DNA of 64,000 nt from Geosiphon pyriformis uo1 (Eukaryota; Fungi; Glomeromycota), in contig JAAOMT010000620.1 in the NCBI GenBank assembly GCA_016748015.1, positions 675,684-739,683 of the forward strand, in the 5' to 3' direction. The position numbers and the translations under genes are program-made. The notes beneath the pieces were generated by a model that had not been told where the DNA came from, did not search any database, and saw only the letters and a program-made list of their open reading frames with translations. Positions 1-64,000 of this stretch are shown piece by piece (the first letter of the stretch is position 1; each line of letters opens with the position of its first letter).

Positions 1-2850
1 CCTGTAAACAATTTTTTGGCTGGTGTGGTTAAAATTTTTTTGGGTAATGAGCTGTTCCTGACAAATAACCTGCCTTGTACTTTTTGTGATCCTGGTAATT
101 TTCCTATGTCATTGGTGCTAAGAAGTGCTTCTTACTTTGGTTCTGTTTGTTTTTTGAAGCAATTCAGTGTTGTCTTTGGAGACAGGTTGTTTGACAAAAA
201 GAGTCATGTGATGGATTGGAAGACTTTTTGCCAGTAGAAAAGACTTGACCCAAGAGGGCCTGTCCTTCATTGGTTTGATTTCACATCTGGGTTTTTGTAT
301 AATAGTGGTGCTTTGTTATCTGGTTTGGCTAGAGCCAATCAACTTTCTGGTTTGGACATTCTGGCTTCTGAAGAGTTTTCTAATTTGCATAGTAGTTTAC
401 ACAAGTTATGATCTGGTTCTTTTGAGATTTTTATAGATGGTTTGTTGAAAAATTTTGGCTTTTCTAGTGTTGCTAATGGTGCTGTTACATATTTTCCTGC
501 TATTGACCATAGTATTGGTATTAGGGTCTGTGGTTTGATGTTTTCTACTCTGGCCAAGTTGCAGGCTGTTGCTTTGGTATTAGAATGTGTTCTATTTTCT
601 AGTGCAGTGATGGTACACCTTAATAACCAAGCTGCTATTAATGTATGTGTTTCTGAGTTGTCTTATCTGGTGTCTGATTTCCGAGTTCCATGCTGGGTGG
701 AGAGACATTATATTTTTGATTTGATTAGAGAAAAAGATTTGAGTATGAGCTGAGTCAAAGTTAAAAGTCATTTTGGTGTTTGTGGCAACATTAAAGCTGA
801 TGCTGCTGCTAGTGCATGTTCTTGGTTTTCCTTACCTATTGGGGTGTAAAAATGGCTTTTAATTGTTGAAAGTATGGTCATGTCTGGTAATGCCTGCTAT
901 TTTGTTAGAAATCTGTTTAGGTCTGTGTGCTGGGCATGTTGGGAGGCTGGGCCTGACCATGATATGATTTGGAGTAGTTTGATCGAATGTGTGGACTGAA
1001 GTACTATCTTGAAAGTGTGACACTCTGACTTACACATGCTTGCTGAGTTTACTAGCTGGAAGTTTTCTGTGCTACAGTTATATTTAATGAAAGCTGTGCA
1101 CCATTGACTCTCTGTGGCTGTTTGAAAGAGGTTGTATGATAAGAGTTACCCTGGTGTGCTGTGCTTATTGTGTAGGGAGGTGGAGTTGCCCAATCATGTG
1201 TTTTCTTGTGCCATGGATGCTGATGTGTGAGATGAGATCCTTGCTGAAGCCATTGTTACCAGAGGTTTTTGGTCTCTTTTCTTGAATGTTGTAATTGTCT
1301 GTTGATTGCAAATTCACATTTTCTAATAGTAGTTGAACCTCCAATAACTGAATTTATCTTCAAATTATTTCCTATAATTTGAACTGCTGGGCTTATAAGT
1401 GGAATGACCAATTTCTTGCCAATTACTTTATGTAGTTATATTGTAGTAAACGTCAACTCTTTCCCAGGAATTGCTTGTCTAGAAGCTCACTAAAAATGTG
1501 TAGTTACTTTGCTGTAAAAGTCAACTCTTCTACAGGAATTTTGTCTGTTGGCTATCCTAATGATTGTAATAAAAAAAGAAAAGAAAAATAAAAGAAATGT
1601 AAAAGAAATAGGATTTTATCAAGAGAAACGTTTTCTATCCAGGCCTGAAATCACTAACAGTTTACTGAAATTGGTAGCTAATCAATTTCAAAATGTTAAT
1701 TGGGTTTTGGGAATTTTCCAAGTGCAATGATTAAAGAATTTGGTTTTTTCGATTTATTTGATATTTATTTCTTTTTTTTTTGTGTGTAGGAATGGTCCTA
1801 AGTGATAAATCTAAAGTAAGATATATTTTCTTGAAGAAAAAATCTCTTTTTTTATACAACTTGTTGTAGTACTAGTCTATGAACTTGCATTTTTTCTCTT
1901 TGCTTAAATTTCAGCGAACTAAAGATATATTTTGATGGACTACAAGTTATTTTACTGAACTATTGATTAATTTAAGTGAACTATTCATAATTTCAGCAAA
2001 TTTCTATAAATTTCGGCAAATTTCTGTAAATTTTGACAAACTTTTGAATGTTACAAAGTTCAGAGTATTGTGTAATTTGATTATCTTACTTTTTGTTATA
2101 CTAATTGGATTATTTAATTGAATTGTGATATGTGATAATTGATTAAATAATAAATGATAATTTGAAATGATATTAATACTAATTAATTATAGGAATTATA
2201 AGAGTAATTTCGTGCTAATTAATAGCTAAAATTCTATTGATAATACTCTTATGTCTTGGGTTTCTTTGGTGGGTTTTCATGTCTTGTCCTCTTCTGCTGT
2301 TCTGCAGTTTCTTGGTTATTGTTCTTCAAATGTTGGCTTGTATTCGGTTCTGTGTAAGAGATTTGTCATGAGTAATTAGTGGTTAGAGACTGTTGAGGTT
2401 TTTGAAGTCAAGAAGATGGCTGTTGGTGTTGTTGTCAATTTTGTAAGGAATGTTGTTGAGCTACATTATAGTAGGGTCTGATTGGTGAGATCTAGTTATA
2501 AGGTGAGCATGGAAAAAGCTGGTTCAGTTGGAGATGATGGGGTGATATCAGGTTTGTCACATTGCAAAACATCTGTGTTGTCTGATGGTATGGTTCAGAT
2601 GCTTGGTGTTTTGGATTTTTTTTCTGTTAGCTTTGGTCGTTATGGACCTAAACTTTTCTTTTTTGGTTTGGATTTCAGTCCTCGAGTCATTATAGGTGTG
2701 TAGTGTTGTTTTGTCTGGCCTAAGTGGCTAGTCACATATAGTAAGTATGTAAACTGCATTTAGTCTGGGCCTCTTAGTTTGGTTCTATATACTAAACAGC
2801 AGTTGGACTTTATTTATAAAACACATAATAAAAAAAAAAAAAAAAAAAAA
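1..2850 (+). mobile_element. 3' part of a degenerate RNase H-containing LINE (ORF2 C-terminal half, 3' UTR, poly(A)); interrupted by a solo LTR
   Basis: Broken frames show RNase H-like motifs (F-x-DG...STLAKLQAVAL...W-x-KVKSH) and a C-terminal CxxC...H...C knuckle (CLLCREVELPNHVFSC, ~1160-1210). Homologous to the LINE at 34845-36847. 3' hairpin at 2713-2733, poly(A) at 2830-2850. Confidence 0.85.
1254..2245. mobile_element. Solo LTR (family C) inserted in LINE ORF2
   Basis: Starts TGTTACC and ends GATAATA (eroded ...TAACA). Degenerate 4-bp TSD CCAT/CTCT. Removing it restores the LINE frame (EILAEA-[I/L]-MSWVSLVG). An eroded inverted copy lies at ~52050-52730. Confidence 0.7.
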
Positions 2851-3762
2851 TGATTTTATTATTTAAAATCAAATAAATAAAATTTTAATACTTATAATAA
2901 TGTTAATTATTCAAAGTTTTTATTAATAATTATAATTTAATAACCAAAAATAAAGCAAAATTTAATTATAAATTTTAACAATAATATTTGTTAATTTTAT
3001 AAATTATACAGTTAGAAAAAAAAACAATTAACTTGGTTTTAAAAATGTTTTTTAAAATAATAACTTAATTTAAATAAAAATTTTAATATTGTTTTCTTAA
3101 TAAAAATTAACCAAAAGTTGAATTTTTAAAATAATTAATTATTAATTATATTATTAAAAACTTTAAAACTTTTAATAAATAGTTGTAATAATACTAAAAT
3201 TGTTAGTTGAAACCAAAATTGTTTTAAATTTAATATATATTTAAAAAAATGCTTTAATAATATTTTGTCTAATTGTTTTATTATTAAAAAAACTTTGTCA
3301 ATTTATGATTATTTTAATTATATTAATAAAAATAGTGGTTGCTTTTTTTTTTGGCTTTAATTATAAACATAAATTAATAAATTAATAAAAATAAAAATGG
3401 TATTATTATCAATTTTTTACTTATTAATACCTAAATTTATTACTTTAATGATACATGGATCTTTTTAATATAGCAGAATTATTAACCCACAAAAATGTAA
3501 AACGTACATATTTAATTTCATATATACCTAGAATTGAATCTAACAAATTATGTTTTGATATCATTAAACATAATATTGAAAGATGCCTGGCCCAGATCAA
3601 TATCAATCCTATAATAAAAGAACATTGAACAATTTTTGTGGAATTGCATGAAATTCTTTATGTACACGATATTTTGGAAAATGGAAATTAATTTTGAGTA
3701 GGGTAATAATTGATTGATTAAGATTGATTAAGAATCACTTACCATAAATCAAACTATTTCTA

Positions 3763-5014
3763 TTAATTTAGGCTCGTGATTAAATACTCGACAAATAATT
3801 CAGCTACACGATCCATATCCAGAAGTGTATGCATCTTGTTAATATTCGTAAATTGTCGTTTTAATCTTCCCAATTCAGAAATTGTCAAATTACGTGACGG
3901 AAGATTAATGTGTTCTTTATCGATGAATTAATGATTAAAATGTAAGATATATACATGAAAAATAAATCTTTTGAAAGATAAACAACTGATATGATATAGG
4001 ATATAATTTGATTAGTTCGTAATATTTTAATCGGACCCGGACCAACGCTGTGTTTTTGAGCTTCCAATATACTATTAATAATTTCCTGCGAGGTTTTCTC
4101 CAATTCATATAAATAATTGGTTTCACTCACAGGTTTCTAAATTTAAAAAATTTTAGTTTTTCGTTAAAAAAAAAAAATTTTTTTCAACTATTCTTACCGC
4201 TATTGTCGATAAATTTGGTGGTTTTGCCTTTTTGTTCATAACTGCATCCCAAATAGAATCACATGGAACTGAAACGTCATCATATATGACCGTGAATAAT
4301 GGAGCGTCCCATCGATTACGATCATTTGGTTCTTCGAATCGACTTACTAGATCTTCAAATCTATTTAATCTTAGTATAAAGATTTTTTTTTAGAGTAAAA
4401 AACAATCTACCATTTCTCATTTTATGCACATTGATTCCTCATAAGATTCCTCTTCTTGGGCTCGATTTGAATTCCAAATTTTAGCTATTTCAACCGGTGT
4501 CCCACAATAGACCTATGCCAAATTCAAAAAAATCGAATTTTATAAAACTTAGACTTTAACCTTTTTAAAATAAATTAATTTCAACCTAAATTTCTTTTTT
4601 TTTATACTAATAAATATACCACGCAATGAGGAGTACCGACAGCCCGTGCGACACAGTATAACTGATATCGAAATCCTTTGATATAATTCATTCCATCCAC
4701 AATCACTAAGTCATTTTTAGAGAGAAGTCTTTCAACAGAAGATAACAAGTTTCCACGAGAATTTTTTTCTTCTATACGCGTATCTAAAATAACAAAAAAC
4801 GTTGGAAAGTTTTCAAATTCGGTAAAATATTATTTCAAAAAATTTCACCTTTATAACTATTTTTTGAAAACCCTAAAGTGATGTCGTTTATCAAGTGAAT
4901 TTGCCTAAGGGTTCTTCCTTCAGCAAGATATCGGTCTTGAAAATACTTTTCAATTTCTTTGGTGCGTCTAGTTTTCCCACTTGCCGGTATCCCACACATT
5001 GTAATTAAAGGCAT
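3763..5014 (-). CDS. KTI12: Elongator-associated protein Kti12 (P-loop, PSTK-like), multi-exon
   Basis: The spliced translation starts MPLITMCGIPASGKT (P-loop), contains IKGFRYQLYC and RFEEPNDRNRWDAPLF, and ends ELGRLKRQF...LFVEYLITSLN*. Confidence 0.93.
3910..4004 (-). other. U12-type (minor spliceosome) AT-AC intron in KTI12
   Basis: 5' splice site ATATCCTA, TCTTAC branch-like motif, 3' end ...AACAC. Phase-0 removal joins ...RTNQI to INLPSRNLTISEL... in frame. I found no GT-AG pair that restores the frame. Confidence 0.82.
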
Positions 5015-5483
5015 TTTGAGCTAGAAAGAACAATGGTGCGGGAATTTTTGGAAGGAATTCAATAAACTTTAAAATTAATAGATCATAAACTAACCCAAAT
5101 GAGTAATAAATCATAGCTGATATTTGAATAAATATTGGATTTTTTGTCACAGGCCCAATAACTCCCCAACTGTCATAATTATGTCAAAGACGATAAGAAA
5201 AGGTTTGGCCGAATTTTATAAACTCCCTAGGTTTTTAACTTGTTTCTTTGCAGAATTACTTCAATTTCTTTGAGCTATTCTTTTAAAAACTTTCATTTCT
5301 TTGTCAGAGGTACCACGTTCAATATCCTTCGGTGCTGTTGATTCCACCAGTCCTACCATTAGCATCACACCTACTGTCTTTGAGCCGACAACAGAAGCAG
5401 AACAACAAGAAATAACAATACAACTCGGTTCCAAACTAGATTACAAAATAATAAATCCCATACGACAGCACCGTCCTATTCTG

Positions 5484-6534
5484 ATGTCTGCAGGGTTCAA
5501 TCAACGCACTAGATTTCGACGGGATTTTAGTCGATGCTCACAAGAAGAGTTGTTGGAAATGTTGGAAAGAAATTCTTCTTTAATGAAAAATAGGTATTAA
5601 AATTATATAAAATTATACGATTTCTTAATAGAATCACGTCTAATAAACTTGTAACTTCTCGATATTGAAGCTTAGTAATATCAAATCTTCCAGATAAAGG
5701 GCAACGCCTTCACGACACCAATGCGCGACTTCTTCAAGCTTTACAAAAATTTGAGGCTAATGACCTTGAAAATTTAATGGTTGATAGTGAAGGCGGGATA
5801 GATGGGCATATTTACGATAATGTATTATTGTCTAATTCGAATGTATCGCAAATAGGATCCTTATCAGCATCAAAAATAAATGTCTTTGTCGGACCAACGG
5901 ACGATAAGTTATTAATGGAAGACAAATCTGTCAACGAACTACAGGCCAAATTAAGCAGGATGGAAATGATGGAGACCAAGGTTCTTAAAACAGATTCAAA
6001 CGAAATTCATAGATCCTCTCTATTTCTTGCGAACGGTACCTCTATTAAAGATTATCCACCGCGACGCGTGGGAAAATACCTTCAACCTGTTCGCCTTAAA
6101 ACCATTTCCATCAATCAAGCTGCTGAACTTGAAGAACGGCAAAGACGATTGCAAGAGGTAAAGCTTGATATTTAAAAGTTTTAGTTTCATGAAATACAAT
6201 GGCATCAATAGTTTTTTTTATCTTTTTTTATATAGCAAACAACACTCAAAGAAGCCGCTGAGAAACTCAAAAAAACCAAGATACCTGTTGTTTCTGCCCC
6301 CGGTTTTGGGTTTGTATAAAATTTCTCAACCTTCCTCAAAATCTCAATCATGTTCTCATTCGTCCTTTCCTATCAAGACATGCTGTCAATCCCCCATATT
6401 CTGAAGATGGTTCTGAAGATGATGACGATGACGACGACGAGTGGGATGATGATGAATATGAATCAGATGGCCATGTTGGTAGTAACGATGGAGTTGATAG
6501 AGAGATGGATTATGAAGAAGACAATGTGAGTTAA
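5484..6534 (+). CDS. Gdown1/GRINL1A (POLR2M)-like RNA polymerase II-associated protein, 4 exons
   Basis: Exons ~5484-5593, 5671-6157, 6236-6309, 6378-6534. Protein: MSAGFNQRTRFRRDFSRCSQEELLEMLERNSSLMKNSLVISNLPDKGQRLHDTNARLLQAL...ISINQAAELEERQRRLQEQTTLKEAAEKL...EDDDDDDDEWDDDEY. It has the LPDKG motif, a C-terminal coiled coil and an acidic W-containing tail as in Gdown1. Confidence 0.72.
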
Positions 6535-7299
6535 TCCAAGCAAGCAGATACAGATTTCGAAAACTACAATTTCTAATTGCTTGATTGATTGATTGATACT
6601 CAGAGAATGGAGTATTGAAAATTTTGTTTCTACATAGAGGAGTAAGTTATATATCTCCTAAAATGAAGATTTTTAATGAAAAAAATTATATGTGACCTTT
6701 CAGGTGATTTTCTCAACATATTTTGCGAAGAGCTTATTGTTTTGGGATTTGACATTTCAATAGGGATATTTGATTAGGAATTTTTACAGCTGATCATTAA
6801 AAAAAAGAAAAGAAGGAATAGATATTCAAAAGTAAATAATAAAGCATTGTGAGCATATTATTTTTAATGGTAAAATTGCGCTACAAAATTGATATACAAT
6901 CTTTTACAAAATTATTGCTTAAGTTAATTGATTAAATAATTTGAAGTGAACTTATTCTATTACTATTAAAGAAAATAATAAAAATATAATATCTATTACT
7001 TTATAATAATTCTAATAAAAAATTTAACTAAAATTCAAAGATTCTCAATGAGGGCCAGTCCAATTTTTCGGAGATAGCAAGGCGGCTTGTATGCTTCGGA
7101 TCATTACCCTGTTGAAACCGCGAATGCTCCTCGAGAATTTCGATCTACTTCTCAGCGGTAAATTAGTCTTACCTTTTATAGAAAACCCACCCCATGCAAA
7201 AAATCTTGGTCCGATCTTTTGGGATTGGACCCAACAGACTGTATATTAATCAACAGTCTGAGAAACGAGACCTGACCCCTCTCCTATATCAAGTACAAA

Positions 7300-10006
7300 A
7301 TGTCACAGAGTTTAGAAGTCAAAAAATATGATGTTATCATCCTTGGAACTGGATTTGTAGAGGCAATACTTGCGGGGTATGCGTCTAAAGCTGCCATGGA
7401 GCATTATAATTCTTTCCTCGACTTTCAGGAACATTTTAAGAACTCCACGGTAAAACAGGGCTTTAGCACGAATTGGAAAATCTGTCTTACACTTAGATGC
7501 CAATGATTACTATGGCGGTGGTTGGAGTGCCTTTAACTTCCGTGAACTTTTAGCTTGGGTTCAAAAGATCCAAGGTTAGTCTATATAATTATTTAAAGGC
7601 TATTACCTAATTATTGAATTTTAATCAAGAATCTCTTATATCTAGGGTTTCTTGATAAGCCTTCGGAAAACGTTCAAGAAAGTAATACTTTAAAAACCAA
7701 GGTTTATTTATAATTAAAGTGAATACTGCTTTCAAAAAATTCGGCTGATTGATTATATTTCACAATATATATTTGCTCAGCAATTGAAGGCCTGCAACTC
7801 CTTACCACAAATGTTCCGAAAGCCATTTGCCAAACATACTCCTCCCTTGAATACGAAATATTTAACACCAAAGAAGAAGAAATTAAAGAGATTAATCCTT
7901 ACCTCGTTAATGATTTAACCAATGAAATAAAATCCGATTCAGCCACTCAACAAAATCAAAGGACTGTTCTGGGTGAAACTAATCAAACAACAAATTCACT
8001 AGATTATGAGACTTTAGCCAATTATCTTGTCACTGAAAAAAAATACGATCAAAGTGAGCCCATCGCTGAAATTATAAATGGGCATTATAATTCAAAAATA
8101 CTTCGACGAACGCGTGAGCATGAAGAAGCAATTGCTATTGAATCCGCTAGGCTAACTCAAATTTTGCAATTGCACAAAGGAAGAAATATCTCCAAAGAAA
8201 CTATACAAAATATTTCCCAGAGTTTACTAAGTTTTCAGCAGATAGAAACCCTTGCTCAATTATTAAAAGAATCCAAACGATATAATTTAGAATTGACCCC
8301 AAAACTAATGTCATGCCGCGGTGAACTTGTTGAACTCTTGATTAGCTCAGGAGTTGCGAGATATTTAGATTTTAGAGCTTTAGGCAATACTTTTATTTAT
8401 CTAGGAGAAGAGGAGTTTGAAAAGGTGATAATGATATGTCCTTTTTTAATAACATCAAGATAATCGAATGCGCTCAATGTGGACTTTCAATATATAGGTC
8501 CCTTGCTCAAAAGAAGATGTTTTTACTAATCAAACCATTTCATTAGTTGATAAGCGGAAATTAATGAAATTTCTAAATTTCGCCCAAAATTACACCAATT
8601 TTCCTGAGATCTATCATGGTAAGCTCTTTTAAATTCCTATTACATTTATAAGAAAAGTTATCTCATAATTAACGTATGAGCCAATCTCCCTTAGGTTATG
8701 AAAGTAAATTTTTTAATGAATTTCTTGTTGAGAAATTTGGTATCCAAGGAAAACTATTGCTTGTAGTTTTGTATGCGATTGCCTTAGTTCAATCACGGGG
8801 TGACGATGGTTAGAAAGCCTTTTCAGTTACCTTTTAACACTTCTTAAATTTGCTTATATTAATTGAAGATTATATATTCTTTTCAAGTCAAAACGTTGGA
8901 GGGTTTATCGAAAACCCAAAGCTATCTTAGTTCTTTGGGACGTTACGGGAATAACGCGTTTCTCGTGGCCTTTTATGGTGGCAGTGAAATCATCCAAGGC
9001 TTCTGCCGGTTTGCGATTTGAATTCTAATTTTGTTTTAAATACACACCGCGAAATTCGGTTCAACGCAAGTTTTTCTTTAGAGTATCAGCGGTTTACGGA
9101 GGAATATATATGCTTGCCACTTCTGTCATCAATATATTGATTGACGATGATTGTAAAAAGTTTGCGGGTCTAATTGATAGTAAAAAACGACAGCTATCGT
9201 CAAACTATTTGGTATCCTCCCTTGATTACCTTCCCAGTCATTTTCTAGCGCCCCAAGACACGTGGTATGTTGTTGATCCTAGTTTAGACATCTTCAATAT
9301 ACATAAATTTGACTTATAGCACCTTTTATTCCAGGGAACAGGTATCGCGGGCAATTATCATAATTGATAAAAGCTTGCATGGCAATGATGAGGCAACACT
9401 GACAATATACCCACCTGATATGGTTGAGAACCGATATCCAATACATATACTCCAACTAACACCGGGAACTCAAAGCTGCCCAGAAAATCGAAGTTTGTTT
9501 TGCTTTTATCATTTTCAGGCAAAATTTAATTCGTCTCTTTCTCCTCCCCTCGCAATAAATTTTAAATTTTTATGACTCGTTATTTAGGAATCTTGTACAT
9601 TTCCACAAAAGCAAGCGGATCCAGCGCCAAACAGGATTTGATATATGCACTGGAAAAATTAATCAACATATCCACAAATATTCATCGAGGTTTACATTTT
9701 ATGTCAAAGGTTCACTGATTGGTATATAAATAATATTTTTGGTTAATAGTAAGCTTTTCTTGTACAGGGTCTTCAGGATCTTCAAAGCCTAATCCAGTCT
9801 TCGCGTTATATTACCGAACATATGCTCGAGTCGCTACACCATCACTTCCTGAAAACATAATTCCCGTCAGCGATCCTGATTTAGCCCTTGACTTCGAATC
9901 GGCAACCTTAGAAGCTCGAAAACTTTTTCAGCGAATGTATATCGATGAAGAATTTCTAACCTCTCGTCCGGACCTTGATGAGCTCAATGAGTTCGATCTA
10001 AATTGA
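7300..10006 (+). CDS. MRS6: Rab escort protein / Rab geranylgeranyltransferase component A (REP/CHM/Mrs6; GDI superfamily), multi-exon
   Basis: Motifs YDVIILGTG...VLHLDANDYYGG, RYNLELTPKL..RGELVELLISSGVARYLDF, VPCSKEDVF...KRKLMKFL and SLGRYGNNAFL..YGGSEIIQGFCR. The long N-terminal insert is typical of REP rather than GDI. Confidence 0.88.
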
Positions 10007-10664
10007 AACTTTATATTTTTAAATACCTTCTAAAGTTCCATTGTATAATACAAAGATGAGCGTAACGGGATCTGAAAAGTAAAGATATTCTCATGGTCAT
10101 TCTTCACACAGATTGGAATTAAAGATTTCAAAACTCTGGAGGTGGTAAAAAATTCGAATTTTCCCAAGGAAACAAACTAGCTGAAATTCGAATAGCAGAT
10201 TATCCAATCAAATTGTTGATTATATTAATCTCATTATTTACGTGTCACATTTTTATTAGTAACAATTAGGAAAGTTATAGTATTGATATAAATTATTTGT
10301 AGTGTTTATTTACTTTTGTATTGAATTCTCAACCAAAAAATTATACAAATAAATATTTTTTCAACATTGAGTTTTAAAACGCATTGTTTTTTGGTTTTAA
10401 ATTTAAAGCAAAATTTTCAATAGAAAATTCAAATGATAAAAGCTGATTTGCATTTTAAAATCTCCATCTGCTAATATCTAGATGATAATATCTAGAAATT
10501 CATCTTATTTAATGCAAAATCAATTTATTTTCCTTTTGTGGACTCATCTTATTCTCAAGAGTTTTGCGAATTAAACGTCCCAAGTTTCAACTAAGAATTT
10601 TTACACACAGCTTATAAAGATAGCGAAAAATGAGATAAACCCTTTTTCTACTTCATAAATTCCT

Positions 10665-11582
10665 TTAGATGAATCCGATCTTTTTAAGAATTGATTATAA
10701 GGTTCTCGATGTTAATATAAAATGAAATTTGGTAAAAGATAAAAAAATTAATGAAAACTTATTAAAAACCTTATTGGCTACATCTAAAGCATCTACATCA
10801 GTTGAGAGACGGACATAGGCTTTCTTGGTACCGTTTGGTCTAAGTATAATATTTTAAGGTGAGCTTTTTTTTATTTTTATATATTCAAAGAGATACCTAT
10901 CAATACGACATATTTAAAATTCTTACCTGATCAAAGTGTTAATTTTTTTAGCGTCAACCTCATACAATTTCTTGACAGCATCTTTTATTTGACGCTTGTT
11001 GGCCTTAACGTCTACAATGAAGACGAGGGTATTATTTTCTTCAATCTTTTTCATCGCAGATTCGGTGTTTAGTGGCTGTCGAATGATTTTGTACTGATCA
11101 AGGCGAGGTCCGGATGGCACAGACTTCCGCAGATATTTCGGATGACGGGCAGCGCGAAGGGTGTTCGGGCGACGAAATGTTGTGGACGTTCGCACTTTCT
11201 TTTTTACCTTGCCATCAATACCTGTTAATGCAGCTACCTTTGCTGTTAAAGCCTTATTCTTTTCTTTGGACTTGTCTTTGGCCTTGTCTTTGGAACCCCC
11301 AGTACTGGTGGCGGATTTTACAGCTACTGATGAAAATATTAACGTTCAATAAGTCAAAAAGTTTATCAGAATTATCAAGGTTAAATCGGAGCTTTTAGAT
11401 TGGGCAAAAGTGATTGTCGATAAAAAATTTTCCGCTTGTTTGGAAGTGTACCTGTTTTGAGAATAAAAAATCATTCTCTCTGCGAATTTATTGAGCATTC
11501 TTTTGGTTCATCCATATAACGATTGAAAAGAAGCAAGAAAATAATAATAAGAGAACCACACACCTGCTTTCTTAGGAGCCAT
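10665..11582 (-). CDS. RPL25: 60S ribosomal protein uL23 (L25/L23a), 4 exons
   Basis: MAPKKA|...[13 protein letters not shown]...[31 protein letters not shown]...INTLIR|[11 protein letters not shown]...DALDVANK|IGFI*. Confidence 0.97.
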
Positions 11583-11732
11583 TGTTAAAGTAAATTCTAG
11601 AATAAAGATCAAAAAAATTATCGTTTAGGTTTATAAAATTTTGTGGTCGCACAGATTCATTGATATTCTATATAGATGTCCCTGGGAATTTTTTTGTTGA
11701 TCATCGTAACTTCCTATCTTGATTTTATACTT
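11583..11732. promoter_or_regulatory. Very compact divergent (bidirectional) promoter region between RPL25 and DPH2
   Basis: Only 150 bp separate the two head-to-head ATGs (11582 and 11733). Confidence 0.6.
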
Positions 11733-14204
11733 ATGAGTTCTCTTGGAAGACCTGCCGACTTTATCGACAATAGCAACTCTGTAATAGAAGGGGTATTAAC
11801 TTCAAATGAGAAATCAATAACTTCACTAGAAGAGTTGGTAAAAACTTATGAAATTGAAAAAACCATAAACACAATTTTAAACCAAGGCTATGAAAGGGTA
11901 AGTGTTGTAAAGCCCCTTTTATTCAAATACTCAGCACTCAAAGTTTAAACGCCTTTTCAGATAGCTCTTCAATTTCCAGATTCATTATTGGCTTACTCGA
12001 CACAAATCTTCACAATTCTAAGAAAACGTACCCTTAAAAAAATTTTCATTCTCGCAGACACATCTTACGGGAGGTAGTTAAATTTCAAATATTATTAATT
12101 GGTTTTCTATCTTGAACTAACTTGTTAGATTGGTTTAATTATTTTATAAGTTGTTGTGTAGATGAAGTAGCCGCGCAACATGTCGATGCTGATTTCATTG
12201 TTCATTATGGTGGAGCTTGTCTCAGCCCGTAAGTTCAATTTTTATTATTCCATTGTTCTTATTAAATAAAATTATCTTGAATAGGACTTCGCGATTGCCA
12301 GTTCTATACATTTTTGGAAATCAATCAGTCGACATGGATCATTGTAGGGAGGTTTTCGATAATTTTTTTTCTGCGAATAAGTCCCTTCCTATTATCATTT
12401 CTTTTGATGTAGTGTATGCTCATTGCATCTGTAAGCAAAATCTTTCGGTATCAGCACATGAATTTCTTCCATTTTAGCTACATTTTTCTGATGATAAAAA
12501 TGTGGGCTTTCTATTTTTCAATAATAGATAATTTTCTGGAGGAACTCTCTAACATGGGATACAGTAACCTGATTAGGACATATATCAAGACTCAAGAAAA
12601 TATTCAAGCAACATCGTGTGAGCGAGGTAAGATGGGTAATTTTGATAAACAACCCTTTTTATAATGTATACATTTCAAATTAAATAGTTATTCGATTTCT
12701 CGATAAAAACTCTACTATATGTTCTAACACGTAAATAATCGCAGAAATCCAACCTTCACCTGGTACAAAAGGAAGATATTACAAGCTCCCTGTTAATTTA
12801 AAAATTAATGATTGTTCAATCTTTTACATTGGCGGTGAAAGTCTCTCCCTCACAAATTTGATAATGACACATAATAAATGCCAGGTATATTCCATATATC
12901 TCAAGTATTGAAGAGCTTGAGAAACTTGATCAAACATTATTGATAATTATTATTTATAGGTGTTGAGTTATGATCCTAAAACTCGACAAGGTCGTCGAGA
13001 GACCTTGAAAGTGAATCGTGCCCTAATGAGACGGTATTAAAAAAAAATTCGTGTACAAATAATATTTACCTTAATTATAATTATTAATATTACAATAGTT
13101 TATTCCCGCAGTTATAACATGGTTCAGAAAGCCAAAGACGCGGATGTTATTGGCATCGTAGTTGGAACATTGGGTGTTGGTGAAGTGGTCTCTATTTTCG
13201 TCATATTAAAATGTGGTATTACTCTTGTATTTTTAAATTTAATCTATGTCTCCTTGTTCTAAATCACACGTTTAGTCTCCTACTTAAAAATCATATCCTA
13301 TTTAAAGCAATTAATTACTCAAGCTGGAAAAAAGGCTTACACATTCATAATGGGCAAGCTCAATGTGGCTAAAATGGCCAACTTTATGGAGATTGATTGT
13401 TATGTCCTTGTGGCTTGTCCGGAGAATAGCTTGATCGATTCGAAGGTATTTGAAATCCAACCATTCGGTAAACTTTTTCTGCAATCACCTGCTAAAGATT
13501 TCTATAGGAATTTTATCGACCCATTGTTACTCCCTTCGAATTGGAAATTGCACTTGATAAGTGAGTTGACACAAATAGAAACCCGATATATATTGATTTA
13601 ATCAAACGTCTTTTTTGGTTAGATCAAAGTCATGGACTGGGGAATATATAACCGACTTCCAGGACTTATTGTTTGGTAGATATAATTTTTTCAGATTTTG
13701 TAAAATACAATCTCAAGTATCTCTTTATTCCAGGGATTGCAGATAATCCGGATGAGATGGTGAGTGGAAATCAATTGATCTTTTACATAATTTGAGCTCT
13801 TACTAAATATTAGTTTCTAGTCTCGGGATTTTAGAAAGGTAGATGACAATGATGAAGATCAACCTTACTTTTCATTGATCACTGGCAAACTTAAACAAGG
13901 TCGAAAATATGTTTCCAGAGAAAATGATGGTATATTCCTTTTGCATTGACTCTTGAGATACGTGAACTGTAAATAAAAGAAATTCTAATCACTTGCAGCT
14001 TGCGAGGACGGAAATACAACGGATCTTGTGTTACGCAATCAGAATATGTCAATTTCAACTTATTTGAATAGTGCCGCCGGAGAATTTTTGAACTCTAGAA
14101 GCTTTCGCGGTTTACAAGAGGATGTTGGTCTAAGTGAAGTCCCTTTAGTAGAAGAGGGCCAGTCTGGGATAGCCAAAGGTTATTCAAACGAGATCAGCAA
14201 TTAG
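11733..14204 (+). CDS. DPH2: Diphthamide biosynthesis protein 2, multi-exon
   Basis: Motifs [51 protein letters not shown] and [23 protein letters not shown]-terminal [14 protein letters not shown] and [11 protein letters not shown] fit Dph2. Confidence 0.93.
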
Positions 14205-14751
14205 GATTCAAGAAAATAAATGATTCTTTTACTGCCTTTTCTATCAACATTCCTTAAAATACAGTGGAGCACTAGCGATAAATGAAGGCAAGTATATCCA
14301 GCTTTGCGTAAGTAATTTCAATTTGATCTGCCTCTAGCCGAAACTTACCCAAAAATAAAAATGGATCAGCTCAATCAATGTATTCTTAGTAAAAAGTAAG
14401 CTGCCCTTGAGGATCATACATTATTTGGAATTCAATAGCGAGAAATTTCGGCTCAATATAATTTAGAAAGTCGAATGTATTATGTATTGGTGGTGAAGGA
14501 ATATGGGGTATCGGAAACCAAAAAAATGTAACTTTTCATGCTATTATGCTCCACACCTTATCGTAAACTGAACCTCAATGTGGAATTCCCAATGTAGAAA
14601 AATAACCAAAATCATTAAAGAACCTAAAAAGGGGTGACCGAACTTGGGCAAATATTAAAATCATCGTTTCACACTATAGATGCATAATAATGCAAGGCCG
14701 ATTTTATATATAGAGTAGGATAACAAAATAATTACTGTATACCAATAGTTT

Positions 14752-16429
14752 TTACTTAGTTTCTTCAGTTTCGCCCTCTACTTTGGCTTCATCAGGCTTC
14801 TCAACTTCTTTTTTGGATTATTAACAGAATTAGAATGTGCAAAAGTGATGAACAAAGAAAAATTCAAATTTCTCACCATCTTGCAAATCAGAAGTCCAGA
14901 GAGTTAAATTGTCTCTCAGCAATTGCATAATCAAAGTGCTATCTTTGTACGATTCTTCACTTAAGGTATCGAGCTCAGCAATAGCATCGTCAAATGCTTG
15001 TTTGGCAAGATGGCAAGCACGATCAGGAGAGTTGAGGATTTCATAATAGAAGACTGAAAAGTTTAAGGCGAGTCCAAGACGAATTGGATGGGTAGGAGCA
15101 AGATCTGTTTGGGCAATATCGGTGGCATGCTTATAGGCTTCGTGCGCTTGAGTAGCGGCTTCTTTTCGCCTCTCACCAGACGCAAATTCAGCGAGATATC
15201 GATGATAGTCGCCCTTCCTGGCAAATTTGTTTAAATATAAGGTGAAATATATATTGGGTAGGCCCATAATTAAAGATTCCAAAACTATATCATCTCCAAC
15301 TAGAAATTATCATTTGAATTGTATAAGGCCCTTTATTCTCATAAAAACAAAATAACTTGTATAGATGTCACATTCTAGTCTTTACCCGGTTATTTTTATA
15401 GTAGCACACAAGTGGAATCAGGCGATTAAAAAGTCAGATGCTTATTATTGCACTTACATTTTATAATAAAACACTTTGGATTCACCGGCTTCAGCAGAAG
15501 GGATCAGATGCTCATCCAAAACTGCAAGAATATCAGAGCAGACTTCGGATAGTTCGGCCTCAACCTTCTGACGGTAAGCCTTGATTTTCGTGACTTGGGT
15601 TTCATTGCCTTTATTCTCTTCTTTTGCTTCAATGGATGAAATAATCCTCCAAGAAGCACGACGGGCACCGATCACATTTTTATACGCAACGGAAAGTAAG
15701 TTACGTTCTTCGACAGTAAGCTCAACACCAAGCTTTACGTTTTCAATTAAAAATTCATTATTGAGAAAAATTAAAGAAAGCCATTAGTCATTAAAAAACG
15801 ATAGATCAAAGAAGTCGTCATGTATGAAATGCTCATCCTTACTTTAGCAACATCCTGAAGAAATAAAAAAGGATTAAATGAGTATATAATAGAATTTTTA
15901 GAGCAAAATCTAAGATATTTCAATAAAACTTACTTTCATATAAGAAACCATTTCTATAAATCGGACAAGAAAAGGATTTAGTGGGACAGTTTCTCATTAT
16001 AAATCAAGGAATGATCGATGATTACAACCAAAGAGACTTACCGTCATAACGTTCGGCCTGCTCGGCGAGCTTAGCCATATAAACCTGTTTGGATGTCAAT
16101 ATGATGGAAAATCAAAAAATTTCGGTCAACCTTTTCATGGCAAAGCCAAAGACATGATCAAATTGAGATTTTTTCTCATAAAGCGCCACTGGATGAAAAT
16201 ACCTGGTTCTCGCGTTCCTAAATGACAGGAAAGATAAAGATGGTTAGCTCGGTTAATTTAGTTCAAACAATCACAAAAAATGAAATTGATGTCAAAACTA
16301 CAGGAAAGGCTTTCAGCTCGACCATTTTCAAGAAGAAACGTCCGAGGCGGATCAATTTAGGAAATTTTTTCGAATTCAAAGCTTAACCTCATAATAGTGC
16401 CTCAAATTAATACTTACAACAGTAGCCAT
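14752..16429 (-). CDS. 14-3-3 protein (Bmh/Rad24 family), 8 exons including five tiny 5' exons
   Basis: MATV|ERENQ|[14 protein letters not shown]|EMVSYMK|DVAK|[31 protein letters not shown]...[10 protein letters not shown]...[19 protein letters not shown]...[16 protein letters not shown]. Confidence 0.97.
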
Positions 16430-17002
16430 TGTGAAATTTGTTTAAAAGTTTGTTAGGAATAGGAAGGGCGTATTCTTTCTGAGAAGTATAGGTTTTAGGC
16501 AAAGCAGTTGCGGAAGGCCGGAGCAAAGACGACAACACCGTTGAGCTGAGAAAAAAATGCGTGAAGATGGACACTTAAAAAGTTAAAAAAAGTTTCTTCG
16601 TATCTCGGGTGTCCAGTGGCATTGGGCATTGATAATGAACTTGTGGGGTTTTTGTACTCGCTTTACTGTGATTGGTGCACATTCGTTACACTGTCTGCAG
16701 AAAAAGGTTCGAAAATTGTGTCTCTTGTGCGTCATCAACGTTGGTTAAAATTGAAAATGATTGGCAATTAGAGGACATGATACCAGCAGATCTTTTAACT
16801 TCGGGCAATCATAAGATTGAAATATGAAATTTGGTCAATTCAGTATTTGTCAAATTTGGAAATGAGCACAATTTTTTTTGCCAATTAGATAGAATCTGCT
16901 GATATTACTATAATAAAGATTTTAAGGATACCCAATTCAAAAATTAAAAATTTTGAGAATATATTAATTAGCAAAGACTATACAAAGTTTAGTGATTAGT
17001 AA

Positions 17003-18105
17003 CTAATCGATTAAACGTTTTCGCTGGAAGAATTTCTTGAGATAAAAAATTTGCCAGCCACCCAAGGAGAGCAAAACAAACATGGTACCAAGACTGAACC
17101 ACTTTACTCTTTCATTAGTAGATTCTATATGATCGCAAATCATAGAATAAATTTCGTATCAGATCTTTTAAAGCATTGGATAAACCTCACTTACCATTCG
17201 TATCCCTCATTCGAGCCTCGCGTTTCCTTAAATAATCCATCTCGTCTACAATCTCTTGTACAACTTGTTCTAATTTACGCAATTCGGCTTCTAATGGCGC
17301 CAATTTTTCAGCTTTAGCCAACGCATTATAATCAATTGCTTCGGCCCCAACATCAACATCAAGATCAATTGTACGATGGTATTTAGGGTCAGCATGAGAA
17401 CCTAAAAATTGATAATTGTAATTTTTCTACGTCAATATGGGGCATTTTAAAGCTGAATTTTGCTTATAATTGATTTCTAAAACCCGGTAGAATGCAGTCT
17501 ACTGAAATTAGGAAATGATGCCAAAGTGACATCAAAAGATCAAGCCAATAAATGAAGCAAATTCTAAAAATAATTGCAGATTGTAATACCTTCAGTCAAA
17601 GTATTTGTAAAACAAATAGCTATGTCTGCATCGGCATGTGTTGTGAAGGCTAAACGAGTATCTGTATTCACATCTCGTCTTTTTCCATATTCATTATGAG
17701 AAGGGCTATTATCAGTTACCTGAATGTTGGGTTTTCGTTAATTTCGGTAATTAATTAGTTACAGCGATATGATGAAAAAGACAAAAATACTTGAAAAATC
17801 GAAGCACAAACCCTGAGAAAGAACTATTCTTCGGGTTGTTCTTTATATTAGCTTCTTAAATGTTATCAAAAACTTACATCAATATCAATTCGCTGGTTAT
17901 ATCCTGCTCCAACTTTTATTGCAACCACGACTAAAGTGTCTGTTGGTACGTATTGTTTGATGCACTTTCTAGAATCAAAATCGGATGGTGCAGCCATCAA
18001 ATCAAACTTTATTGCTCTCACATGACACACTTTATCTCCTAATAAACTAAGAAAAATAAATAGAAAAAGCAAGTAAAAATGAGAAGTAACTCTAGGTTGA
18101 AACAT
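17003..18105 (-). CDS. ERV25: p24 family cargo receptor, delta subfamily (Erv25/TMED10), 4 exons
   Basis: Signal peptide, GOLD domain, coiled coil (LEAELRKLE...REARMRDTNESTNERVKWFS), TM helix and cytosolic tail YLKKFFQRKRLID*. Confidence 0.93.
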
Positions 18106-18287
18106 ATCTCATACACGCAAACTGTAGGAACTAGAGAGCCAGAATCTTTCGTAAAAATTTTGGCGAATTCCAATTTGCCGGCATTTCAGCTGCTATCATT
18201 GATATTTTAGATAATCAGGCACCTGATAATATAAAAATCCCATTGGCAATAAAGTGGAATGTAGTAGATAATTCAATAGAAAATTCA

Positions 18288-18358
18288 TGCCGTTGCCTGG
18301 AATCGAACCAGGGTCAGTGCGGCCACAACGCAATGTACTGCCACTATACTACAACGGC
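18288..18358 (-). tRNA. tRNA-His (GTG), intronless
   Basis: GCCGTTGTAGTATAGTGGCAGTACATTGCGTTGTGGCCGCACTGACCCTGGTTCGATTCCAGGCAACGGCA. Acceptor stem GCCGTTG/CAACGGC, GTG anticodon, TTCGA T-loop, downstream T4 Pol III terminator. Confidence 0.96.
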
Positions 18359-18479
18359 TTATCTGATCAGTAGAAATCCAAAAATTAAAATTTTAAATAA
18401 CAGATAACGAGAAAAATACGCGAATTTGAAGTTAAATTTTTTTTTATTGCTCATCTATTTTTATAGTAAATGTTTAAAA

Positions 18480-19930
18480 TTGAATGTGAATTATGCATTT
18501 TCTGACTAATTACTTAAATCAATTAAGACAATGTTATACTATATTAAATAATTTATTGTTGTTATTAATGGTTTAAAAACAGTTTTTGAAGCTATCCTGT
18601 CTTAAATTAGTTTTAACAACAGAAAACACCTTATTACTTATGTTAATAAAAGTATAAATACCATAAAAAAAGAATATAATACAACCAATTTAAAGCGCTT
18701 TACTATTAATAGGCTATATAAAATTGAAAACACTATTTTAGCCAACTATTTAATATATACACTAATTATAAAGAATTAATCTAACTATTAACAAAAAAAA
18801 TATACAAGATATTATATTTATTTTCAGTTTTTAAGATAAAAATTAATTATAAAAAGTATAAAAAATAATATTATAACAGTTGATTAAAAATAAAACAACT
18901 ATAATTCTTATTTATAAATAATTAAACATATTAATATTTAATACAATATTTATTAATATTTAAATTCAAGAAAATATATTTTAAAAAAAACAAAGCAATA
19001 TTCAAAACAATTAAAAAACTATCTTATTTATAACAAAATCTTATATTATTAAAATTAAAACAATTTTTTATAAGTTATTAAAAATATTAAAAAAAATTAT
19101 TTTTTATAATATGTACTTAAATTTTTTATAAAATATTTCTATAAAAAAGTCATTATTAAAAAACAATTAATTTGTATTATTAACTATTAATATACAGAAA
19201 TATTATTAAATATGTATAAAATTATAACTCTTATTAAAAAAAATAAAAAATAAAACAATAAAATTATCATAATTAATTCTAATTAAAAACTTATTTAATA
19301 AAATTGGAATTAATTTAGTTAGATTTTTTTTAATTATTTTTTAAAAAAACTAATATATTATTATAATAATTAATTATCTTAATAAATAATTTGAAGTTAA
19401 AGCAATTTAAGTAGTCAATATTAAAACAATAATTGAATTTATATATTAAAATCTAATTTAATAAAAAAAAATATTGTTTAATTAAAAAACTTATTTTATT
19501 AACAGTTTTTTTATAAAAATAAGCCAATAATTTAAAATAAAAAAACTATTATTGTTATATTATTTGTCAATTAACAATTAATTAAATAATTTAACTAAAT
19601 ATTATATAAAGCTTTAATAAAAATAAGTAATAAAAATAAACAAAAATATGATTTATTTATTAAACAATAAAACAAAATACTATTTATTTTATTTATTTTA
19701 AATTAAAAAAACAAATAAACTTCATAAAACTAATTACTAAAAATATTTTAAACTTATTTTTTAAAAAAAATTAGTTTATAAAAACTTTAAAAAATAATTA
19801 GCAAATTTTAGTTAAAAACATTAAACAATTATAAAAACAACAAAAAAAATACATGATTATTTATTTAATTAATCTATTAAATTAAAATTAAAAAACAATA
19901 AAATAAAAAATTTGATTTTTTTATTAAGTT
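18480..19930 (+). pseudogene. Extremely eroded Ty3/Gypsy pol relic (RNase H-integrase)
   Basis: Reversing C>T/G>A changes gives EHPIAYASR..EKNY..TDLE.LA at ~18620-18720 and integrase PF(D)KIGI(D)LVG at ~19285-19325. Confidence 0.6.
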
Positions 19931-22900
19931 TTAATAAATATGATCCAATTATTATTTAGAAATTAGAAACAAATTAAGTATTTTAGTACTAAATATAATA
20001 TATGTACTTCTTACATATAACTAATTACTTAAGCCAGTTTAAATTATATTATATTAATATAAAAAAAAACTTACTCAAAAAGAACATTTTTTAAATAATT
20101 TTAAATAATATAGTACTATTATTAATTAATTTAACCAATAACTTAACTGTTTTTAAAATATTAGTTTTAATAATAATAGGCTTATGTTTTTACAATAATA
20201 TTAAATTAAAAAACATATTATCATTTATAATAGACAAATTTATATAAAGATTAAATATATTAATATTCTTATAACTATATTCAGTTTTCAAAGCAACTAT
20301 CTTTTATTTTAGCTTATTAACAATCTTGCTAAAAGTATTTATATACACCAAAATTTTATTAATCTTAAAGCTAAATATATTATTTAAAACCAAATTTTTA
20401 TTAACAAACTGTTTAAATATAACAACTAAAAAATTAATTGACTTTATAATAAATTTAACCAATATAAAAAGCTTGATCAAATCAAATTTTAAAAAAACTA
20501 ACCAAAAAAAAACCATAAAATTACTAATCTTTATATTAACAAAAGATTAAAAACTAAAAAAAAACACAAAAACAATAGCTTTAATATAAGACTTAATACT
20601 AATAAAACAAAGCACAAAAGTCTTAAAAAGCTTAAAAATAAAAAATAAAAGTATTTTATAATTAACAGTCAAATAATTCAAATCTTAATACCTAAAACAA
20701 TATCAATATTTAAAAGTTTTTTACTAAATATAATATTTCTTCAAAGTATTAATTTTAATAATAACAATATTTAAATTATTTTGTAAGCCAAATATAATTA
20801 GAACAAACTAAAAACAATAACTAGAATTAAGTAAGTAAAGAATAAAACAAATTTGATTATTAATTTGAAAAATTATATTACTAATTTTAAAAATAATACA
20901 ACCAAGAAAAAGATTGATAATTTGGTCTTAAACTTATAATAAACAGAATAATTTTATTCTGATTTATTAAAAAAAAGATTCTAATATTATTTTTGCTTAA
21001 CAAATTTAAGCAATAATTTAAAGCAAATATAATAGTATTAAAATTTTTGAAGTAAACTACTATATTATCAAATGCTAATAAACTTTAATACAATACAAAA
21101 AACTTTACCAAACACATTATTACTCATAAAAATTAGGAATTATAATAATAAATAAAATAGACATAGTAAAAAGAAGAATTCTAGAATTTCAGAATTTTAG
21201 GATTCTTTTTAAGAAATTACAAGATTTCCAAAAATCTTGTATAACATAAATTATATATATATAATAAGAATATTAAAAGCAGAAAAAGTAATTTCAGAAA
21301 AATTCAACAATACTCTTTTCTTTAAAAGATAGTTTTCTATAACTTAAAATAGAAACATTTTTATATTAATAAATTATCTATTATTATTTAATCTATGTTA
21401 TTATCACTTAATTAAAAAAATATTAATTTATTCCATTCTATCAACACTTTATGTTAATAAAATCTAATATTTAACCATATTAAACCAATAGTTTTTAATT
21501 ATGGCTATTGATAAAATACTAATTTTTTATTTTTTTTTATTTTTTATTTTTTTTTATTTTTTATTTTTTTTTATTTTATTCTTTGTTGTTTACTTAATTG
21601 ATTAAAAAGATTAAGTACTAAGTATTTGATATTAAGAATAATCTGGTAAAAAATCTAAGAAAAAGAATAAAAATTTAAGAATAGCTTACCAGAAGGGCAT
21701 AACTGTCAAAATAAACCAGCCACTATGTTAAAGAAAAAAATTCACTAAAAAAACCATTAATTAAATCTCTGTTTATTATACAAAAAGCTCAACCAAAAAT
21801 TTCAAACTTTAATATCTTTAGAAATTACTAATATTATTAGCTATTAAACACCAAATTACAGGTTTGTTATTTGTTTCAACATCTCAAATAATTATCTGTA
21901 ATATTTGGTGCTTTTTGTAAGATATAATTCAACAGAGAACTGGCACTAATATTAACTATTTGGAAAAGTGGCAGACCAAGAAATCATAAAAAAAATCATT
22001 TAGGATTTGCAAAATTCTTATTTTAATATTAACAAACTTATCTCACACTAACAAGTAATTATTGGCCAGCAGAATCAGTTTTCAATTTCTATATCAATAA
22101 AAAAATTAAATCTTACTTGAAAAACCAAAGAGATTCAAAAGCTGTTTTTAGAAATTTCTATAGTAAACTACTACAAAACTCCATACTTCTACTAAATCAT
22201 CTGTTTGCACTATTAATCATACAAATAAACAAAAAAATTAAGCATTACACCCAACAGAAATTTTTTATTATTTTTATAGACAAAAAAAAATTACAAATTT
22301 TAACAGAAACACCAAGAAAAATACAACTGCCTAATTTAAAGAAACCAAGAATTGTTTTACCTATTAACTTATTATATTACTATATGTTTAGAAGTACTAT
22401 CTACATAACATCAGCAGTTGTATCTACAGCAGTTGTAAAAACACTATTAGCAAAAGTATTATTCCAAAATAATTAAAAAAAAGCCAAATTATTAAAAACT
22501 TATGACAACTTCTTTAAAAGATTCAAATTATGACTAAAAATATCATCAGAACTTTGATTACTATTATCTTAACCAGATTTTGGATCTATTAGTCATTGAA
22601 AAGATATCAAATTAGAAAAAAAAAACAAATATCAGAAAAATAATAATTAAAATCTGATCTCAATTAATCTGGAAATCATAACTCTGATTGTTCAAACTTT
22701 ACAAAATCCAAACAATTCAAATTTCACTCCTATTTTTTAGCAAAACTTATTTTCAGTTATCATGATTAATCTACCAGTTGTACCAATTGCTACACAACAA
22801 TTACAATAACAACTACAATAATAACAACTTATATTAATAGTATATATATTAATTACCAAACTAGAAAAATTTACCAGTAAAGAGAACAATGTTTAAACAT

Positions 22901-25900
22901 GGTTAAACAATATAAAAAAAGCATTTGCAGCCAACAAATGGGACAACACCAGAGCAATTCAAGCAATTCTTTACTTTTTTTAGGACACTACTAATTTGTA
23001 ATATCAAAATCTTGTAAACAAACTTCAAAGTTTTAACATGTTTAAAACTGTGTTTTTATAGCATTTCAGTAATAATAATAGCCTAAATCACTTGTTAACT
23101 AGTTTTACCACAATCAAACAAGATGGTACTAAAGCAGTTACCACTTGCTTGGAATGTTTTCACAGGAATTTGTGTTAAATTTATGCAATTTAAGTTAATT
23201 ACTTTATAATAATACAGATTTTAAACCAGTTTATTTGTGAATTACACAGCAGCTTATTATAATAAATACATTCAATGTATCCAAATACCCCTTAAAACAC
23301 AGTTATATATATTCAAAATTTTAAATTAGTCAAATTCAAAGCTAATCATGCCCAAGTTGTAAATCTAGTAATAAATAGATTATCTAAATAAAATACCAAA
23401 TTGAAACAATTTGGTAAAGTTATTAATCAGAAAATTAAGAAATACTTGGCTAATAATCAAGCCATTTAACAATTTCTACAATGTTATGATAATTCAAGAA
23501 ACTCTAATTACTTTCAAAATTAGTTGTGTCTAATACTATAATTATTATCAAATTAACTATAACAACAAGAAATGCATAATTGTTATCATTGTGATAAATA
23601 AAGTTATCTAAAAACAGATTATTATTTTAGATTTAATAACCAATAATTAGAAAATCAATATTAAAATTCCAATTGCAGGTTTTAAACTCCAAATTACATT
23701 CAAATTAGAAACAATATTAATATTAGCCTTATTATATCTTAATAATGCAACAACTAATATACTTATCTTTAGTATATTAGACTTTAGCATTAATAATATA
23801 TCAATCACAGCCACAAATCATTTATTAATTCCAACAAATTCAAGTGTCATCCCAAATTACTGTGCCAATACCAACTAAAAATCCAAGGCTAAGAATTATT
23901 TACACTCAGCAAAATTGAAAATTGGCAATAGTAATAAACCAACCAATTTTTAGTTTATTAAACTAGTCATTAAGATTATACTAGCAGAGTTTGGAAAATA
24001 AGTACACTTAAAACTCAAATTTCCAGAACTATTTAAGTCTTTTAGTTACTTCAGAAAACAACTCATTCAACAATTTAGAAACCAATTAACAACCACTTAT
24101 CAATAACATCCTATTAGTAACTATTATAAAAGACAAATTCTTAGTTATTATCTTCTTATTTGAATTAGAAAACCAATTAAAAACTCTATTATTCAGTAAA
24201 ACTGCTCTTAATACTAAACTTATTACAGCCATGTATACAGATGCCAAAGTTAATGGCCATTCTATCAAGCTAATTCTTAATAGTAATTTAACAAACAACA
24301 TTATTACATAATAACTTATAAACTAATTAGATTGCCAAGTGAATGGTATTATCAGTGCCAAAATTATTACAGCTAATAGAACAATGAAAACTCTTATTAA
24401 TAAAATTAACAACTTCTTTTTTGAAGTCAATAATATCATTGAATTTATCAAAGTTCTTATTATAAAAGTCACTTAATACTAAGTTTTTATTGGTAATAAC
24501 TGGCTGTTTAAAACCAATATTATACTTGATTAAACCACACAAGAACTACAGTTCAGTTAAAATAGTCAACAAACTTGGATATCTGCTATCTGTGGCCACT
24601 TCAAAACAAATATCATCATCCAATCACCATTAATTAAGTTCAAAAAAGAAAAAAAAAACCTATCTAAAAAGTTTATCAAGTCTTATAAACTAAAGATAAT
24701 TATAATAAACTACTACTAATACTTTTTTAAAATAACAAAGAAAAAAGAAAAAAAGAAAACAAATCACAACCCACTACTTTTACAAAAGAAACAAATAATA
24801 GTTAACATATTTTATACTTATTGTAACCAAAGAAAAAATCACTTTATTATTAAGATTTAGAACTTACTCAAAAAAAACAAAAGCAGTATTTAAAATAATT
24901 AAACACTAAACTTTATAAATATTGTTTAATTTTTGGTGATTTCAAATATTGTAATAATTGTAATCTTATTTATAATCTGTTACTATATATGATTTATTCA
25001 ATTTCCAAAGAAAAAAAACCAATCAACAGCTACACTTTGAAATTAGAATCAAAATTTAATTTCAATTCAAACTTTAATAATAATAACAATAATAATTCTA
25101 ATTTTGTCCACAATAGCAATAACAATAATAATAATTCAAACTCCAATAAAAACTTCAAACAATATATTATGTTTTTAGATCTTTTACAAGAGCAGAAACT
25201 TAAATATTTTAGCAATAATAATAAGAATATTATGTTAAAATGTGTGTATAATACTAATACAAGATTTAATCTTAGATATCTGGAAAAAACTGCTATTAGA
25301 TTAGAATCTTATTTGCATACTAGTATAGATTTAAGAAATTTAAAAAATTTTGATAGAGCTCAATATTAAAAGGAGAAAATAATATTACTTATAAAAATTA
25401 AGAATTATAATAATAGATAAAATAGGCATAGTAAAAAGGGAAATTTCAGAATTTCTCTTAAAAATTGTAAAATTCTCAGAAATTTCATATAACATAAATT
25501 ATATATATATAGCAAAAGTATTAAAAACAGAAAAAATAATTTCAGGAGAATTTAACAATATCTTTTTTTTTAAAAGATAGTTTTTTATAACTTGAAATAA
25601 AATCATTCTTATATTAATAAAATTATCTATTATTATTTAATCCATGTTATTATTACTTGATTAAAAAAATATTAATTAATTTCACTCTATTAATACTCTA
25701 TGTTAATAAAAATTTAATACTTAACTATATTAGACCAATAGCTTTTGATTACAGTTATTAATAAGATACTAATTTTTATTTTTTATTTTTATTTTTTTTT
25801 ATTTTTTTTATTTTTTTTATTTTTATTTTTTTTATTTTTTGTTGTTTACTAAATTAATTAAAAAAATTAAGTACTAAGTATTTAATGTTAAGGATAGTCT

Positions 25901-27260
25901 GATAAAAAATCCAAGAAAAAGAGTAGAAATTTAAGAATAGCTTATCAAAAAAGCATAACTGTCAAAATAAATCAGCTATTACACTGAAAAAAAAAATCTA
26001 CAAAAGAAACTATCAATTAAATTTTTGTTTATTATACAAAAAACTTATCCAAAAACTTCAAACTTCAAAATCTTCAGAAATTACTAATATTATTAACTAT
26101 TAAATACTAAGTTATAAATTTGTTATTTGTTTTAACACCCTAAATAATCACTTGTAACAACACCAAATATTATTTTAACATTAATAATAAATACATTCAA
26201 AGACATATTATGCAATATAACAACAGCAAAAAAAAACCAAACTCAGAAATCACCAAAAATTTGGCAATTTTAAAAGTGACAAATAAACAAAACTTCTAAG
26301 TTTAATCAAAAATACAGTTTTTAAAAACTATTAAAAAGCAAATTTCATATAAAAGAGCTTTATATTGTTTTTTATAACTAATTTTGTATTCAAAAAACCA
26401 TATATAAACTAAAAAACAGTCTTAATATAAGCCAATTTAATCTTGAAAGTAGTATTAAGCACCAAAATAGAAATTATTTACTTAATAAATCTTTAATAAT
26501 TAGCAATAGTTTTTTAAGCACTATCAAAAGCAGTACCAGAAAAAATAATAATAATTTAGTTTTTATTTGATTAATTCAGTTCTTAAGAACAAATGACCCA
26601 ACAAAAAATTATTGTTTTGCTTTTAAACCAATAATAACTCATTAATAAACATTATATTTAACAATATAACTAATAATTAATTTTGGCCCATCTTAAATAA
26701 TATGCTGAATAATACTATAGAGATATTATTTAGAATTTTATTTAAAACTACAAAAAAGTTTGGTATAATAATAGCAAAAGCAAATAACTGTTCTCACTTT
26801 TTAAAATTTTAAAATTTTTTGGCCATTTTCAAAAAAATAATACTAATAGTATTAAATATATTAACAATAATTGGAAAAACTAACTTGTTAATTGATCTGT
26901 TATTAAAAACTTTTGAACTTTTGGTAAAAATAGAAACAACACTAAACTAATCCAAATATGTTTTTTTAAACAGATTTTAATTGGTAAAAAACTAGTTAAA
27001 GATAAAAAAAATGTTTTAACAGCCACTAAAAACAGTTTTTTATTATTATTATTTAAAAAAAAAGCTTTTAAAATATTTTGTCTAAATGTTTTTACAATAG
27101 AAAAAACTTTTTTGATTGAAATTTTATTAGATATTTTAGAAAAAATATTAGTTACAACTTTTTTACTCTTTGTTTTAATTGTGATTATAAAATTAAAGAA
27201 ACAAAAAGTTTGATTTAAAATAAAATAAATTATTTTATACATATAAAATAATAAAAATAA
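19930..27260 (-). mobile_element. ORF1-only LINE-derived element, copy A (eroded), split by a Gypsy insertion
   Basis: Segments 20580-21117 and 26160-27190 align colinearly with 28340-29910. Eroded 3' hairpin at ~20019-20039. About 2.3 kb once the insert is removed. Confidence 0.75.
21118..26159 (+). mobile_element. Internally deleted (non-autonomous) Gypsy element, family A: LTR-PBS-gag-PR-start of dUTPase//PPT-LTR
   Basis: LTRs 21118-21903 and 25383-26159. TSD ACAT/ACAC. Eroded PBS tttggtgctttttgtaag at 21904, PPT aaggagaaaataa before the 3' LTR. Colinear with the element at 36848-47261 until a deletion at ~25335. Confidence 0.88.
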
Positions 27261-27679
27261 AGAATATAAATTACAATTAAAAACAAAATCTTAAAAAACA
27301 ATACATAAAAATTAATTAAAATTTTATTATATATATTAATTAAATTCAAAAAATTTTTATAATATATAAAACTCAAATATTATTATTAAATATAATTTTA
27401 TTAAAAAAATCAAGTTATTATATATAAATATTAAACAAATTATTCAAAAAAACAGAAATATTATTTTTATAAACATTTTAAAAAATTCTTTAATTTTTAT
27501 AATAATTATTTAAAACAATACAAAAATTAAATACAAAACTAAAAATAACAGTTAACAAAATAGAAATTTATTATAAAACTACAAATTAAGAAAACAAACC
27601 AAAAATTTAATTAAAACTACTTATTCTTAATTTTATTAAACAATATTTAAAAAATATTATATTATATTTATAAAGTAGT

Positions 27680-29960
27680 AATTATTATTTAATGAGCGAG
27701 ACCCAAACACTACTTAAAACTATAATATCACAGAAAGGATTATATTATAGGTGTAAATTATGCATTTTCTACATGTGATCAGATATTTGGCCCAATCAAG
27801 AACTCACTATGCTAAACCAAAAGTAGATGAGAATAACTCCAACCCATGAATTTTCTCAATAATACCATTCAGATTCCTAGAGTCAAAAATAAACTCACTA
27901 AGAAACAATCTAGTAGATTCAATATTGCTCCTGGTTTTAGCACCAGACATTCACCACAAAGCAATAATATGCTCAATAGTGTCCTCACTTAAAAAGAAAG
28001 ACTTAGCAGCCAGCATACTATCATAATCTATACTACCAAAGTCAACCTCAGATCTAAGACAAGCAATATCCTTAAAAACTTCAACTATGAGGTTAGCAAA
28101 ATTGTTAGCAGCACTCTTCATGAAAATAATATCTTTCTCAACTTGAACAGCCTTAACAACATTATTATCAAGAAGACAAGACACCAAAGCAACCAAAAAA
28201 CCAACAGACTCAACAATAGACTTAACCAGAACAGCCAAATCCGAAATCTGCTTTTCCAAAGAGTCTAATCTAAAACCAACAGCAGAAGCAGCCGAAGAAG
28301 CTACCAAAGGAGGAAACTCAGAAAAACCAGAAAGAGCAGCAGTCTTGACATATGAAGCAGAACCCACAAAATAAGACTTGAAAACCTTGGGAACCTTAGG
28401 GAAAACCTTGTAATCCGCAGCCAGATGACCTACTTCTTGACACCTAAAGCAGTGCCGGCAGCCAGGAGTTTTCTACCAGATACAGCATTTCTTTAGAGTA
28501 CCAGTCTTGACTACAGCAGAATCTAAATTGTTTTGAGAGTCAAATGTAACTAAAGCAAACTGGGAATGACAACCAGAATCAGAAGACTGAAGGATGAAGC
28601 ATGTTTGCCTACCAACTTAAGAAATCATATCATTAATTTCAAAAGCTGTGCAACCAGAAGGAAGATTGACCCAACTTGGCCTTGAACCTATTACAAAACA
28701 GAATGGCCTTATTCTAATTAATAACTGGAAGGATCCTAACACTATCTTTGCCCACCAGAATTAACCAATAATTGAGAGCAGTAGTAACAGCATCCAATTT
28801 TTTAAAGTAAACAACCATGTACTGCCAAACACCAGCAGGCTTCAGTACAACATGGGCAACCTCACCAAATACACCAAGAGCTGTCTTAATATTAGCAGCT
28901 GACACACCCAAGGGTATATCATGCAGCACAACAGCAGCAAAAGAGGAACCAGATTCAAAAACCACCAAAGACTTGGCAATTTTTAGAGTGGCCAAATGAA
29001 CAGAGCTTGTAACTCAACCAAAAACGCAGTTTCCAAAGACTGTTGAGAAGCAAACTCTATACAGAAAAGCTTTATATTGTCTTTTGAAACAGATTTAACA
29101 TCTAAAAAACCATGTACAGACTAAAAAACAGCTTTAACATGAGCCAATTTGATCTTAAAAGTAGCATCAGACATCAGAATAGAGGCCATCCACTTAGCAA
29201 ATCTTTGATAACTAGTAATAGTTTCCCAAGCACCACTAAAAATAGCACCAGAAATTAGAGGAGAAGATATTTCAGTTTCCATTTGATCAGCCCAGTTCCC
29301 AAGAACAGGTGACCCAACAGGAGGAGATTGTTTTGCTTCTAAAACTGGTAATAATCTGTCAGAAGATACCACATTTGGCAACACAGCCAGTAGTTGATCT
29401 TGGCCCATCTTAGATGATGTGCCAGATGATACTATGGAGATCTTATCTAAGATCTTATTGGGAACCACAAAGGGTTTCAGTGTAACAATAGCAGAAGCAA
29501 GTAACTGCTCTCACTTTTCTGAACTTTTGGTCTTTTTGACCATTTTTTTAAAAAGGTGGTGCTAGCAACACCAAGTGTTGAATCTATGGAGGGGAAAACC
29601 AGCTTATTTACTGGTCTATTATTAAAAACTTTTGGGCTCTTGGTTGGGGTGGAGGCAACACTAAGACTAATCCAAATGTGTTTCTTTGAGAGAACTTTGA
29701 CTGGTGAGAAACCAGCCAAAGATGAGAAAATTGCTTCAGTGGCTATCAAAGGCAGCTTATTACGATTATTGGGTAAAGGAAAGGCTTCTAAAACGTTTTG
29801 CCTAGTTGTTTCTACAACAGAGAGAGCTCCTCTGGTTGAAATTTTATTAGATATCTCAGAACAGATATTAAGTACAGCTTTTTTACTTTTTGCTCTGGTT
29901 GTGGTCATAAAATTAAGGAGACAAAGAGTTTTTTGCCAATTTAAAGTAGTAAAAAATTAA
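27680..29960 (-). mobile_element. ORF1-only LINE-derived element, copy B (Gag/ORF1p-like with CCHC knuckle, LINE-type 3' tail)
   Basis: A broken single frame runs from ATG 29908 (MTTTRAKSKK...) to ~27805, with knuckle CFRCQEVGHLAAD(C/Y) at ~28410-28455. It is followed by a hairpin (27777-27797) and the terminal motif TTTGGGTCTCGCTCATTAAATAA shared with the full LINE. No APE/RT sequence is present. Confidence 0.8.
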
Positions 29961-30789
29961 AATAATTTATAAATTATATGTAAAAATAGAAAATTTATTT
30001 TTAAAATTTTTAATTTATAAAAAAAAAGTTTTTTTTTGGATTAATGTTTTAATAAAAGTTTATAATTAAACTTGCTAATACGTTTTTTTAATTTTTAATA
30101 AAAAAACTTTATTTTAAACAATATACCTTAATATAATTAATAAATTATATTATTATTTTTATAAATTTAAGATAATTTATAAATTAAAAATAATATTAAT
30201 TAATAAAATATTTAAAAAAATATTAAGCAAATAAAAAATTATTTATTTAAATATACTTTATAAATTATTAATTATGATTATTCTAATAATGTAAAATCTT
30301 ATTATAAAATATTCAGTCATTTTTATTTATCCAAAAAAATTCAATATTAATAATTAAAACAAATAAATATTTAATTTTATCAAAAGTATATTATGTTTTA
30401 ATAATTAAAAATATTTAAAATTTGTAAACTTTTAATAATTATTTATTAAAAAAAATCAAATATAAAATCGAATTTAAAAAATTTGAATTAGAAAAAAATT
30501 TATTAATTATTTTAATTTATTTAATTAAAAACCTATTTGTTTTACAATTTAAATATTTTATTAATAATAAACAAAAAATAAAATTAAAAAATACACACAA
30601 AATTAATATTAATTTATAATCTATAATATTTAAAAAAATTAATTTTGTTCTTATAATTATTAATTAAATTAACTTAAAAATTATTTTTAAATTTTTACTA
30701 AAAACAATAATACAAATTATTATTAAATTATTATTAATAAACAAAAAAATTAACATTAAAAAAAATATAAAATATATTAAAAATATATT

Positions 30790-33700
30790 TTTTTTTATTA
30801 ATTTTATAAGTACAGTCTATTTATAATTTAATACTATATATTAAATTAAATAATTTAAATTAGACATAAATCACATACTTTTTACTTATAACTAATTATT
30901 TAAGCTAATTAAAACAATATTACAATTTTATTTTGACTAAAACAATACTATTATTACAAATTTGAATAACAAGCTAATAGATAGCAAAAAAAAACAGGAT
31001 TATAAAGTAATAGAAATAATCAAAGAGAGAATTACAATAAAAGAGCAAATTAAATAAATAAAGATTCAATATGCATGATCAATCTTATAAAAATCATAGT
31101 CACAAATCTTTTTTGAAAATTTGAAAGTAGAAAAATAGTCTATAATTGTTAACAAAATAACATTACTGCTATTATTCTATGTTTTAATTTGATTATTCTT
31201 AAAATTAATAACAGGTATCATTGTGTTTTTCAATTGTTTTTTTATTTAATAAATTACAAGAGCAAGCAATTACTTCTCAGACTAATTCTGACAAATACAA
31301 ATCAAAAAAAAAGATAGAATATGTGAATGCTAACAAGTAATTTTTTATTCCAAGATATTTAGATATTTGAAGATAGAAAAAAGGAAATAAGCAATATAAG
31401 AGGAAGTAATTAATAATGAGTTTTATTTTATTACTTTAATCATGTCTTTTTATAGTTAAAAAACTTATTACTTATATAGCTATTGAAAGTAGTTAACAAC
31501 TAGATTAATAACTAGATTAATGATTAGATTAATAATCAGATTAATAATTAAATTAATAATCAAGTTAATAATTAAGTTAATGATTAGGTCAATAATCACT
31601 ATCTAAAAATAAAATGGCTAATTATATAATATTAGTGGTTAATACATGTAATAGCTAATAAAAAGTATAAGTTTTAATTATAATATTATTAATATTAAAA
31701 AAAAATGTGCACAATCTGTATAAACCAAAACATATATTATAAATAATCCAATAATATTACCAAAAAGTTGAAAAAACAAACTTTAAATTACAAAAAACAT
31801 AAAGCCATTACAAATAACAAAATTACTCATTTTTAAGATTGTTCTATATTTAGATTTAATCAATTATATTTTATCACCATAATTTTTACTTAGACTGTAT
31901 ATAAAATTAACAATTATTTTAGCAACAAATTTGGCACAACTAATAATTAATACAGCTTCTATATATTATTTTTTAAACATAATATCTTTGTACAAAGCAG
32001 TATATTATTTAAAAAATATAAAGAAAATATCTGCAAAATATAAAATAAAAGCAAATCTAAACTTAATAAAAAGCATTACAAAGTAATATATAAACCAAGC
32101 AAATTTTTGTGAACAGCTAAACTAAATTTACAAGTAAAAAAGTAATTAAAAAATTTTATTTTACCACAATAAAAACACAAAATGCCAAAGTATTTTTTGT
32201 TGTATAAGTATTTATAAATAGCAACAAATAAATAATAATACAAAGTTTTTATATAATATAAATGCAAATTAATAGTTGATTTACTTATAAAACTAAAAGC
32301 CATATACAAATTAAAATGCCAAACTAAAAAAATTTAAAACCAATTAATATCCTTAATTAAATTTTTTTAAATAATATCAAATTTAATTTGATTTTCTAAT
32401 ATATATAATAAATACTTTTAAAAATATTATGCACAAAATTTTAAACATTATTGAATATCACTATACTATTAGCTAAAATATTTTTTTTTAAACAAAAATC
32501 AAAAGCACCAAACCAGAATAAAAAACAATATTGGTCAGCTTATTTACCCATTCATTTTCTAAAATACTTAAATGATCTTTAATTTTTAATCAAGAGACAA
32601 AAAAATTTTTACTATTATTATAATTCATAATACTATACTTTTCAAGTCAACAATAATTGTAAAAATTTGGTAAAATTATAATTAGCTTAGCTAAGCAAAC
32701 ATCTAAAACAGTCTAACTATCTAAATATATTATTATAATATTAGAAATAAAAATACATTCTAGAACTAACACAATAACTTATAACTTTATCAATATAGAT
32801 AAAGCCAATTTATTAACTTTAATACTTACTGTCAGATTTAAATTTACAAAAAATATAGCTGTATTATATTTTATTTTATACATATTCAAATTTTTTAAAG
32901 AGCCATCTATAAAAATATTAATAATATCTAAATTAGCATCAGAAAAATATTTTTTTAAAACACAATAATTATTAGAATTATAAATATTTAAAAATCAAAA
33001 ATTGTTAATCACTAACTATACAACAAGATAAAAAACAATATTACACAAATAATCTGATTTTAAAACAAATCAATAGAAAATTAGACTCTTAAAATTGAGT
33101 TTTTTTTAATAATAAAAACTTTTTTAATCAAAAATTAACACTTTTTTAATATAAAACTGCTTAACAAAAGCAATATTAAACCTTTTAAATAAGTAAAAAA
33201 CAAAATAAAACATGGATTTTTCCAGAACAAAAAATATTAGAATGCAGCCAAAAAGATAAAATACAAAAAGCAAATAGTTTACAAAAAAAAAAATATATTT
33301 TAGAAAAAATTTTGTTATATTAGTTAAAAAATTATATATTAGACTAACTTTTAACTTAATAAAATATCATAATAAATAATTAAGAAACTAATATAGCATT
33401 TGTAAATCCAAAGATTTATGATCAAATAAATAGTAAAAAATATTATTAATATTAAAAAAATATAATAATGTAACTACTTTATTTTTAGTTTGTTTTTTGG
33501 TCAAAAGTTTTTAAGTTATAAAAAAAAAAATAGTAGATAGTCTTATTAAAAAAATTTTTTAGCAAATTAATCTTTATTTTTAAATTTTTTCTAATTAATA
33601 TATCTTAATTGTTATATATATTTTTAAAGATAAAACCAAACTAAGTTCTATAATTAACAATAGACTAAAGCATAACTAAAATTAAATAAAGAAATTATTT

Positions 33701-34830
33701 ATCCAAAATCGTTTTTTTTAAAACTATTTTAGCAAAAAATTTGACATTAAATAGATTTTTACTAGTCTAAGTTTGAATAATTTTTTTAAAAACAAAAAAT
33801 TTCTAAGTATCTGTAAAATTTATTTTTTTTTATAATAAAAATCAACAAACTATTTATTAAAAATAAAACATTTTGATTTTTTAATTAATAAAGATAATCA
33901 CTATTTTTTTATTGTTAATAAAAATATTATTAATATTAAAAAACTTACTAATAATATCTAATATGTGTTAAGTAATAGGTTAATAATTCTCTATTTAAAT
34001 TATATTATTAATAAAAACACCAGCTATTAAATAATAAATTAATCTAGTCTAACTTTTAATTCTGCCAGTTTTGGCAGTATTAATATAATATTTACATAAA
34101 TGTTTATATTGTTTATTTTATACAAAAAAAATCATAAAAAATCTTTTAAAACAGTAAAAAAAAGATTTTATTCTGGTTCAGATTATTATATATTTGATAT
34201 TTATTAGTCAACTCAAAATTTGTTATGATTTAATTAATTCTGTTATTGTAAATATTACCAAAAAAATTTATAAAACTTTTACATATTTTCATTTAAACCA
34301 AATTATTTTTTAAATAGTGTTAATTAACAAAGTTATAAGTCTTGCACATATTCTATAAAATAAGTCAAATTTTACAACTTTTTTTTAATATATTTTTTAT
34401 TATTAAATTCATTGTAAAAATTAAAAACTAAGTGGTAATACTTTTTAAAACAGAAAAATTGTTATTATAAAAAACATTATATTTGCTATAAATTACAGAA
34501 ATCTTATTTAAAAAAATTTTAAAAGAATTTTTTTGGCAGTTTTAATTAATACAATAGATTTAATATTGGTTTGAACTTTTTTTTACTTGTATAATTTAAG
34601 AATTATAAACATCCAAAATTCTTTCTAAAATTAAAAAATCAATTTATATACCAAATAAAAATTCAAAAAAACCAAAAGCATTTTTTAAACATAAATATTA
34701 CAATACTTTTACAGCTTATTATTAATACTTAACAAATCAGCAGTTTTTTATTTGACAAAAAATATTATTACCAATAAAAATTTGAGTTACTAATTAAGAT
34801 TAAGTTATTTTTATAATTTTTATTATTAAT
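30790..34830 (-). mobile_element. Old, heavily eroded RNase H LINE (ORF2 RT-to-3' end)
   Basis: Eroded RT motif (LQ(D)M.K.Y(D) at ~34330-34365), RNase H-region similarity, eroded 3' hairpin at ~30890-30910 and a T-rich (poly-A) end at ~30790. Confidence 0.65.
30952..31685. mobile_element. Solo LTR (family B), eroded
   Basis: Aligns along its length with the LTR at 59932-60598. TSD CTAT/TTAT. 12-bp tandem array at ~31490-31600. Confidence 0.8.
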
Positions 34831-37150
34831 TTAAATATATTATTGTTTTTTTTTTATTTTTTTTTTATTTTTTAACGAGTGAGATCCAAATACTGTCTAG
34901 TACAATACATCATACAAGTAATCTAAACTAGATGTAAATTATGTATTTTTTATACGTGACCAGCCACTTAGGCTAGTCAGGACAACACTAGATATATGTA
35001 CTGAAACCATGTTACTTATATCTAAAAAGAATAAACAAGATTTATGAAACCCAAAACTAATACCAAAAGCATTTGCAATATCCAACAACCTAATCATACC
35101 AGCTGAAAGCACCAAAAGAAGACCAAAGATTAAAACAAGAACAAAATCATCATGTGGAATTATGCTATTTTTCTCTATAACAGCCTGGTGTTTAACACAT
35201 ACTAGCCAAACATTATTATGAAATGCAAGACAAAACTCATGTACAAAGGCCACAATATTCTGAGCTGTAATCTTAGGGTCTTTAAAAACAGCAACAAATT
35301 CACGATATCATTTCTTGAAAACAAAGCCCTTACACAAAGCTGCACCAACAACAACATTGGAAATGCAAGTAGAAAGCAACTATGAAACACACAAAAAAGA
35401 ATAAAACAAACCTGAACATACCTCCCAAGCAGATGCATGAACTTCCACCAACTAAGCATGACCAGCAGCATCAAATGGACAAAAAAACACATGGTTCGAG
35501 ATCTTAACATCACTGCAGAATAAACATATTACACTGGAGTAACTCCTGTTATAAAGAGGCTTACATACAGCGACTGGAAGATAATAATGCAATGCCTTTA
35601 TAAAATATGTTCGAAGGCCAGCAATCTGAGTACTAATGAAACCAGCAGTCAAATAAAAGTCCAGATGCCACACTGAAGAAGATCTGGACCAATCAACATC
35701 AGCACACAGGCTATCTACCAAGATCCAGAAACCAGAACCAATCTCCCAGCACACATGGTAAATGGATCGGAAAACATCACAAACAAAATGCCTAAAATTA
35801 CCGGACACTATAGTATCACCAGCCATGAAAAAATGTTTATTGATTATGTGAGGAAGGTGCATATTAGAGAACACAGCAGCTTTAGCAAAAACATCAGCAT
35901 GCTTATTGCTCAAGACACCAGAGTGACCTCTAACTTTAACCCAATTAACATCCAAATTCTTGCAATAAATGACATCAGCAATGTGGTGACACTTGATCCA
36001 ACACCAATTTCTAAAATCTGGATGAGTCAATATAGATTCTGATTTGTATGCATCCAAAGCAGTCTGGCTGTCTGTAAACAAGTTGACTGAATGAGAAAAA
36101 GGAACACACTTAAGAGTCAGAGCAATGGCTTGCAACTCTACCATAATAGAAGAAACCAATCCAGACACCTTCACACCCAAACTCAAATCAATGTCCTCAA
36201 AAAAAACAGCAGCACCAGCTTTCATACCAAGAGTACCCAGCCCACTTAGAGAACCATCTGTAAACAAAGAAAGATAACCAGAATCAACTTTCAACAGGTG
36301 ACTATACACAACTTCAAACTCATGAGACTCAAAAATATTGAATAAACCAACATCTGACAACAGAAGATTGCAAGCAAAAGATGACCCAGAATTATTCAGA
36401 AAGCAAACAGAAACATCAAACCAATGAGGAACTGGGCCTCAAGAGTTCAATCTCTTCCACTGCTTAAAAGTTCTCTATTCAAAACAAAACCAGTACGATT
36501 GTAAAGCTGCTTGACAAAGACAATTCTATAACACCAAAGTAAAAAGACACAATTATAAAAAGTGGGCTCACCAAGAATAACAGACATAGAGATTCTTTTT
36601 TGAAAACAAAAAGCATTAGTCATGAGACCACTCAAAGAAAGATCGCACTCCAAAAAAATTTGGACAATGCCAGCCAAAAAATTATTCGAAAGATTAATAT
36701 TAATACAAAAAAAAAAAGCAGGGGTGACAAAAGCGCTAGTTAAAGACCTGCAAGTCATGTAATCTATGTGCAAACAAATGGCCTAATATACTAACAAAAT
36801 TGACAAAACTAATAACAGAAACTGACTTGTCATCAGCCTGAACCTGTTGTTACAGATGATTATTTGGAGTCTTAAAGCAAATAACAAATCCATAACTTGG
36901 TGCTTGGTTGGTATTCTGATATCTGAAGGTTTTGTTGATCTGAAAGTTTTGGTTGTAAAGTTCTTTGTATAATGAACAGAGATTCAATAATTATCTTTCT
37001 AGTAGCCTCCTGTAATCGTAATTCCATCGAATTTTTTTCTCAGCATGATGGCCAGTAATCTTGACAGAGATGCTCTTCTGGTAAGCTATCCTTAAATTCT
37101 CGGTTCTTATACCCTTCTTTTGGAGTCTTTTACCAGACTATCTACAATAT

Positions 37151-38006
37151 TGTTACAAAAATGATTATTTGGAGTTTCAAAGCAAATAACAAATCCATAA
37201 CTTGGTGCTTGGTTAGTATTCTGGCATTGATATCTGAAGGTTTTGTTGATCTGAAGATTTAGTTGTGAAGTCCTTTGTATAATGAACAGAGAGTCAATGA
37301 TTATCTTTCCAGTAACTTTCCGGAATTGTAATTCCATCAAATTTCTTTCTTAGTGTGGTGGCCAGTAATCTTGGTAAAGATGTCTTTCTAGTAAGCTATC
37401 CTTAAATTCTCAGTTCCTATACCTTCTTTTGGAGTTTTTTACCAAACTATCTGCAACGTCAATAACTCAGTGCTTAATCTTCAAGTAATTAGTAAAACAA
37501 AGAAATAACCAAAATAAAAGAAGATAAAGAAATGAATAAAAGCAATTACAAGTTAGTATTCTATCAATAGCCATAATCAAGAGCTATTGTTCTAGTGTAG
37601 TTAAGTATCAATTACTATCAACATGAAGTGTTAATAATAGAGAGTGGAATTAAGATAGAAAATAATTATTTATTGATATTTGTGAATTGAAAAGTCACTT
37701 AGATGAAATCTAAACTGGGAGGTCTGTCTTTTCTACTTCTAATGCTACTGCTATATATACATAATTGAGATTCCTCAATTCCTCAATTCTTTACACCAGG
37801 AATTTTGAAATTCCTGGAATCCTGCAATTCTTTTTGAGAGAAATCCTGGAATTCTGGAATCTTGTGATTCTTTTGTACAAAAATTCTGCAATTTCTGGAA
37901 TTCTGCAATTCCTCTTGAAAGAAATCCTGGAATTCCACATTTACTATAGTTACTTTTAATTAGCTAATTTATATGCTAATATACTTCTTATATTTTATGA
38001 ATAACA
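37151..38006 (-). repeat. 3' LTR of Gypsy family A element (~856 bp), preceded on the sense strand by a PPT
   Basis: TGTTA...TAACA termini, aligns with 46408-47261, purine tract at 38007-38021 on the minus strand. Confidence 0.9.
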
Positions 38007-41000
38007 TTATTTTCTTTTTTTAATATTAAGCTCTGTCGAGATTTCCCAAATCTCTTAACTCTAATTCTTTGTCATTGAGTATTTCTTGAACTTCTTTTTC
38101 GAGAACTGCTTGGGTTATTTTGTTCTGTAATTCTTTAAATTGAGTGTTGATTATTTTTCCCATTTGGTTCACTATAATGGAGTCCAATTCCAGATTAAGT
38201 AAGATTTTCAGTCTGTCTTGGAATCTCATATGTAGCCAATAAATAGCTCTTACTTATGTAGTCAAATTGTTCTTTCTCACAAATTGTTCCAGTTGTTGCA
38301 ATATTGTTGTGTCAAATAATTATTTTGTTTTATCCATGTATAAGTTTTGAATGTTCAAGTGCTGTCCCAAGTGGAAGTAACAAAAGTTCCTTGAAAATTC
38401 ATGTATCCACTATTTCCAAGTTTTTTTGGTCAATTCTTGATATATGATAATACTTGTTGGTTCTTTTATTGCTAATTTTATTTTCAAAACCATTTTGTCG
38501 ATAGTGTTTTCTGTTTTCCTTTGACTTTTGTATTTAAATATCTTTTTGGTATCTCAGTATCGAATGGTTTGTTGATTGATAGTAATTTCCATATTCTGTT
38601 GTTGAATTAGTTGGAAAAATTGTTGTGCTAATGAGTAGATATTGTCAGTAATTTCTATTTTTCTGAAGTTTTTTGTCACATCTATCATATTTTTATATAC
38701 TCTTTTTATTGTTCAATTTTATGTGTTTGGTCCAATAATTATGATTGATTCCAGATCTCATGGAATCTCTTCTGGTTGGACTAGTATTTTCTGTACTCCT
38801 AATTGTGAAATATTACTAATGGATGGTGACACTATATGGTAATATGGTTTTAGTCGATCACCATGTGTTGCTTTGGCTAAAATTTTGTTGTTTTATCTTA
38901 ATTTATAAGCTCCATTTCTTCTATGTAAAATGGTCCATCCTATTTGGGGTCAAATTTTCCACTCCATTGTTTTTCTGTCTTAGTACGATATAGAAGTACT
39001 TTGTCTCCAATTTTGAATTCAACTGGTTTATCTGGTAGTTGGTTATTGTGTCTTTTTTTTTGTTTCTCTTGTAACTTTTGGATGTTATCAGCTGTTTTTT
39101 GCCATTTGTTTTCTAATGTCTCCATTAAGTCATATGTTCTTCTTAGCAATGTTTTTTAGAAATTTTCTTCTGTTATTGGTTCTGTTGAATATGTTTTGAC
39201 TTCTATCTCAACTGGTAATGTTGTTGTTTTACTATATATTAATTCAAATGGTGTTGCTTGTGTAGTGTCTTGTTTTATTGTTCGATATGCAAATAATACT
39301 GATGGTATAATTAAATCCCATTTGTCCTAGTTTTCTTAGCTAATTTTGACTATTGCTTCACACAGTGTTCTGTTGAACTTTTTGACTAACCCATTTGTTT
39401 GTAGATGGTATGGTGATAATAATGGTCTTTTTATTTCAAATCTTTGGCTTAATTCTGCTAATGTTCTATTTACAAAGTGAGTTCCTTGATCAGATAATAA
39501 TTCTTTTAAACATTCATGTTGACAGATTAGATTTTAATGAACAAATTTGGCAATGGATTTTGTATTTGCTCTTTGAATGGCTTTTGCTTCTGGCCATTTA
39601 GTAAGATAGTCCATGACTACTGCAATATATCTGTTGCCTCTGCTGGTAATTATTAATGGTCCAACTAAGTCAATTCCAATGTGATCGAATGGTTGTCCCA
39701 CTTTGATTGGTCTCAATAGTTTACTGAGTTTTGTTTCTTCTTTTTTCTGACAAGTATTACAGTTTTGAACATACTGGATAATGTCTGGATATATTGATGG
39801 CCAATAGTATCTTCTCCTAGTTTTTTCCATGGTTGCTTCTTTATGAAAATGTCCTGCTGTTGGATCTGAGTGCATGTTAAACAATATTGTCTCTTTTTTT
39901 GGTTTTGTAATTACTCTTGTTGATTGGTCTGGATTTCTTCTGTTTTTCTGGTAAAGTATATTTTGATGATTGATAAAATATTTTGATTGTTGTTTTATGT
40001 TGTTTTGTTTTTTTTGAGATAATTTCTCCTTGAACAATTGGGTATTTATATAATGTTGGAGTTGTTGGTATTTTTGTATATTCATCTTTTGTTATATTTT
40101 TGGGTTGAAATGTTTTTAGATTTGTCTCATTTGCAACAAACTGTTAGCATTTCCATTGTCTTTTTCTTTTTTATAATGTACTATATAATTGAATAGTGAA
40201 AGTTCTATTTTCTATTTGGCATGGTGGTTATCTCCAAATTTTTTGCTTTTGAATTGAAGTCTATCTCTTGTGATTAGTGTACACCTCAAACTTTTGACTC
40301 AAGTATTCTTTCCATTTGATAACAGCCCAATAGATAGCTAAGTATTCCAGTGCTAGAGTTCTATAGTTTTTTTTGGCTGGACTTAAGCTTCTATTGGCAT
40401 AAGCTACTGGGTGTTCTCGTCCATCAGGTTCTTTCTAAGATAATACTGTTTTCAATGCTTGACCAGATGTATCAGTTGTAATTATGAATGACTTGCTATG
40501 ATCCGGATAGATTAGTACTGGAGCTTGAATAAACTTTTCTTTTAATGTATTAAAAGCTTTTTGCTAGGTTTCTGTTCATTCATATTTGGTGTTCTTTGTT
40601 TGGAGCTAGTGTAGTAATTGAGCTATTTTGGAATAGTTTTTGATGAAGTGGTAGTAGTATTCAGCAAATTCCAAGAATGCTCTTAATTCTGTAAGATTAT
40701 TTGGTACTGGAAAGTTTTTGACAATCTCAATTTTGTCTGGATCTGTTTTGATTCCATCCTTGCTTACAACATGTCCTAAAAACTTAAGTTCAGTTTTTCC
40801 AAAGAAACATTTGGTTGTATTTAGTTTTAATCCGGCTCTTCTTAGTCTTTCAAACACTTATTAGAGATGATGCAGATGATCATTGAATGTTTTTGAGAAC
40901 ACATTGGTGTCATCCAAGTATATAACTACTGATTTCTATAATAGTTTAGTATAAACAATTTCCATAAGTCACTGGAAAGTGGCTAAAGTATTCATCAAGC

Positions 41001-41944
41001 CAAATAGCATTACTTCGAATTCAAAGTTTTCTTCTTGAGTTGTGAATGCCATTTTCTTTTTGTCTTCTGGTTTCATGGCTATTTGTCAGTAATTGCTGTC
41101 TAAGTCTAATGTTGAAAACCATTTTTTTCCTCCAAAAGCATCAAAAAGTTTTTGGATCTTTGGAGTTGGATAGCTGTCTCCTTTTGTTACTCCATTCAGT
41201 TTTCTGTAATCTACACAAAAGCAGATTTTCCTATTTTTTTTATAAACTAATACCACTGGTAATGACCATGGACTCATTGATGGCTGAATTAGCTCATTGT
41301 CAAGCATTTAATTGATTTTTTAACAAATGATCTCATGGCTAGCTGGTGGTATTCTATATGCTTTCTGTTTAATTGATATTGCATCTTCAGTCTTGATTTG
41401 GTGTTGGATGATGTCAGTTCTGCCAAATTTATTTTCACTTGCAAAAATGTTATTGAAGTTGTTAAATAACATCTTGAGTTGCATATGTTGTAATGGATTT
41501 AGATTTCCCAAGTTCATCTGTTCTAATTGTTCTGGTTGGAGCAAATAATATTTTTTTTGTCTGTATATGGTTTTAGATGTAATATTTACATATCCATACA
41601 GTTGTGGAAAGTCTGAAATGGTGTCTAGAAGTTGGTCTTTAATTTCTGTAGTTAAGTATCTGATGGTAGTTTTTGCTAGTATCTTGATAATATTTTTTGT
41701 GTTATTGTAAATGAAAATTTTGATGTGACTGTAGTTCTTTGCTGATATGTGTAAATTAACCAATTCAATTTCTCCTGATTTATAAAGTGTTGCTTCTGCT
41801 TCAAAAATCTGAACTTGATCCTTTACTTTTCTCTTTATAACTACTATGTACTGGTCATATGGTAAAATAAAAATTGGTTGATGGATGAAGATAATTTCTC
41901 CCTTATCAATACTTTTTTTTTTGCCATATTAACCAGTATATCTA

Positions 41945-42325
41945 TTCTACCTGTTGATCTAAATTCTTGTATTTCTCTTGCTGTTATCTCTAATTCTTTC
42001 CTGTTTCCTACTGATATTAATTGAGCTACTTTAACTAGAGATAAAAATATTGCCTGTGCTATCTTTTCATTTGGATCTATAATATATGCCTTTTCTGAGT
42101 TATTTTGTAGCATAGCAATAATATTTCCTACATATTCTATATCAATTATTCCTCCTTTGATGTTAATTTCTTTTTTTGCTAAAATACTCTTAGATACTAG
42201 TTAAACCATGGTTGTTGCTAAGATTTCCAGTGCTATTTTGAGATCAATATAGGTGCACAAATGAGGTTCCAATTTGATGAGATTTTTTTCTGGATATCTT
42301 AGATCAAACTCTGTATTGGTATTAT
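41945..42325 (-). pseudogene. dUTPase domain inside Gypsy pol (between protease and RT)
   Basis: All five trimeric dUTPase motifs are recognisable despite decay: (DAG)FDLRYP, S(R)S.LAKK, GGIID..YVGNI, EKIAQAIF, R(G)IQ(G)F(G)STGR. Confidence 0.88.
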
Positions 42326-45300
42326 GCATATGTTCTGACATAATACCTTCATTATTATTGCTGAACCATTTCAGTTTCTGCTTCTTGATAAGGTCAAGAA
42401 GTGCAATACATATTTCAGGATTTGAATTGGTGTCTGAGTCATTATTATTTTTATTGCCATATTGAGCAAAGCTGGAACTGTTATTTTCATCATCATCATT
42501 GTTGGAGTTTGAATTAAGATTGAGAGTTAATTCCAATTCTGATGTGCAGCTGCTGATTGGTCCATTTTCCTCTGTAATTGTGTAGATCATATATGTTGGT
42601 GGATTGCAAATGAAGTTATACTCATTACAATATTGAAAGTCACAGAGAATTAAACAATGTTGATATAATTAAGTATTTAACTGCTTTAAATACTGTTCTT
42701 GTTTTTTTCTAGTGAGTGCTAAATTTTAATAGTGCTTATGGAATTCTTTGGGGCCTGTTTCCAGGTCTAGGAAAGCATTTGAGTTGGAAACCAATACAAT
42801 GTTAACTGGTTTTAGAAAGTTGTTCTTGATTTCTAGTATTTCGCTAGGCATGGTGTTTTCTATTTTGGCATTTGCCATCTACCAAATCTCATCTTCATCG
42901 TGTGAGTAACCATCCAAGCAGAAGATTGCTTAGTGTTAAGTAGCAGTAACAGATGTTCCATGACTTATCCAGTTGCTGATGAGGATTGTGTATTGGCATG
43001 AAGCATCACATGTTCCTCCTTGACCAAGAATGTCATTCCACATTCCTTTGTCAAGCAACTGTTCTCCACAAACGAGACATGGTTCATTGTCCCACTTGCT
43101 TTGTCACTTTGGATAGTCATACTGTTTTTTGTGGCATGGCTTGTAGTAATAGTGGGTTTGCATCCAATAATCTTTGTCTGGCGTGACCCAAGCTTCTATA
43201 GAAGAATGTTTTTTCTTACAGTCTTTGCATTTGAGAGGTATGTATGGTGATTTTTTTATTGGTTCCTATGAGTACTTTCTTTTCCAGCCACTAGTTGTTT
43301 CTTCTGTGGTAGTGGTTTCTTTGGATAGGTTTTTTTTTTTTTTTTTTCCTTTCTCTTTGTTGGTTTTTTCTCATTCCCAAGTTGGCAGTTTGTCTAAGCC
43401 ATTGTTAGTTTTTCAGATTTGGTTTATGTTCTAAGTAAGTTCTTCCTTTTGTGTTCTTTTTTTGTCGTCATCTCAAGAGAGTATTGGCAGTAGTTCAATG
43501 TGATCTTTGTCAGTCCATGACACTTGATAGGCTTCCCAAAGAAGTTTGTTTATCTCTTCCTCGAGTTCTATCAATGATGTTGATATATTGTTGGTCTTGA
43601 AATAACCACATATTACTGGTGTTTGCATATGTTGGCCATTTTGGCTAATTTGCAATTCTTGAATGATCTAGTCAAACATCACATTGGTTTTGGACAGCCA
43701 ATTGTTCCCAATTAGAGCTTGATATTGGGTGGCTTCCATAACTAATACTTTGATTGGCACTATGATGTCATTAACCTTTATTGGAAGATCATTAATCTTG
43801 CTGATGGGAGTTTTGGTTGCTCCATTAGCAGTGATTATGCATGCACTGGCAGCACAATCAACTTGGTAATCTAATTGGTCCATGAGTTGTCATGTAATGA
43901 TGCTGCCAGCTGATTCACTGTCTAGAATCAGTTTGATAGCATAACTATCCACTTTCACATTAGTGTACATGGCAGTGATCAGTTTGGTATTAAGAATGGC
44001 TCCACTGAATAATGAGACTAATATGGTTTTTTCAAGTTCAAAAGGAAAAATAGCTGGTAGAGATTTGTCGTTAGAGATGGTTGCTGATGGAATATTGCTA
44101 ATAAGTGGCTGTATTTGTGTGGGTTCCCAATTGTTGGGTAAGGTGTTTTCTGGGGTAATCAGAAGACTTAAATACTGTTGGACATTTGGGTTTTGGGTGT
44201 ACTTGGTGCCCAAATTCCATTGTTGAGATTTTGATGACTGGGTTGAGGAACTGGAAATCGGTTAATAGATTACCATTAATAATTTTCAGCTCTGTTGGGT
44301 CAGTCTTGGCCTTTGGGTTCCATTTTGAGGTAAGTTTGTGGTGGTGTTTGAATTTGTTGGGATTGATAGATAGGCTGGGACTGCGGTTGATAAATTATGG
44401 GTGTTGTTGGCTAATAAACTGGTGGTTGATAGATTGGCTGTTATGTCATAGGTAGGTAATTTGGTTAATATTGTTCCAGTAATTAATTACTGATGTAATT
44501 CTGTGATTGTAGTCAGTGATTGAAGTTTTGATACTGATTAGTTGATCTTAGGTCACTTATCTTTTTTCGGCATTCAAATTGCAAATGTCTTTATTTACCA
44601 CAATAGTGGCATACATGCATTTTCTGTTACCATGGTTAATTAATTGACAATGCTAAACACAATTGATTTTGGGCACAATTTGAGTTTCCTTGATTATTGT
44701 GTTATTGGAGAGATTAATAAATTGCAAAATTGTCAGCTAAGTACCTTTCTAATTTCTGATTGATTGAATCATTAAATTGTTTTAGTTTAGAATCCAATTC
44801 AGATAATCTGTTCATTACTAGATTTATGGCTTGGACATGGTTTGCTTTGAATTCAGCTGATTCAAAATCTCTGGCATTTATAACTACTGCTTAAAAGTCT
44901 ACTGAATGCATTGGGCATATGCGTTGGAGGATGCTACTACACAGTTCTCTAATGAATTGATTTAGAATTTGTGGTGCTGTAAAATAATCAGCCTATATGG
45001 CCTGAATTTGGCACAGATTTCTGTGGAAGTGTTCTAAGTAAGTAGTAACTGCTTCATTTTTTTCTTGTTTGATGGTGGTGAAGATGTTGGCTAGGCAATT
45101 AATACTGTTATTATTACTAAAATATCCCAGAAATGCAACTTTAAATTCCTTGAATGTTTGAGATTTGGTGACTAAACTTTGATACCACGAGTTGGCGGTA
45201 TCCTATAAGAAATAGGAGATGGCTTGGAGTGCTTTCATGTTGTTCTATCTGTTGGCCATGATGGTTTTTTCAATGTCATTAAACCAGATTTGGGTGTTGT

Positions 45301-46388
45301 CTTCTTCACCAGTGAATTTCTTGAGTTTTGCTATTAAAGCATAGGCCATTGGATCCAAGTTTGGTTGTTGAAGTTGTTGTTGCAGCTGTTGAAGTGGCTG
45401 TTATGGTTGTTGGAGTGGTTGAAGTGGTTGCTGTTGAATTAGTTCAATAACCAGTTCAATTGGTGGTTGATCAATGATGAGTACTGGAAATAAGTTTTGC
45501 TGATTAATTGTTTCAGAGTTTGTATTGTTCGGATTTTGAGGAGTTTGAAAGTTCAGAGTTTTAGTTTCTGGATTTTTTAAATTTGGATTTTGCTGAGTCT
45601 AAAAGTGCAGAGTTTTAATGTTCTGGTTTTTCAGAATCAGTTTTTGGTAAGTAAATTCTTGATCTTTGGCTTCTTCTTTTTTCTTGTTCTCTGATTCTGT
45701 TATTTTCTAGGGACTCGTATTTCTGAAATCTGGTTGAAGTGGTAGTGATTAGAATCTTGATGACATTGGCAATTATGATTTAAATTTTTCAAAATAATTG
45801 CCATAGGTTCTTAGTAATTCTGCTTTCTTTTGTTTATTTTGAAAGGGAAGTTGCCCAAATGTTGATGTTGTGTTTGATGTGGATGTGCCTGTTGATGAAA
45901 TGTTAATAGCACTTCCTAGTATATAATAGTATGATAGATTGGTTGGTAATTCAACTTTGGTTTTCTTCCAAATAGGTGGTTGTATTTGTTTTGGTGTTAC
46001 TGTTGGTGTTTGCAATCTTCCCTTGCCTTTGTCTGCATATGTGATTGGGAATTGTTGTTGTGTATATCTTTCAATGGTTTGGTTTATTTCCTTGATAATT
46101 GGTGCAAAACTGTAGTTTCTTGGTAAGCTGGTATGTTGAAATAATTCTGTATAGAAATTTTCTCTTGCAAATTCAATGTTAACTGTTCTTCTTAAACAGT
46201 CTGTGATTTTGTCATTAACGTAGAAATTAAAGACTGATTTTGCTGAAAAGTAGTTATTATTTAATCCTAATTGTTGGCTGTACTGTTAAAAAAAAAATTT
46301 GGCAAATCCTAAATGGTTTGCTTCTATGATTTCTGATTCTGCCACTTTTGAATGATTGTAATTGGTGCTGGTTTTCTATAAAATTATA

Positions 46389-46407
46389 CCTCACAGAGAG
46401 CACCAAA
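46389..46407 (-). other. tRNA primer-binding site of Gypsy family A
   Basis: TTTGGTGCTCTCTGTGAGG lies immediately inside the 5' LTR and is complementary to a tRNA 3' end ...CCUCACAGAGAGCACCA (Ile-UAU/elongator-Met-like; identity not verified). Confidence 0.8.
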
Positions 46408-47261
46408 TATTACAGATAATTATTTGAAGTCTTAAAGCAAATAACAAAACCGTAACTTGGTGCTTGGTTGGTATTCTGACATTGATATCTGAAGGTTTTG
46501 TTGATCTGAAGGTTTGGTTGTAAAGTTTTTTGTATAATGAACAGAGATTTAATGATTATCTTTCCAGTAGCCTTCCAGAATTGCAATTCTGTCGAATTTT
46601 TTTCTCAGCATAGTGGCTGGTAATCTTGGCAAAGATGCTTTTCTGGTAAGCTATCCTTAAATTCTCAGTTCCTATACCTTCTTTTAGAGTCTTTTATCAG
46701 GCTATCTGCAACATCAATAACTCAGTGTTTAATTTTCAAGTAATTAGTAAAACAAAGAAATAACCAAAATAAAAGAAGATAAAGAAATGAATAAAAGCAA
46801 TTGCAAGTTAGTATCCCATTAATAGCTGTGATCAAGAGCTATTGTTCCAGTATGATTAAGTATCAATTACTATCAACATGAAGTGTTAATAATGAAGAGT
46901 GAAATTAAGATAAAGAATAATTATTTATTGATATTTGTGAATTGGAAGGTCACTTAGATGAAATCTAAACTGGGAGATCTGTTTTTTCTACTTCTAATGC
47001 TACCACTATATATACATAATTAAGATTCCTCAATTTCTCAATTCTTTACACCAAGAATCCTGGAATTCCTGGAATTCTGCAATTCTTTTTGAAAAGAATT
47101 CTGGAATTCTGGAATCCTGTAATTCCTTTGTATGAAAATCTTGCAATTCCTGGAATTCTGCAATTTTTCATGAGAGAAATCTTGGAATTCTACATTTACT
47201 ATGGTTACTTCTAATTGGCTAATTTATATGCTAATATACTTCTTATATTTTATGAGTAATA
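46408..47261 (-). repeat. 5' LTR of Gypsy family A element (~854 bp)
   Basis: Aligns with 37151-38006. Both termini are eroded TG/CA>TA. It contains the GGAATTCC-type array and a TATA-like box. Confidence 0.9.
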
Positions 47262-50200
47262 CTGTTCAAAAGACTTCAAACTATACAGAAAAGGGTGGTA
47301 AACAGCATCATTGGGAAAATTGAGCAGCAAGCCAGATTTGGATTTTAGACTCTTGCAAATCATAATGTCTTACTTTACACACATATTGACAGAAACAAAA
47401 CTGAACTGAGTCTTGTAAGCAATAATGGGATGAAGAACTGCTAACACCAAATACAAGAACTGTTTGTCAGAAACAGCCTTTTTTAGCACAAGATTGGTAA
47501 AAAACTGGACATCCAAATGAGCTTTAGCCAAGCTAGACTTTGACAACTCCTCAATAGACAAAAAAATGCTCAGATATTGATAAGACTCTCCCTTCTTGGC
47601 TATCAAAATAGGCAAACCACTAATCAGCAAACAAGGGTCAGAAACTTTGCAATTAATGAGAATGGCCACTGTTTTGTTATTATTGATTGAAATATTATTG
47701 ATCCAAAAAAATTTGCTGGCAATATTGAGAATATGTTGCATAGCAGTCTGGCTGCTACCAACCAAATTGTGTTATCAACAAAAGCATCTACAGCAAAAAA
47801 AAAATCAAACCAGCCTGGGATTCAGAACAGCCAGTTCTGGTTATGAAATAAAAGTTCAATCTGTATTCACACACACTTTCTTGTCTCTTGACTTCACACA
47901 AAAAAGAATCATAAAATATGCACCAAAGAAGAGGAGAAAACACCTCCCCTTGGTTCAAATTATCATGTACTTGATACCCATTAGTTAACCCAAAATCCAT
48001 CATAACCCTGTTGACCCAACCATTGTAAATGCCACCAAAAAACCAAATGAACTTGTTACATATCTTTATTCTAACTAAATTCTCTCTTAGATGCTCCCAG
48101 CCAACAGAATCATAAGCCTTCCACATGTTCTGCAAAACCAGTCACAGCTTATGGTTCTTTTCCAGAGCATCTTTAATGACTGATCTAATAGTGAAAATAG
48201 GAGACTGTGTAGTCATACCTTTTAAAACAGAAAAATTATCCCCTCTGAGAACATCAAACTTACTGTACACAAAAGAAATCCTGTCTAAAAGAATCTTGAA
48301 AAAGATTTTACAAGCCATCTCAATCAAAGCAATAGGATGGGTGTTTGTGAGAACATTTTTCCACTCATATGGTTTGGGAATCATTGACATCCAAGCCTCC
48401 TTCCAAGACCCAAAAACAAATTCACAATTCAAGCAAAAGTTCAAAAGCACCAAAAGCATATTCAAAACTGACTTGTTACAATGTTTCCATAACTTATTCG
48501 AGATACCAGAGAGACCAACCACTTTCTCATCAGACAAATCTGAAATGACACCAGACATCTCTCCAAAGTCAATTAAACACATCACATCAGAAAAAGCATC
48601 ATCAAAAACATACTTCAAAGGCTGATATTGGCAATACTATACACCAAAAACAACAGAAACCACATTGTGCTTTCTAGTCTATTCTTCCATGATCACATTC
48701 ACCTTGGTTCTAACCAAATCAGATTCCAAAACCAACTCATTACCCATGACCAAATGATCCAAAATCACTTTGCAAAAAGAACATTCCAGCATACTCCTAA
48801 TAGTATAACCCTTGTTTAATTCAAAACTTTCTATCTTCTTATCTATTGCTAACTTGATTCTAGATTCTCTAACACGTTTTGCTTCTGACATCTTGAAGGA
48901 GTAATACGACTTTCTAACCTTGGACAAAACTGACCAAATGGCATCATAGGAGGAACCTAACAGAAAAAAAAACTTCACTACAGAAGCATTAACTGAATCT
49001 AAACTCTACTTGTCAAACAAAAATGCAAATTCTTCAAAAGAGTCCAAACAAAATGCCTTAATTAACTTTAACACTAAGAACTCCAGCTTGTGAAACTTGG
49101 ATAACTTCTTAACAAAAACGTGATCATAGTCTTTGAACTACTTTCTCTTAAAAACTGCCTCAGCAGACAAACATAATACTTTACAAAGAGCAATCCACAT
49201 TGCATTTAAGTCTGATCACATTTTGGCCACAAGAAAATTATCATGGAATATAGCAGTATTTGCTGCCATATCATTCTTAAATTTGGCCCATTTAATATTA
49301 TCCGCATCTTTGAAATTGTACTTTTAACAATTTTTATTTGCTTGTTTGCAAACAGAATTTAATCAGACATCGAGCAGACCACCTAAACTCACCAACACTA
49401 AAACAGTCTGATGATCAGTATCAAAGTATTCCTCAACACCAAATATACCATGACCCACCACTGCATTGACCAAGCTCAAAAAAATGAGCATATAATCAAT
49501 TGTCTTAACAACGCCTCAAAAATTGGACCAAGTTGGCAACTTCTTACACAAGTTCTCACCCAAGACATTAACCAAACCAAAATCCAGGCATTTCTTGAAA
49601 CTTGCACACTTACAAGAACTGTTTTTATTAAAATCACCCCTGAAAATGACTAAAAAAGATTTATTGACAGCCTTTGCAATAAGAAGGTTGATATCACCAG
49701 CCTGAGAAAACTGAATCACTAAAAAGGCACCAGCATAAAGCCCTAAAATTGACACTGAAAGTTTATTTTTGAAAAGCAACTTGATAGACAGAAGCTAACC
49801 AGGCACCTCTGAAACTTTACATACATGTTTTACCAAAGAAGAGTTCATGACAACCACAACACTAGCATCCAGATGACCGGATTCTAAATCAGAGGTAAAC
49901 ACCTACACACCATTAAATTTGTTGACAATTCAGAAGCAAATCTTTCCTTTTAACTTTGATTCTGTGAAAATAGAAACTAAATTGTCCTTTTCTTTATGTC
50001 AATAAATAACATTATTCTGTTTTGCAGGATTGTTCATTCCTCTAACATTACAAGTTGTGACTTTTCAGATTATATTACTTATTAAGAAAAAATAGGAGTA
50101 GAAACCAAGCCATTATTGTTTATCTTAGCCAAAAAGCTCATAACTGTGATTGAAAGATTGTTCAATGTTTCCTCTATTTTTGAGATAACTGCAAAATCGA

Positions 50201-52049
50201 AAACCACCACTTCTGCAACAGTCTCACCACTAGTGACCACACCTGAACTCTCACTTATCACTATATCCACCTCTTGATTCTGTAATGAAGAAGTTACCAA
50301 TAGCTGATGTCCAGGGCTAATCTGGGAAACTGTTGGCTCAGGTGTGTCCAACTTTTTAGCCAACATGTTAACATGCTCTGCGAGGCTGGTGAGATTGCAC
50401 TTAAGAGCAGCAAACTTATCATTTAATTCCAAAGACACAGGTGGGGTAGGCTTTATCTCTGAAGAGAAGCCAGCTTTCAACAAAATATTCTGAACAGGAG
50501 AAGGAGAGAAAAAAAACCCACCAGTAATTTGTGCCCATAAGACACCACCAAAAAAAACAGGATGAGCAACTGGAGCCAAGCATTTGGTATATATGGTAGC
50601 CAACCTACTTTTATCTGAGTCTAAGAGAGTTTTCCATAATAAAGCATTAGAAGAAACATTTTTTTTCCCACCAGCAGGACAAGCTAATGATATATGGCCC
50701 AATTTCCCATACCCAGCACACTTGGCTGAAACAAGACAAGACCAGCACAGATTGGTCTCTTTTAGAACAGGTGTGGTCTCTATAATAGCATCCAGTTATT
50801 CAACAAAATCAAAACAAACAGTAGCACATCTGGCCTGGGCATAAAAAACCAGGTGATGGTCAATTACACAAGTTTTCCCACCCATTGAAGCAACATAATT
50901 CCAAATATCATGTGCATTGGTTCCCATTGGCAAAGTGTACAAAAAGGCTTGTAAACATTTTGTGCATCTTATGATTCTTTGTCCATATCAGATTTAATAA
51001 TACATACTGCATCTTTCTCAATCAAAATAGACTATTTTGCCAAGACCAAATTAGCATGATCAACTTGTTCAAATTCAACTACTATTTTTTGTCACAGCCT
51101 TACCAACTGCATCTTGATCGGCTTAATTATTCTATAATCTGATAGTACAGCACATACAGTCTCAGCTAATATATCTTTTTCATGACCACAGTTTGATCTG
51201 ATTGCCCAGTAGACTTTTTAAGATTAGTATTTACTATGATCTTCACACCAGTAGCCTTTTCAATGGCTTTTATCAAACCCAATTCAGAAGTAAATGCCAC
51301 TCGGATGATTCCAGAAAATTTTGAGGAAGTAAAGGCTCTCCAAAACCATTGATTCCTGAAAATAATTTTCTGACCATTGAAAGTTTATCCTGAGAAGATT
51401 TTCCAGCCATTTTATCTAGCTTAATGTCCAAGGCAAAAGATTTCTGTACAGAAACATTAACCAAATTTTTCAGAAAAAAGGAAAGTTTTAAAGGACCATC
51501 TAACAGAACATCATCTATATTATCATAACTTGTGAAATTTATTTTTCCTAATGGCTTGCCTAATGCTTTTTTAGTCTTGATACCCAGTCCTTTAAGTGTT
51601 TGATTAGGATCCCTATTAGCGAAAATATTACTTTTACCATAGTCAAAGCTGGTTTCTTCAATCAAACATTTTTTCTTTATGTCAACACTATTAGACTCAA
51701 TGATGTCACCAGTCTCAAATTTCCATGAATGGCCACTTGACTTCTTACTATGTCTACCTTTGTTACCAACATTTTCTTCCAAAGCATTACTCTTTCTTTA
51801 TTTTCTTGGCAAAACAGGTTTAAAACCTCCACCAAAGCCAAAATCTTTAACAATCTTTTTCATGACAGCAATACTGGGGCCAACCATGGCCTCAAAATCA
51901 AAAAAAGGTTTGAATTTATCATACTAAATTGTAAAAAACTTCTTTCTGAAAAAACTTTTAACTTTTTTTGGGAATTTAAAACGAAGAAAAGAAAGAAGTT
52001 TTTTTGTCTTAATATAAGCCATATTATTGTTTTAGTTTATTACTTATTA

Positions 52050-52730
52050 TTTTATTAAATTATTAAATATTATTAATAATTTAATTTATATAATATAAAA
52101 ATATAACTAATTATAATAATCAAATTATATAATATTTTAAACTATATAATATTTAAAAATTTGCTAAAATATTTAATAATTTACCAAAATATTTAATAAT
52201 TTATAAAAATAATTTGTAATTTACTAAAATATATCTTTAATTTACTAAAATAATAATAAAGAAAAAAGTACAAAATTATAGAATAATATTACAACAAGTT
52301 GTATAAATCAATTAGCTAATACAAATTAATAAAATAAATTTTACTTTAAAAACTAAAATTTTTTTATAATTATTACTGTTTTAAAATTTAAAATATTAAT
52401 TAATATTTTGAAATTGATTAGTTACTAATTTTAATAATTACTTAATTAATTTTAGATTTGAATTAAAAATTTTATTTTTATATATTTTTTTATTTAAATT
52501 TTAAATTTTTTTTTATATTATTAAATAGTTTACAGTTAAAATTTTCCATAAAAAAGTTGATTTTTACAACAAAATAACTATATTAAATAATTAGTATAAA
52601 TTCAATAGCAATAATGATCTAAAATATAAAAAGATATTTAAAAAATAAATTAACTTATTAAAAGTTTATTAACTTTTATTAATAACAAATTTAACAGAAA
52701 AATAATATTAATAACCAAATTTTTTATTAT
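52050..52730. mobile_element. Highly eroded LTR of family C (inverted relative to 1254-2245)
   Basis: Reverse-complement blocks match, e.g. aaaatatatctttaatttactaaaat, tacaacaagttgtataaa and ttttgaaattgattagttactaattt. Boundaries are approximate. Confidence 0.65.
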
Positions 52731-53229
52731 TAAACATAACAAATACATTGTTTAAGTTATTTATTTATTTTTAATTAATATTTAATATTTGTAATTAGTT
52801 TAATATAAAAAAATTAAACAAAAATTACAAAAAAATTCAAGATTTTAATTTTATTAAATAATTTATAATATTAATAAATATAATATTTAATTTATAAAAT
52901 AAATATTAAATTTTCAAATATTAAAAATAATTTTTTTTTTTTTTTAAAAAACATTAAAAAACATTTATTTATTTAAAATTTATTACAATTTACAAAGAAT
53001 ATAAAATTTTAATTCTTAATATTTATTTTTCTAAAAAGTAATAAAGTTTAACATTATTTTTTATAACTTTAACAATCATTTTGTTATTTTATTTATTGTT
53101 TAGATATTAAAATTATACATAATAATATTTTTTAAAAAAAGTTATTACAAATAGTTTTAAATTTTATAGAAGTTATTAAATATTTATTTTTAAAATTAAT
53201 TAATATTTTTTTTATTAAAAACTATCTTA

Positions 53230-53972
53230 AATTAACATAAATTAATTAAAACAATATTAATAAAAATAATTTAAATAGCTTATAATAAAATATATTAACA
53301 TATTTATTTAAAATAATAATAATTTAAAAAAAACCCAATTTAATTTTTGTATAATTAACAAAAATTTACTAATAATAGCTAATTATACTTAATATTTAAT
53401 TTTTTTAATATAATAACTGATTTATTTTGATGTTTTTTACTTTTTTGATAAGTAATCAAATATTTAATAAGATAATTTTATGATTATTTTTGTATTTTTT
53501 ATCAAACAATTTTTGACTTTATAATTTTAATGTTTTTTTTAATTAATTAGTAAAACAATAAAACAAAATAAAACAAAACAAAAATAAATAAATAAATAAA
53601 ATAATAAAATAGAAAATTAGTATTTGATTAATAGTTATGATTAAGAATTATTGTTTTAATATTAATTAATAATAAATAATTTTAACAAAATAAATATTAA
53701 TTCATAAAATTTTAATGATAAATAATTAGTTTGTAATTTTTATTTAAAAAACATTTTATTTTAAGTATTAAATTTTTAACTATTAAAGTTATTTAATAAA
53801 AATTTAATTATTTTTTTGCTTTTATTATTATTATTATATATATATAAATTTTTATAATACAAATTTTTAAATTCTTAATAATTTTTATATTTTTTTTGAA
53901 TTTCTAATATATAATTAATTAATTTATATTATATTTAATTATTAATTGTTTTATATTATTCTATAAGTAATA
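53230..53972. mobile_element. Highly eroded solo LTR of family A
   Basis: Blocks aattagtaaaacaa, ttaatagttatgattaagaattattgttt and terminal tataagtaata match the family A LTR after C>T/G>A changes. Confidence 0.65.
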
Positions 53973-54792
53973 TTAATTACTAGTTTATTAAAAAAAGAAC
54001 AACAAATATTAAACAATAGACATATTTAATTTTTAATAAATTTATAGACTTTATTAATAGTTTTAATAAAAAAATAACAAATTTTAATTTTATGTAAATA
54101 ATTATCAATTTAATAAAAAATGTTTATTTATTAAATAATAATTTATTAGATAAATAAAATACTGTTTTTTAATATTTTAAGTTGTTTTTTGTTAAAATGA
54201 CTTTTTTAGTCATTTAAATAACAAAAAAAATCAATAAAAAAAAATAATAGTTTGGCTACTAATTTATTGTTAAAAACTTTAAAAGAATTTTAGATAAAAA
54301 AAAACTTACATTCAAAACCCAAAAAAGTGTTTTTTTAAAAACTATAGAAAAAATGGTGGTTGCTTGTTTTTACTCTTTTTTATATATATAATTTTTTTAT
54401 AAACTAATTTTTATTTAATAAATTAAATAATTATGTATATTTAAACATCTTTATAGTTTAATTTTAAATTTATACCCAAATTATACTTCTTTATATATTG
54501 ATAATATTGTGTACCAAATTAGCCAAAAAAATTCAAAAATAAACATTAAAAACGTGAAAATTCTTAATGGGTTGCATATTCAATTCCCAAATTACAATTA
54601 AGCTATCCTGGCTTAAGAGTGCAATTATTTATCTTAATATACAGGTTAGGATCAAAGAAATACATATTACCGTGCATATTTGTAGCTTGAAAAAACAATA
54701 GTATTATAATTAATAAGAATTTTTGACTTAATAATTCAAAAATGCCATGATTTCTGTCAAACACAGAAATAACACTTCGATGACCGTATGCT

Positions 54793-58578
<3,786 letters not shown>

Positions 58579-59689
58579 TGTGCTGATTTGGAGCAATTTT
58601 TTGGCTAAAGATTGGAATTTGATATTTTACTTTCGAGATATTTCATTATATGGAACATACTGTAACAAAACCAGATTTGTGTTACCAAAGAATTTCAGGG
58701 ATCAAAACTCGGTCATTATCATTGAAAAATTGGCATGCTAGGAATCTTTAAAAAATTGATATGCTGTAAATCTTTGTTTAAGTTTTTTATCTTAATTAAT
58801 ATTCAGGTTTTTAAATTGTTTTACTGTTAAAATAAGCAATTTTCAAGTTTTTTTGTTATGCTTTTTAAGTATTTGGTAGTATTTTTATTAGTAAAATATT
58901 TATAGTTATAAAAATTGCTTAATAATACTTTGTAAAAACATTTTTTTTAAATAAAATAGTAATTAATCAATTTTTTGTTAATTTAAAAACACTTTTTATA
59001 TTTAATTAGAAATTTTTTTTTTAAAGTTTTATTAAAAAAACTTATTCAAAAAGTCTTGGTATAATTTTTGTTTTTTTTAAAAATCTTAAATTATTTAATA
59101 AAAAACTAGTAACCAATTATTTTTTTCTTTTATTTTCTGTTTAAATAACCAAAAAAGTCAAAATAATCAAAAAACAACTTTTTTTGATTTTTATTATATA
59201 TTAATAACAACTTCTTTAAAATGCTAAAAAAATCATTTTCTGGTATTTTTAATGTTAGTTTTAATGTTTTAAAACCAGTTTTTTTCTTATAGAAAATAAA
59301 ACTTTGGTTTTTTTTGGTTTTTTTGTTAAATTTATATTTGTATTAATAATAATATTTAGTTTTATTGTAACTGTAAATAATTTTTATTTTTATTTTAAAC
59401 AATAATAATAAAAATATATTATTTAATGTGTTAATTACTGACCAATCTTTATTAATACTAAAAATTATATTTTTAATATATAATATAAAACCAATTATAT
59501 AATAAAACAAAAAAATTTATTAAATTTAAAAAAAATTATGATTTATAATATATATATTAATTTATTAACTAAATACTTTAAAAAAACAAAAACAATTTAA
59601 AAAACTTTAATTTATTATTATTAATTTATTTTAAAAAAAAATATTATCAAATATATTAAAATTTATAATATTTATTAAAAAAAGTAAAA

Positions 59690-59931
59690 GATCTTTCTCT
59701 TGTTAATCTTCTGGTCACAATAAAAGCTGGATTTTACCAAAGAAATAAATTTTTTTACTTCCTATTTTTTTTGTTTTTGCAGTTATTTCTTCTAACATAT
59801 TTTTATTCATGGTTATGAATTCAACAGGCTTATCTACTAGAGGGTCAATAGCAGATTTGGCTGGATTAGGAACTCAGTCTGGTGTCAAATCTAAGTGTTT
59901 GGTAGGTGCTTATTTGCACAGTGCTTCATAC
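59690..59931 (+). mobile_element. 5' end of another LINE (5' UTR and start of ORF1), cut by a Gypsy insertion
   Basis: A pyrimidine-rich leader is followed by a Gly/Ser-rich ORF start (MNSTGLSTRGSIADLAGLGTQSGVKSKCLVGAY...) that stops abruptly at the TGTTATGG LTR start. Confidence 0.5.
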
Positions 59932-62900
59932 TGTTATGGGTTGGAGTAACAAGCTAACAAATAGCAAAGGAGAACAAGATTATAGGGTAATGAAAATAAT
60001 TAAAGGGGAATTCAACTTTAAAGAGTGAATTGAATGAGTATGGATTCAATGTGCGAGATCAGTCTCATAAAATATCTTAGTCGCTATTTTTTTCAAAGAT
60101 AACTAGGGAATCTGAAGGTAGAGGAATAGTCCATACTGTCAACAATTGATTACCACTGGTATAATTCTATGCCTTACGTCGGTACTCTTAAAATTCAATA
60201 TTAGGTATCAACTTGTGCTTTTTAGTCACGTTTATTCAAATAATCTTCAAATGCTACAATTATATATGTTAGGAAAAGGCCAACAAGTAATCTTTTATCC
60301 TAAGATGTTCGGATACTTGAAGGTAGAAAAAGGGAAATTATTGATAAGAGAGTGATTGAAATAAAAGTTGTTATTTTTATTTATTTGATTCTTGTCTGAG
60401 AGATGATTTTCTATAGCTAAAAGATTCATTGCTTATATAGCTAATGAAAGTGGTCAATGACTAGGTCAATGATCAAGTCAATGATCAGGTTAATGGTCAG
60501 ATCAATGATCACTATCTAAAAATAGAGTGGCTAATTATATGACATCAGTGGCTAATACATGTAATAACTAATAAAAATTATGAGTTTCAACCATAACATC
60601 ATCCTCTCCAAAGAGATTGAACTCTGGTGAAATCAAGCTATTTATAGGATATTCTAATTGAAGAGTTTTGTCTAACTCAAAACTAACTAGTTTGTTGAAG
60701 TCTTTTGTGGATAGAGTATATAGTACTTGAGACAAAATAAGCTTTGTATCCAAGAGACCAAATCTTTGTATAAGAGTTTTGGCTCTTCTTATAATGGTCA
60801 AAACTCTTAAAATATCTAAACGTATAATGCCCAAAATTTCCACTTGTATCTCTGAAGTTGTTTTCTTTATTTCTTCTATGATTTCACCAAGATGACCATA
60901 GAGTTTTAGTTGTCTTCCATATGACAAGTTTTTGTCTATGGGCAAGATTTCCTTAATTGTTTTTCCAATTGTCATGGAAGGTGTAAGTATTGCTGCTGTT
61001 ATGCTTTCCAGCAAATACTTATCCATTTTGCTACCAATTTTTTCTCTTCTGGTAGTGGTTTTCTTTGGTCTAATAACAGTATGTGTTCTATTGTTATTAG
61101 TTATGATGGTTTGTTTTCCAATGGTCAGAGTAGCATTTGGATAATTTTTGATCCAGTACTCATGAAGAGTATAGAAAGCATTTTAAATGTTTTGATCTAG
61201 GAAATAATTGTTTATGTCAATTGAAGATACCTCTGTTTTGGGAATGGTGCATTTATTTATATCTGATTTTTGTTGATCATTTGGGTTGGTATTATCACAA
61301 CAGATAACCAATCAAGTCGTTTGTAATATTTCTTGAGTCGTGTACCATGAACAGGATGATTATTGAAGATTGTTTTATATTGATCTTGTAAGATATAAGA
61401 ACTATTGTTCAAAACTTTGTTGACTATAAAAGATCCTTTCCACTGGCTAGAGAATTTATCACCATAGACATTGTCTCTGTCTGAATAGTATTCTAAAACT
61501 AAGTCACTAATACTTAAGAAAAGTGTTTTATATGTTTTCTTTTTCTTAAGCTTCTCTTGGAATTGTTTTATCTTTTCAAAAGCAATTATCCGTGCTTCTA
61601 CTAATGAGTCAAGAATAGTACTAAGTCTTTTTTGCAGAGTGTCTTTGTAATTCTCTATTGTTATTTTTTTAAAGAGTATTGTTTCAATGTCAGTTTCTAT
61701 TGGTAGGGTTGCCATTCATCCATAGAATAGATAAAAGAGTTCATAACTTGTTATGTCATGATTCACAGTTCTATAAGTAAACAAAGCTGAAGGCAATACT
61801 TTGTCCCATAAGTTTGTTTCTTCACTGGTTTTGGCTAAGGTTTCACATAGTGTTCTATTGAAATGTTCTACTAGGCCATTTGTTTAGGGGTGATAAGAAG
61901 AGAAAAGTTTGTGACATATTCCCATTTTTCTGCAAAGTTCTTCAACAAGTGTACTGAGAAAAGCTCTTTCTCTGTCAGATAAAAGTTCTTTGGAACAGCC
62001 ATGGCGACAAATAATATCTTCATAAATGAAATTGGCTATTGAGACTGCTGTTTGGTCTGAAGTGGCTCTTGCTTCTACCCATTTTGTAAGATAGTCAGTA
62101 GCTGTGATAATATATCTGTTGCCATCAGGAGTTATTGTTAAAGGTCCAACAACATCTATACCAATTCTATCAAAGGGTTGACCAACAGAGATTGGATGGA
62201 TATCTTCTTTGCAATTGGGTTTTCCTCTTCTTTGGCAGATATCACAGGTTTTGATGTATTCAGCAATGTCTTTTCTCAAGGTAGGCCAATAATAACGAGC
62301 TAGAGTTTTCTGAATTGTTTTTGTTTTTTCAAAGTGTCCAGCTAATGGATCAGTATGCATATTGTGGATCACAATTTCTCTTTCTTCAAATTTGATGACT
62401 TTCTAAGAGTGGTCAAGATCTTTTCTATTTCTTTTATAAAATTGGTTCTGGCAAATCAAATAGAAATTTGATTGTTTGCACAAATGTTCTCTTTGTTGTT
62501 GTGTGTATTTCAGTGGGTATTGTCCTTTACCCAAAAATTCTATTAAGGCAAAGTAGTTGTCCAAGTCCATTATCGTGTTTGTCAAAAAAAAAGAGAAATT
62601 ACTAATAATTAAGTTGGTTTGGTTTAAGAGAGTTGTTCTGTCACTAGATGGTAAGTTTGGAAAAAGTGTTGGCGTTTTGATGATTAGCTCCTTTGCGATG
62701 TTGAATATCATAGTTGAATTCATTCAAGTGGAGTATCCAGCAAGTTATCTGTTTGTGTTCTAGCCTCTTTTTGTTGTGCAGCCAAACCAAAGCTTGGTGA
62801 TCTGTTACCACCAAAAACTTCACACCAAGAAGATACTTACTCCAGTAACTGGTGGACCATATTACTGCTAAGCATTCTTGTTTAGTGACTGAATAGTTCT

Positions 62901-63435
62901 GTTCTACTGGGAAAATGGTTCTACTGGTATAGACTATGGCATGTTCTTTGCCATCTTCATCTTTTTGGGAGAAAACAGTACCAAGTCCAAAGCCAGATAC
63001 ATCAGTGTGGAGGATAAAGGGTCGATCTAGATCAGGTTGCTTGAGGATGGGTTCTATAACCAGTTTTTTCTTTAAAGTTTCAAAGGCTTTTTGCTGATGT
63101 GTTCCCCAATAGTAATTGACATTTTTTCTGAGTAGTTGATTGAGAGGAGAGGTGATTTTGGAGAAATCCTTGACAAATTTGCGATAATAAGAGGCCAAAC
63201 CAAGAAAAGAGCATAGTTCATAAATGTTCATTGGTTGTTTGATGTTTTGGACTTTTTCAACTTTGGCTGGGTCAGAAAAAATTTTATCTTTTGTGATAAG
63301 ATGACCAAGGAACTGGGTGGATTGTCTTCCAAAAAAAGATTTGATTGGGTTGATCTTAAGGCCAACATTTCTAAGGAGGTCAAAAACCTTTTGCAAATGT
63401 TCCAGGTGTTCATTCCAGGTTTTTGAGTATACCAT
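59932..63435 (-). mobile_element. Ty3/Gypsy element family B, 3' part (RT-RH-INT-ORF3-PPT-LTR)
   Basis: LTR 59932-60598 with perfect TGTTATGG/CCATAACA termini and PPT ggagaggatga. RT/RH 62644-63435 (FLGLASYYRKFV, LHTDVSGFGLG, NYSVTKQECLAV, TDHQAL), integrase 61257-62570, ORF3 60568-~61250. Confidence 0.92.
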
Positions 63436-64000
63436 TGTTACAGGAGATTATTTCTGCTGTTGAAGTAAATAACAACCCGTAACTTGGTGCTCATGAAGCT
63501 ACTTCCATTGATAAGATTCTGCAAGCATTATATCTGAAGGTTTTGATGGAGTCTTTTGTATAATGGACAGAGATTCAATAGTTGTTTTATCCATAGCTTC
63601 TCAGACTTGCAAGTCTGTCAATTTTCTTCTCGGCTTGGTGGCCGGCAATCTTCTAGTAAGTAATCTGTATCTCCTGTATGTGTCCTACTCTTTCGCAGAG
63701 GTCTTTTACCAGACAATTCTTGATGTCAGTAATCAGTGCTTTTCAATCAATGAGTTAGTGCACAATAATAAAAAATTAAAATAAAGAAAAATAAGAGAAA
63801 GAAAAGAAATAAGCCAAGGTGATTTGCAGATTAATATCTCATCAATAGCCATGATCAAGAGCTATTGTTTCAGTGTGATTAAGTATCACTTATTATTAAC
63901 ATAAAATGTTGATAGTGGAAAGTGGATTGAGATATGGAATAATTATTTATTTGATGATTTTTGTTGCTAGACTAAGAATTCTGTGGTATCGATTCTGTTT
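63436..64000. mobile_element. LTR related to family A, inserted into the RT of the family B element (runs off window)
   Basis: Begins TGTTACA. Shares blocks aaataacaa..cgtaacttggtgct, tatctgaaggttttg and caatagccatgatcaagagctattgtt with family A LTRs. It interrupts RT just before MVYSKT. Confidence 0.8.

Follow-up and report, generated by a model that had tools for sequence, protein, structure and literature searches.

A very probable ortholog of the RNA polymerase II-binding protein Gdown1 in the fungus Geosiphon pyriformis

Gdown1 (POLR2M, GRINL1A) has been termed metazoan-specific or metazoan-restricted in papers from 2022 to August 2026. In a 64,000-nucleotide stretch of the genome of Geosiphon pyriformis, a fungus of a mycorrhizal lineage (the stretch is here called the window), we found a transcribed and spliced gene that is very probably a fungal ortholog of Gdown1, so that the ancestry of Gdown1 likely predates the animal-fungal split. 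The protein adds a member to a known family and corrects the range given for that family, without amounting to a new system. Homology to Gdown1 had been proposed in a preliminary description of the window, and it is supported here by an ungapped profile match of 51 residues to the human protein, by the Pfam family GCOM2, and by the closest clusters of the ESM Atlas.

The features of the gene are collected in the table. In one public RNA run, a transcript contig of 1068 nt has a GT..AG joint at each of the gene's three coding introns and continues unspliced past the stop codon to 6580. This read-through leaves the extra 3' exon of the deposited model KAG9289203.1 unsupported. Because the RNA support is a single run with an uncertain label, possibly the genome project's own, it is used as evidence of splicing and not as an independent occurrence of the gene. 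Intron 1 had been proposed in the preliminary description, and its acceptor proved to be the sole one of five tested that leaves the frame open through exon 2. The N-terminal motif quoted in the preliminary description, the coiled segment (which requires the removal of intron 2), and the acidic, tryptophan-containing tail are all present. Genome searches found the locus in single copy.

Table. Features of the Gdown1-like gene in the window (positions are those of the window)
Feature	Position	Strand	Remarks
Gdown1-like gene	5484-6534	+	four coding exons from ATG 5484; 275 aa
Candidate first coding micro-exon, MSKTIRK	5181..5202	+	Ambispora match; deposited model also starts here
Upstream intron, alternative donor	5231..5307	+	implied by loose end of RNA contig
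Exon 1	5308..5593	+	coding part from ATG 5484 = 5484-5593
Intron 1	5594..5670	+	77 nt, GT..AAG, phase 2; RNA joint
Exon 2	5671..6157	+	sequence and RNA contig
Intron 2	6158..6235	+	phase 0; RNA joint; common to Ambispora
Exon 3	6236..6309	+	sequence and RNA contig
Intron 3	6310..6377	+	phase 2; RNA joint; phase-2 intron at equivalent place in Ambispora
Exon 4	6378..6534	+	acidic tail, W-x-x-D-E-Y at 6442-6459; stop 6532-6534
RBR-like block (RPB10-binding region)	5523..5752	+	split by intron 1; corresponds to human Gdown1 15-65
LPDKG motif	5687..5701	+	LSDKG in Ambispora
Central helix, five-hydrophobe CRM1 export-signal consensus	5930..5968	+	candidate NES1 counterpart
PBR-like segment (protrusion-binding region)	6071..6268	+	GKY-x-x-PVRL, TIS, long helix, AAEKL; split by intron 2

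Searching exon 2 against 1.84 billion proteins returned KAG9289203.1, one protein of Ambispora leptoticha, and one unlabelled fragment; two further phmmer matches were compositional false hits. KAG9289203.1 is the gene's own deposited model, a hypothetical protein of 377 aa, and it departs from the RNA-supported model at both ends. A word-indexed protein search with exon 2 and two metagenome scans gave no match. A search with the ortholog protein located an unannotated ortholog in A. gerdemannii (12893_t). This protein and the A. leptoticha one (CAG8447205.1) are 35-39% identical to the window's protein and have the same blocks, although they carry LSDKG in place of LPDKG, lack AAEKL, and have shorter linkers. 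Exon 1 is 53% identical to A. leptoticha (pairwise E 2e-13), and both Ambispora genes match the Geosiphon gene in the position and phase of four introns. Searches with an ortholog protein and with a fungal profile reached only Archaeosporales and no animal, Mucorales, or Dikarya sequences, a result from which absence in those groups is not to be inferred. In the A. leptoticha model, an annotated 60-nt intron (L002:2955-3014) is in frame and is not found in A. gerdemannii; it is probably an annotation artefact. Upstream of the Geosiphon gene lies a KTI12 gene (4003-5037, minus strand) in head-to-head orientation, its ATG at 5014 about 170 bp from ATG 5181, with four introns in a transcript contig. 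This pairing is not conserved, as Snf7 takes that place in Ambispora. Downstream, a gene of the GDI/REP family occupies 7300-8463 and beyond on the plus strand.

The comparison with Ambispora also bears on the start of the gene. Both orthologs begin with a micro-exon MSIKR, followed by a phase-1 intron and then E-V-P; in the window, MSKTIRK is followed by a GT donor at 5203, and E-V-P follows the acceptor at 5307, in frame with ATG 5484. The methionine of ATG 5484 corresponds to an L or I inside the Ambispora proteins and to L4 of the human protein. Because the micro-exon is matched in Ambispora and the methionine chosen in the preliminary description is internal there, the conserved start is probably ATG 5181, which adds 66 aa for a product of 341 aa. 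The 275-aa form may arise by alternative splicing. A 16-nt loose end at the start of the RNA contig maps to 5213-5228 and implies the upstream intron listed in the table; with donor 5231, ATG 5181 is out of frame and opens a 27-codon uORF, and ATG 5484 is the first in-frame start. Use of donor 5203 was not seen in the RNA contig. The two donors share the acceptor at 5307, one giving the conserved long N terminus and the other the uORF ahead of ATG 5484, and splicing-based regulation through them is possible.

We searched the window gene exon by exon and used the Ambispora orthologs for full-length searches and for folding. For the N-terminal block, we used a profile of four rows in which each of the window's exons had a row to itself. 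Searched against the PDB, this profile retrieved human Gdown1 (28jc_M) over residues 15-65, without gaps, at E 2.5e-6; the next match was at 0.058. By hand count from the profile alignment, 20 of the 51 residues are identical to the human ones, and 15 of these lie outside LPDKG. Two Pol II contacts of the human cryo-EM structure (10.64898/2025.12.10.693371), R30 and L44, are kept, and R33 is not (human numbering). The human N terminus given in the preliminary description is correct, as judged by the PDB alignments. Pfam GCOM2 (PF15328), also searched exon by exon, matches the first 40 residues of exon 2 (E 1.4e-4). The scores are 19.7 to 22.6 bits for exon 2 alone and 17.5 to 18 bits for the Ambispora orthologs, with a gathering cut-off of 27 bits; those of the window fall under the cut-off because the intron splits the block. 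The depositors' joined model, KAG9289203.1, carries a precomputed PF15328 tag and reached 28.3 bits in a Pfam scan, a score on which our conclusions do not depend, and the GCOM2 model run against the Geosiphon genome finds only this locus. The A. leptoticha ortholog has a variant of the 5-mer, yet its sole PDB match at E<=10 is human GRINL1A (E 0.085), over human residues 4-65 and thus as far as the N-terminal GF motif. The closest ESM Atlas clusters are GCOM2/GRINL1A (0.89 and 0.92), and a cluster of 82 members, mostly Mucoromycota and 11% PF15328-tagged, ties at 0.92. Three helices are predicted in the N-terminal block of the Ambispora ortholog.

By itself, the LPDKG 5-mer occurs at chance level (in 128 Mb, 51 matches to the pattern versus 32 in the reversed control). 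The similarity extends beyond those five residues, as seen from the identities outside the motif and from the 50 other [LF]PDKG sites in the genome, which score at most 5.6 bits with the N-terminal profile, compared with 30.6 bits for the human protein. About 33 of these 50 sites, on many contigs (e.g., L006, L012, and L038), belong to one degenerate repeat family with C-x-x-C just upstream, which is probably transposon-derived. The exon-1 helix without the LPDKG half did not retrieve human Gdown1, nor did exon 2 alone against the PDB, and NCBIfam gave no relevant match. As judged by these sequence searches, the significant support for homology comes from one block, the N-terminal one.

Three Gdown1 blocks in order had been claimed for the window. 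The segments concerned are all present, in the right order and with the right spacing; the part that did not gain independent support is the C-terminal coil and tail, which have no database match of their own. Searches with a C-terminal profile, the end of exon 2, and exon 3 retrieved no human Gdown1 at E<=10. The exon-2 part of the PBR-like segment is nevertheless the best-conserved part of the protein among fungal orthologs (20/33 and 24/33 identical), and fungal conservation is highest in the two putative Pol II-binding blocks. The segment is predicted to form a long helix in the Ambispora model. The I of TIS stands 28 positions ahead of the L of AAEKL, just as L304 does ahead of L332 in human Gdown1. 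The tail W-x-x-D-E-Y aligns with human W-x-x-D-E-F, an alignment that is not significant. A likeness of the residues in human 305-331 to the fungal C-terminal helix is a lead only. The C-terminal block is probably the counterpart of the human PBR. The AlphaFold models (pLDDT 53 and 67) were uninformative, since their fold matches were generic helical hairpins such as uL29.

Between the two blocks lies a central helix that the preliminary description had overlooked, at 121-141 in the predicted model of the Ambispora ortholog, about 30 residues ahead of the PBR-like block. The export-signal consensus that it carries occurs once in each of the four fungal sequences, always at this aligned position, and the linkers around it are poorly conserved. 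Human NES1 (191-201), the stronger export signal, likewise lies between the N- and C-terminal blocks (PMC9728996). Because the pattern arises in 3-22% of single-sequence shuffles, and given that the four fungal sequences are related, the case for an export signal is one of conservation in place. The helix is a candidate counterpart of human NES1 that may act in export.

Taken together, the likeness to human Gdown1 (28jc_M, 9t5h; PF15328) covers the ungapped RBR match with R30, L44, and LPDKG, the three N-terminal helices, the central export-signal-like motif, the long C-terminal helix with the L304-L332 spacing, an acidic tail ending in W-x-x-D-E-aromatic, and a similar size (human, 368 aa). 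The landmarks used for the human protein were the RBR at 19-73, the EBR at 224-255, and the PBR at 290-334 (L303/L304), and human residues were taken from the PDB alignments and from the cited literature. In contrast to human Gdown1, the fungal protein is probably extended at its N terminus by 66 aa that include a conserved micro-exon, and its GKY-x-x-PVRL ahead of the C-terminal helix is fungal-specific. Besides R33, the CAS arginines R352/354/357, the NES2 register, and the S270 site are not recognisable in the fungal sequence. No EBR counterpart could be recognised in alignments of the fungal orthologs or profile, where the linker is short and poorly conserved, and the EBR is probably absent or diverged in the fungal protein.

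A protein that is no ortholog, and that shares with Gdown1 and TTF2 just an RPB10-binding LPDKG helical module followed by chance coiled-coil and acidic sequence, would fit the restriction of significance to the N-terminal block and the blank C-terminal searches, and TTF2 does carry LPDKG. However, the match spans human 4-65 including the GF motif, block order, spacing, and tail motif agree with the human protein, and whole-sequence language-model features pick GCOM2 clusters in a protein with no SNF2 domain; we consider this explanation distinctly improbable. TTF2/Lodestar itself, whose LPDKG competes for Gdown1's Pol II site (10.64898/2025.12.10.692585), is ruled out as the identity of the gene, since there is no SNF2 helicase Pfam domain downstream of LPDKG and the transcript and stop codon define a short protein (a frame of 275-341 aa, also without a GRF zinc finger). 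Contamination by animal DNA, or horizontal transfer from an animal, could be suspected from a literature that calls Gdown1 metazoan-restricted and from alignable matches confined to one fungal order and one unlabelled fragment. Yet the gene lies on an 840-kb contig between the KTI12 and GDI/REP genes and gives a spliced transcript, orthologs with four common introns occur in two independent assemblies, and the 82-member cluster is mostly Mucoromycota. The contig setting, the transcript, and the Ambispora orthologs with common introns exclude contamination, and we regard an animal source by either route as extremely unlikely.

Human Gdown1 contacts RPB10/RPB3 by its N-terminal block and the protrusion of RPB2 by its C-terminal helix, in a position that clashes with TFIIF and TFIIB; it is present on Pol II in the cytoplasm, alongside RPAP2 and GPN1/3, and CRM1 exports it (10.64898/2025.12.10.693371, 10.64898/2025.12.10.692585, PMC8887472). 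We propose for the fungus a single-copy Gdown1 ortholog inherited from the animal-fungal common ancestor, encoding a mostly disordered protein with few helices that would bind RNA polymerase II in the manner of human Gdown1. Its LPDKG-bearing block of three helices at the N terminus would dock on RPB10/RPB3, and the C-terminal helix would lie on the RPB2 protrusion, excluding TFIIF and TFIIB. With a conserved CRM1-type export signal, the protein would be mainly cytoplasmic and would link RPB2, RPB3, and RPB10 there while the enzyme is assembled. New Pol II would be kept inactive en route to the nucleus, after which Gdown1 would be displaced and exported. We consider an ortholog with such a cytoplasmic, RPB10/RPB2-binding role in Pol II assembly and escort reasonably likely.

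Alternatively, a true ortholog could act chiefly in the nucleus in Pol II(G)-type repression, blocking TFIIF and a termination factor and making transcription Mediator-dependent. Blocks like the two responsible in human occur in the same order, the fungal sequences agree best in the PBR-like one, and the genome keeps another animal-type regulator, the Integrator subunit INTS2. On the other hand, human Gdown1 is mainly cytoplasmic (PMC8887472), and recent structures put it on cytoplasmic Pol II (10.64898/2025.12.10.693371, 10.64898/2025.12.10.692585). The export-signal-like helix is conserved in the fungal sequences, and a genome search, which is a weak test, did not find NELF-B or NELF-C/D. 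Nor did we find a TTF2-like LPDKG site in the genome, where an intron or a variant motif could hide one; a look-alike at G000:C725:379646 proved to be the reverse strand of a retroelement-like ORF. RPAP1 and RPAP2 genes were found in the genome. Because of the export-like signal, the presence of RPAP1 and RPAP2, and the failure to find a TTF2-like LPDKG site, we favor the assembly and escort role over Mediator-reversible repression in the nucleus, which we consider unlikely.

A fungal ortholog overturns the metazoan-specific label and bears on whether the basic role of Gdown1 is repression in the nucleus or the assembly and escort of Pol II in the cytoplasm. What was kept across the animal-fungal split (the RPB10-binding block, the probable protrusion helix, and the putative export signal), as opposed to what is unrecognisable (EBR and CAS), suggests a minimal core, and early-diverging fungi could give a simpler genetic system. 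More speculatively, and with some doubt, Gdown1 may be an ancient Pol II biogenesis factor of at least opisthokont age, perhaps pan-eukaryotic, that first chaperoned and silenced cytoplasmic Pol II; competition with TTF2, the CAS anchor, and Mediator-dependent Pol II(G) would have been added in animals, and the factor would have been lost in model yeasts. We found no report of a fungal Gdown1 in the literature covered, outside of which many subscription papers fall. Fungal Gdown1 is already visible in databases, through the PF15328 tag on the deposited protein and part of the Mucoromycota cluster. Because the alignable matches come from one order, the 82-member cluster is the single basis for breadth across fungi. 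Surprise at the finding is tempered by these existing tags and by the presence in this fungus of Integrator, which was supposedly animal-only.

Further observations were made in these searches. INTS2 scores above its Pfam cut-off at G000:C623:334209-336225 on the minus strand (L056, L057). Two clusters of the ESM Atlas are leads, and no more, to a broader distribution of Gdown1: one of 57 members (210 aa), mostly Euglenozoa, with scores of 0.86-0.87, and one from Basidiomycota (380 aa), which ranks first in a weak shape search (TM 0.29). Elsewhere in the window, the ORF at 14830-15282 on the minus strand encodes what we take to resemble the C-terminal part of a 14-3-3 protein, and the GC content at 18001-34000 and 52001-54000 is very low (0.08-0.24), consistent with AT-rich repeats or masked stretches.
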